A DNA stretch of 54,562 nt, filler included, from Jimgerdemannia flammicorona (lineage: Eukaryota), in NCBI GenBank assembly GCA_003990765.1. It is 2 parts of 2 records of this genome, joined end to end, with 100 filler letters (N's around TTAATTAATTAA, not from the genome) between each part and the next. Parts side by side here need not be neighbours in the genome. Positions count along the whole stretch, not along the records: positions 1 to 27,232 come from RBNJ01000650.1; positions 27,333 to 54,562 come from RBNJ01000651.1. One strand, 5' to 3'. Both the position numbers and the translations under genes were made by a program. Positions within the stretch are counted from its first letter, which is position 1; the number at the start of each line of letters is the position of its first letter. This document shows, piece after piece, positions 1 to 54,562 of the stretch. Below the pieces are notes generated by a model, which searched no databases, was not told the DNA's origin, and saw only the letters and a list, made by a program, of their open reading frames with translations.

Positions 1-2
1 AA

Positions 3-33
<31 letters not shown>

Positions 34-1155
34 TCCTGGTCAAAGCCCTACAAGGACTTCTTCAAGGACAAGAAAGATCTGAAGAAAGAAGGCCAGCCAA
101 GGAAGGAAAGAAGGACAGAAGTGAAATCCAAGATCTCAGCTCCAAGTTGGACCGATTGGTTGGACAAATTGAAAAACTCACTATACAGGAAAATTGGAGC
201 TACCAAGACAATAGAGGATACCACCACAGAGGAGCCAAGGTTATCCACTCAGAGAAAACAGGAGTTACCAGCAAGAAGAAAGAAGATACCCTGTCTGAGA
301 CAGAACCCAAGTCCAATGCTTCTATTGTGGACAATTTGGACACTATGTTACTGAATATGACAACAAAAGAAGTGACTGAAGGGACTCAGAACCATCAAAC
401 CGAAGAAATGACACTCAGTACAAGAAGACTGAAGCCCACCTGGTGGAAGATTTTGAGGAAGCAAGCAACAGTGAAGACTATAGTGACCTAGACTTGTACC
501 CTACCAAGGTCACCTTCCGAAAAACAGTTTACCTAGCAGAGAAAAGGAAGAGACCTGTGGGAAGGCCATCCAGAAACATCAGCAGAAGAATTATCCAAGA
601 AGAGGATGAAAGGAGCAGGTGGAAATATCTCCCCAAACTCCCTCACCTTTCATTCCCGAGACAAATAAATTGCTACCAGAGGATGAAGAAATAGAATAAG
701 AAGAACAGGAATCTGTTGCCCCAAAGCCCAAGAAAAAGTACACTCCAAAAACCATGCCTAGAGATATCTACAATGAAGTCTGGCAGAAGATCTAAGAGGC
801 CAAGATGGAAGTTCCCCTCCTGCAGTTCCTGCAACTGACACCAGCTGGAGTCTGAAACAAATTGCTGAGAACTACCAGATCTAGCACTGGCCAAGTCCCA
901 ATCCCACAGCAAGAACCAGTTCCCCTCCCTGTTCAGGCAGCCAAAAGACATGTCAGCATCTACCTACATGGAGATATCAGAGGGCAAAAAGCAAAAATCC
1001 TCAGAGACACAGGAGCAGCTGTTTGTGTCATTGCCAAACGATTCTTAGACACCCTCCAATGGCCCATTGATGGACCATCTAACCTCAGCATCATAGTAGC
1101 AGATGGAGCTCGAACTCAACCCCTTAGAGAAGTACGAAATATCACCATCTCTCTA

Positions 1156-3253
1156 TGTAAGAGGGTTGCTTTTTAGAGTAACTGTTACATAGTTCTGGAA
1201 GAGTTTTCTGGAAGTTCTGGATATTCTGGAAGTTCTGGATATTCTGGAAGTTCTGGATATTCTGGAAGACTGTTTTTTTAAGGTCAAGATCAATTTCATA
1301 TAGAGTACATCCTCTACGCTTATTGATTTCAAGGTCGGGTTGACATCTCAACCAAAGTCCTTTTTTGGACTAGTTCTGAATGTTCAGGATTTTCTGTATT
1401 TCAGAAAGTTCAAAAAACTAAGACCAGCTTAGTTGAATTGGTGTATCGCTGCAGACAATATCTAATTAGGAAATTTCGTAATGGGGTTAGAAGTGGGACC
1501 TAATGGGGAGTGGATTTACTTAAGAGTGGTTTGTGGGTTATTAAATAGGTTTATTTGCTATTCATGATATTGCTATACTAGGAGTAGTTATGTAAAGAGA
1601 TATTGTGGGGAAGTGCTCAGGAATGTTCTTGTGTGTTCAAGTCTGAGATTCTGAGGTCTAGGAGAGGGAGTATTTATACTAGTGAGGGGCTATCTGGACT
1701 ATGCTAGATATGGATGTAGCACTTAGTGCCTTGCTGAGTCAGAATGCAGTCATGTAGTACAAGTGTGATCTGACATATGAAAAGATCGTCTGACTGCTGA
1801 GTCAGTTTACAGTCACATCATACAAGGCTAATCTAACTATACTATGACTGCTAAGCTATTTATAGGTTTAGATACTGTCTGGGTAGTCTTCGATGACATC
1901 ACCATTGATGACATCATCTCTGATGAAGTAGTCATCTAGGAAGAGTGGTTCGCGGATTACTTCTCCTTGTTTACTGAGGTAATAATATATTGGAACTTCA
2001 TCACTGTCCTACAGAATAGCATTATCTGTCTCATATGCTAGATGAGGTATTGGTGGGTGAAGGAGGGGTGCATTGTCTTTGCTTTCATCGGATTCGCTAT
2101 CTGTATACCTTCTATAAGTTATAGCACTATGAGTTGCGGGGTTGTAGTAAGCTGGTGGCTGTGGTTCATGTCGCTCATACTTGGGTGGTGGGGTGGTCGG
2201 TTTGATCTTGAGAGTTGTCTGAAGGTACAGGTTGTGTTCTCCAGTCTCTTCATTATAGTTGAAGTAATCAAAAGTAAATGCGAGTTGGTATTCGTGCCAG
2301 TGGTCATTGTCCCAATAAGTCTCATATACGGTTATGAACTGTTGTAAGTTCATTGGCAAGGTTGGCAGTGTGATCAGGGTTGGTAGAGATCCTTGGCTTG
2401 AGGTCATGTTGAATCAGAGGGATTATTGTCTTCTGCTTCATCTTCATTGAAGTGAATTATATCATAGACATCCTTCATGGTATACCTGACTTGAGGCATT
2501 TGCAGGATATGGTCATTTGGATGTGGGAAGGTTCTGTCTATGGTTTCAACATACTCGAGGTACTTGTGGTTAAGTTCTTGTATCATGTTGTTGATTTGGC
2601 CATAGGACAGGGTAGCAACCATTTCGGTGGTAGTAACTTGGAGGTGGGGAATAATAGTGCTATACTCATAGAAGAGTTCTCGATGTTTGTGGGCGATGAG
2701 CTTCTGGTGTTGAGACATCTGGGTAATGTCTGTATCATGGTAGTGTTCGACCATGTCTTCTAGGAGGCAGCCGATCTGATAGTAGCTTGAGATTTGTCCA
2801 ATTTGGTGGGCTTCACTAAGCATGTTCAGGGCATTCCATCAGGCTTCCATGAAGTAGAGGGGTGCTAGGCTATGGATATTCATGAGAGGCAGAGGGGGTG
2901 TGGCTCGGTTGACAATGACATTCCAAATGTCAGCATGGATGTGGTTGTAGATCTCAGTGGTCATATTTATGTATGTTCAGAAGTTGTGGTTGTTGTTTGT
3001 TTTGGTTCTCTGTTTCAATGCATCTCGGTGCCCAGTATATATGTATTTGGTCCTGATTGGTAAGATTCCATTTGTGTGAATCTTGTATTCTGTGACTTCA
3101 AGTTGACTCAGCTTTATGCACTGTGACTTCGGTTTGACTCAGCTTCATGATCTTGCAGGTGATTTCCAGATTTGTTCAGAGATCACAGGTGATTTCAGTG
3201 GCTTGTTCAGAGGGTGACATGTGATTTCGGTGGCTTGGAGGTGTGCGCTTACA
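1156..3253 (-). repeat. 3' LTR of element A (about 2.1 kb)
   Basis: Direct repeat of 9764-11885; adjacent to PPT (plus strand actctctcctttttagc, 3254-3270). Confidence 0.95.
1868..2964 (-). pseudogene. LTR-encoded accessory ORF of family A (copy 1; stops and one frameshift near 2405)
   Basis: Colinear with the better preserved copy at 28208-29305; ORF-track pieces 2009-2407 and 2404-2823. Confidence 0.8.
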
Positions 3254-3714
3254 ACTCTCTCCTTTTTAGCTTTCGATGTTCTCATCGGGGCCTTCTAATT
3301 TTGTTCTAGTGTTGTTATACCATTTGGGAGGTCAAAAGTCTGGTAAAGTCCATTTTTTCAGAAAGTGGCATGCTCATAGTACAGTTGCCTAATGCATTGG
3401 ATTCACATGTTAAAGGGTCATGTGTTTAATGCCATGTGCCAGAAGTGATTCTGATGTCATTCACTGCTGGAGAATTTCCTCTAAGGAATCTTCTTAAATG
3501 TCTATGCCTCATTTCCCACCAGTGGTACAGGGAGAATAGGCTGGCTTTCAGTTTTGCTATTTTTCTAGAAGGTCGGTATTCTTTTGTCTTGACTTGCTGA
3601 GTTCTTTATTCAGTTTGTGATAATTATAATGTTTGGGAGGTATAATATATAGTATGAACTGATAGGTGCAGGAGTGTTCAGATTTCAGTTATTCAAGGAA
3701 TCGTATTCCTGAAC

Positions 3715-3855
3715 TAAGTCAGTGGCATTCTGGAGATTGGTCTTGGGTTCCTATGTTGCATCATGAATTGGGTAATCTTTCCATTTGACAAGGTACTCAG
3801 GGTGGTTCTTGTGTCCACATTTGTTGAGAATTTGTTCAACTTTATATTCTTCTTG
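3715..3855 (-). pseudogene. Integrase C-terminal chromodomain of element A
   Basis: EYKVEQILNKCGHKNHPEYLVKWKDYPIHDAT*EPKTNL follows the chromodomain pattern E-Y-x-V-E-x-I...Y-L-V-K-W-K...T-W-E-P. Confidence 0.85.
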
Positions 3856-3859
3856 GTCA

Positions 3860-6800
3860 TTAATAATGACAGGTGCTGGTGGTTCTGTAGTTCGGTTTGG
3901 GAATAGCTCATCTTCATTTTCATTGTATCACTTAGGATGTTGGACATTAAAGACTGGGTGAATCTTAATAGTGTCTGGTAGTATCAATTTGTAGAAGGTC
4001 AGAGAGACTTGTGCAATGACTTCAAATGGTCCAATGAACTTGCTGTTTAGCTTTGTAGATGGTCTGTGCTTGAGGTTGTCAACTCAGTATCCTCAGATGT
4101 CTAGTAGAACTTTTTCTCCAATATTGAAGGTTTCTTCTCAGCAGTATTGGTTAACATACTGTGACTGTTGTTCTTGAGCTCATAATAAGTTCTCAATTGC
4201 GATCTGGCTTAGATTACACATTCGGAGTAGGAATTCTTCAACAGCTTCAACTGTAGAGGGTTTTTCAGTGGTTCAGATGAGTGTCAGAGGGGTGTTTGGG
4301 TTTTGTCCAGTGTTGGCGAAGAATGGAGTCATTCCAAGAGAGGCTTGCTTGCTGTTGTTATAGGCAAACTCAACTGCAATGAGGTGTTCATGCCAATTAT
4401 CTTGTCTGTAGGAAATATAGTTCCTTAGCATTTGTTCCAGAGTTTGGTTCATCCTTTTGGTTTGGCTATCAGTTTCAGGGTGAAAGGCTGTGGATAGTGC
4501 AAGTTTTGTTCTAAGGTGTGTGTGGAGGGCTTTCCAAAAATGACTGGTGAATTTTGAGTCTCAGTCACTAATAATGATCTTAGGAAGACCATGATAGCGG
4601 AAGATATTGTCAAACAAGAGTGTGGCTATGTCTGGTGTTGTTGCAGTGGTAGTAGTTGGTACAAAGTGGGCTTGTTTGCTGAGATAGTCCACGAAGACAA
4701 CAATTGCATCTTTTCCATTCTTGGTTCAGGGTAGTTGTACAATGAAGTCTATAGAGATTTGTTCCCAATTAGCGGATGGTACTGGAATAGGGTGTAGTAA
4801 ACCAGATTTTGCTAGTGTTGAGGACTTGTTGCATTGGTAGGCATCACAGGAAGTAATATAGGTCTTGAGCTGATCTGCCATGCAGGGCCAATAGAAGTTT
4901 CGGGAAATAACTTCATAGCATTGTCAAATCCTAAATGTCCAGTAGTAGGTGCATCATGACATTCAAATAAGATAGTCCTTTGGAGGTCTCAGTTGTTTGA
5001 GACATATAGTCTGTCCTTGTAGTAAATAGCATTATCCTTAAGTTGGTATTGATTGTACTGGGTATACTTATCAGCATCATCACTATTCAGAATTTCTCGG
5101 AGTGCTTGAGCTTCCTTATCATCAGCACACACTGTGATAATTTGTTCCATGATAGAATTTGTAACCAAGGTGAGAGTTTGGATAACTTCTTCAATTGGTG
5201 GTCTCGAGATTGTATCAGCAACAATATTCTCCTTGCCAGGGCGATACTGGATTTCATAGTCGAAGTTGGTGAGGACTTTCATCCATCTGGCTTGCTTTCG
5301 AGAAAGGGTAGCCTGTATCTTGATGTTGACTAATGACTTGTGGTCAGTCAATACAGTGAAGTGTGCTCCTTCTAGGTATGGTCACCATTTGATCAGAGTG
5401 TCTACAATGGCTAGCATTTCCTTCTCGTGAGTTGCGTAGTTGATTTTGGCATCGTTGAACTTGCGAGAGTGATAGGCCACCAGGTGTCCTTCTTGCATGA
5501 GCACTGCTCCAAGGGCTAGGTTGGAAGCATCAGTAGTAACTTCATATGGTAGGGCAGAGTTTGCTGCTTGAAGTACTGGGGTGGTTATTAAGGCATCTTT
5601 CAGTGCTTGAAAGGCGGTATCTTGTTCAGGTCCCTAATTTATAAGATTGTTGAAGTCTTTTTTTTGTTTTGTGGTCCAGGACTGTTCTTCTTTCTTGCTG
5701 TGCTTGGTCATTTGGATAAGGGCAGTAGCAATCTTGGCAAAGTTGGCAACAAATCACCTATAATAGTTTTCTAATCTCAGGAATGACTGAAGGTCTTTCA
5801 GTTTCTTGGGTCTAGGCCAATCTTTGATTGCGGAGATTTTGCTGGGGTCTACTTTAATTCCATTTGGGGTGACGATGTGTCCAAGGAATTGAATTTCCTT
5901 TAGGAGGAATTCATACTGCAAAGAGTCAGTTTTCTCGGAGTTTCAGTAGTACTAGTTCAAGGTATTCAAGATGTTCCTCCAGGGTTTTGCTGAAGACTAG
6001 GATGTCATTAATGTAGACAACAATGAATTTGTCTAGGTATGGGTGCAGGATGGTGTTCATCAGTGTCTGGAAGGTTGCTGAAGCATTAGTTAAGCCAAAG
6101 GGCATAACTAGAAATTCGAAATGTCCATAGTGAGTTTGGAAGGCTGTCTTGTAGATGTCTTCTTCTTTTATGGCAATTTGCCAGTAGCTATTTCACAGGT
6201 CAAAAGAGCTCATGAATTGTGGGTTTGTAAGCCTGTCAAATATTTCATCAATTCTGGATAATGGGCAATAGTTCTTGATGATCTGTTCATTGAGGTTGCA
6301 GTAATCAATGTACATTCATAAGTCTCCTCCTTTCTTGACAACAAAGGGAACTGGTGCACCATAGGGTGATACACTAGGTCTAATGAATTCTTGTTCTAAG
6401 AGTTTGTCAATTTCTCTCTTGAGTGCATTGATTTCTCTTGGCGACATATGGTAGATTGACTTGAAGGCTGGCTTGGCATCTGGAATGGTCTTGATGGCAT
6501 GGTCTACTGCTCATTTAGGAGGTAGGCCTTTCAGAAGTTTCTTTGGAAATATATCTCAGAATTTCTGGAGTAGTGGTCTGATATGGCAGTCAACTTTGGA
6601 AAAGTCTTCTTCAGAGTTCTCAGGTTCTTCTTTAGATGGGCAGATGGAGATGGTGAAGAGAGGACATTTCTTGGCTAATTTCTTGAGTTGTAGCTTATTG
6701 ATATGAGTGTTTGGTCCAGGTTCACTAGAGTTGAGTGGGTCTTTTTCGCCTTGCAGTTTGAAGTTGTGCCATCCTTTCTTGATGGTCAGAGAATGGTTTA

Positions 6801-7212
6801 CCCAATAAATCATGGGGTTTTCTTATTTTAACCATAGAGTTCCAAGAATGATCTCATTGTCAGGAAGTGGTACAATTTGGAGGGTAACATATACTCGGTA
6901 GTCACCAATACGGAAGGGTAGATTGCAGACTTCCTTGCTAATGACATGTGAGGTTCCATCAGTTGTGGTAACTGCTTGAGTTTGTTGTACCGGGGAGGTG
7001 AAGACCTTGAGTCTATTGGCTGTTTCTTCATTGATGAAGTTGCCTGAGGCACCACTATCTATCATAATCTTGACAGGTACTTGGTTGACAAAAGCTTGAA
7101 GTGTAAACAGTTTGTCTGATCCAATAGTGGTGATTTCGGTTGTAGGAGCTTTCCTTCTGTTGGTTCTTCTTTGAGCCAGTTCATTGACACAAGAGAAGCA
7201 ATCATTGATCAT
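3860..7212 (-). pseudogene. pol of element A (PR, RT, RNase H, integrase), multiple stops
   Basis: PR IMIDSGASGNFI (about 7050); [18 protein letters not shown] (about 6000); RH TDASN, DHKSL, IQYRPGKENIVADTISR; IN core about 4300-4800. Confidence 0.9.
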
Positions 7213-7334
7213 TCAGGAAGAGTACATTCCAATGCCATGGGGACATCAGCCACTAGGTATATATCCATCTTCGATTTTCTTATAGAATTGTTCTTCTTTA
7301 TTCGTGGTAGGTTGGGCTGGGGCCTTGTTTGATG

Positions 7335-7745
7335 AACCAAATTCTTTGGATCCTCGGATGGTAGGCAGTAGTTCAGGGACTTCCTTGACTGTCAGGGTTG
7401 ACTCAATTTTTTCGAATAGGATCTAGGCAATGCAGAATCCAATGGGGATCTTGAAGGGTATCCAACTATGGTTTCAGATGAGGATAATAATTTCGCCTGT
7501 ATAATCCTTGTCAATGGCTCCTCCTTCTACTGAGAGTCCTTTCAATGCTAGGCTGCTGCGACAGCATATTCTTCCAACATGTCCTTCAGGGATTTGGATG
7601 CTAATTCCTGTATAGACTTGCTTGACTTCTCGGTTGGAAACTGTAGCTTCTTCAGCTGCATACAGGTCATATCCAGCTGCTTTTTGACTTCCTTTAGTTG
7701 GGGCCTTAGCAGTTTGTCTTAACTTGACAAAGTCTAGTATTCTGG
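7335..7745 (-). pseudogene. dUTPase domain of element A, between gag zinc knuckle and protease
   Basis: KAPTKGSQKAAGYDLYA, RSSLALKG, GGAIDKDYTGEI, RGSKEFGSS: trimeric dUTPase motifs 1, 2, 3 and 5. Confidence 0.9.
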
Positions 7746-7749
7746 TGGT

Positions 7750-9700
7750 CAGGTTGTTGAGGTGGTGCAGAGTAGTAACAGTTGCTCGTGTTGTTGTTCG
7801 GGGTTTTCAGTTAGGGTAGGCACTGGCCATATATTCTGTCTTTCAGCAATAGAAGCATGCTCCACTTCTTCGAAGTTCATTCCTTTCTCCTTCAGTGAGT
7901 TTCTTAAAGGTACTCGGCTGGGTGGGTTTATGATTTCTGAGTGTCTATGAAGTGGATGTTGAGGGAGCTTGGGATGCTTCATGCTTGGGTTCTTCTTTTT
8001 TGGTCCAAGTCTTTTCCTTGTTGTTAAATTGCCTTCAGGGCAGAATTGGTCCAGCTGTTAGAATTCGCTTGACCATAGTCTTGATTCTTACAAGGCACTA
8101 TTGTTGGTGATCACAACCAACTGGGCAGCCTTGTTCTCAGATTTTTCTAGTAAGCTATTCAGGCAGGGCATCAAATAAATAGTCTGCTCTTGTACCATTT
8201 CGTGCTTCATCATTGGCAATATATCCTAGGCCAACAGTATTCAGGAGTGACTCAAGTTTTGTACAGAAGGTTTCGAATTCTTCCTTGTCATGTATATTGA
8301 ATTTGAGGTTGTAGAGTTTTACTCGAGATTCAGCAATCATAGTTTCACTATGGTATTGAGCAATCATGAGTTGTTTGAGTCCAGGGGCTGCAGGATGGGC
8401 TTCATATCCTGGGGCATTGTTTGCTGCATTCTGAGCAATTACTGCAGGTTGGGTGTCCCATGTGAGAGGTTTTTCAGGAAGGGTTCGCCACCATTCTTTG
8501 GCAGGTTCTCGGAAGAATGTAACAACTTGGCGGACATAGGCTGTAGTGGTAGCAAAGAGTTGTTCTAGAGTGTGGTCTTGATTGTTTGTCAGGAGGCAGT
8601 CAGCAACTCACTCATTGGTCCATTGATTGGCTTCGAAGTTGGTGTCAACTATACTAATGAAGCTTTGGACTTCTTGTACAGTACCATTGAAGGTAGATAG
8701 ACTCAGATTTTTGGTAGGTCAGGTCTGTTCAGCTAAGGTAGTAATGGTTGCTGCCATTATTGCTACTTGGGCTGTGAGGTCTAGAATCTATTGGTTCGCC
8801 ATGTTGTATACTGGAGGCGGTTGGACTACTGGTAGTGGTGTTACTAGTACTACTTGAGATACTGGTGCAGAGTGTGAGAGAGTTCTTTGGGTCTGTGTAA
8901 GTTGCTAAAGTAGTAGTTGTGGGTCTGGAGTAAGGGCTCGATAGGTAGCTGTCTGTTGTTGTGTAGGTGTGTTCTATCCGGATAGAGGTGCGTCTCCTTC
9001 GGTGGTGTATCTGGGATCGAATTCACTAAGATACTCCTCCTCCTCTTCAGTTTGGTCCCCATGTAATTGGGTTTGCTCAGCGTCAAAGTAGACAGAATCA
9101 GTGATATATCTGATTTTGGAAGGACTTAATTCAAAGTCAAGTTTAGGTTCGGTATTAGTGTCTGATTCAGATAGAGCTGTAGCAGGGCCTGCTTCAGGTT
9201 CGGGGTCGGGTAGTTGATGAAGGGTTTCTCTTGCTTCTTCTTTAAGAATATGGTGGGCCTTACTGTTCTGGAATTAGTAGTATAATGCGGTCTTGGTCCT
9301 GGCATGGTGAAAGTTGGTAGAGTTGAGCCACTTGGCTACAGAGGCTTGGGCTTCGTGAGGAACTAAGACTAGAAAGACTACTGCTGGTTGTCCTAGGTCA
9401 CTTGGATTTGTGGAGCTGACAAAACTCTTGTTGAGAAGAGTAAAGAAGGCTTCTATAAGATCTTCTTCATCTTGACTTGCTGGGTGTAGAGCAAGGAGTT
9501 CAGTGAATAGGGTTTCACCTATTTGCTGATTTAATCAGAGACTTCTTTCTTTGAATGAAGTTTGTCCCACTTGTTGCAGATGTAGAGGTCAAATTGTCCT
9601 TGTACATCTGGTTCAATTCCCTCCAGATTGTCAGATAGTTCAGGATAAATTCCAGTTCAGAGGTTGGGCTTTATACCAACTTGTAGGAATTCTCAGAGGG
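7750..9700 (-). pseudogene. gag of element A
   Basis: Decayed frame after the PBS ending in ACFYCRKTEYMASAY (ACFYCQKTEYMASAC in the copy near 49030), a decayed CCHC knuckle; ORF pieces 8155-8367 and 8850-9086. Confidence 0.7.
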
Positions 9701-9746
9701 GTTTGTAGCAGGGTGAGGAAGCGTCTTGAAGTAGAATTGGATTGTA

Positions 9747-9760
9747 AACTGCTGCTACCA
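9747..9760 (-). promoter_or_regulatory. Primer-binding site, likely tRNA-iMet
   Basis: Minus strand TGGTAGCAGC 3 nt after the 5' LTR (TGGTAGCAGCGG in the copy at 27517-27528); TGGTAGC matches the 3' end of eukaryotic initiator Met tRNA. Confidence 0.8.
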
Positions 9761-9763
9761 AGT

Positions 9764-11885
9764 TGTAAGAGGGTTGCTTTTTAGGGTAACCATTATGTAG
9801 TTCTGGAAGGGTTTTCTGGAAGTTCTGGATATTCTGGAAGTTCTGGATATTCTGGAAGTTCTGGATATTCTGGAAGTTCTGGATATTCTGGAAGACCGTT
9901 TTCTTAAGGTCAAGATCAATTTAGTATGGAGTACATCCTCTATGCTTATTGATTTCAAGATTGGGTTGACATCTCAACCAAAGTCTTTTTTTGGACTAGT
10001 TCTGGATGTTTAGGATTTTCCATATTTCAGAAAGTTCAAGAAACTAAGACCAGCTTAGTTGAATTGGCGTATTGCTGCAGACAATACCCAATTAGGAAAT
10101 TTTGTGATAGGGTTAAGAGTGGGACCTAACAGAGAGCAGATTTACTTAAGAGTAGTTTGTGGGTTATTAAATAGGTTTATTTGCTATTTATGATATTGCT
10201 ATACTAGGAGTAGTTGTGTGAAGGAATATTGTAGGGAAGTGCTCAGGAATGTTCTTGTATGTTCGAGTCTGAGATTCTGAGATCTGAGGGAGGGGGTATT
10301 TATACTAGTGAGGGGCTATCTGGACTATGCTAGATATGGATATAGCACTTAGTGCCTTGCTGAGTCAGAATGCAGTCATGTAGTACAAGTGGGATCTGAT
10401 ATGTCAAAAGATTGTCTGACTGCTGAGTCAGTTCACAGTTACATCGTATAAGGCTAATATAACTATACTATGACTGCTAAGCTATTTATAGGTTTAGACG
10501 CTGTCTAGGTAGTCTTCAATGACATCACCATCAATGACATTATCTCTGATAAAGTAGTTGTCTAGGAAGAGTGGTTTGTGGATTACTTCTCCTTGTTCAC
10601 TGAGATAATAATACATTGGAACTTTATCACCATCCCACAGGATAGCATCATCTGTCTCGTAAGCTGGATGAGGTATTGGTGGATGAAGGAGGAGTGCATC
10701 GTCTTCGCTTTCATTGGATTCACTGTCTGCATACCTTCTATAAGTTACAGTACTATGAGTTGTGGGGTTGTAGTAAGCTGGCAGCTGTGGTTCATATCAC
10801 TCATACTCAGGTGGTGGGGTGGTCAGTTCGATCTCGAGAGTTGTCTGAAGGTACAGGTTGTGTTCTCCAGTCTCTTCATTATAGTTGAAGTAATCAGGAG
10901 TAAACATGGATTGGTATTCATGTCAGTGGTCATTGTCCCAATAAGTCTTGTATGTGGTTATGAACTGTTGTAAGTTCATTGGTAAGGTTGGTGGTGTGAT
11001 CAGGGTTAGTAGAGATCCTTGGCTTGAGGTCATGTCAGCATCAGAGGGATCATTGTCTTCTGCTTTATCTTCATCAAAGTGGATTATATCATAGATGTCC
11101 TTTATGGCATACCCGACTTGAGGCATTTGCAGGATATGGTCATTTGGGTGTGGGAAGGTTCTGTCTGTGGTTTCAACATACTCGAGGTACTTGTGGTTGA
11201 GTTCTTGTATTATGTTGTTGATTTGGCTGTAGGACAGGGTAGCAACCATTTCGGTGGTAGTAACTCGGAGGTGAGGAATAACAGTGCTATACTCATAGAA
11301 GAGTTCTCGATGTTTGCAGGTGATAAGCTTCTGGTGTTGAGACATCTGGGTAATGTCTATATCATGGTGGTGTTTGACCATGTCTTCTAGGAGGCAGCTG
11401 ATCTGGTAGTACATAGCTTGAGATTTGTCTGATTCAGTGGGCTTTGCTAAGCATGTTCAGGGCATTCCATTGGGCTTCCATGAAGTAGAGGAGTGCTAGG
11501 TTATGGATATTTATGAGGGGCAGAGGGGGTGTGGCTCAGTTGACAATGGCATTCCAAATGTCAGTATAGATGCGGTTATAGATCTCGGTGGTCATGTTTG
11601 TGTATATTCAGAAGTTGTGATTGTTGTTTGTTTTGGTTCTCTGTTTTGATGCATCTTGGTGCCCAGTATATATGTATTTGGTCCTGATTGGTAAGATTCT
11701 GTTTATGTGAATCTTGTATTCTGTAACTTCGTGTTGACTCAGCTTTGTGCACTGTGACTTCGGTTTGACTCAGCTTCGTGATCTTGCAAGTGATTTCCAG
11801 ATTTGTTCAGAGGTCACAGGTGATTTCAGTGGCTTGTTCAGAGGGTGACATGTGATTTCGGTGGCTTGGAGGTTGTGCGCTTATA
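9764..11885 (-). repeat. 5' LTR of element A, containing accessory ORF copy 2 (about 10494-11595)
   Basis: Direct repeat of 1156-3253, adjacent to PBS. Confidence 0.95.
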
Positions 11886-13299
11886 CTCTGGGACATATTC
11901 AGTTCTCCATCCCAAAAGCTGTTGTTACTGAAGCTGTTATCTACGATATGATTCTTGGCACCAACTGGATGAAGGAAATGAATGCAGTCATTGATATCGG
12001 TCAACAAGTACTCAAGTTTGACTATTGAGGCAAGAAGTACAGAGTTAAGGTGACCAGCTATGAGCAATCAAAGAAGTAGAAGAAGGTCACTATTCAGGAA
12101 GAATATGCCAGCAGTGAGGAGTCTACTACAGAAGAGAAAGAAGAATCTGAAGATGGAAATGATCCCAGACTCAATCCCCGAATCAATCTGGTGGATGACA
12201 GACCAGAAGATAATGTGTGGGCCAAGAACACTATCCCTATCACCACTGGAGCTATTGCAGGAGAAGCCAAAGGATGCCCTACCTGCCTCAAGAGACACAA
12301 GTGTCCTGAGCACTCCTCCAAGATCATGGGAACAAGGAAATCGCCTGGCACAGCCTGCCCAGAGTGCAGAAGAAAGAAGAATAAATGCAGACATATTCCA
12401 GAAATACCTGCAACCAAAGCTGCAGAAGTATAAGCAATTTGGGGTCAAGAATCATCTAAGGAAGAAGAAACTTCTGACCAAGAAGTTCCTGAACAAGAAG
12501 TACCTGAAGAAGAAGAGGTCCCTGAACTCATCCCCTGGGATGATCCTTGTTGGACACCACCTGAAGACAATGACCCTTGGAATATGGAAGAAGGACCCAG
12601 TACAATCACCATTATTCCTAAGAAAGAAACTCACCAAGAGAGGGTTTTTTGGCTAAAAAGATGTTCATATCAAATGGTCTTCCACTCTCCCAAAGACTAC
12701 TGCTATCAGTGTCATCTGTTGGACTAATAAGAAAGACAGAGACCCCAGAGACCAGAACCTCCAACTACTCTTGTACAGTCCACCATCTTTCAAGAAGTCA
12801 CCATAAGGTTACAAAGTCAATTTAGAGGACAAGGCTTCTTCACCCGAACAGAAATATACCCCTTGTCTACTCTTTCCCCAACTTATGATCAAGATGGATA
12901 CTGATTCCCAAGACAACAAGAGATAAATAGCTGGGAACATTATTTTTGGGCAATGGGATATTGCAACTATGGGAGACACCCTGACTATCAAGACTGCAGA
13001 CATCAGAAGATTCATCTCAGTCATGATGTTGCAGTGCACACTTTGAAGAAAGGAGATAACTGAAGCCAGATCTGAGAGAAGACATCCTGGCTCTCATCAG
13101 ACATGCAACCTACCAAGGATGGGCAGAAGATGCTACCAACTTCATGGAAGCCCTTGACCCTACAGGAAGAAGGGGAATCAACTACCTCCGAGACCCCTCT
13201 ACTGGAGCCAGATGGCCACACCTCAACCTTAGAGCTTGGAGGCTTTCTGCTAGTGGAGCTTCAGCCTTAGGAAAGCCTGAACTCAGCAAGGATATTGCC

Positions 13300-13705
13300 C
13301 AGTATGTCCTGCTGCACCCCAAGGCCAAACCCCTGACCAATGCCCACCCAGAGGATATAGGATATGATCTTCACAGCCTGGAGGACAAATCTATCAAGCC
13401 TGGAAAAACCTTCATGGTCAGAACTGGATTAGCCATGCAGCCACCCCAAGGAGCTTATATTCAACTGACCTCAAGGTCCAGACTTACCAGAAAAGGAATA
13501 ACTGTGGAAGGAGGAACTATTGACCCAGGATATACAGGCGAAATCAAGATTATCTTACACAACAGTAGTGCAGAATGGCACCAAATCATTAGAGGACAGA
13601 AGATTGCCCAAGCAGTCTTCATGAAGGTCAAGACCCCACAGTTACAAGAAGTCTCTGAACTAACTGAAGGAATAAGACAAGCCAAGGGATTTGGAAGTTC
13701 AGACA
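13300..13705 (+). CDS. dUTPase domain of element B, located between PR and RT
   Basis: ORF 13144-13944: DIGYDLHS, RSRLTRKG, GGTIDPGYTGEI, QKIAQAVF, RQAKGFGSS. Confidence 0.9.
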
Positions 13706-14104
13706 AGAAGGAAGTACATCTCCTTCAAGTCAACCACCTCAAGAGGAATGCTCCCCAGCAAGTGTACCACCAACCAGTCAGACTGCACAAGAACCTCATT
13801 CTGGAACCTGGAGAACAAACCACATTCGAAATCTTTGCACCACCTGACCCCAGAAACCTTTTTTTCGAGCCCAAGGAAGATATCCCACACCTGGACAATG
13901 AGGGACATACATTCCCTGACAAGATGAATCCAGTACACTCCTGAGCAACCAACCAAAGTTGGGAAACCATCATCTTGTTGAAAGGAACCATCATAGGACA
14001 TCTGGTGCCTTTTCTCAACTGAACTCATAGGGAAGGTTATGAACTAAACCTATCAGCAACAGGTCCCAGAAGAAAGGAAAGGCCCCTCTGCGACCCAGGA
14101 GACA

Positions 14105-16596
14105 GTGAAGCCTTCCACCAACATTGGAGAAAAATTGACACCTCAACAACAGCAACAACTAGTAGAACTTCTCAACAAATATCAAGATATCTTCACCACC
14201 GACTATGGCAACCTGCCATACAACCCATTATATCACCATAGCATAAATATAGGAAATGCAACACCCATTCGGCAGAAACCCTATAGAATACCCCATCATC
14301 TAAAAACATTCGAAAAAGAGCACATCCAAGAACTCTTAGACAATGGAGTCATCCGACCCTCTACCAGCCCCTGGGCTAGCCCTATACTTATTGTACCAAA
14401 GAAAGGAGGATGGAGACTCTGCATGGATTACAGGAAACTCAATTTAGTCACTGAAAAGGATGCCTATCCTCTGCCTAGAATCAATGACCTTTTGGATCAG
14501 TTACAAGATGCCAGATACTTCAGCAGCATGGACCTCTTTGCAGGATTCCATGAGATCTCCATGGACCCTAAGGACATTTAAAAAACAGCCTTCCTTGCTT
14601 TAAGAAAACTGTTTGAATACCTCTGAATACCCTTTGGACTTTGCAATGCACCCCTGACCTTCCAGAGGATGATGAATTCAGTCTATACCCCCTTGATCCA
14701 CTACTGCCTGATTGTATACATAGATGATTCCAACATCTATTCAGCAAATTTCGAAGAACACCTGCACCACCTAGAGGAATTCTTCAAGCTCACCCATAAG
14801 AACCACTTGAGATTGAATGCAAAGAAATATTACTTTGGAAAACAGAAACTCAAATTCCTTGGATTTATAGTTTCAAAAGAAGGAACTCATGCAGACCCAA
14901 AGAAAACTGAGAAGATCAACAATTGGCCAGTACTTAAGACTCCAAAAGAAACACTATCATTTCTGATGCTAGTATCCTACTACAGAAGGTTTATCAAGGA
15001 CTTTGCTCAAATCACTGCCCCAATCCAGATCCTTCTCAAGAAAGGAGTACCATTCAAATGGACAGAAACACAAGAAAAAGCCTTCAGAGAACTCAAGAAC
15101 CACATGACTATAGTACCAATCCTTGTGCGCCCCAATCTACAGAAGTCATTCATTTTATATACAGATGCTTCTAAAGATGGCCTCAGGGCAGTTCTGGCCC
15201 AAGAAGGACCCAATCAACAGTACCATATGATAGCCTATGCAAGCAGAGCTACCAATCAGCAGCAGATGAACTATGGTAGCACTAAACTGGAATGTCTTGC
15301 AGTCATATGAGTGGTCACCCTGTTCAAGTATTACCTCATCAGAAAAAGGTTCATCCTGATTATAGACCATGCAGCCCTCAAATGGTTATTCAACCACAAG
15401 GAACCCACTGGAATCCTAGCCCGCTGGATTCTTATCCTTCAGGATTACAAAATCACCATCATCCACAAAGCAGGGAAAGCCTACAACAATGTTGATGTAC
15501 TTTCCCACCAGCTCCAATGAACCAGAAGAAGGGTGTCCCAAGGAACTACACCCTAAAGGAAGCTCCTCAGACCATCGAGGCACAAGAAGATCTCATCCAT
15601 AAAGAACATCAGAAAGCCCATCAAGGACAGACAAGTACAGAAGACAAGATTCAAAAACAATACCAACATTGGCCCCACCTTAGAACACAAGTCTGAAACA
15701 TCATTCAGAAATGTGACATCTACCAGAAGTACCAAGGAAAGAAGAACTATCAAGCCCCTCTGCAACCGATTCCCCCACCCACTCATATCTTTCAAAGATG
15801 GAGAGTAGACATAATTGAACCCCTACCAGTTACACTAAGAAGAAACAAATACATCCTTATGTTTGTGGAACATCTGACCAAGTGGCCCAAGACTTTTCCA
15901 ATAGAAATCGCAGATGCCTTAATCATTGTAGGCCTTCTCCATGGACTCACACTCAGATATGGACCCCCAGAAGAACTCATCTCTGACCGAGGCATGGAAT
16001 TCATCAATAACATAATCACAAGTTATGCCCGAATTCACAAGATCCACCTCAAATGGACCACATCATACTACCCTCAGACCAATGGCATGATAGAGAGAAT
16101 GAACCAGACCATCAAGAAAGGACTTGCCCAAGTCAATTCTACCAATTGGGACCTCTGCTTACCTGAAATCCTATGGGAAATCTGGAACACCCCTGCTGCA
16201 TCAACCAAACAAAAGCCCTTCGAAATGATGTTTGCCAAGAAAACCAGAACTGCTGACCATGAGAATGTCGGAAAGCTTCTTGAAAAAGGAGATTAGCTGC
16301 AAAATGAAGCCTGAATTCAGATTATTAAAGCCCAAGAAAGACAAAAGAAGTACTATAACCAAAAACAGAAAGATCAGGAGATCAAGATTGGAGATCAAGT
16401 ACTAGTTTGGAGGAGCATGATTGAAACAAATTTTGCCACCAAATTGGAGCCCAAATAGGAAGGACCTTATCTTGTACACAATATCAGAGGAATTAGCATC
16501 TATTTAAGAAACATGAATGGATGAATCCTCAGAACACCAGTATACATCAATCGCCTCAAGATATACCTTTCCCCACATCATGAATCAGAGAGTTGA
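14105..16596 (+). pseudogene. RT-RNase H-integrase of element B (stops and frameshifts)
   Basis: ORFs 14105-14581, 14669-15310, 15311-15520 and 15859-16296 carry canonical Ty3 motifs; GPY and RLKIY tail ending in TGA at 16594-16596. Confidence 0.92.
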
Positions 16597-17095
16597 CAAC
16601 TGCCTTCAAACTCTTGTTCTCAGCTCATTTCAATCACTGCTAGTTTCCCTATCCCAATTCTGAGAAATCAATAGGAACACTCTCCAAAAGATCCAGATTC
16701 ATCAAGAGAATCTTGTCCTGGCCAGACAGTTGCTATAGGTCCACCAACTCCAGGCCCATTATGCAATTGGAGAACAATTGCAGAACCTCCTAGTCCCAGA
16801 ACAAACATATATCAGAAATACCACAGGACTATCAAGAAGAAATGCCACTGCTGCAGACAGGCTGTACACTCTTTATAAGCAAAACCCTGCAGCCCTGATG
16901 CAAGCATAATTCTCCTGGCATGATGCACAAGAAATGAATCTAGCCACCTACCTGAGTATCATCAATGTTGTCGAAATCCTATTCCCAGAAGAAGAAGAAG
17001 AACCCTTGGAATAGAGCAACCATGGTATAGATGATAAAGATGATGGAACAGGTATTGATGCAGAAGATGCTTATCCACACTGAGATGATGACTAA
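16580..17095 (+). pseudogene. ORF3 of element B (env position): uncharacterised protein of about 171 aa with acidic tail
   Basis: Hand translation from ATG 16580, overlapping the IN stop, to TAA 17093-17095; no frameshift; five internal stops all explicable as C>T from CGA/CAG/CAA; core HQLQAHYAIGEQL...TGLSRRNATAADRLYTLYKQNP. Confidence 0.72.
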
Positions 17096-17135
17096 AGGAC
17101 AGTCTGAGGACAGACCATCCTTTAGTGGGGGCTGA

Positions 17136-18542
17136 TGTGACAAACCAAGATGTACCATCCAAATTATACCTTAGCTAGATAATGTGAATAATTAGCTAGA
17201 TGATGTGAACACACAGCATAGTAACCAGTAACCATTGCTGTGGAAACTGTATAAATAGCCAGACTACTAGATAGAGTACATCTGTATAGGACCTGCACAC
17301 CTGAACAGGACCTGTACACCTGTACCGGACCTGCACAACTTGCCATAAGTAGCAAATCTATAGTTAGCCATATAGCAACCAGATAGCAACCATAATGTAT
17401 AAATTACCCCAGAGACAAGAGTGAATAAACCTCAGTCCGAAAAGTTGAATACAAACCAAAGCAAAAGTCAATTGTCTGGTATACTTAGGAGAAATATCTG
17501 CCAAAAGCCACTTGATCTAGGAAGGATTGCAACACTTAGGAGATACGCCTGCCAATGAGCCACTGCCAAGAAGTTGTGAGCTTGGTCCTCTTCTCTTCCA
17601 CTCTGGTCCACTTTCCAATATAAAGAATAAGTCCATTTTTGGTTCACTTGCCAGATAAGTCTGAAGATTTGCTGCCCAAGTTCAAGGAAGAACTTTGCTG
17701 CTGTTTTCCAGTTGAAGCCAATGCAGAAGAATCCGCACTATAGTATTCTCAGTTGAAGCCACCAATTTAGAAGAATCTGTGCCATCTGAGTTATTTCCCA
17801 GAAGCCCGCCGATTCAGGAAGAATCTGCATCATCTACTGTTTTTAAGTTATCTGCCACATTCCCAGAAGAACCCTGCCGATTCAGGAAGAATCCATATCA
17901 TCTGAGTTACCTGAGTTATCTGAGTTATTGAATTATCTACCTCCTATGACATCCAAGTTATCTGAGTTATCCAAGTTATCTGAGTTATCTACCACTAAGT
18001 CATTCGTCTATTCCCAGTAAGCCTGAGAAGAATCCGCCCCAGTATAATTCCCAGTAAGCTGCCATTTCAGGGAAGCCATGCCAAATTAAGCCATCCATCA
18101 GAAATCACATACTTTTGGAAACCTGTTGTACTATACAGGGATCGTCATGCTATACAAGATTGTCACACAGAAATCGCATAAGGAGAACTACTAAATTGCC
18201 AGACCATCATGCATAAGGAGATCATTGCACTATGCAAAGAAATCACCTGCTACTCAAGAAGGAAACCACTCGTGCTACACACAAAATTCTACCAATTCCC
18301 AGTTGACCCAAGAAGGAAACTCATACACAAATTGCTGCTACACCCAGAGATCTGTTCCAATTAGGAAATTGACATACAAATCACTCGCAGATATCCAGCT
18401 TTAACTATTATACCACTAAACACCAAGGACCTCAGGAATCTTAGAACATTTTGTTGCTTTTTGACAAAGTAACTGAGAGCTCAAGCCAAACTACATCAAC
18501 TTCCAACCTTGTAATTTACCTTCATTGAGCCGGCACATTACA
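17136..18542 (+). repeat. 3' LTR of element B (about 1.4 kb)
   Basis: Begins TGTGAC directly after the PPT and ends ...CATTACA where copia sequence starts; TATAAATAG near 17250, AATAAA near 17424; internal short tandem repeats (atctgagtt, cctgtacac). Confidence 0.75.
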
Positions 18543-20641
18543 ATACTCAAAAAAAGAGAAATATTGAGATACATCTCTATAGAAATATTATAGAACTTAT
18601 CAGTATCTTTCAAGATATACTATATACTTCAGAAATTGGTAAAAATATCTTTTCAATAGAAAAAATGATATTCTGTAATAACAAAGAGATATATATTTAT
18701 GTAAAGAATATAATAGTATAATAATAAGATGATGATAGCTTGAAATATAGCAATCTTTATATGATCAATAAAATGCTGAATAGTGTAAAACTCTCTATAT
18801 ATATATATAATAACTATTTGATGTATCCAATATGTGGCATTAATACTTAGGATATATTGGCAAATTAAGCCTCAGAAGAATAATCCAAAGTAGCTCAGTA
18901 AATGGACTACTGACATATATATCTAAAGGATGATTTTTACAAGACATCCTGACAACTATTCAAAGAATAATTAAAATACACCTCAGGTTCTGGATCTCAT
19001 TCACACTAATATATATAGTCCTATATATATACCATTATACTTTGGAAAGAAGAATTTTATTATATTTATTGATAATTATATATATAAAACATATGTATAT
19101 TTTCTATCAGCAAAGAGCAAAGTCTTGGAAAAATTCAAAGAATTCAAAGCAATTACTAAGAACAAAACAAGATGTAGAGTATATACTATATAATCAGATA
19201 ACAGATAAAATATGCAATGATATATTCAGATAGTTTCTGAGAAAATATAACATATCTTATTAAATGACAGCTTTCTATATACCTCAGCAAAATGGTATAG
19301 CTAAGTGATTTAACTGTATGATTATTGAAATAGCTTGAATGATGATTAATGTAGCCAGATTATCATATTTTTATTAGGCTCAAACTATTAATATAATAGC
19401 ATATATACATAATTGATATATATCTTAACTACTAAGTAAGAGTTCTAGTAATAACAACAAGTATTCTAGAGATGATAATCTTACCCTTGAAAAATTATAG
19501 AGCAGCTCCAAATTAGATGTATCTCATCTATGAACATTCAGATGTGACATATATATTTCCAACAAAAGTAATATCAATTAACACAAATTCAAGCTAAAAG
19601 TCAACAAGCATATATATATTTCTTGGGTATTCCAGTAAGACATATAGACTCTGGAATCTACACAAGCAGCATGTAGTTATTTAAGATAATATAATTCAGA
19701 GAAAAAGGAAGTCAAGAATCCCATATAGATATACTAATCAAGATCTCTATGTTCTAGTTAGTACAAATATAGCAATTAAAGAAACTAGTATCAACCTCTC
19801 TAGCAGTTAATCAAAATTATTTTCAACTGCTATATATATCTGAACTAGAATTATCTGAGCTAAGAATAATAGAGATCAAAGATAAAGATAATGACAATAT
19901 CTCTAGTAATAAGGAATTTTTTATGAAGGGTAAATAAATATAAAAATACTCCAACATTCATCAAGAAACTTATTCTAATTTAGGAAGTTATTGAGATATA
20001 TCAGCAAGCTCTAGATAGTAATAACAGAACTATGTAAACTATGCTAAAGTATATAAATATATATATATCATAACTTCTAGTGAGCCAAATATATATAATA
20101 AATTCATGCATTTCCTGAATAGCAAAAAATAAAAATAGATAATAGATGAGGAATATGATTTACTTATTAAGAATAGCATATGTGATCTTGTACCCCTTCC
20201 ACCAAATTACCAAATAATTAAATCCAAGTGGGTCTATAGAATAAAGTGTAATATCAATGAAAGTGTAGAGTGATATAAAGCTCATTTTGTTGCTAAGAGA
20301 TACTTATAGAATTATATTATAGACTATGATAAGACATTTTTGCTAGTATTTAAACTTACTTTGCTTAGAATACTCCTTATAATTAATATGCTATATAATC
20401 TGAAATTCCATTAAATAGATATCAAAACAGCATTCCTGAATAATGATATAGATACTAAACTATATATCTACCAACCATAAGAATATAATCTCTATGATAA
20501 TGATAAGAATGAGCTCATATGTAAATTATATAAAAGATTATATTGCATTAAACAAGTAGTACAATTATAGAATAAAAGGATTGATAAATATCTCCTTAAT
20601 GATGAATTCACATATTGTAAAGTAGATAATTACATATATAT

Positions 20642-22269
20642 TATAATGGTGATCCCAGAATGATGACATCAGCACAGGAGACAGCCTTTCCTTACAAGCT
20701 ACCAGATCAGAGTACAAGAAGATTATATGGCATATGAGATGAGTGATGATGACCAACTGTAAGTCATTGTAACTACAGTTCAGATATCTTGAGGAATATA
20801 AAAGAAGGATCAAGAAACTGCAGTAGCAGCAACCAACAAGACCCACTAATCTCAAAATAGCTCAAAGACTTACTACAAATGAAATGCCTGCCACTCACCA
20901 AACCTCAAGATCAAGGAACCACTAAGGTACCTCAGTGAAGAAAGGATGTTTCAAGACATCAGAAGAGCCATGAGGACCCACTCAAGAAGGACTTCTAATG
21001 TCAACCTAAGTACTGGTGACCCTTATTACTATATCCTCGACCACTGTAAAATGGAAACAAGGATCACTATTGCTACCAAATGCCTCCAAATATGGCAGGA
21101 GTAAGAAATAGGAAACCTCCTCTACCAGGAGTTCTCACAGGCCAGCACTCAAGAGCTATAAGATGTCACTCTTATGGATATATATGAAACAAGGACAGCT
21201 GAGAAGATCTATCAGATCTTCAGACATACACCATGGTTAATCCCCAACTTAGAGTATGTTAAAGTCTCAGATTTCAGAAACCTATCAGCCTGCTGTATTG
21301 ATGCACTAGAAGTCAGAGTGGCTACAGAAGCCCAGTCCACTATTACTCTCAATAGTGATGAAGTAGAAGACTTCTGGCACCCCATCCTCTAGGACAACCC
21401 AGACCAATTCCTGCAAGGATTGATCTCAGTATTCCAAGGCCCAAGCATCCAGGTTAGACCTCTCTAAGATCTCACATTTGTTCCCTATTTTGTAGAAGAG
21501 AACCTCATAGACTAGAGAGCCCCAGACCTCCTTCCCACCACCACCGAATGTGATGACATCATTGGCAATGACATCATTCCATGTGATATATATGAGATAT
21601 ACAACATGCACAAAGTATGCAAAATACGTGACCTATGCAACAACAATGATGAGACAGATGAGACATTTGCAGACCTCATCTCCTTTGAAGACATCCTGAC
21701 CTCTGATGAGGATGAAGCCCTTATGGTCTTGAACATTCTGCTCTGAAATTCTTTAGTGACATCAAATAATGCCAGCACTGGCATTCTGATGTGATACCAA
21801 ATAATACCAGTACTGGTATTCTGAGGTAATACTGAATTATTCCAGCACCATTTTCCTGTACTACCAAAATTATACTAGTATTTTGAACCTATACAACCAT
21901 CAGTACCAATCCTGGAACTTAGCAGTTTTTCCTGTTCTGGCATTTTATTTTAGTTATTGGAATTTATATTTAGCTTTATATCTTAGCAACCATTGAATTA
22001 TATTTTATATAAATACCCCTCTTATTTCCTCTGAAATAAAGTCAGTCAAGTTTCAGTCAAGTTCACTTACACACACTTCCTTACAAGCAATCTAAGAGAT
22101 AACAAGATAGTTAAAGATAAGAAGTTTAAGGACTATAAGACCTTGGAAAGGCACTCTAATAAGAGCTTGCTTATAACAAACTTGAGTTAGTCTAAGAGAT
22201 ATACCTTGAAGAGAATCTGGCATATTTGAAGGACTCAGTGATCACTACATGACAATATCTAATATTATA
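20642..22269 (+). mobile_element. Solo-LTR-like element C (about 1.6 kb) inserted in copia RT
   Basis: Splits copia RT between D..IY and WVDD; TATAAT...ATTATA ends (decayed TGTAA...TTACA); TATAAATACCCC near 22008 followed by AATAAA near 22035, the same layout as LTR A; exact ends and TSD ambiguous. Confidence 0.65.
20946..21746 (+). pseudogene. Accessory ORF inside element C, homologous to the LTR-A ORF and to B ORF3
   Basis: One frame with C>T-type stops: MFQDIRRAM...PYYYILDH...LQIWQE*EIGNLL...DVTLMDIYETRTAEKIYQIFRHTPWLIPNL..., followed by an acidic tail; true start may lie further upstream. Confidence 0.7.
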
Positions 22270-22689
22270 ATAATAGCATAGTATTCATCAGTATTTGAGT
22301 TGATGATATAATTATTATTACTAGCAAGAATAGACTTAATAGAGTTAAAGAAGCCCTATACTAAGAATTTAAGATGATAGATATAGGTGATACATCCTTT
22401 CTTTTGGGGATATTTATTATATATGATAGAAATATACTCACTATATATCTTTTGCAAGTGACATATACTCAAACAATTCTCAAACATTTTAAAATAAATG
22501 AATGTAAGCTCATTGTTACTTCTATAAATACTTCTATGAAGTTAAGGAAGCCAGATACTACTCCTGAGAATAATAACAATATACTAGTCAAAAATAGACT
22601 CAAAGATATATATATCTTATTAATAAGTAATTAGTTCTCTTATATATCTCATGCTATAAATGATGTCTAATATATTATATATTATAAAT

Positions 22690-23942
22690 AAGATAATATA
22701 GTATTCTTTCTACTATGATAATTTATATTAGAGTATTATCAAAAGAATCATATTCCTTTCTCTACTACCTTATCAGTTACAATGGTTTGGTAGGCAATCT
22801 TTTGAGTCCACTTTCCACAATTATTATCCCCTCTACCTTGGATTGGTTTGCTGTACCTATTGTAGGGCAGTGGGAGGGAGGCAATGGTGATAAGTTGCTC
22901 TTTTATCAGTGTCCAATCAGTGTCTTCTCTACTTTTTCACAGATTCTGGTACCTTTGGCTATATCTGAAGTACATCTATTTTGGTGCAGCACCTTCTTCC
23001 TTTTATCATCACCAACAAGGTACTGTTTTGGTATATTATGAGTTATGTAGAGAGTTGGCTAACCTTAGGCATCAAGTATCTAGTATAGGTTACCTGCAGG
23101 TCCTCAGTATCTATAGTGAGGTTCTCTGGTTTTAGCGAGCTTCCTGGCAAGTGCAGTTCTAGTGTAGGTGACTGTTCTTCAGGTGTTATCAAGATGGAAG
23201 AGGAGATGGCCATCACAGATAAGAGGAAGGGTGATTACAGTAAACCAGTAGGATGCCAGGCTGGAGGCAGTTGTCAGAGCTGGGGTAAGTACTGCTTCAG
23301 TGGGGCCTTTTGATTGATGTAGAGTGATTAAGTGGTAGGTATCACTCTTGGCTTTTTTTGGCAATTCAGTGGATTGGATCCCAGTTGTTGGGGGGGATTG
23401 GAGGCCTAAGGCTACTTATTTCAGGCATCTTGGCTATACTCAACTGGAACTAGGAGCTGATATAGCAATGTGATCAAGGCCTGTAGACTTGAGTATTGGG
23501 GTATTGGAGGTCTCCTCCTATCTCACATATAAGTTCTTTACTCATCTTGACTGGGAGGACTAGGCCCTATCTACTATAATGTACTTTGATGAGAGTTTTT
23601 CTTTATCTGTTATTCTCTTTAGGGTGGCAGAGGCTGTTCTATTTAGCTTGGACATGGCCTTATATATATGATGGGGTCTTGGACATATGCTTTCAGTTAT
23701 TGGTGTATGGCTGGATTCCCCCTGATAGTAGGAAGAGTATGGTATATAGAATGAGGTACAGGCTACTATAGGTCCTGCTATACTGGGTATAGTTGAGCTG
23801 CTAGATAATAGCTAGTCTAGGTTAATGGGGGAGTAGTACTTGATGGGTGGTAGGGGAGGGTTTTGGCCTATATAGTCTAGGTTCTCTTTTAATAAAAATC
23901 CACAGGACTTTAAGTTTGTTAAAAAAAAAAAAAAAAAAAAAA
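22690..23942 (+). mobile_element. Unidentified poly(A)-tailed insertion in the copia relic (non-LTR-like 3' end)
   Basis: AATAAA near 23891 and A-run 23921-23942; last about 100 bp similar to 29660-29760; copia frame resumes right after; body not identifiable. Confidence 0.5.
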
Positions 23943-24550
23943 CTATTAAAAGAATATTCAAATATCTTAAGGGTATGGTATACTATATACTCATATTGGG
24001 TGGTAATATCAGATAAAGCAAGAGCAATAATAAGAAAAATATCATTCAGCTATTTAGTATATATGATACTGATTAAGTAAATAATCTTAACAACTACTGA
24101 TATATAACTAGATCTCTCTTCCACATTAGTGAAAGGTCATCATTTTATAGCAAATATGCAAGTAGAGTTTTATAGTAATATCTTCAATATAGATAGAGTA
24201 TTAGGTATTGTCAATGATAATAAAAGAAACTATATAGCTTTATAAACTATTAAAAAAGCTTAGCTTTACTCAAAAGAACTTTATATTGATCAAGCAAGAT
24301 AATTAATTGATAATAGTATATACTAAGAATCCAGTATATCATAGTAGAATGAAACATATTGATATATAATATTATTTTATATAGAAATATATAGAAAATA
24401 GTACTATATACTTAGAATATATATCACTTATAAAAGCTCTTCTAAGGCCAAAGTTTGAGCAATGCATTAAAGAAATAGAACTTTTTTGAATATTACAGAA
24501 TAATGTACTCTCTATACTAGTGTTTTAGCAAAGTTTAGTAGTTAATTATG

Positions 24551-24554
<4 letters not shown>

Positions 24555-24622
<68 letters not shown>

Positions 24623-25350
24623 TAGGATATATCATCTTTTTATTACCATTTAATCTATATAGATAAAATACAATATCCAACCCCTCCCACTATCCAATCT
24701 CTCTAGAGAGAACTCTACTAATCTCTACTTATTTGAATACCACTTGATCTACAATTACCTCTATCTAACTCCTACTTTGCCAGCAGACCCCTTCAATAAA
24801 CCAGTGATAGTAGCCACTCTGAGGCCCCCAGTCCACTCACCAGCCAGTCAAGAGATTCTCCATCAACCTATCTCACCTCAACAATATCTCAGCAAGACTC
24901 AACTACCACTCTTCCTCAAATACAAAGAGCCAATACCCTGCCAGCCCCACTCAAATTGCCAAGGTCTAGCTATACATAAGCCACTCATTCCCCCTATAAG
25001 CCACTCCTTCAAGTCCTCCCAATGGCCCCTCACCTCATCTCCCCTCCTCTGAACTCTCAGACACTCTTTTATAGCAATCTAGAAATTTCCAAGTACCCTG
25101 TACTCCTCCAGCCAATGTTCAGATATTTGTACAAAATTCCCTTCCTACTCTATATTAAGATAATCCTTATACTCAAACTCTCTACTCTCAATCAAATGTC
25201 CAGAGCAGAAGTTCAGTATGATATTCTTCCTTAGCATATACCACTATACCATCCAGAACTTGGGGGGAAACTACTGCTTGACCTCAGTACTCCAGAACCA
25301 AACTCCAGCCCAGTCTCACTCCTCACCTATACCTAGTGCATTGCAACCCA
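24555..25350 (-). mobile_element. 3' end of a LINE (L1/Tx1-like) with poly(A) tail
   Basis: Long T-run 24555-24619; minus strand decayed zf-RVT motif (C)KD(C)...EHWLEE(C)RVLGNF(W) at about 25080-25170. Confidence 0.65.
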
Positions 25351-25359
25351 AGCTGACCC

Positions 25360-25720
25360 ATGTCCATATTTAACCTGACCTGGAATTATATGTCACCTGT
25401 CTTTAACCCGACCAGGAATTATATGTCACCTGTTTTTAACCTGACCCAGAATAATATATCACCCATCTTTAACCTGACCCAGAATAATACATTGTCTATC
25501 TTTAACCCAATCTGGAATTATATATCACTCATCTTTAACCTGACCTGGAAATATACATCACCTATCTTTAACCCAACTCAGAATTATATGTAATCCATCT
25601 TTAATCCAACCCAAGAAATATACATGATCCAACCCAAGAAATATATGTGACCCAATCTGAGAAATATATGTGACCTGATCCTGACCTGTATTTAACCTAA
25701 CACAGACCCATCTTTAATCT
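25360..25720. repeat. 33-bp tandem repeat (about 8 units plus shorter decayed units)
   Basis: Unit tttaacc(t/c)gacc(t/c)ggaattatatgtcacc(t/c)gtc. Confidence 0.85.
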
Positions 25721-26112
25721 GCCTTTAAGCTACAAGGTACCAAAAAAAATATATTGCACATTTAAGATATATATTTAGAATAAACAAATAGAAACACAAT
25801 TAGGAATCAGAAATCAAAATGAAATTGGAAATAAATAGGAAGTAAATTAGGAAAATAAAGAACTTATTGGTATGAATAGATCTTACTCTTCATTGCTATA
25901 AACCAACTAATCCTCCTTCTTCTCATATTCTGAACCATCTTCCTCTATATATTCTAAACTGCATCTTTCTCCGGTAATATTCAGGTTACACAAGACTCAG
26001 ACAACACTTTCTACAACGTTTTTGGTGTCCAGCGACTAACAACATGGATGGCAACGACTGATCTGGTGAGCGTACTGGCCAGGGGGGTGGTGGCGCCTTT
26101 GGCTGGCAGCAG

Positions 26113-27232
26113 GTGGGGAGGAGGGGAGATGGTTTGGGGATGCCAGGGGCCTCGATGGCTAGCCGGGGCCCCAGTAGCGGAGGAAGGGGAGGTCTGAGGC
26201 AGAGAGGAGGGGAGAGGATGACCTTTGCTGACAAGGTCAGGATGGGGGTGATGGCTTCTGGGCTGGATAGTTGGCTGGGCCTGGGGAAGGCTTCGATGGC
26301 TACTACCGGGGATCAAGGAGGTGCACCCCAGGGTGCTTCTGGTGGTAGGGAAGGGGCCGGAGTAGGGGCTGGAGATGTGACGGCTGATGGGGCTGTGACT
26401 GGGGATCTGGCAAAAAATCCAGATGTGACGGCAGTTGGCAATTTGGGACTTGGAGAGGGCATGAGGCCCGGGGACCTGGCGGATGGGGTGACGGGCATGG
26501 TGTCGGCCCCGTTACTCAAGAAGTTGAGGTCAGAATTTGCGGTCACGATGTGCTTCCGGGGCTTGGCAGTGACGGCGAGGATGATTTTGGGGCTGGTGGC
26601 GCAGGAGGCTAAGGGAGCAGCGTCGGTGAAGTTTTTGAGGGGAAAGGAAGGGGTTGAAGTGGGGTTCGAGGAGGAGGATGCCTTGTTGGCAGCCATGGAG
26701 AAGGGGGTGATGGTTGGCGGGGTGGTGGTCCCTATGGCTCGGTGTATGTGCTGGGACCCCCGGGTGGTGCAGTTGACGGTGTGGGACCTCCCTACGGTGT
26801 CGAAGGAAAGGACCAGGGAGTTGGTTGTAGAGGCAATAAAGGAGTATGGCGAAATTGTGGACGTGGGGTTCAAGGTCTGGGAGGGCACGGAGCTTAGAAC
26901 TGGAGACGTCGATGTCAGGGTGAGACTGGCTGGAAAGGAGAATACGGGGAAGTCGAGGGACTGGCCAGCAGCGCTGAGGTGGGGACAAGTGGAGTGTAAG
27001 GTCGCTAGGGTGAAGGGGACTCAGGAGGAGGAGGAGGACTTGCTGGAAGCTCTGGAGGACCTGGAAGGGGCTGTTGCAAGGAGGAGATTAGCCTGGAAGG
27101 AGTTCGAGGCCAGGACGGTGGTGGGAGAGGTGGATGGGAAGAGGGTTCGGATGGAGAAAGGGGCCTGGGAGAAGATGCAGGGGAGGAGGATTCAGAAGGA
27201 GTTGTTGGCAAAGTTGGATGGGGGTAGGGCTG
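26113..27232 (+). CDS. Probable LINE ORF1 (gag-like) of a young non-LTR element, truncated by the assembly gap
   Basis: Uninterrupted GC/CpG-rich frame; TFADKV motif and RRM-like segment IKEYGEIVDV...LRTGDVDVRVRL typical of L1/Tx1 ORF1. Confidence 0.6.
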
Positions 27233-27332
27233 NNNNNNNNNNNNNNNNNNNNNNNNNNNNNNNNNNNNNNNNNNNNTTAATTAATTAANNNNNNNNNNNN
27301 NNNNNNNNNNNNNNNNNNNNNNNNNNNNNNNN
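27233..27332. other. 100-bp scaffold gap with artificial TTAATTAATTAA linker
   Basis: N44-TTAATTAATTAA-N44; the linker has stops in all six frames. Confidence 0.97.
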
Positions 27333-29562
27333 TCCCACTTGTTGCAGGTGTGGAGGTCAAATTGTCCTTGTACGTCAGGTTCAATTCTCTCCAGATTGTC
27401 AGATGGTTCAGGATAAATTCCAGTTCAGAGGTTGGGCTTTATACCAACTTGTAGGAATTCTCAGAGGGGTTTGTAGCGGGGTGAGAAAGCGTCTTGAAGC
27501 GGAATTGGATTGTAAACCGCTGCTACCAAGTTGTAAGAGAGTTACTTTTTAGGGTGACCGTTACGTAGTTCTAGAAGGGTTTTCTGGAAGTTCTGGATAT
27601 TCTGGAAGACCGTTTTCTTATGGTCAAGATCAATTTCATATGGAGTACGTCCTCTATGCTTATTGATTTCAAGATCGGGTTGACGTCTCAACCAAAGTCC
27701 TTTTCTGGACTAGTTCTGGATGTTCAGGATTTTCTGTATTTCAGGAAGTTCAAGAAACTAAGACCAGCTTAGTTGAATTGGCATATCGCTGCAGACAATA
27801 CCCAATTAGGAAATTTTGTGACAGGGTTAGGAGTAGGACCTAACAGAGAGCGGATTTACTTAAGAGTGGTTTGTGGGTTATGGAATAGGTTTATTTGCTA
27901 TTCATGGTATTGCTATACTAGGAGTATTTGTGTGAAGGGGTATTGTGGGGAAGTATTCAGGAAAGTTCTTGTCTGTTCGAGTCTGAGATTCTGAGGTCTG
28001 GGGGAGGGGGTATTTGTACTAGTGAGGGGCTATCTGGACTATGCTAAATATGGATGTAGCACTAAGTGCCTTGCTGAGTTGGAATGCAGTCACGTAGTAC
28101 AAGTGTGATCTGACATATCAAGAGATCGTCTGACTGCTGAGTCAGTTCACAGTCACATCGTACAAGGCTAATCTATCTATACTATGACTGCTAGACTATT
28201 TATAGGTTTAGGCACTATCTGGGTAGTCTTCGATGACATCACCATCGATTGCATCATCTCTGATGAAGTAGTCGTCTAGGAATAGTGGTTCGCGGATTAC
28301 TTCTCCTTATTGGCTGAGGTAGTAATACATTGGAACTTCGTCACTATCCCACAGGATAGCATCATCTGTCTCGTATGCTGGATAAGGTATTGGTGGGCGA
28401 AGGATGGGTGTATTGTCTTCGCTTTCATCGGATTCGCTATCTGCGTACCTTCTATAGGTTACAGCACTATGAGTCGCGGGGTTGTAGTAAGCTGGCGGCT
28501 GTGATTCAAGTTGCTCGTACTCAGGTGATAGAGTGGTTGGTTCAATCTCGAGAGTTGTCTGGAGGTACAGGTTGTGTTCTCCGGTCTCTTCATTGTAGTT
28601 GAAGTAATCGGAGGTGAACGCAGGTTGGTATTCGTACCAGTGGTCATTGTCCCAATAAGTCTCGTATGTAGTTATGAACTGTTGTAAGTTCATCGGCAAG
28701 GTTGGCGGAGTGATCAGGGTTGGCAGAGATCCTTGGCTAGAGGTCATGTCGGCATCAGAGGGGTCATTGTCTTCTGCTTCGTCTTCATCGAAGTGGATTA
28801 TATCGTAGATGTCTTTCATGGCATATCCGACTTGAGACATTTGCAGGATATGGTCATCGGGGTGCGAGAAGGTTCTGTCTGTGGTTTCGACATACTCGAG
28901 GTACTTGTGGTTGATTTCTTGTATCATATCATCGATTTGGCCATAGGACAGGGTAGCAACCATTTCGCTGGTAGTGACTCGGAGGCAGGGAATAAAGGTA
29001 TTGTACTCATAGAAGAGTTCTCGATGTTTGTGGGCAATGAGCTTCTGGTGTTGAGACATCTAGGTAATGTCTGTATTATGGTGGTGTTCGACCATATCTT
29101 TCAGGAGGCGGCCAATCTGGTAGTAGCTTGAGATTTGTCCGATTCGGTGGGCCTTGTTAAGCATGTTCAGGGCATTCCATTGGGCTTCCACGAAGTAGAG
29201 GGGTGTCAGGCTATGGATATTCATAAGGGGCAGAGGGGGTGTGGCTCGGTTGACAATGGCATTCCAAATGTCAGCGCGGATGCGGTTGTAGATCTCAGTG
29301 GTCATGTTTGTATGTTTGGGAGTTGTGGTTGTTTTTTGTTTTGGTTCTCTGACTTGACACGTCTTGGTGCTCAGTATATATGCATTTGGTCCTGATTGGT
29401 AAGGTTCCGTTTGTATAGATCTTGTATTCCGTGACTTCGTATTGACTCAGCTTTGTGCACTGTGATTTCGGTTTGACTCAGCTTCGTGATCAGGCAGGTA
29501 ATTTCCAGATTTGTTCAGAGGGTGACGTGTGATTTCAGTGGCTTGGAGGTTGTGCGCTTACA
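27333..29562 (-). mobile_element. 5' LTR (27532-29562), PBS and leader of another element A copy, cut by the gap
   Basis: Similar to 9565-11885; least CpG-decayed copy. Confidence 0.93.
28208..29305 (-). pseudogene. LTR-encoded accessory ORF of family A, best preserved copy (365 codons, two C>T stops)
   Basis: ORFs 29060-29305 and 28307-29059 are in frame across a TAG (CAG in other copies); the TAA at 28307 is CAA in copies 1 and 2, extending the frame to TAA at 28208-28210. Confidence 0.85.
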
Positions 29563-29914
29563 TTTAGTCTCTATATTATTAAAATAAAAGTATACAATAC
29601 TACTCTTATATAGCTAAGACAGTGAGACTACTGATTTTCTTTATAGCCTAAGAATGATAGAGGAGTAGTACTTGAGAGAAGGATGGGGGAGAGTTTTTGC
29701 CTATATAGTCTAGGTTTTCTTCTAATAAAAATCTATAGAAACTTAATTTTATTTTAAAAAATCTGAGAGAAGAGTGATAAGCCATAAAACAATAAGCTAA
29801 AAATCAAAAAAGCTAGAGATTAGAGAGCTAAGAGTTAGTAAGCTGGGAGACAGTTTATTGGAAAGTAAGTAAGCTGGGAGGTAGCAAGCTAGGGGGTTGG
29901 TGGCTGATAAATGA

Positions 29915-29950
29915 TTGTGATGTCACAACAACGCGTCGCGTATCGCGTGG
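29915..29950 (+). promoter_or_regulatory. MCB-like cluster upstream of MND1
   Basis: ACGCGTCGCGTATCGCGT at 29931-29948, about 50-70 bp before the ATG. Confidence 0.5.
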
Positions 29951-29998
29951 CATTGAGTATTTACCTAATCGAGCACAGGTTCTCTTCACTCAATCACA

Positions 29999-31501
29999 AT
30001 GGTAAGGACCTTCGCACTTTCTTCGCTGACCCGCAAATACATGCCCCTGCCTCAACTCTTTCACCATGCTCCTCCTCCACAGTCAAAGAAAGGCCTGTCC
30101 ACAGCTGAGAAACGCAAACGTCTTGAAGGACTTTTCCACGAGACCGTATGTACCACGTCTTCATCGCAAACCCAGTATCTTCCAACAGTCTAACTATAGT
30201 CTACCTTCACCTTGTGGAATGTGCAGAAAGAGTTTTTCCAACTCAAGGAACTGGAGAAAATTGCGCCCAAGAAGAAAGGGATCGGTAAGTCCAACTTTTT
30301 TCGGCTCGTTTTACTCTAGCTTACCAGATGCGTGCTTCCCAAAATTGACTCCAACCCGATAGTCACACAATCTGTCAAGGAGGTCCTCCAAAGTCTTGTT
30401 GACGACAACCTTGTCACGACAGACAAGATCGGCACCTCCAACTACTTCTGGTCGTTCCCGTCCACTGCTCTGCAAACCGTGAGTATTCGGGCTTCTGATG
30501 CAGTGATCCGTTGGTCTCGGCTGTTTTCTCACTCTTTGTCTTATCTACCCGTTTCCTGTGAATTTTGACCTAAATTGCTCGCTCGAATACAATGCCATTA
30601 TTAGCGTAAATGCAAGATTGATGCCCTCACAGACGAGATCACAAAGCTCAAGTCCAGGAACGCGGAGCTAGAACAGGCGATACAGGATGCTTCTGGCGGA
30701 CGTGAAGAAACAGTATGCGTTGCCTTTATGGGTTTTTGGGACGTGAGGGAATTCCATACTGGGAAGGAGTACAGCTGTATTTAACCACGTCCCTCTTTTT
30801 CTTCATATAACTTGTCATTGATACTCGACAATTCGTAGAATGACCGCGCAGCCCTCCTCAAAGAGCTTGCAGAGGCTGAGTCGCGCAAGAAGGGGAATCT
30901 GGAAGAACTGCAGAGGTACCGTGAGTGCGATCCGACCCTGTTGGAGGCTAAAGGTATGCTATACCAATTAACTACGCCGGGCAGATGACCAATTCAACAA
31001 TAGACGGGAGCACCTAAGATCGGAGATATTGTGATGTATGAGGGCTCAAAGTGTGCGGCCGCTCTCGATTTTCTTAACGTCCCACCAGTGTGGGAGAAAG
31101 AGTGTTGAAATCAGCGTCCATGTTGCCTTCAAAAAATATCCGGTGTATTGTATGCCTTACCATGTCAGATGTATATTTGATGCATCTCTCTCTCTCTCTC
31201 TCTCTGCTTGTATTTCCCCTTGAATGGAGCAGAGAAGGCTGCTAAAGTTGCCAAGGAGGCGGCTAATCGGTGGACAGGTATGACATTCGTCTACATTCAT
31301 TTATGGTGTTATTTATGCCAATCACCGTTTTCCAACTGACGTGATGCCATGACTATTGTATCTTTTGTCTACGCTCACGATTGCTTGGAATCAGAGAACA
31401 TCTTTGTCATTCAGTCCTACTGCGTCAAAAACTTTGGCATGCAGCGCGCAGACTTCAACGAGAACTTTGCCATCCCGGATGACTTTGATACGATCCCGTG
31501 A
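29999..31501 (+). CDS. MND1: Meiotic nuclear division protein 1, 8 exons (first exon is the ATG only)
   Basis: Spliced translation MSKKGLSTAEKRKRL...FFQLKELEKIAPKKKGI...SVKEVLQSLVDDNLV..DKIGTSNYFWSFPS...ANRWTENIF; all introns GT-AG. Confidence 0.96.
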
Positions 31502-31683
31502 TGTTGTTTAATAGGGACAAACAGAAGATGGAGGATTCTTCGCGGCGAATATTGAGGCTGTACATATGCTAGTTCTGAAGATTTGGATCAACGCATCAGA
31601 ATGACTTTTGCGCAATGCTTTTATTGAGTAAGTATTAATAAACTAAAAACGGAAAGACGTTGACGTCACAAGAAACAGTCCAA

Positions 31684-32290
31684 ATGCCTCTTCTGCTTGA
31701 ATCGATGAGACCAACGGCAATTATGCGCTTCGCGACGCGGCCAAGAACCCGGTTTGCCGCTGACGACGGACCATCACTCGACTTTGTACGACATGTCTCT
31801 ATTCGTTCGTCTGTTTAAGAAGCACCCTGCTCATTTCCATCATGTATCTCCAGTTCATAACCCGCAGCAAGGTGATATCGCTATACCGCGATATCCTACG
31901 AGCGCTGAAAAGTAGTCTCTCAGCTATCCTACCGATTTGATAAAGCAAACTGACGGCGACGAATTGCGCGCTTTTTGAACACATGATCCATCGTTGTATT
32001 TGACTTGACAGACGTGGACAAACGAGACGCTCAAGAAATGAAGGCTTGGGCGCGATCCGATATCGAGCGATATAGGCGCGAGACAGATCCAGTAAGAGAT
32101 TCTTCTAACATGCACTCTGAATGTTTTGCACGTCTCTTTAACATCGTTTTCGTTGTTGCCAAAAAAAAAAAAAAAAAAAAAAAAATAGAAGAAGATTCGA
32201 CTGCTATTGTCCCAAGGAACTGCCGAGTTCCATAATGTCAGGTCTTCCATGATGCTCGCGCAAATAACGAAGGAAACCAGACCGAACTAG
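31684..32290 (+). CDS. LYRM2: LYR-motif mitochondrial protein (LYRM2-like), 4 exons
   Basis: Spliced ...SLDF|FITRSKVISLYRDILRALK|NVDKRDAQEMKAWARSDIERYRRETDP|KKIRLLLSQG; start codon uncertain (31684, 31705 or 31723). Confidence 0.82.
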
Positions 32291-32468
32291 ACATAATTCA
32301 TGAACCCTGAACTTTGGTGATTTTGAATAAATAATTTTTTTTTTTTTTATAGAGACCAGTTGTTATATGTTGTAACGATCGGGGCGAGGAAGGGACGAAT
32401 GGCGAACCATTCGTCCGAGAGATTTCGATCAAACCTCTCTTGTCCATCTCGTTATTAAGCCCGACATA

Positions 32469-32609
32469 ATGAAGGTATTCAAGTATATCATGGCGACTGG
32501 CAACGAAGTAATCGGGAAGTACGAGACCAACCCAGACCAGTAGGTCATTGCCCAGTGCCTTAAGAACCTCGAGCAGAAGCAGAAGATCAAAGCCATTAAA
32601 CACGTCAAA
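32469..32609 (+). pseudogene. RPC34: Isolated pseudo-exon of RNA polymerase III subunit RPC34/POLR3F
   Basis: VFKYIMATGNEVIGKYETNPDQ*VIAQCLKNLEQKQKIKAIKHVK resembles the RPC34 second winged helix (VY..I...G..GIW......TNL....V..CLK.LE....IK.VK.VK); in-frame stop and short deletion; ends at a GT. Confidence 0.65.
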
Positions 32610-33400
32610 GTAATCCAGCGGCTGTTATTCCTTATGGTTGTACCTATTGTTTCGGTTGAGCACTTTCGGGAGCTGACGTTCATACATCTCAACCCATAGA
32701 GTTGCGTGTACGTGTACGTGTACTGTTGAAATATGAAATTTCGAGGAAAGTTGTGTTGTGGTGACGGAAGTTGTAAAGGGGGGTGCGATGTTGGGGAAAT
32801 TATAGTAATGCGGTTCCTTAGATGCCGAAGACAACGAGCCCTGCTGGGCATATGATGAAGTTCAGATGGCACTCAGAGGGAGGACTAAACCACTGTTCTT
32901 GTACACTTTCTCAAACTCCCTTGCTAGCAAGACGGGGTATTTTCTGTAATTTCTGATATGGCCTTTTGCTAATCCTTTCGCATGTTGGGGGACAGCATCG
33001 CTATCGTTGAGGCCACCCTATCATATCGAGCGACTGGAATATGATTGCCAGACTGCATCTAAAGTTGGATGTGTGGGAGTTTGGTGATAACAATATTCCT
33101 TAGTTTGAGGTGTTGCGGAATAATCGATACTTCCGGTGCGAACTGAAGATAGGGATGACATGCAATCGGATTACGACCGTTAATGTTCGAGGACGGGAGG
33201 TGGTGACCAATCAAAGACTTCGACCATATTGTCAAGTGGGATCTTAGATTCTAGCTGGCTATTTGTTGAAAACACGAGGCCATGATATAATTACAAAGTA
33301 ATTCAAATCAAAACCAATCTGAGCGACCTCCCGTTTCATTAGTTTCTCACCAAGTTGAATTTGTTGCTTGTGTTTTCTGCAGTGACTTTCCATACGAGCG

Positions 33401-36400
33401 CTAAAATTCCGATTCATCGCCACCACCATACCGGTTACCACCTTTCCACTTTCCCCTCCCTCGTTCGCTCCCGCTTGGCTTCCTGCTTCCACGACTTCCT
33501 CTGCCTCGGTTTTTGCTGCTGTTGCTAGCCTGATTTGTACAGACATTAGCGTAGTGCCCTGGCTGTCTCGGTGAAACAAGGACGATCTAGAAATTAGTGG
33601 CCATGCAGAATTGTACGATGCAACAACACGCGAAGCAAAATACCGATTCAAACGTTCGAACATTGTTATTACCGACCTGGCCACATTTGTAGCATTCCCC
33701 CTTCGAACTTCCAATCCCACTTCCCCAACCACCTCCACTACCGCTCCTACTTCCACCAGCAGCGCCACTACCACCAACTGCAACCGCTTCGTCCCCATCC
33801 ACCAATTGAAAGAATTTACATCTCGATATTTGCGACTCCTTCGGACAGCAGTAAAACTGCATGCCACGGTTTGGACTATCTGCCTTTGAAATCGTTCGGA
33901 CAGCGCAATTGAGACCACATTGGCATTTAACTTTGGCGCCGGCGTTTTGGTTGGTTGCTGGTTTCATGTGATTAAGGTACGGGGCCATAGAGACCTTATG
34001 TACGAATAGAAGGTGGTGTCAAAGGAGCCAAAAAAAAAAACAGTGATCACAAAGTAATTGTTGTCAGTAACAAGGCAACTTGCCGTGGCGAAGAGTATCT
34101 TTGATACTATAGAATGTAAAACGAAAAAAAAAAACGATAAAATCCGTCAGGTCACTTACGGCATCAACTCTCGCCAGCTCGTCGCCGTCATCGCCTGCAT
34201 TGCCACCAAATTGATTAATCCCGAGCCTTCCTGTACCCCTGAAATTCCCACCTCCAAATCCGCCGGTGCCGCTGCCACCGGCGTCGCCGCTCCTACCCCA
34301 GCCCAAACTTCCTCCACCGCTTCCGCTACTTCCATTCTCATCATCCCACTGTAAAAAATCGCAACCGCCATCTTTATACTCCGCACACCCGTAGAACTTT
34401 CGTCCTTTGTTCTGACTCTCTTTTGCAACTGTCCGCTGTACCGACGGGCGACCACAGTAGCACATAGGCCAATCCGCACTACCCCCGAATGATCCCCCTC
34501 CTCCTCTTCCTCCTCCTTCTCTTCCTCCTGCTCCTCCGCCCGCCTGATCCGACCATGCAAAGAAGTCACATCTTGAATTGTCAGTCTGAAGCTTCGCGCA
34601 TGCGAAAAACTGCCTGCCTTGATTGGCACCTTCCTTTTTGACGGTTCGCTGCATTGCGGGCACACCACAGTTACAAGCAGGAGCTTCATCGCCTCCGCTG
34701 CCACCGCGGATGTCATTTTGGAACGACGAGGAACCTCTGCACACTGATGCGGGCAACGGTGAAGGATGGGTTTGATGACTGTTGTTGACGGTGAGGACGC
34801 GACCTGCATTGCTAGTATTTCGTTGGGATGTTGCCGAGAATGCTCGAGCTATTGCCGATGTTGGCGGTCCTCTCTAAAATATAATGTGCATACCGCAGGG
34901 GCAAAAACAAAGGAAATGTTTTCAGCAAGAGTGCGGCAATAACCGTCATGTCGCTTGAAGCGATCCACTTACATGTTGAGTAGCCTCATGACCTCCGGCA
35001 TCTTTCCTGACAACCGTGAAAAATTCGTTCATTGTTTCATCGCACCCGCCAACACAGCCATCATACTGGAGTGGCACGCTGGGGGGTACCTTGCCGGGCA
35101 CAAACCGCACATCCAGCCTGCGGACGGGATCGCTTCCGGGAGGCGTGCATCTTGTGCAAGTACGCTCCGAGACTACAACGTCTGCAACCACGCCGTCAGG
35201 TACGCGAATGGCCTCTTTGCAATCGGGATAATTTTGGCAACCTACGTAGGAGAGAAAGCGAAAGCAACCATGAGAATAGCAATTAAAGTGCCAGAACAGC
35301 GGAGTCGAAATGTATGAATGTAAGCATGACCATGGTTCAACGAAGTCGCTCATGAAGCCAGTAATCAAACGATTATAGAAAAAAGATCTGCTAGGAAACT
35401 CTGATAGGAATAAACGATACATAATTGAAATATATTCGATCCTTACAAATCCTCCATCCACCATTCGTTTTTGGCTTGAGTATTAACTGATGAGATTCGC
35501 ATTTGCACTTCTTGATAATTTTCCACTCGGCCGGATCGCCCTTGAAGGGACAAATAAATGAAAATGAAAAAAAAAATCTATCAATTCCCCCAAACATATT
35601 GCTTACCTCAGCCAACGATATCCATACGAACCCCTATGGAGCCGAAACCCAGAATAACCTACTCCGCCCAATCTTTCAAAATCAATTTCGTTTTCTGCCT
35701 CCGCTGGGTGATCAAAATACTTCTCCAACGACCGTTGCAATGTGGCGACCTCCTGTGTAGCTCGAACATAAACTTGCCGGTACATTTCAACGCTTTCACG
35801 GACTACGTCTTCTTTGGTGAGTGTTCCGTCGCAAATTTGTCTCATGTTGGCCTCCATCTGACGATTAGTGAAGAGGAAAAACCTTGTATTGAAAAAAGGA
35901 AGTCGGTTGCCAGAAAGACTCAAAGTAGCCGGTCATTCATTTTATTTCGGTTCTATGACATACCTCTCTTCGTAGAAATGGCTTGCTCAAAGATTTCTCG
36001 AAGCCAATCTCATCATAACCGAGAACCAGAGCAATGCCCAAGGTGGAGGGATGGAAATAGTTTCCTTGCTTGAAAACGTACTCGCGTTCTTGTATCTTCT
36101 TGATGTGGTCGGCAATCGTTGCATCCGTGCCTGCAACGTAGAGGGTAAGAGAAGAGTATCGTGGTAAGAGAGATAATGTCAGGTAAACGTTAAATTGCAT
36201 TACATGAACTCCATCAACCATGAAATTTGCGAGACAATGGCATCGACCACATCAAACATTTTCCGCCCAGTTTTCCGCTTTTACCACTCACCAATCTCAT
36301 TCTTCTCCATCATACTAATCAGATCTGACTCTGTCAGTAGATTTGGTGGTTCAGTGTGACCATCGTTCATCTCCAGCGTTGTGGGCATAAATTGTTGTCC

Positions 36401-38804
36401 CTCGACGAAGCGCGGTATGTGGTTACCCTGCCATTTGTCATACGTGTAGACATCAAGATAATTGCGTTCAAGGACCACAAGGCCTGCAAAATGGAGTAAT
36501 GAGGCAAGCCATAAGTAAATATACATGACGTTTGCTGAAAAATTCTCGTAAAAATCGTTCCACAAACCTCGTCACCAGACGAGAGCACACCCACGGCTCC
36601 ATTGGCAGTCTGATATACGGAAGGTTGTTCATATTTACGCCTTCTGTTTTATCTGCCGACTTCATCAACCAAACTCTAAGTATATCTCACCTTTAGCATC
36701 GAATTCCTCCCCAGCAATTTCAATTTTCACGCCCGTCTCGAACCCCTTTGCATCCTTTGAACAAGACCCAAGGAACCGACGCACCACAAACTCGAAAACA
36801 TGCCGTTCATCATTCTGCAAGTCGTGCGCATACCCAGTGGGATGGATTGGAGGATGCGCCTTGTCATTGTTTTTCCCATTGCGGGGCAGGCTAAAAGCAC
36901 CATCGAGAAGGCTAAGTGTGAAGGAACCAAGTGGCATATGAATGTGAACATTGAACAGTTGTGGGACCTCTCTCTAGGGAGCACCCACACAGCCCTCGAC
37001 AAGAACATGGGAAACGTTGTCCTTCCACTGCTGTACCCAATACCAGAATCGTATTATCCATAGCCATACCCTTGTGCAAATTGACCCCAGTGTTGATCTC
37101 CGGTCTGTTTCTCAATCATATTTCTGAAATCAAAGCCCTTGTCGAACTGATCCGTCTCCGTGCGCGGATAGCTGATGAGACCTCTCGTATATAGTCGTTC
37201 GGCAACCTAGAGTCGCGATGCCATTCATCATTTCTCAGGTGTATCGATTTGTGGCCCAGGCGCAAAAGGTGTATGGGCATAATGCCAAATGAGAACAAAC
37301 GAGTGTGATAAATACAGCGACTCACCTCCATGATTTTGGAAGAGGACATTCGAAGGACGCGGACCCCAACCTTTTGCATTTCAACAGTTGTTAGCGGGTA
37401 CGGCTTCCTGCATATCCGGTATGTAAATATAAGTACTTGTTTCAGGGGTCAAATCTCTTTCATTCAAACCACCACATCCCTTCTATTTCACACCGTGATC
37501 CTATTTATGTGATTCATTGGCTTGTAATGGTTCTCAAACATCATACCCACCACTTACTGGTATCCTTACCCGAGACCTTGAAGACCCTTGCCATTGGCTG
37601 CTCCACACATTGCTCATACAGTACGAAGCAAAACAACCGATCGAATAGGCGTCCACGCGCCCAATTGAACTGGACGACATGGCCCGCTTCTGCGGGGTCC
37701 GGGTGCGCGTACGTGACATCAATCCGCCAAAACTCCTCAGAAACGAAGGATTGGATCTGTTGGAAACGGTCGACTACGAAGCCAAGAGTGGGGAATTGGC
37801 AGCTACCTGGTTGCGGGGACACGGAGGTCAAGAGTGGCCGGTCAATAATGGAAATTTAGGTAGAATATCATATTTCCAACAGCAAACAGGGTCATCTCGA
37901 CCATGCCAACTTACACACCATAACTGATCACCTTTTTGTCGAGCTCGTGAAACATGGTCTGAAACTTCAAAGTCTGAAAACGCGTAAAGGCAGCGCCAAT
38001 ACGCAGATCGAGTTCGCTGCGAGCCTCTACAGCTTGTGCTTGATTCATGTCAAGTTGGATGGGGTTCCTGGCCGCATGGTGAATTTCGCTGTTTGAGATT
38101 CAACAACAGGAGAAAGATGTGAAGATGAAAGGGATAAATCAAATTAACAAGGGTGTTCGTCATTTGTGTACGATACGCGGAAGAAAACGATTACTATCAC
38201 TCACGCGTGCGTGAAAGAAGAAAACCTCGCTCTGAGCACTGTAATCCTTGGATTCACTTTGCGGCAAACTTCAACAACTTCGGCCCCAATGCCCTCACCC
38301 TCGCGATCGCAATCAGTCCATATCATAATTTGTTGCACACCACGAATCTCGGCGCAGAGGTTTCTTTCGACTTTTACACAATTCTGTAATTGAGAACAGG
38401 GTGTGAAGTTGTGTGCGGGTGTGAATTATGCTGCTTCTATCAAGGGTTGGCCTATGCCTACCTTGTTGACGCTCTTGACGATTGGCGCATCAAATAATGC
38501 AATAGGTGCGCAGCTTCGCCATGATCTATATTCGGAGGCGAAATCAAGTTCGAGAAGGTGACCAAGGACACTGGTCATGGTCATTTGAACAATCTGGTTG
38601 TTGCTGAGCTTGTAATCGAAGTCCATATTGCGAATGTACTTCTCGTCGGTTGACCTCTGCAATGATTGAAGTATGTCAGTATAATCAGAGCTCTCGTCCC
38701 TAGTGGATGGTTGGAGAGCTTACCGAACGATACTGCTCTTGCGATAGAATCTTTGCTATTTCCTTGGCAGCGCTTGGTTTCTCGGCAACACAGAGGATTT
38801 TCAT
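33401..38804 (-). CDS. TOP3: DNA topoisomerase III alpha type, multi-exon, with C-terminal zinc ribbon, three GRF zinc fingers and a CCHC knuckle
   Basis: [74 protein letters not shown] motifs C.CG...N.GR.FF.C...C.FF.W; last exon [14 protein letters not shown]...SEF stop at 33401-33403. Confidence 0.96.
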
Positions 38805-38912
38805 TTTTGGTGCAGTAACAGCACTCCAAGTGCAGGACGTGTTTACGCGTCATGAAGTCATGAACATTTATATAACCTAATTTGTGGCGCAGACAATTCC
38901 CTCAACCAAACT
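38805..38912. promoter_or_regulatory. 108-bp divergent intergenic region shared by TOP3 and THG1, containing ACGCGT (38845-38850)
   Basis: Head-to-head ATGs at 38804 (-) and 38913 (+). Confidence 0.7.
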
Positions 38913-39769
38913 ATGGCCAAATCCAAGTACGAATACGTCAAGCAATTCGAGCTCGACGACTCTCTTCTCCCAAACACCTGGCTCGTCGTCCGCATTGACG
39001 GCCGCGGCTTCCACAAGTAGCCATCTTCTTAAGCCCTCTCCTCACCCCTTCTCTACGCCTGCTTCACCCTTTAACCTTCGTCTCCCCCCAAACCAGGTTC
39101 GCCACCGCCCACGGCTTCACAAAGCCCAACGATCGCCCCGGGCTAGACCTCATGAACGCCTGTGCCGTTGCCGTGATGAAGGACATTCAGGACGTGGTCC
39201 TCGCCTACGGCGAAAGCGACGAGTACAGCTTCGTCCTCCATCGCTCCTCCAATCTCTACACGCGTCGCGCCTCCAAGATCGCCTCCACCGTCGTCAGCCT
39301 CTTCGCCGCCAGCTACGTCTTCCTCTGGTCGCGCCACTTCCCCGAAAAAACGCTCCAATACCCGCCATGCTTCGACGCTCGAGTTGTATGTTACCCCTCT
39401 GACAGCAACTTGCGCGATTACCTCTGCTGGCGCCAGGCAGACTGTCATATCAATAATTTATACAACACGTGCTTCTGGGAGATTGTGCATTCCGGGAGGT
39501 CGGAGAAAGAGGCGGAGGATGAGCTGAGAGGGACGGTGGCGTCGGAGAAGAACGAGATGCTTTTTTCAAGATTCGGAATTAATTATAACGCGGTGCCTGA
39601 AATGTTTAGAAAGGGGTCAGTGGTCGTAAGGGAGGAGGCTGAGGTGACGTCTTTATCGGCCAAGACTGGGCTGGAGGTTGTGAGGAGGAAAAGGATACCA
39701 ACTGTTTTACATGTGGATATTATTGGAGAGGAGTTTTGGAAAAGTAGACCCGAGTTGTTGGGTTCGTGA
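38913..39769 (+). CDS. THG1: tRNA(His) guanylyltransferase, 2 exons (intron 39017-39096)
   Basis: [13 protein letters not shown]...[12 protein letters not shown]...KPND...YGESDEYSF...FDAR...[14 protein letters not shown]. Confidence 0.97.
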
Positions 39770-40562
39770 CAAATAAAGGAAAGGAAGGGTTTGCTATAAT
39801 CTTATACTGAAATTTTATACAACTAACAAATAAGCTCTTTAGACCCTAGTGGCATGCAGTTGTACGATTTCATGTATTTTTGGAAGAGGTGGTTATTATG
39901 GTAAATTAAACTGATTTAATTTTAATTAGAGAAACACTGATCATATTATTAATTTAATTCTAGTAAATTAAGAGATTTCTACATATTTTATCATCAATCT
40001 CAATATTATGCTAATGTCAAGCATATATATATAATCTAATTACATCCAATTTTTCGTCTTCCACGATGTAATCGATGAGAATTCCGTATAGAATAGAGAT
40101 ATTGGATCCTTCAAGATAATTGAGGTTTTGATTGATATTTTCGTGAAGTTGTGGGATCCCTATTCCAAAAGTTGCAGGTTGTCAATTTTGCGGTATATAA
40201 TTATATATTTCTGTTTGAAGAATGGCCAAAGTTTGGTATTTCTATTTCTATGTCTCCGAAATAACGCTTCAGGCTGTCGAAGAGAACATCTGCGTATATT
40301 TTTTTTTAATAATTAATAATATCAAACTTAAAAGTATCCACTTTCGGTTTAAACTACCTACCATGAACATTCACTCCATTCATTTACAGCCGTAGCAGTT
40401 AGAATGAGGATGACAATCAGAATGCAGCGGACTTTGATGTTCATGATGATAAGGGATAAAGAACCCAATTATGTCTGGCCCTCTCATAAAGGGCGGTGAA
40501 ATATATATAATATAATATACACATAAAAAAAAAAAATCAAAAAAAAAAAAAAAATAAAAAAA

Positions 40563-40597
<35 letters not shown>

Positions 40598-40645
40598 ACT
40601 AAAGTTTTTATAACTAGCTAAAGTAAGATACTTAATACTAAGTAA

Positions 40646-41717
40646 TAGTGCTTTAAATGAGTCAATTTGAATCAAATCTGGATTCAATTTATTATATAAT
40701 GGTTTGATCTGAATCTCAAATCTAAAGCAATCTGAATCAACTTGGATTAATCTGAATTATTTCATCTGAATTACCTCATCCAAATCACCCATCCAAATCA
40801 CTCTATCTGAATTACCTCATCTGAATCACTCAATCCAAACTACTCAATCTGAATTACTCAATCTAAATCACTTAATCTGAATTATTCAATCTGAATCACT
40901 CAATCTGAATCATCTAATTTGAATCCTCTAATTTGAATTCTTCAATCCAAATCCTCATCTGAATTCTTCAACTGAATCCTCCAATCCAAATTCTCCAATC
41001 GAAATCCTCTAATCTAAATTCTCTATATAACTCATATATCAGATATATCTATATATATAATATATATATATGCAAATATATATATATATAAAACACATAT
41101 ATAAATATATAAATACATATGTTGACAGATCAGTCTTCAATAGTTTACAGTATCAATAATACTTCAAGTCAAATATCTCTGATAGTTCCACACCTTCTAT
41201 GCAATTCTTACCTAAAATCTAGTAATATTATACTAAAATGGGAGATGATATTATTTGTAACTATTGTAAATAAAAAATTAAAAAAAATATATATATATAT
41301 CTATGATATGACTAATACTTTGTTTGACATATACATGATACCCTGCATAAACTGTACAGCCAGAAGTTCAAAATGCTTGATAGTTTAACTTCAACTATAT
41401 ATATATATTAATATATAAAAGATAAGTACTCTGACAAAATCAAAAAGAATATAAAGACAAATAAAATTGATATCTAAGCTATAGTGGATACATTTATCTG
41501 ATTGTCTGATCATTTCTATATCAATAATCCTATTTAATCAAAAATATTTAGCCATACTCTTTGACAGAATTTCGAAATTGACTCATTTACTTAATTATAT
41601 ATACAGACTAGCTATTCACAACTATCAAGAGTGATCAATTGCATAGTATCTTTGGCCTCCTTAAGTATGATTTATATTTGTCAAGTACCAACACTATTCA
41701 TAAAGATATCTTAGAGA
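40646..41717 (+). mobile_element. Decayed hAT-like DNA transposon 5' part (terminus, subterminal repeats, BED finger, transposase N-terminus), interrupted by element A
   Basis: Starts TAGTGCT like the terminus at 54304; atc(t/c)gaatcact tandem array 40670-41030; I(W)(Q)YYTK...CNYCK near 41220; D(Q)(P)FTTI...L(P)S.NTI..DI near 41600-41715. Confidence 0.65.
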
Positions 41718-44700
41718 TGTAAGCATACAATCTCTAAGTCACTGAAATCACATATTACCCTCAGAGCAAATTCAGAAATTATATGCAAGATTATAAAGCT
41801 GAGTCAAACCAAAGTTACAGAGTACTAAGCTGAGTCAACTCAAAGTCATGAAATATAAGATTTATACAAACAGAACCTTATCAATTAGGACCAAATACAT
41901 ATATACTAAGTACCCAGATATATTGAAATGAAGAATCACAACAAACAAAACAAATAACTATAACTTTTAAATATATATATAATTATGACCACTGAGATCT
42001 ACAACTACATCTATACTGACATTTGGAATGCTATTGTCAACTGAGCCACACCTCCTCTGCTACTCATAAATATCTATAGTCTAGTACCTCTCTATTTTAT
42101 AGAAGTCCAATGGAATACTCTGAATATACTCAGTGAAGCTCACCAAATCAGACAAATCTCAAGCTACTACCAGATTGGTCACCTTCTAGAAGATATGGTC
42201 AAACACCACTATCATATAAATATTACCCAGATGTTCCAACACTAGAAACTTATTACTTGTAAATACTGAGAACTCTTCTACAAGTATAGCATCTTTATTC
42301 TCCACCTCTGAGTTATTACTACTAAAATGGTTACTATCCTGTCTTATAGCCAAATCAATAATATAGTATAAGAACTTAACCATAAGTATATCAAGTATAT
42401 TTAAACTACAGACAGAACCTTTCTATACTCTGATGACTACATTCTACAAATGCTCCAAGTTAGATATACCATAAAGGATATTTACAATATAATCTAGTTT
42501 AATAATAATAAAGTAGAAGATAATGATCTCTCTGACACTGATATGACCTCTAGCCAAGAATCTCTACTAGCTCTAATTACTCTGTCAACCTTACTGATAA
42601 ACTTACAATAGTTCATAACTATCTACAAGACTTATTGAAATAATGACCACTGGTATGAGTACCAATCTACATTTATATCTGACTACTTCAACTATAATAA
42701 AGAGATCAGAGAACACAACCTATATCTCTAGACAACTCATGAGATTTAATCAATAACTCTACCTCCCAAGTATGAATAAAATAAGCCATAGCCACCAGCT
42801 TACTACAACCCAGCAATACATAGTGCTATAATCTATAGAAGATATGCAGATAGTGAATTCAATAAAAGTGAAGATGATGTATCTCTTCTTTACCCACTAA
42901 CTTCATATCCAGCATATGAGATAGATGATACTATCCTGTAAGACAGTAATGAGGTCTCAATGTATTATTATCTGAGCAAATAAGAAGAAGTAATTTGAGA
43001 ACTACTCTTCCTAGATGACTACTTTATCAGAGATGTTATTGATAGTAATATCATTAAAGACTATCTAGACAGTATCTAAACCCATAGATAGCTTAGCAGT
43101 CACTAGTATAGTTAGATTAGTCTTATATAATATGACTATATACTAACTCAGCAGTCAGATAATCTCTTGATATATCAGTTCACACTTGTACTATATGACT
43201 ATATTTCAACTCAGCAAGGTACTAAGTACTATATCTATATTTAGCATAATCTAGATAGCTCTCTATTAGTATAAATACTCTCTCTTCCAGACCTCAGAAT
43301 TTCAGACTTAAACAATTCAAACACATAACAACTTCTGAACACTTTTCCACAATATCTCTTTACACAACTACTTCTAGTATAGCAATATCATAAATAGTAA
43401 ATAAATCTATTTAATAACCTATAAACCACTTTTAAGTAAATCTGTACTCTATTAGGTCCCACTTCTAACCATATTATGAAATTTCCTAATTGGGTATTAT
43501 CTGTAGTGATATGCTGATTCAACTAAGCTGGTCTTAGTTTCTTGAACTTTCTGAAATATAGAAAATCCTGAACATCTAGAACTAGTCTGAAAAAGAACTT
43601 TTTAGTTGAGATATCGATCTGATCTTAAAATCAATAAGTATAGAGGATATACTCCATATGAAATTGATATTGACCTAAAGAAAACAGTCTTTCAGAATAT
43701 CCAGAACTTCTAGAAAACTCTTTCAGAACTATGTAATAGTACTTTTATAAGTAACTCTCTTATAACTTGATAGTAGCAGTTTACAATCCAATTCTACTTT
43801 AAGATGCTTTCTTATTCTACTATAAACCTCTATAAAAATTTCTACAAGTTGGTATAAAGCCCAAACTCTGAACTAGAATTTATCCTGAACTATCTGATAA
43901 TCTAGAGAGAATTGAATCTGATGTACAAGGACAATTTGACCTCCACACTTACAACAAGTGGGATAGACTTTATTTACAAAAAGAAGTACTCTAATTAAAT
44001 CAGAAAATAGGCAAAATCCTATATACTGAACTCCTTACTCTACACTCCATAAGTCAAGATGAAGAAGGTCTTATAGAAGCCTTCTTTACTCTTCTTAATA
44101 AGAGTTTTGTTAGCTCTACAAACCCAAGTAATTTAGAACAATCAGTAGCTATCTTTCTAGCCTTAGTTCCTCATGAAGCCCAAGCCTCTATAGCCAAGTG
44201 GCTCAACTCTACTGACTTTCACGATACAAGGATCAAGACTGTCTTATACTACTATTTCCAGAATTGCAAGGCCCACCATATTCTTAAATAAGAAGTAAGA
44301 GAAACTCTTTATTAATAATCTGACTCTGAACCAGAAGTAGGTCCAGCTATAGCTCTACCTGAAACCAAAACCAATACTGAACCAGATCAAACTCTTGAAA
44401 TCAGCCTATCTGAAATCTAATATATAACTGACACTATCTACTTTGATGCTGAGCAAATCCAATTATACAGAGACCAAAGCTAAGAAGAGGAGGAGTATCT
44501 TAGTAAATTCAATCTCAGATATACTACTGAAGAAGATACACCTCTATCAGGACAAAATACACCTATACAGCAATAGATAGCTATCTATCAAGCCCTTACT
44601 CCAGACCCATAATAATTATTCCAGTAACTTATATAGACTCAAAGAACACCATCACACTCTGCACTAGTATCTCAAGTTGTACTAGTAATACTATTATCAG

Positions 44701-47700
44701 TAGTCTAACTATCTCTAGTGAACAATATGGTGAACCAATAGATTCTAGACCTTATAGTCTAGATAGCCATAATGGCAGTAACCATTACTGCCTTAGCTGA
44801 ATAAGTCCAACCAACAAAAAGTCTGAGCCTATCTATCTTTAACAGTACTATATAAGAAGTCCAAAGCTTCATTAGTATAGTTGATACTAACTTTAAAGCC
44901 AACCAATAGACTAATGAGTAAGTTGTTGACTACCTTTTGACAAACAATCAAGACCATACTCTAGAACAACTCTTTGCTACTACTATAGCCTATATCTATT
45001 GAGTTGTTATATTCTTCCAAGGATCTGCTGAAGAATAGTAGTAAATCCTTCCTGAAAAACCCCTCACATAGGACATCTGATCTATAGTTATTGCCCAAAA
45101 TACAGTAAATAATATCCCAGAATATAGAGACCATTCTGTAGCCCTTGGACTCAAATAACTCATGATTGCTCAATACTATAGTGAAACTCTGATTGCCGAA
45201 TCTTGAGTAAAACTCCACAATCTCAAATTTGATATATATATATAGTAAGGAGGAATTCAAAACCTTCTATACAAAACTTGAGTCATTCCTGAATACCATT
45301 GGCCTAGGATATATTGCCAATGATGAAACATGAAATAGTATAAGAGCTGACTATTTATTCAATGCACTATCTGAATAACTTATAAGAAAAATCTAAGAAC
45401 AAGAATGCCCAGTTAGTTGTAATCACTAACAATAGTATCTAGCAATAATCAAGACTATGGTCAAGCAAATCCTAACAGCTGGACCAATTCTGTCTTGAAG
45501 ATAATTCAACAATAAGGAAAAGACTTAGACTAAGAAAAAAGAACCCAAGTATAAAGTATCCCAAGCTCCCTCCACATCCACCTCATAGATATCCCAAAAT
45601 CCTAAATCTATCCAGTCAAGAAACTCACTGAAAGAGAAAGAAATGAACTCTGAAGAAGTAGAGTATGCTTCTATTGCTAAAAGATAGAATACATGGCCAG
45701 CACTTGCCCTAACTGAAAACCCCAAACAGCAATATGAGCAACTATTACTACTCTGTACTACCTCAATAATCTGAATACCAAAACACTGGACTTTGTCAAG
45801 TTAAGGCCAACTGCCAAGGCCCCAACCAAAGGAAGTTAAAAAGTGGCTAAATATGATCTATATATAGCTGAAGAAGCTATAGTTTTTAACCAAGAAGTCA
45901 AGTAAGTCTACACAGGAATCAGCATTCAAATCTCTGAAGAACATGTTGGAAGAATATACTACTACAGCAGCCTAGTACTGAAAGGACTCTCAGTAGAAAG
46001 AGGAGGATTATATAGGTGAAATCATTGTTCTCATCTGAAACTATAGTTGGATACTCTTCAAGATCTCCATCAGTATAAGAGGGTTGCTTTTTAGGATAAC
46101 TGTTATGTAGTTCTGGAAGGGTTTTCTGGAAGTTCTGGATGTTCTAGAAGACTGTTTTCTTATGGTCAAGATCAATTTCATATGGAGTATGTCCTCTACA
46201 CTTATTGATTTCAAGTTCAGGTTGATGTCTCAACCAAAGTCCTTTTTCGGACTGATTCTGGATGTTCAGGATTTTCCATATTTCAGAAAGTTCAAGAAAC
46301 TAAGACCAGCTTAGTTGAATTGGCATATCGCTGCAGACAATACCCAATTAGGAAATTTCATGATGGGGTTAGGAGTGGGACCTAACGGGGGACAGGTTTA
46401 CTTAAGAGTGGTTTATGGATTATTAAATAGGTTTATTTGCTATTTATGATATTACTATACTAGAAGTAGTTGGGTAAAGAGATATTATGAAGAAGTGCTC
46501 AGAAGTTGTGTTCAGATTGTTCAAGTCTTTCAAGTCTGAGATTCTGAGGTCTGGGGGAGGGGGTATTTATACTAGTGAGAGGCTATCTGGACTATGCTGA
46601 ATATGGATGTAGCACTAAGTGCCTTGCTGAGTCAGAATGCAGTCACATAGCATAAGTGTGATCTGATATGTCAAGAGATCATCTGACTGCTGAGTCAGTT
46701 CACAGTCACATAGTACAAGGCTAATCTAACTATACTATGACTGCTAAGCTATTTATAGGTTTAGACACTGTCTGGGTAGTCTTCGATGATATCACTATTG
46801 ATGACATCATCACTGGTAAAGTCTGAGCAGTTTTCTGACTTCTGATATCATTAGTTTCAAGGTATTATCACTTCTATCTCTTGCAAGATTAAGGCTATCC
46901 TTGGTGGTGGTGGTTGTACAAGGATAACAGGTCTTGGTTCTCTTTTTTTTTAGCCTACTGGTGCATTTGCGAGGACTGGCCATTCTTGTCTAGGGCGAGG
47001 GCTCCCAATATCGCGACTGGGGGTTTGAACCTCTCGGAAATGATATTTTCTATAATCTGAAGCAATTTCTAGTAGTAATATCTGTCACATGGATGGCTTG
47101 AGATTGGTTTCAACGATGTTGGCTTTCTTGAGTTTAGATGAAGCATCCGTCACTCTCCAACGGAGATGACATAGATAGAGTGAATAGAGTTGTTCAAATG
47201 TGTTTTGCTTCTGCTAAGTAATGAGGTCTTGTATAGTCACAGTGTATCTTGGTCTTGAGTTGATAAGTGCAGTTCATGAACCTTTTGGTAGATGAGATAG
47301 AGTTCTTGTCTCAATTTGAGTTTGGTACTTTCAGTTTCCTTTTGTAATAGTACAGTATACCAAACTAGTTATAGTGGTTCAGAGTCAGTCTTATGGTTAT
47401 AGTACTTCTTCTAGTATTCTTATATCTTGGCAGTGGGTTCTCATACTTGCTGGTGTATTTTGTATAACCAGATGATCTCTTGTTTTGTAGTCTCGCATGT
47501 GGTTTCCAAATTAGTTCTGAGGATACCATGTGATTTTGGTGGCTTAGAGGTTGTGTGCTTACAACTCTCCCCTTTTTAGCTTTCGATGTCCTCATTGGGA
47601 CCTTCTAATTTGTTCTGGTGTTATTGTACCATTTGGATGGTTCTTGTGGCTGTGTTTGTTGAGGATTTGTTCAACTTTATATTCTTCTTAGTCATTAATA

Positions 47701-50700
47701 ATGACAGATACAGGTGGTTCTGTAGTTTGGTTCAGAAATGTGTCTTGGGCTTTCTGGAGTAGTGGTCTGACATGGCTGTCAACTTTGGAAAAGTCTTCTT
47801 CAGAGTTTTCGGGTTCTTCTTTGGATGTGTGGATGGAGATGGTAAAGAGAGGATATTTCTTGGCCAATTTCTTGAGTTGTAGCTTATTGATGTGAGTGAT
47901 CTTTGGTCCAGAGTCACTAGAACTGAGTGGGTCATTTTTGTCTTGCAGTTTGAAGTTGTGGCATCCTTTCTTGATAGTCAGAGAATGATTTACCCAATCG
48001 ATCATAAGGTTCTCTTATTTCAACCATGGAGTTCTAAGGATGATTTCATTGTCAGGGAGTAGTATGATCTGGAGGGTAATATGTACTTGATAGTCACCAA
48101 TTTAGAAGGGTAGATTGCAGACTTCTTTGCTAATGACATGTGAGGTTCCATCAGCTATGGTAACTGCTTGAGTTTGTTGTACCGGAGAGGTAAAAACCTT
48201 GAGTCTGTTGGCTGTTTCCTCATTGATAAAGTTGCCTGAGGCACTACTGTCTATCATAATCTTGACAGGTGCTTGGTTGACAAAAGCTTTAAGTGTAAGC
48301 AGTTTGTCTGATCCAATGGTAGTGATTTCAGTTGTAGGGGCTTTCCTTCTGTTGGTTCTTCTTTGTGCCAGTTCATTGACACAAGAGAAGCAATCATCAA
48401 TCATTTGGGAAGAGTACATTCCAATGCCATAAGGGCATTGGCCACTTGGTACATATCTGTCTTTGATCTTCTTGTAGAATTGTTCTTCTTTGCTCATAGT
48501 AGGTTGGGCTGGGGCCTTATTTGATGAGCCAAATCCTTTAGATCCTTGGATGGTAGGTAGTAGTTTGGGGACTTCTTTGACTGTCAGGGTTGATTCGATT
48601 TTTTTGAATAGAATCTGGACAATGCAGAAACCAATAGAGATCTTGAAGGGTGTCTAACTATGGTTTCAGATAAGAACAATAATTTTGCCTGTGTAATCTT
48701 CATCAATGACTCCTCCTTCTACTGAGAGTCCTTTCAATGCTAGGCTGCTGTAACAGCATATTCTTTCAACATGTCCTTCAGGAATTTGGATACTGATTCC
48801 TATGTAGACTTGCTTGACTTCTCAGTTGGAAACTGTAGCTTCTTCAGCTGCATATAGGTCATATCCTGCTGCTTTTTGACTTCCTTTAGTTGGGGCCTTG
48901 GCAGTTTGCCTTAACTTGACAAAGTCTAGTATTCTGGTGGTTAGGTTGTTGAGATGGTGCAGAGTGGTAACAGTTGCTTGTGTTGCTGTTTGGGGTTTTT
49001 GGTTGGGGCAGGCACTGGCCATGTATTCTGTCTTTTGGCAATAGAAGTATGCTCCACTTCTTCGAAGTTCATTTCTTTCACCTTCAGTGAGTTTCTTGAA
49101 GGTACTTGGCTGGGTGGGTTCATGATTTCTGGGTGTCCATGAGGTGGATGTGGAGGGAGCTTGGGATGCTTCATGCTTGGGTTCTTCTTTCTTAGTCCAA
49201 GTCTTTTCCTTATTGTTAAATTGCCTTTAGGGCAGAATTGGTCCAGCTGTTAGGATTCACTTGACCATAGTCTTGATTCTTGCCAGGTACCATTGTTGGT
49301 GATCACAACCAACTGGGTGGCCTTGTTCTCGGATTTTTCTAGTAAGCCATTCAGGCAGTACATTGAATAAATGGTCTGCTCTTGTACCATTTCGTGCTTC
49401 ATCATTGGCAATGTATTCTAGACCAACAGTGTTCAGGAGTGACTCAAGTTTTGTACAGAAGGTTTCGAATTCTTCTTTGCCATATACATCAAATTTGAGG
49501 TTGCAGAGTTTTACTTGAGATTCAGCAATCATGGTTTTGCTGCAGTATTGAGCAATCATGAGTTGTTTGAGTCCAGGGGCTGCAGGATGGGCTCTGTATC
49601 CTGGGGCATTGTTTTCTGCATTCTGAGCAACTACTGTAGGTCAGGTATCCCATGTGAGGGGTTTTTCAGGAAGGGTTCACCACCATTCTTCAGCAGGTCC
49701 TTGGAAGAATATAACAACTCAGCAGACATAGGCTGTAGTGATAGCAAAGAGTTGTTCCAGAGTGTGGTCTTGATTGTTTGTCAGAACATGGTCAGCAACT
49801 CGCTCATTAGTCCATTGATTGGCTTTGAAGTTGGTGTCAACTATACTAATAAAGCTTTGGACTTCTTGTGCAGTATCATTGAAGGTAGGTAGGCTCAAAT
49901 TTTTGGTAGGTCAGGTCTGTTCAGCTAAGGCAGTAATGGTTGCTGCCATTATGGCTACCTGGGCTATGAGGTCTAGAATCTGTTGGTTCACCATGTTGTT
50001 TACTGGAGGTAGTTGGACTGCTGGTAGTGGTGTTACTGATACTACTTGAGATACTGGTACAGAGTGTGATGGGGTTCTTTGGGTCTGTGTAAGTTGCTGG
50101 AGTAGTAGTTGTGGGTCTGGAGTAAGGGCTTGATAGATAATTATTTGTTGCTGTGTAGGTGTATTCTGTCCTGATGGAGGTACTTCTCCTTCGGTGGTAT
50201 ATCCGAGATCGAATTCACTGAGATACTCTTCCTCTTCTTCAGTTTGATCCCCATGCAATTGGGTTTGCTTGGTATCAAAGTAGATGGAATCAGTTATATA
50301 TCTGATTTTAGATGGACTTAATTCAAAGTCAAGTTCTGGTTTGGTATTGGTTTCAGATTCAGATAGGGCTGTAGCAGGGCCTGCTTCAGGTTCGGGGTCA
50401 GGTAGTTGATGAAGAGTTTCTCTTGCTTCTTCTTTAAGGATATGGTGGGCCTTGCTGTTCTGGAATCGGTAGTATAGTGCGGTCTTGGTTCTGGTATGGT
50501 GAAAGTCAGTAGAGTTGAGCCACTTGGCTACAGAGGCTTGGGCTTCATGAGGGACTAAGGCTAGAAAGACTGCTGCTGGTTGTCCTAGGTCACTCAGATT
50601 TGTGGAGCTGACAAAACTCTTGTTGAGAAGAGTAAAGAAGGCTTCAATAAGACCTTCTTCATCTTGACTTACTGGGTATAGAGCAAGGAGTTCAGTGAAT

Positions 50701-53700
50701 AGGGTTTCACCTATTTGCTGATTTAACTGGAGTATTTCTTTCTTTGAATGAAGTTTGTCTCACTTGTTGCAGATATGGAGGTCAAATTGTCCTTGTACAT
50801 CAGGTTCAATTCTCTCCAGATTGTCAGATGGTTCAAGATAAATTCCAGTTCAGAGGTTGGGCTTTATACCAACTTATAGGAATTCTCAGAAGGGTTTGTA
50901 GTGGGGTGAGGAAGTGTCTTGAAGTGGAATTGGATTGTAAACTGCTGCTACCAAGTTGTAAGAGGGTTGCTTTTTAGGGTAACCATTACATAGTTCTGAA
51001 AGGATTTTCTGGAAGTTCTGGATATTCTGGAAGACTGTTTTCTTATGGTCAAGATCAATTTTATATGAAGTATATCCTCTATACTTATTGATTTCAAGTT
51101 TGGGTTGACATCTCAACCAAAGTTCTATTTCGGACTAGTTCTGGATGTTCAGGATTTTCCATATTTCAGGAAGTTTAAGAAACTAAGACCAGCTTAGTTG
51201 AATTGGCATATTGCTGCAGACAATACCCAATTAGGAAATTTCATGATGGGGTTAGGAGTGGGGGGTGGGTTTACTTAAGAGTGGTTTGTGGGTTATTAAA
51301 TAGGTTTATTCGCTATTTATAATATTGCTATACTAGGAGTAGTTGAGTAAAGGAATATTATGGGAAAGTGCTCAGAAGTTGTATTCAGATTGTTCAAGTC
51401 TTTCAAGTCTGAGATTCTGAGGTCTGGGGGAGGGAGTATTTATACTAGTGAGGGGTTATCTGGACTATACTGAATATAGATATGTATAGTACTAAGTGCC
51501 TTACTGAGTCGGAATACAGTCATGTAGTACAAGTGTGATCTGATATATCAAAAGATCATCTGACTGCTGAGTCAGTTCACAGTCACATAGTATAAGGCTA
51601 ATCTAACTATACTATGACTGCTAAGCTATTTATAGGTTTAGACACTGTCTGGGTAGTCTTCGATGACATCACTATTGATGACATCATCACTGGCAAAGTC
51701 TGAGCAGTTTTCTGACTTCTGATATCATTAGTTTCAAGGTGTCATTACTTTTATCTCTTGCAAGATTAAGACTATCCTTGGTGGTAGTGGTTATATAAGG
51801 ATAACAGGTCTTGGTTCTCTTTTTTTTTGGTCTGCTGGTATATTTGCGAGAACTGGCCATTCTCATCTAAGGTGAGGGCTCTCAATGTTATGGCTGAGGG
51901 TTCAAACCTCTCAGAAATGATATTTTCTGTAATCTGAGGCAATTTCTAGTAGTAATATCTGTCATGTGGATGGCTTGAGATTGGTTTTGACAATGTCGGC
52001 TTTCTTGAGTTCAGATGAAGTGTCCATCACTCTCCAATGGAGGTGATACAGATAGAGTGAACAAAATTATTCAAATGTGTTTTGCTTCTACTAAGTAATG
52101 AGGTCTTGTATAGTCACAGTGTATCTTGGTCTTGAGTTGATAAGTACAGTTCATGAACCTTTTAGTAGATGAGATAGAGTTCTTCTTGTCTCAATTTGAG
52201 TTTGGTACTTTTAGTTTCCTTTTGTAATAGTACAGTATACCAAACTAGTTATAGTGGTTCAGAGTCAGTCTTATGGTTGTAGTACTTCTTCTAGTATTCT
52301 TATATCTTAGCAGTGGGTTCTTGTACTTACTGGCATATTTTGTGTAACCAGATGATCTCTTGTTTTGTAGTCTCACATGTGGTTTCCAAATTAGTTCTGT
52401 GGATGCCATGCAATTTTGGTGGCTTAGAGGTTGTATGCTTATAATCAGTTTCTGTATCACCCAGATCTTATTTAAGAAAATTGAATCAACTCTGACAGTC
52501 AAAGAAGTCCCTGAACTACTGCTTACTATCTGAGAATTTAAAGGATTTGACTCATCAAACAAGGCTTCAGCCCAATCCACTATAAATAAAGAAGAATAAT
52601 TCTATAAGAAAATTGAAGATGGATTTATACTAAGTAGCCAATACCCTCATGACATTGGAATGTACTCTTCTCAAATAATCAATAATTGCTTCTCTTGTAT
52701 CAATGAACTAGTCTAAAGAAGAACCAACAGAAGAAAAACTCCTACAACCAAAATCACTACCATTAGATCAGACAAACTACTTATACTCTAAGCTTTTATC
52801 AATAGAGCATCTGTCAAGATAATGATAGACAGTGGTGTCTCAGATAACTTCATCAATAAAAAAACAGCCAACAGACTCAAGATCCTGACCTCTCCAGTAT
52901 AACAGACTCAAGCAGTTGTCATAGCTAATGGAACCTCCTATGTTATTAGTAAGGAAGTCCACAACCTACCCTTCTGAATTGGTGACTACTGAGTATATAT
53001 TATATTCTAGATCATACTACTTCCTGACAATGAAATCATCCTTAGGACCCCATGGTTAAAATAAGAAAACCTAATGATTGGTTGAGTAAACCATTCTCTG
53101 ACCATCAAGAAAGAATGCTACAACTTCAAACTGCAAGATAAAAAAGACCCACTCAGTTCTAATAACTCTGGCCCAAAGATCACTCACATCAATAAGCTAC
53201 AATTCAAAAAATTGGCCAAGAAATGCTCTCTCTTTACTATCTCCATCTGACTATCCAAAAAAGAACCCAAGAATCTTAAAGAAGACTTTTTCAAAGTTGA
53301 CAGCCATGTCAGACCATTACTTCAGAAATTCTGAGATATATTTCCAAAGAAACTCTCAAAAGACTTATCACCTAAATGAGCAGTAGATTATGTCATCAAG
53401 ATCATCTCAGATACCAAGCCTGCCTTCAAGTCAATCTACTATATATCTCCTAGAGAAATTGATATACTTAAGAAAGAAATTGACAAACTTCTAGTATAAG
53501 GATTCATTAGATCTAGTATATCACCCTATAGTGTACCAGTCCTCTTTGTTGTCAAGAAAGGAGAAGACCTATGAATGTATATTGATTATCATAACCTCAA
53601 CAAACAGACTATCAAGAACTGTTGTCCACTATTCTGAATCAATGAAATATTCAATAGACTTACCAATCTACAGTTTATGAGCTCTTTTAATCTGTAAAAT

Positions 53701-54303
53701 AGTTACTAGCAAATTGTGATAAAAGAAGAAGATATCTACAAGACAGCCTTCCAAACTTACTATAGATATTTCAAGTTCTTGGTTATACTCTTTGGCTTAA
53801 CTAATGCTCCTGCAACCTTTCAGATACTAATGAATACTATCCTGCACTCATATCTAGACAAATTTGTGATTATCTATATTAATAATATCCTAGTCTTCAG
53901 TAAAATCCTGGAGGAATATCTCAAATATCTTGAACTAGTACTACTGAAGCTTTAAGAAAACCAACTCTTTGCAAAACTCAGTAAATATGAATTTCTCCTA
54001 AAGGAAATTCAATTCCTTAGACATATTATCACTCTTAATAGAATTAAAGTAAATCTCAGCAAAATCTCTACAATCAAGAATTGGCCCAGACCCAAGAAGC
54101 TAAAAGATCTCTAGTTATTCCTAGGACTAGCAAACTATTATTAGCAATTTATTGCCAACTTTACCAAGATCACTACTGCCCTTATCCAAATGACCAAGTA
54201 TAGCAAGAAAGAAAAACAGCTCTAGATCATAAAATAAGAAAAAGACTTCAACAATCTTGTAAATTGGAGATCTGAACAAGATATAGCCTTTCAAGCTCTA
54301 AAG
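41718..54303 (+). mobile_element. Older, strongly AT-decayed element A copy (5' LTR 41718-43764, gag, dUTPase, PR, RT), interrupted at 46074-52443 and again at 54304
   Basis: Reverse-complement similarity to 5580-11885; accessory ORF copy 4 at 41985-43079; dUTPase frame continues across the nested insertion. Confidence 0.92.
46074..52443 (-). mobile_element. Non-autonomous derivative A' (gag-dUTPase-PR only; RT, RH and IN deleted) with variant 1.49-kb LTRs (46074-47563 and 50957-52443)
   Basis: Perfect TSD ATCAG at 46069-46073 and 52444-52448; PBS near 50941-50953; PPT 47564-47580; pre-RT sequence joined to pre-chromodomain sequence near 47740. Confidence 0.93.
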
Positions 54304-54562
54304 TAGTGCTCCGAACGAATGGAGTTGATCCGGATGAGATTTGATTCAGATTCGTCATGTGATGGATTCAAATCAACTCGGATTGATCCATCTGGATTGA
54401 CCCATCTGGATTGACCCATCCGGATTGATCCATTTGGATTGAAATCTTTGGTGACGTCACCCTTTCTTTTGTTCATTTCGCTCTTGTTTTTTTTTCCTGC
54501 CGCACTTTGGTGACATCACCCTTTCCTTTGTTCCCTCTCCTTTCTTTGTTCTTTTTCTTTGT
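54304..54562. mobile_element. Terminus of a younger hAT-like DNA transposon or MITE
   Basis: TAGTGCTCCGAACGA start resembling the decayed TAGTGCTTTAAATGA at 40646; ggattgacccatc tandem units; interrupts element A RT/RH. Confidence 0.55.

Follow-up and report, generated by a model that had tools for sequence, protein, structure and literature searches.

The three open reading frames (ORFs) found in a nest of LTR retrotransposons of Jimgerdemannia flammicorona are best explained, with a probability of about 0.7, as diverged members of one orphan accessory-protein family that occupies a fixed place in fungal Ty3/gypsy-type LTR retrotransposons. The window, i.e., the whole stretch of 54,562 nucleotides analyzed here, contains these ORFs in three LTR families (A, B and C), and the earlier observation on them is real. 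All 16 peptide strings quoted in the earlier note were recovered in their places by a six-frame search of the window: on the minus strand those of A (29012-29284, with extra copies at 2671-2799 and 11340-11357), and on the plus strand those of B (16742-16876) and C (20943-21221). The absence of DNA likeness between the three ORFs was likewise borne out, as comparison of the window with itself (blastn) returned no cross-family match, and the B 3' part and the C insertion matched themselves only. The nest is decayed and every copy of the A, B and C ORFs in the window is broken. The in-frame stops are all of the C>T/G>A kind, as had been read by hand, but frameshifts occur separately in A copies and in C. 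Since this damage resembles repeat-induced point mutation, the elements appear to have been attacked by their host.

Results

Three LTR families carrying the ORF

Family A is represented by a complete element, A1 (1156..11885, minus strand), in which Pfam domains follow the order gag, dUTPase, PR, RT, RNase H and IN. Its 3' LTR (1156-3253) and 5' LTR (9764-11885) are approximately 90% identical and end in TGTAAG..CTTACA, the PPT, AAAAAGGAGAGAG, lies at 3255-3267 and the PBS, TGGTAGCAGCAG, at 9749-9760, all on the minus strand. With direct TG..CA LTRs, PBS, PPT and a short target duplication, here of 5 bp (CTCTA/CTCTG), carrier A has the LTR features of Ty3/gypsy elements (Metaviridae). Family-A LTRs measure 2.0-2.1 kb. 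The best ORF copy, of 365 codons plus stop (28208..29305, minus strand), with in-frame stops at codons 82 and 333, lies in the 2031-bp LTR copy A2 (27532..29562, minus strand); the internal part of the element next to this LTR is interrupted by the N gaps (27233-27332). As it spans LTR nucleotides 258 to approximately 1354, the ORF is wholly within U3. Further copies are found in the A1 3' LTR (1871..2964, minus strand, frameshift near 2410), in the A1 5' LTR (10497..11595, minus strand, frameshift near 11412) and, at 41985..43076 on the plus strand, in LTR A3, which starts at 41718 and has undergone heavy C>T mutation. Moreover, a variant, A', was found with a 3' LTR at 46076..47563 (minus strand) and a partner 5' LTR at 50957-52443, whose ends and promoter are those of A, but in which approximately 0.65 kb lacking a long ORF replaces the ORF-bearing stretch of approximately 1.15 kb, leaving only the last 15 or so codons. 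Because A' retains a full gag-pol in the absence of the ORF, the latter is dispensable in cis.

The 3' part of the family-B Ty3/gypsy element, identified by Pfam, occupies 11891..18541 (plus strand), where the sequence reads ..CACATTACA at what is probably the element's end. The 5' part corresponds to positions 1-1155 and is separated by the A1 insertion, across which the PR frame runs on once one copy of the 5-bp duplication is removed. Family B is ordered PR, dUTPase (13060-13941), RT, RNase H, IN (to approximately 16560), ORF3 and LTR, so that PR-RT-RNase H-IN, the pol order, is present in both A (minus strand) and B (plus strand) by Pfam. Its ORF3, of 171 codons plus stop (16580..17095, plus strand), lies directly behind the integrase and bears five in-frame stops in this copy, and a candidate 3' LTR start, AGTGGGGGC|TGATGTGAC, is located at 17133 (17133..17410, plus strand). 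In addition, each of the three metagenome loci (L001-L003) has an intact integrase with a B-type ORF behind or overlapping it, although ORF3 of L001 and L002 contains in-frame stops. That distinct LTR families carry the gene was upheld, as the pol regions of A and B are only 28-44% identical and differ in PR/dUTPase order. With 28% identity between the integrases and no detectable likeness between the gag regions, the divergence of the ORFs agrees with vertical descent.

Family C is an LTR-like insertion of approximately 1.6 kb, TGGTGATC..GATCACTACA (20647..22249, plus strand; right end alternatively 22265), within the RT of a decayed copia element. The copia RVT_2 frame is broken at approximately 20645 and resumed at approximately 22262, and contigs of run X1 depart from the window sequence just before 20649. 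Only one copy of the insertion occurs in the window, and it bears terminal inverted repeats, the promoter motif shared with A and B, and AATAAA; a clean target duplication around it was looked for and none was found. Its ORF of approximately 270 codons (20884..21746, plus strand) has four in-frame stops and ends in ..LNILL-stop. The longer form has its Met at 20884, a frameshift lies near 20930 and the Met of MFQDI is at 20946.

Position relative to the promoter motif

The three families have in common an LTR core-promoter motif, GTATAAAT(T)ACCCC, 190-303 nt downstream of all three ORFs. In A it reads TACAAATACCCC (28007..28018, minus strand), 190 nt past the ORF stop; in B, TATAAATTACCCC (17398-17410, plus strand), 303 nt past the ORF3 stop; and in C, TATAAATACCCC (22008..22019, plus strand), 260 nt past the ORF stop and with AATAAA after it. 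Further A/A' copies lie at 1667-1678, 10293-10304, 43270-43281, 46560-46571 and 51433-51444, and the motif is thus found in six of six A/A' LTRs as well as in B and C, with a single other occurrence in 54.5 kb. Judging from the sequence, the ORF is the last one of the element and sits just before the LTR promoter in all three families.

These results modify the proposal that the gene had moved between a post-integrase position and U3. The locations themselves stood for A, inside the LTR, and for B, after the integrase, while C is known only as a solo LTR-like insertion. However, with each of the three ORFs ending 190-303 nt ahead of the shared motif, it is rather the gene position that is conserved and the PPT/LTR boundary that varies. 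In A, and apparently also in C, this boundary falls approximately 240-260 nt upstream of the ORF, which makes the gene a part of U3 that is copied into both LTRs and retained by LTRs that have become solo. The B ORF adjoins or overlaps the integrase end, with the LTR most probably beginning behind the ORF.

Relationship between the three ORFs

Pairwise comparison supports a common family only marginally: by BLASTP, A-C reached E = 0.034, A-B and B-C were not significant, and no pair was significant at 0.01, whereas in Smith-Waterman comparisons with 2000 shuffles the real score was reached by 5 (A-C), 148 (A-B) and 494 (B-C). The claim of one family stood at the profile level. Family profiles built with the 14 intact database relatives, though shallow (Neff approximately 1.4-1.6), gave hhalign E-values of 0.028 (A-C), 0.013 (A-B) and 0.018 (B-C), at probabilities of 2-3%, and all three alignments share one register in which the IG blocks are matched. 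Column-shuffled nulls equaled or exceeded the real score in 0/150, 0/150 and 1/150 cases, and block-shuffled nulls in 1, 1 and 2 of 110. An unguided MAFFT alignment of 13 sequences also recovered the two gap-free blocks described by hand; its register was identical, and three of its columns were invariant. Furthermore, when the window was scanned in six frames (approximately 109,000 residues), the four top non-self matches of the B profile were three A ORF copies (domain E 0.045, 0.11 and 0.97) and the C ORF (4.1), and the two top non-self matches of the C profile were A ORF copies (E 1.4 and 5); the A profile found neither B nor C.

It could be argued that the three ORFs have no common origin, a 3' ORF having been acquired or evolved by each element separately, and that their likeness stems from chance helices, acidic tails and a motif-seeking eye. 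The non-significant A-B and B-C pairwise results, the low hhalign probabilities and the failure of the A profile to detect the other families are in line with this explanation, as is the score of the reversed B profile against A, 22.1, nearly equal to the 23.7 of the real profile, so that helical composition may contribute to the score. Nevertheless, three independent profile comparisons arrived at a single register, shuffled nulls almost never equaled the real scores, the best non-self matches of the B and C profiles were the ORFs of other families, and the placement relative to the shared promoter motif is the same, all of which make independent origins improbable. Most likely, A, B and C belong together in a single family, marked by a helical domain at the N-terminus and a tail rich in acidic residues.

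Protein features and selection

The proteins appear to consist of a helical N-terminal domain of approximately 115 residues, a variable middle and a strongly acidic, aromatic-rich tail. In P0002 numbering, I64, G65 and L68 never vary, and Q57, Y62 and A91 hardly do. The acidic tails noticed earlier were confirmed (net charge -13 to -18, with 3-11 F/W/Y), while the N-terminal domains are mildly basic or neutral (pI 6.3-10.3). An AlphaFold2 model of B has a mean pLDDT of 72, seven helices and a disordered tail with pLDDT below 50; the structure model of C reached a pLDDT of only 35. As had been anticipated, no match to a characterized domain emerged: no relative turned up in Pfam, among PDB sequences, in the ESM Atlas or in fold searches, and none was found for A, the family searched, among 1.84 billion representatives. 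Foldseek returned nothing at E<=0.001 in PDB and viral libraries. The best Z in a fold search with the B model was 4.2; DNA-binding entries (phage Mu Mor/C, ParB/KorB, DeoR and the like) scored Z 2.7-3.7 over model residues of approximately 43-139, and matches to small DNA-binding helix bundles reached a Z of only 3.0-3.7.

The expected lack of a signal peptide or transmembrane segment also held, as 13 of the 14 intact relatives have no 19-residue stretch above 1.4 on the Kyte-Doolittle scale, the exception being P0006, whose stretch (1.78) includes E and D. Together with the absence of a Pfam env match, this led us to reject a retroviral or errantiviral env. A superantigen of the MMTV Sag type was rejected as well: the U3 location of A would suit it, but there is neither a membrane segment nor a Pfam or PDB match.

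That the ORFs are untranslated, being open by chance or remnants of other sequence in long U3 regions, is very improbable. All window copies are broken and the A' LTR manages without the ORF, as this explanation would predict; however, the database relatives (P0001-P0014) are mostly uninterrupted, with 50-83% identity, and those in other assemblies have the same length and ends as the window ORFs. Intact relatives are available for both C (P0003-P0007, with arginine-rich N-termini) and B ORF3 (P0008-P0014), and four A copies and P0001 share the end ..DYPDS(A/I/V)-stop. The B domain is, moreover, modeled with a pLDDT of 76-88 across residues 30-140, which also argues against a chance frame. Finally, dN is well below dS in B: dN/dS is 0.15-0.21 for ORF3 (three of six pairs with computable dS, which is saturated at >1.1), against 0.11-0.17 for the integrase in the same comparison. 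The check suggested earlier, a ratio near 1, thus came out at approximately 0.2, and B ORF3 is under purifying selection.

Discussion

Our leading guess, which we advance tentatively, is that the protein is a transcription activator. It would be an element-encoded regulator, made from an mRNA that is either 3'-terminal and subgenomic or initiated in the LTR, in which the helical domain would bind the LTR or a host factor and the acidic aromatic tail would serve as a putative activation domain, a role that its composition fits. Alternatively, though this is on the unlikely side, the three ORFs may form one family of adaptors or decoys, in which the tail provides short binding motifs for a host protein and which may counter silencing, steer integration or handle element RNA, with fast evolution reflecting an arms race with the host. 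Consistent with the latter, nucleotide identity drops from 0.85-1.0 in the integrase to 0.4-0.7 in the adjoining ORF3, and ORF3 is a mosaic between copies: L001 and L002 are only 55-80% alike in it despite being 97-100% alike in the integrase, which shows that B ORF3 recombines. The arginine-rich N-termini of the C relatives and the host attack suggested by the mutational damage would also fit. However, the N-terminal domains are neutral or no more than mildly basic, and the ORF adjoins the promoter in every family, a location that a promoter regulator explains at least as well.

A more speculative and rather unlikely extension is that the A and C LTRs are self-contained genes, in which a promoter within the first 250 nt or so of U3 drives the ORF independently of gag-pol. 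Solo LTRs would then stay expressed copies of a trans-acting regulator, hundreds of LTRs would amount to a dispersed, recombining gene family controlling the activity or silencing of its own lineage, and shifts of the PPT would create the LTR-borne state.

Accessory genes distinguish complex retroviruses from simple retrotransposons, and to our knowledge almost nothing is known about accessory genes of fungal retrotransposons. The present case would be a protein family lacking detectable relatives yet common to elements as deeply diverged as their integrases indicate, encoded by a gene apparently under selection within or adjoining U3. It may offer a natural series in which a 3' gene joins the LTR merely through a shifted plus-strand priming site, and suggests that solo LTRs, usually taken as non-coding, can bear a gene. 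Should the LTR promoter or the silencing by the host prove to be under the control of the protein, this would provide a handle on retrotransposon persistence in repeat-mutating genomes.

Ty3/gypsy elements of fungi and other organisms have been described with additional ORFs of unknown function (PMC2864245), as have bdelloid elements (PMC5408684). The similarity lies in an extra ORF beyond gag-pol and in the variable place of the dUTPase in fungal elements (PMC2864245), although the portions of these two papers available to us, whose figures and supplements may show more, describe neither an LTR-internal ORF nor this protein family. The sag gene of MMTV ('LTR ORF') is likewise an ORF of approximately 300 codons inside U3 and hence in both LTRs; however, Sag is a type II membrane glycoprotein, whereas the proteins reported here have acidic tails, no hydrophobic segment and no sequence likeness to it. 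The nef gene of HIV/SIV is a 3'-terminal accessory gene across the PPT and the start of U3, and illustrates that the boundary may precede, split or follow a gene of this kind, even though Nef is an unrelated, myristoylated protein of animal lentiviruses and the PDB and viral fold searches were blank. In foamy viruses, the ORF of Tas (Bel1) and the remaining bel ORFs begin behind env and extend into the U3 of the 3' LTR. Although no sequence or fold likeness to Tas was found (Pfam, PDB and fold searches), and the family reported here belongs to env-less Ty3/gypsy retrotransposons of a fungal host, it resembles Tas in being the last gene of a retroelement, in or overlapping a long U3, and, as proposed here only, in combining a binding domain with an acidic activating C-terminus that would act on the element's own promoter.

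Relationship among the accessory ORFs

Each of the three LTR families, A, B and C, carries an accessory ORF (ORF3 in family B), and an earlier note had read these ORFs as one protein family. All 16 peptide strings that it quoted were found where it had placed them, and the translated frames are open apart from stops of the expected mutational kind. Pairwise comparisons gave poor evidence: BLASTP aligned 103 residues of A and C at 22% identity (E=0.034) and gave no significant similarity for A-B or B-C; with Smith-Waterman alignment, the real score was met by 5 (A-C), 148 (A-B) and 494 (B-C) of 2000 shuffles. Relatives, mostly uninterrupted, were then available from databases for A (P0001, P0002), C (P0003-P0007, 60-70% identity) and B (P0008-P0014, 50-83%). 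Comparison of the family profiles with hhalign resulted in E-values of 0.028 (A-C), 0.013 (A-B) and 0.018 (B-C), and every one of these alignments brought the IG blocks together. Column-shuffled profiles matched the real score in 0/150, 0/150 and 1/150 cases, and 10-column-block shuffles did so in 1, 1 and 2 of 110; the reversed B profile, however, scored 22.1 against A, not far below the real one at 23.7. An unguided MAFFT alignment of 13 sequences from A, B and C returned the same block register that had been proposed by eye, with I64, G65 and L68 invariant and Q57, Y62 and A91 nearly invariant.

On the question of relatedness, most weight was given to a six-frame profile scan of the window, covering approximately 109,000 residues. 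The best four non-self matches of the B profile were three A ORF copies and the C ORF, and the best two of the C profile were A ORF copies; the A profile found neither B nor C. Judging from these sequence comparisons, it is probable (approximately 80-85%) that the three ORFs belong to one family.

Architecture of the three LTR families

Family A is represented on the minus strand by a complete Ty3/gypsy element (copy A1, 1156-11885). Its LTRs (1156-3253 and 9764-11885) are 2.1 kb each, with ends TGTAAG..CTTACA; the PPT, AAAAAGGAGAGAG, stands immediately before the 3' LTR, the PBS, TGGTAGCAGCAG, three bases past the 5' LTR, and the target duplication is 5 bp. Pfam domains are ordered dUTPase, PR, RT, RNase H and IN. 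Counted along the LTR, the A ORF (365 codons) begins at nucleotide 258 and has its stop near nucleotide 1354, and thus lies entirely inside U3; all four copies in the window share a stop after ..DYPDS. Two LTRs of a variant, A' (46076-47563 and 50957-52443, minus strand), have termini, PPT/PBS and core promoter as in A, and flank an element whose gag-pol is 88% identical to that of A. In place of the ORF-bearing 1.15 kb, they hold approximately 0.65 kb of unrelated sequence that lacks a long ORF; of the A ORF, just the final ~15 codons are left. This variant shows that the accessory gene is dispensable in cis.

Family B is a separate Ty3/gypsy element on the plus strand, whose protease is interrupted by the A1 insertion (flanks 1-1155 and 11891-12050). 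The protease frame runs continuously from 1155 to 11891 once one copy of the 5-bp duplication is removed, and contigs of another sequencing run join the two flanks. Domain order differs from that of A, with PR followed by dUTPase, and identity between the two families is 36-44% in RT-RNase H, 39% in dUTPase and 28% in IN, with nothing detectable in gag. ORF3 (16580-17095, plus strand) comes directly after IN. Likewise, in all three metagenome loci with a B-type ORF3 (L001-L003), it is found right behind an intact integrase, with a slight overlap. As the 5' LTR of B lies outside the window, the start of its 3' LTR is a candidate only: we place it at AGTGGGGGC|TGATGTGAC (17133), with a putative end ..CACATTACA at 18541. 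Another start, at 16592 (CAGAGAGT|TGACAAC), resembles the PPT of A; it was judged less likely because that stretch codes the conserved ORF3 start (MNQR[IV]D), and because ORF3 overlaps pol in intact copies. Short tandem repeats of CTGAGTTAT-like units (17880-17990; LSYLSY in one frame) are presumed to belong to R/U5 of the B LTR.

Family C is represented by a single insertion of approximately 1.6 kb, from 20647 to 22249 or 22265, in a copia element that is very AT-rich and whose RVT_2 frame it disrupts. Both a TATA motif and AATAAA are present in the insertion, its terminal inverted repeats are imperfect, and contigs of run X1 part from the window sequence just before 20649, at its left edge. 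With neither candidate right end was a clean 5-bp target duplication found that restores the copia frame. From its sequence, the insertion looks like a candidate solo LTR. Elsewhere in the copia element, contigs from X1 and from X2 begin and break off with loose ends at a stretch of ~1.1 kb (22784-23889), which may be a further inserted repeat; one X2 contig links 23856 to the A LTR end (9764) on the opposite strand. The decayed copia element also holds a T run of ~65 bases (~24480-24545).

Position relative to the LTR promoter

The motif GTATAAAT(T)ACCCC is present in every one of the six A and A' LTRs as well as in B (17398) and C (22008); the rest of the window has a single further occurrence. 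The motif lies 190 (A), 303 (B) and 260 nt (C) past the ORF stop, with AATAAA coming after it, which makes the ORF of every family the last gene ahead of the LTR core promoter. This position is a second link among the three ORFs, independent of sequence similarity. The earlier note had the gene moving between the env slot and U3; the two locations stand, post-IN in B and inside U3 in A, but a better description is that the gene kept its place and the PPT/U3 boundary shifted past it.

Genomic setting and mutational damage

The window holds nested, decayed LTR retrotransposons, and between the repeat nests lies an island of a few ordinary eukaryotic genes (30320-39766): Mnd1 (30320-30565), an intron-split topoisomerase III with GRF zinc fingers (~33.5-38 kb, minus strand) and Thg1 (~39-39.8 kb). 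Many C>T and G>A changes are seen in the repeats. Of 253 private changes in A3 (41718-43764), the most damaged A LTR copy, 139 are C>T and 59 are G>A, together 198, and 102 of these stand in CpA context; the low-GC stretches at 18-25.5 kb and 40-45 kb carry damage of the same kind. The pattern resembles that of repeat-induced point mutation, which makes a fungus the most likely host. In addition, a GC-rich (51%), Gly/Arg-rich open frame of 390 codons (26062-27231, plus strand), with no Pfam match, stops at two 44-base N runs (27233-27276 and 27289-27332) that resemble an assembly gap.

Coding status and selection

Among the database relatives, uninterrupted ORFs were found with the same ends as the window ORFs. 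The earlier note had proposed dN/dS as a check, with values near 1 counting against its reading; for B ORF3 we obtained 0.15-0.21 in the three of six pairs with computable dS, a rough figure, since dS was saturated (>1.1) in the other three, and for integrase 0.11-0.17. B ORF3 is much more diverged than integrase. Loci L001 and L002 are 97-100% identical through integrase and 55-80% identical in ORF3, where L001 turns toward the window type; by this sequence pattern, L001 is a recombinant, with its breakpoint inside ORF3 (window equivalent 16600-16760).

Protein features, expression and possible role

For the accessory proteins, no match was obtained among known families, solved structures, Atlas clusters or viral models. 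Pfam, applied to 111 window ORFs and 8 intact relatives, gave no match for the A, B or C ORFs, and in PDB sequences the A, B, C or merged profiles reached no better E than 0.11. HMMER with the A profile against 1.84 billion representatives found two proteins, P0001 and P0002, each nearly identical to A, and nothing else; relatives of B and C were sought by word-indexed search only, so the lack of distant relatives is a weaker result for them than for A. ESM Atlas gave no usable match to an intact A fragment, and only unnamed or unrelated clusters to P0008 (TM<=0.37); scanned viral contigs contained neither B nor C. AF2 gave no usable model for C (pLDDT 35); for B (mean pLDDT 72, and 76-88 over residues 30-140) it predicts a seven-helix domain followed by a disordered tail. 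Fold searches with the B model had a best E of 1.1 in PDB with Foldseek and of 0.11 in a viral library. In an all-against-all structure comparison its best Z was 4.2, and several small DNA-binding helix bundles scored Z 3.0-3.7, which is within the chance range for helical models. The acidic tails reported earlier were recovered, with net charges of -13 to -18 and aromatic residues; in composition they are like acidic activation domains.

Because the genomic RNA includes the U3 of the 3' LTR, each of the three families has its ORF at the 3' terminus, and translation of the ORF would presumably need a subgenomic, spliced or LTR-initiated mRNA. Two runs, X1 and X2, whose identity as RNA is only a guess, have contigs on the A LTR, the 3' part of B and the C insertion. 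These contigs leave B gag-pol (11902-16570) uncovered, and over A gag-pol (7233-9233) there is no cover in X1 and very little in X2; the DNA-like run X3 covers 30 of 30 bins. Contig depth and holes cannot rank gene parts, and X1/X2 cover was counted neither for nor against expression. One X2 contig passes over 70 bases (11730-11801) that belong to the first 150 nt of the A LTR; the skipped stretch has GT..AG ends when read on the plus strand, and could be an intron of a transcript antisense to the A ORF, or a deletion variant.

In the literature, fungal gypsy elements are on record with dUTPase at varying places and with unnamed "additional ORFs" (PMC2864245). A search of article texts produced no description of this protein family, and none of a fungal retrotransposon with an ORF carried in U3; among those texts, "LTR ORF" was used almost only for MMTV sag. 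The accessory proteins have no membrane segment, and are therefore neither Sag-like nor env-like, the latter as the earlier note had suggested. With foamy-virus Tas as the model, our tentative preference is that the accessory protein would be an activator, encoded by the element and working on the adjacent LTR promoter; an adaptor or anti-silencing role ranks second, at a slightly lower probability.

Follow-up and report, generated by a model that had tools for sequence, protein, structure and literature searches.

A 365-codon frame entirely inside the LTR of a dUTPase-bearing Ty3/gypsy chromovirus of Jimgerdemannia flammicorona is probably a genuine accessory gene

The accessory genes of LTR retrotransposons normally lie between the LTRs. 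In mouse mammary tumour virus (MMTV), as in the family described here, a sense ORF of several hundred codons is found in the LTR upstream of the LTR promoter, which in our family is a putative one, and since both this sag gene and our ORF are inside the LTR, each is present in two copies per provirus; in a phrase search of the open-access literature, MMTV was the sole case of the type "LTR contains an ORF". The sag product is a membrane glycoprotein, and MMTV a vertebrate virus. Lentiviral Nef and foamy-virus Tas/Bel1 are likewise encoded by 3' accessory genes overlapping U3, though the overlap is only partial, and Tas, which has an internal promoter, is a transactivator that contains an acidic activation domain. 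Among retrotransposons, the accessible parts of the sources describe the plant aORFs (accessory ORFs; PMC7264820), the CERV of Cer1, which acts on the element's own RNA (PMC10309623), the bdelloid ORF3 and the Retrosat2 ORF0 as lineage-restricted and mostly orphan ORFs under constraint, which is also what we find here. The phrases "in the LTR" and "inside the LTR" are absent from the accessible text of the aORF review (PMC7264820).

As for the element itself, dUTPase chromoviruses have been described in fungi, and in the accessible part of that paper (PMC2864245) the PosPlaTy3 families, the Phanerochaete elements and Tmt1 share with our family the Ty3/gypsy backbone with chromodomain and dUTPase, while PosPlaTy3-3 also has the dUTPase on the N-terminal side of Pol. 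The same accessible text gives no LTR ORF, though its Figure 3 legend names an "add. ORF". Another likeness is provided by crapaud of Podospora, a fungal chromodomain element that has undergone RIP; the variants of its LTR differ specifically in the 5' half, just as the ORF-bearing and ORF-less LTRs do here; however, the accessible part of its description has gag and pol ORFs only and none in the LTR (PMC10787394). Phrase and word searching of the open-access literature, which gives weak evidence, turned up no LTR retrotransposon whose repeat contains an entire ORF.

The window, i.e. the whole stretch of 54,562 nt analysed here (assembly GCA_003990765.1; parts of two records joined by 100 filler letters), carries four long repeats of 2.03-2.12 kb. 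By their TG..CA ends, PBS, PPT and 5-bp target duplication these are true LTRs, and their bounds were set from the TG..CA ends, PBS/PPT adjacency and target-site duplication. The LTRs and the parts of the internal region of element 1 are as follows.

3253->1156, minus strand, 2098 nt: LTR copy A, 3' LTR of element 1
11885->9764, minus strand, 2122 nt: LTR copy B, 5' LTR of element 1, with the PBS next to it
29562->27532, minus strand, 2031 nt: LTR copy C, a 5' LTR with TG..CA ends followed by the PBS
41718->43764, plus strand, 2047 nt: LTR copy D, 5' LTR of element 3, heavily mutated
27517..27528, minus strand: PBS TGGTAGCAGCGG, 3 nt past the end of LTR copy C
3255-3267, minus strand: PPT AAAAAGGAGAGAG, directly upstream of LTR copy A
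3254..9763, minus strand: internal region of element 1, every frame broken
7477-7806, minus strand: dUTPase of element 1 (Pfam 1e-21), preceding the protease
6826-7212, minus strand: aspartic protease of element 1 (Pfam)
5929-6192, minus strand: RT of element 1 (Pfam)
4992-5633, minus strand: RNase H of element 1 (Pfam)
4729-4988, minus strand: integrase zinc finger of element 1 (Pfam)
3931-4083, minus strand: SH3_Tf2-1 of element 1 (Pfam 8.9e-14)
3754-3927, minus strand: chromodomain of element 1 (Pfam 9.7e-8)

Element 1 is bounded by the target duplication CAGAG/TAGAG, and its domains follow each other in the order dUTPase-protease-RT-RNase H-integrase zinc finger-SH3_Tf2-1-chromodomain on the same strand as the LTR ORF. 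An earlier note on this DNA had called the element a chromovirus, and the Pfam matches bear this out with the PR-RT-RNase H-INT order and a C-terminal chromodomain; judged by its domains, the family is a Ty3/gypsy chromovirus that also bears a dUTPase. The internal part of the element to which copy C belongs is interrupted by the N run at 27332, and copy C itself can be aligned with A, B and D along the full LTR length. The LTR copies show a RIP-like CpA/CpG transition spectrum, which together with the dUTPase chromoviruses described in fungi fits the earlier note's calling the element fungal. Strand asymmetry is equal across LTR and internal region. All copies in the window are dead, RIP-like C>T/G>A mutation having destroyed them once they were inserted.

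Within each of the four LTRs lies one long frame, whose coordinates and present state are given below.

2964->1868, minus strand: LTR ORF of copy A, with 2 stops and a 1-nt deletion
11595->10494, minus strand: LTR ORF of copy B, with 4 stops and a 4-nt insertion
29305->28208, minus strand: LTR ORF of copy C, 365 codons plus stop, with 2 internal stops and no frameshift
41985->43079, plus strand: LTR ORF of copy D, with 16 stops and a 3-nt deletion
29060-29062, minus strand: internal stop of copy C, TAG at codon 82
28307-28309, minus strand: internal stop of copy C, TAA at codon 333

The boundaries proposed in the earlier note proved exact, with ATG and stop matching in all four copies, of which three are on the minus strand and the other is on the plus. 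The frame is on the strand of gag-pol, as had been said, and is indeed about half of the LTR (1098 of 2031 nt in copy C, or 54%). It also lies wholly within the LTR, since in all four copies the ATG is 257-290 nt past the LTR 5' end and the stop at least 676 nt before the 3' end. The least decayed copy is C, which has, as claimed, no frameshift and two internal stops (TAG and TAA); that both are sense codons elsewhere is true for codon 82 (A, B and D have CAG there, and the database protein P0003 has Q), whereas at codon 333 D shares the TAA and only A and B have CAA. No copy in the window is intact. Nevertheless a search for stops or frameshifts fixed across the four copies found none: the 24 stops fall on 20 codon positions, each of them sense in at least two of the four copies, and the doubled ones (codons 20, 265, 319 and 333) include D as one of the two copies every time.

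The openness of the frame is hardly a matter of composition. The sense strand of the copy C ORF contains A 346, C 326, T 232 and G 194, and as such a skew lowers the stop frequency, the frame might be thought a by-product of an A/C-rich and T/G-poor strand, or of some non-coding function of U3. In fact the sense frame of copy C has 3 stops including the terminal one, against 7-27 in the remaining five frames, and when copy C was shuffled with its dinucleotides, and hence its skew, preserved, the best of six frames had 3 stops or fewer in none of 2000 trials (minimum 4, mean 13.3). The absence of a family or fold match for the protein speaks for such a non-coding reading; the codon periodicity of lineage substitutions and the conservative replacements and in-frame indels of a relative, all described below, are unexpected in non-coding DNA, and we regard it as highly improbable that the frame is not a gene.

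More specifically, the differences among copies were divided into a lineage class, where the two element 1 LTRs agree with each other and differ from copy C, and a decay class, where the two element 1 LTRs differ, i.e. after insertion. The lineage class has 47 synonymous versus 31 non-synonymous changes (codon positions 20/11/47) while the decay class has 34 versus 72 (44/23/39), a contrast that is significant in both respects (Fisher p=1.7e-4; codon-position chi-square p=0.007), although it comes from four copies only and the lineage class also contains the decay of copy C itself. When D is used to polarise the changes, those derived on the line of element 1 number 20 synonymous and 7 non-synonymous, although some may be wrongly polarised through parallel RIP hits at hot sites. 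Four of the five other frames show 11-16 synonymous versus 61-66 non-synonymous lineage changes; one antisense frame, which shares wobble positions with the ORF, mimics the signal (43 versus 35) but is full of stops. The third-position and synonymous excess predicted by the earlier note is thus found among the lineage differences. Such a pattern indicates that the ORF was kept by purifying selection during the divergence of the element lineages.

These results also bear on the view that the ORF is a passenger, a captured host gene or fragment without function for the element. Capture of foreign ORFs by retroelements is known, for example in the bdelloid ORF3s according to the accessible part of that study (PMC5408684), and here the ORF with its upstream region behaves as a replaceable module. 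However, the excess of synonymous and third-position changes dates from the divergence of the element lineages, when the ORF was already in the LTR; the frame is kept in a relative at 65% identity; and no protein, Pfam or PDB profile search gave a host-gene homologue. What these points disfavour is the lack of function alone, not capture as an origin, and the passenger view as a whole seems very improbable.

Only two relatives, both partial, were found among the 5.8 billion and 1.84 billion proteins searched. P0002 (247 aa, ENA) is an open frame 65% identical and 82% similar to ORF residues 115-365, sharing the C-terminus and aligning with two in-frame 2-residue gaps, while P0003 (128 aa, JGI) matches residues 1-128 at 91% identity, sharing the start Met, and reads Gln at the TAG codon of copy C. 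In P0002, 42 of 83 replacements (0.51) are conservative, whereas neutral simulations to 65% identity (1000 per transition bias) gave a share of 0.30 +/- 0.05 with a maximum of 0.47. The same simulations put the chance of no new stop at 0.009-0.015, an argument that is biased by gene callers reporting open frames only, which does not affect the arguments from conservative replacements and synonymous excess. Longer relatives were absent among 1015 candidates, and no locus encoding a relative appeared in two scans of metagenome contigs or one of viral contigs. Two further hits, both from the representative search, P0004 (436 aa) and P0005 (2078 aa, with plectin repeats), were rejected as repeat-protein artefacts in which about 35 residues are matched many times.

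The predicted protein is by these searches an orphan. Against Pfam at E up to 10 it gave nothing but a sub-threshold RAMP match, and against PDB profiles nothing below E=0.15; AlphaFold2 on a 3-row alignment yielded no confident fold (pLDDT 31.7), and the ESM Atlas model of P0002 (pLDDT 0.39) had no feature hit and TM of at most 0.30. The protein is acidic and hydrophilic (pI 4.29, GRAVY -0.64), helix-rich in its N-terminal ~140 residues and disordered in its tail, which is rich in Tyr/Pro/Asp/Glu and also in Phe/Leu/Trp. In the C-terminal half there are 45 Asp/Glu versus 5 Lys/Arg, Tyr and Pro occur 19 times each, and C-terminal tiles of 40 residues in P0001 and P0002 have a net charge of -9 to -10 with 9-14 Trp/Phe/Tyr/Leu, features that together form a rule of thumb for acidic activation domains and not a validated predictor. 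An Env-like identity finds no Pfam match, and the protein is hydrophilic with no hydrophobic segment evident. The idea of a PPxY late domain was dropped because the motif is not kept: the "PPAY" of the window copies is "PLAY" in P0002.

The parallel with MMTV sag and lentiviral nef drawn in the earlier note holds for position and fails for sequence, where Pfam gives no similarity. No Pfam family, PDB relative or usable model links the product here to Sag; no hydrophobic segment is evident in this acidic protein, and an env is missing from the element. Tas/Bel1 and Nef show no homology to the protein in Pfam either. Tas serves as a working model, the activator role being guessed from composition. 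Like the aORFs and ORF3s, the frame is a sense ORF besides gag-pol that is conserved within its family; the difference is that the PPT (3255-3267) here is upstream of the ORF, which places the ORF inside the LTR.

Where the transcripts of this LTR begin and end is suggested by motifs around the ORF, listed here for copy C.

29306..29562, minus strand: upstream segment of the LTR, 257 nt before the ATG, putative own promoter of the ORF
29474-29480 and 29443-29449, minus strand: two TGAGTCA sites within a ~31-nt direct repeat
29395-29399, minus strand: CCAAT (TCAAT in D)
29375-29382, minus strand: CATATATA, 70 nt before the ATG, with an A/C-rich leader next
28197..28204, minus strand: TATAAATA box, starting 4 nt past the ORF stop, conserved throughout the copies, variant LTRs included
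28138..28144, minus strand: TGACTCA site between ORF and main TATA
28010..28019, minus strand: second TATA-like box GTACAAATAC, 186 nt on from the TATAAATA box, putative main LTR promoter
27890..27895, minus strand: AATAAA, putative LTR poly(A) signal

In the other three copies, as well as in V1 and V2, the second TATA-like box reads TATAAATAC; A, B and V1 also retain a second TGACTCA site. Considering that the ORF is upstream of the TATA boxes and the AATAAA, it likely sits in U3, as the earlier note had it; the placement follows from motif positions. In the alignment the motifs upstream of the ORF are kept in all four copies, save for the CCAAT, and the ATG has an A at -3. Between lineages, however, this 257-nt segment is the least conserved part of the LTR (0.090 per site, versus 0.071 in the ORF and 0.044 in the 3' part), and thus a tightly constrained promoter is not favoured.

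Part of the evidence for U3 comes from variant LTRs without the ORF.

46074..47563, minus strand, 1490 nt: variant LTR V1, 3' LTR of the non-autonomous element 2
50957..52443, minus strand, 1487 nt: variant LTR V2, 5' LTR of element 2

Element 2 has the perfect 5-bp target duplication CTGAT/CTGAT and is nested in element 3. Of the LTR, V1 retains the initial ~45 nt and the whole part that begins 57 nt ahead of the ORF stop; the ~700 nt in the middle are unrelated and have no long ORF. That is to say, the ORF and its upstream region are replaced in the variant LTR, while the last 19 codons, the stop and the entire promoter/R/U5 part are retained; no alternative ORF is fused to the shared 19-codon tail, as all three frames have stops.

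Alternatively the ORF could lie in R, with transcripts starting at the TATATA before the ATG and the ORF being the first cistron, an "ORF0" before gag that is repeated 3'. The CCAAT/TATATA pair and A/C-rich leader 70-95 nt before the ATG, present in all copies, would suit such an arrangement, which resembles the plant elements with ORFs upstream of gag, e.g. Retrosat2 ORF0 in the accessible text (PMC3485330). Yet two strong TATAAATA boxes and the AATAAA stand downstream of the ORF and are conserved in the ORF-less variant LTR, and gag would require reinitiation past a 365-codon ORF. Moreover, an R of ~1.5 kb puts the poly(A) signal of the 5' LTR far from the cap, where bypass is hard. A position in R is, on balance, improbable.

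With the ORF in U3, it would enter genomic RNA only via the 3' LTR, ~0.8 kb behind pol, and would need its own mRNA. In two RNA runs, both of which contain spliced RNA as seen from GT..AG joints in a neighbouring gene, short contigs match parts of the ORF at 85-92% likeness; these could stem from genomic RNA 3' ends, read-through or DNA traces of a high-copy repeat. The summed contig depth at 27573-27932 is 715-6661 in X1 and 163-1380 in X2, depths which cannot rank the parts of a stretch, while over most of the ORF it is 0-19, with several ORF bins uncovered, which proves nothing about those parts. One X2 contig has a joint 29438->29519 (GT..AG, plus strand), which was rejected as splicing and taken for copy variation because the copies differ there by the 31-nt duplication.

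A real accessory gene might also be expressed as env, nef or sag are, through a subgenomic mRNA in which splicing joins the leader to an acceptor before the ATG in the 3' LTR. This is the usual route for 3' ORFs of LTR retroelements, and the accessible parts of the sources have CERV of Cer1 made from a spliced mRNA (PMC10309623) and bdelloid ORF3s expressed "from spliced messages" (PMC5408684). Here, however, an intron of ~7-9 kb would be needed, against the 78-126 nt introns seen, and among contigs placed on one 3.6-kb stretch no joint crosses the element. Splicing is, on balance, a rather unlikely route.

Altogether, we consider it likely that the 365-codon frame is, or was in active ancestors, a genuine accessory protein gene of this dUTPase-bearing Ty3/gypsy chromovirus, entirely inside the LTR. 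For its expression, a promoter of its own in the first 257 nt (two TGAGTCA, CCAAT, TATATA and the A/C-rich leader) might drive an ORF mRNA of ~1.5 kb ending at the poly(A) site of the same LTR, so that each LTR, solo LTRs included, would be a self-contained gene; given that the gene is real, such a promoter has, from its motifs, somewhat less than an even chance. The protein may act in trans on the whole family as an activator of the LTR promoter, by which the ORF-less non-autonomous relatives that keep the main promoter region would also profit; this role is a guess from composition and a doubtful one. The complete scenario, in which own-promoter mRNA, supplied also by solo LTRs, gives an acidic activator that switches on the family's main LTR promoter in trans, seems quite unlikely. 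As to origin, an ordinary 3' accessory ORF may have been engulfed by U3 once plus-strand priming shifted upstream.

For the biology of the family, a selectively maintained gene wholly inside the LTR would be a concrete example of U3 engulfing a 3' gene, and its location alters how such a gene is inherited and lost. As reverse transcription doubles the LTR, each element has two copies of the ORF; the ORF survives LTR-LTR recombination, is retained in solo LTRs, and can be carried from element to element by LTR swapping. Standard gene and TE annotation would overlook genes of this kind, given that a solo LTR is usually treated as non-coding. The orphan protein has a function that can be assayed, whether as activator, in RNA handling or in counter-defence, with the ORF-less variant LTR of a non-autonomous element as a natural point of comparison. 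If the activator scenario is true, an LTR retrotransposon would have a transactivator with Tas-like positive feedback, and "dead" solo LTRs would keep the family transcriptionally alive.

Four long copies of a repeat of about 2.1 kb are found in the window, with the bounds below set from the end motifs, and each of them carries the open reading frame (ORF) under study.

Long terminal repeats (LTRs) that carry the ORF
3253 to 1156, minus strand, LTR A, 3' LTR of element 1, 2098 nt; ORF 2964 to 1868
11885 to 9764, minus strand, LTR B, 5' LTR of element 1, 2122 nt; ORF 11595 to 10494
29562 to 27532, minus strand, LTR C, a 5' LTR, 2031 nt; ORF 29305 to 28208
41718 to 43764, plus strand, LTR D, 5' LTR of element 3, 2047 nt; ORF 41985 to 43079

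LTRs A and B bound a 6.5-kb internal region, with a primer-binding site (TGGTAGCAGC...) after LTR B and a polypurine tract (AAAAAGGAGAGAG) before LTR A; the LTRs of this element 1 end in TG..CA and are flanked by a 5-bp duplication, CAGAG/TAGAG. Internal Pfam matches on the same minus strand come in the order dUTPase, aspartic protease, RT, RNase H, integrase zinc finger, Tf2-type SH3 and chromodomain. From these terminal motifs, priming sites, duplication and ordered domains, the repeats are identified as LTRs of a Ty3/gypsy chromovirus whose dUTPase precedes the protease. Small length variation is also seen: an 18-nt tandem unit (CTTCCAGAATATCCAGAA) in the 3' part, for example at 27591-27608, occurs in 1 to about 5 copies (LTRs C and D have a single one, A and B have more), and only A and B have a 31-nt duplication near their 5' end.

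The coordinates given for the ORF in the earlier note are exact in all four copies, and the frame always runs in the sense of gag-pol, which is the minus strand for A, B and C and the plus strand for D. In copy C it occupies LTR positions 258-1355, 54% of the LTR, and has 365 codons with no frameshift and two internal stops, TAG at codon 82 and TAA at codon 333, while the remaining five frames of the same 1098 nt carry 7-27 stops each. Among 2000 dinucleotide-preserving shuffles of copy C, none had three or fewer stops in the best of six frames (minimum 4, mean 13.3). Copy A has 2 stops and a 1-nt deletion, copy B 4 stops and a 4-nt insertion, and copy D 16 stops and a 3-nt deletion. Compared codon by codon, the four copies share no fixed stop and no frameshift: their 24 stops are spread over 20 codon positions, and each of these has a sense codon in at least two of the four. 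Translation is proposed to begin at the first in-frame ATG that follows the upstream stop, and a database gene model, P0003, has the same start methionine.

Where the two LTRs of element 1 disagree, the change came after insertion, beyond the reach of selection for the element; differences from copy C common to both date at least in part from the time when the lineages were active; codons gapped in any copy were left out of the counts. The post-insertion class has 34 synonymous and 72 non-synonymous changes (codon positions 44/23/39), with C>T or G>A in 91 of the 106 differences. The lineage class has 47 synonymous and 31 non-synonymous changes (20/11/47), and the two classes differ significantly (Fisher p=1.7e-4; codon-position chi-square p=0.007). 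Thus the third-position excess by which the earlier note had proposed to judge the frame, and a synonymous excess with it, appear in the lineage class and are absent from post-insertion decay. Changes polarised by D as derived on the element 1 line are 20 synonymous to 7 non-synonymous. In four of the five other frames the lineage class gives 11-16 synonymous to 61-66 non-synonymous, and the signal is mimicked only by the antisense frame that shares wobble positions (43/35), which has more than 20 stops.

Database relatives provide further evidence. The only near-length match among 5.8 billion proteins is P0002 (247 aa, ENA, on a 998-nt contig), which is 65% identical and 82% similar to ORF residues 115-365, open throughout, with two in-frame 2-residue gaps and the same C-terminal end. 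When codons 115-365 of copy C were drifted neutrally to 65% identity (two transition biases, 1000 runs each), 3.9-4.6 new stops arose on average and the probability of no stop was 0.009-0.015, a value biased by the fact that protein databases admit open frames only. The quality of replacements is free of that bias: the simulated share of BLOSUM-positive replacements is 0.30 +/- 0.05 (maximum 0.47), against 42/83 = 0.51 in the real pair. P0003, a 128-aa JGI "hypothetical protein", shares 91% identity with residues 1-128 and reads Gln at the TAG codon of copy C; C>T or G>A changes in copy C would account for most of the 12 differences between the two. An exhaustive HMMER search of 1.84 billion representatives gave no relatives beyond these two; two other matches were rejected as repeat-protein artefacts. 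The substitutions, the diverged relative and the close relative, three lines that we call independent, show that the ORF is a selectively maintained coding frame. A complete gene inside an LTR, as the earlier note had read it, is thereby upheld, and so are its two gene copies per element, the ORF being present in both LTRs of element 1.

The arrangement of motifs around the ORF is as follows.

Features of LTR C (LTR positions, in ORF sense)
83 and 114, TGAGTCA sites, within a direct repeat of about 31 nt
164, CCAAT
181-188, CATATATA
up to 257, A/C-rich leader
258, ORF ATG, with A at -3
1353-1355, ORF stop codon
1359-1366, TATAAATA (TATA box)
1419, TGACTCA; a second site is retained in A, B and V1
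1544-1553, second TATA box (TATAAATAC in other copies)
1668, AATAAA
near 1955, 18-nt tandem repeat whose copy number varies

The window has 23 TGASTCA sites where 12 would be expected; LTR copies, which are mutually non-independent, account for 16 of them. Since the classical promoter and terminator motifs lie downstream of the ORF, we infer that it is in U3; of the earlier claim, the position wholly inside the LTR and upstream of the main promoter and terminator motifs is observed, while U3 itself follows from the motifs. If the ORF were really in R, it would be the first cistron of genomic RNA, but the same downstream motifs make this very improbable.

Element 2 (52443 to 46074, minus strand) is a non-autonomous element derived from the same family of elements and nested in element 3, which extends from 41718 to the window end; its 5-bp duplication, CTGAT, is perfect. 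It has 1.49-kb LTRs without the ORF (V1 and V2) and a 3.4-kb internal part with only gag, dUTPase and part of the protease. Its LTR matches the ORF-bearing LTR over the first ~45 nt and again from a point 57 nt short of the ORF stop to the end, so that the last 19 codons, the stop, both TATA boxes, the TGACTCA sites and R/U5 are retained; the intervening ~700 nt are unrelated to the ORF-bearing LTR and closed in all frames. The retained tail means that the variant descends from an ORF-bearing LTR, and its anatomy means that the ORF and the upstream 210 nt form a module unneeded for LTR function in cis. The transposition of element 2 further tells that an ORF-less element was still able to move, perhaps with proteins supplied in trans. 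The ORF lies wholly inside a chromovirus LTR in sense orientation, is duplicated in both LTRs and is dispensable in cis.

How such an ORF is expressed merits attention. Being in U3, it would enter genomic RNA only through the 3' LTR, about 0.8 kb behind pol, where ordinary scanning cannot translate it, and an mRNA of its own would therefore be needed. This could be a spliced subgenomic mRNA, by analogy with env, CERV or ORF3, but the introns seen in the window are short only, and we regard this as unlikely. Two runs contain spliced RNA: in the adjoining host gene 30145-30839 (plus strand) four introns with GT..AG joints, 78-126 nt, are removed in contigs of both, in records with 0 mismatches. 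We prefer, tentatively, a promoter within the first 257 nt and a transcript running to the LTR's poly(A) site, because the CCAAT, TATATA and leader are conserved, the introns seen are all short, and the variant lost the ORF and the upstream part together. Short contigs of the RNA-type runs with 85-92% likeness (records 3, 4, 5 and 8-11) cover parts of the ORF, meaning that ORF-bearing LTR sequence of other copies is present in RNA-derived assemblies; these contigs show no strand, starts or ends. Summed contig depth is very high at 27573-27932, but contig depths cannot rank parts of the stretch, and the R/U5 position was not drawn from them.

The protein has a pI of 4.29. It matches no Pfam family (the search gave a single row, RAMP at E=0.14, below threshold), and neither a PDB relative nor, for the ESM Atlas model of P0002, a structural look-alike cluster was found; no confident structure was obtained (AlphaFold2 pLDDT 31.7; ESM Atlas 0.39 for P0002). 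Residues ~1-141 are predicted, at low confidence, to be helical and the rest mostly coil. Asp/Glu outnumber Lys/Arg 45 to 5 in the C-terminal half, which also contains 19 Tyr and 19 Pro, and C-terminal 40-residue tiles of this protein and P0002 have net charges of -9 to -10 with 9-14 Trp/Phe/Tyr/Leu, a make-up which we take to be that of acidic activation domains. Our guess at its function, made with low confidence, is a trans-acting regulator of family transcription, a Tas-like activator; the protein may equally handle RNA or counter host defence.

All copies in the window are dead. In the LTRs of element 1, post-insertion C>T changes are CpA>TpA in 51 of 94 and G>A changes TpG>TpA in 41 of 68, with the per-site transition rate still higher at CpG; this spectrum is RIP-like, which supports a fungal host, as the earlier note had it. 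In a soil-metagenome DNA run 3963 contigs fall on the LTR (476 at >=99%, 1250 at 95-99%, 1811 at 90-95%, 426 at <90%), but the host flank beyond 29853 has none; hence the element family is large and diverse where present. The flank 29613-29732, just outside LTR C, has a depth of ~400 in that run and contigs in both RNA-type runs; it is itself repeated, placing copy C beside or within another repeat.

As for the neighbouring loci, a second, different Ty3/gypsy element at 12054-16293 (plus strand) also has a dUTPase (13060-13941), followed by RT/RNase H (14048-15307) and integrase core (15697-16293). A 390-codon open frame at 26062-27231 (plus strand) lies in a 60% GC island; its product is Gly/Arg/Ala-rich and without Pfam match, and the frame ends at two 44-N runs (27233-27276, 27289-27332), which also cut off the internal part of the element to which LTR C belongs. 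Host genes encode several GRF zinc fingers with a topoisomerase-type zinc ribbon (33590-35482, minus strand) and a tRNA-His guanylyltransferase (38999-39766, plus strand; Thg1 and Thg1C, E ~1e-40). AT-rich blocks lie at 18000-25000 and 40000-45000, some falling to 25-30% GC.

MMTV sag is the closest known case by position and foamy-virus Tas by proposed working; neither is a relative. The simplest origin would be that a normal 3' ORF was drawn into U3 once the plus-strand primer site moved upstream of it. By definition, U3 is the segment between the polypurine tract and R. Accessory ORFs of LTR retrotransposons, in the portions available of the sources, lie between the LTRs, for example the plant aORFs (PMC7264820), Cer1 CERV (PMC10309623), bdelloid ORF3 (PMC5408684) and Retrosat2 ORF0 (PMC3485330), whereas the present ORF is wholly in the LTR. 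Fungal dUTPase chromoviruses have been described (PMC2864245), with no ORF placed in the LTR in the available part of that text, and crapaud, in the available part of its description, has LTR subfamilies differing in the 5' half (PMC10787394). In our literature search no LTR retrotransposon turned up whose LTR holds a complete ORF, which is weak evidence of absence. Altogether the finding is real and the reading of the earlier note is supported: the ORF is a retroelement accessory gene, which in this fungal chromovirus is placed entirely within the LTR.
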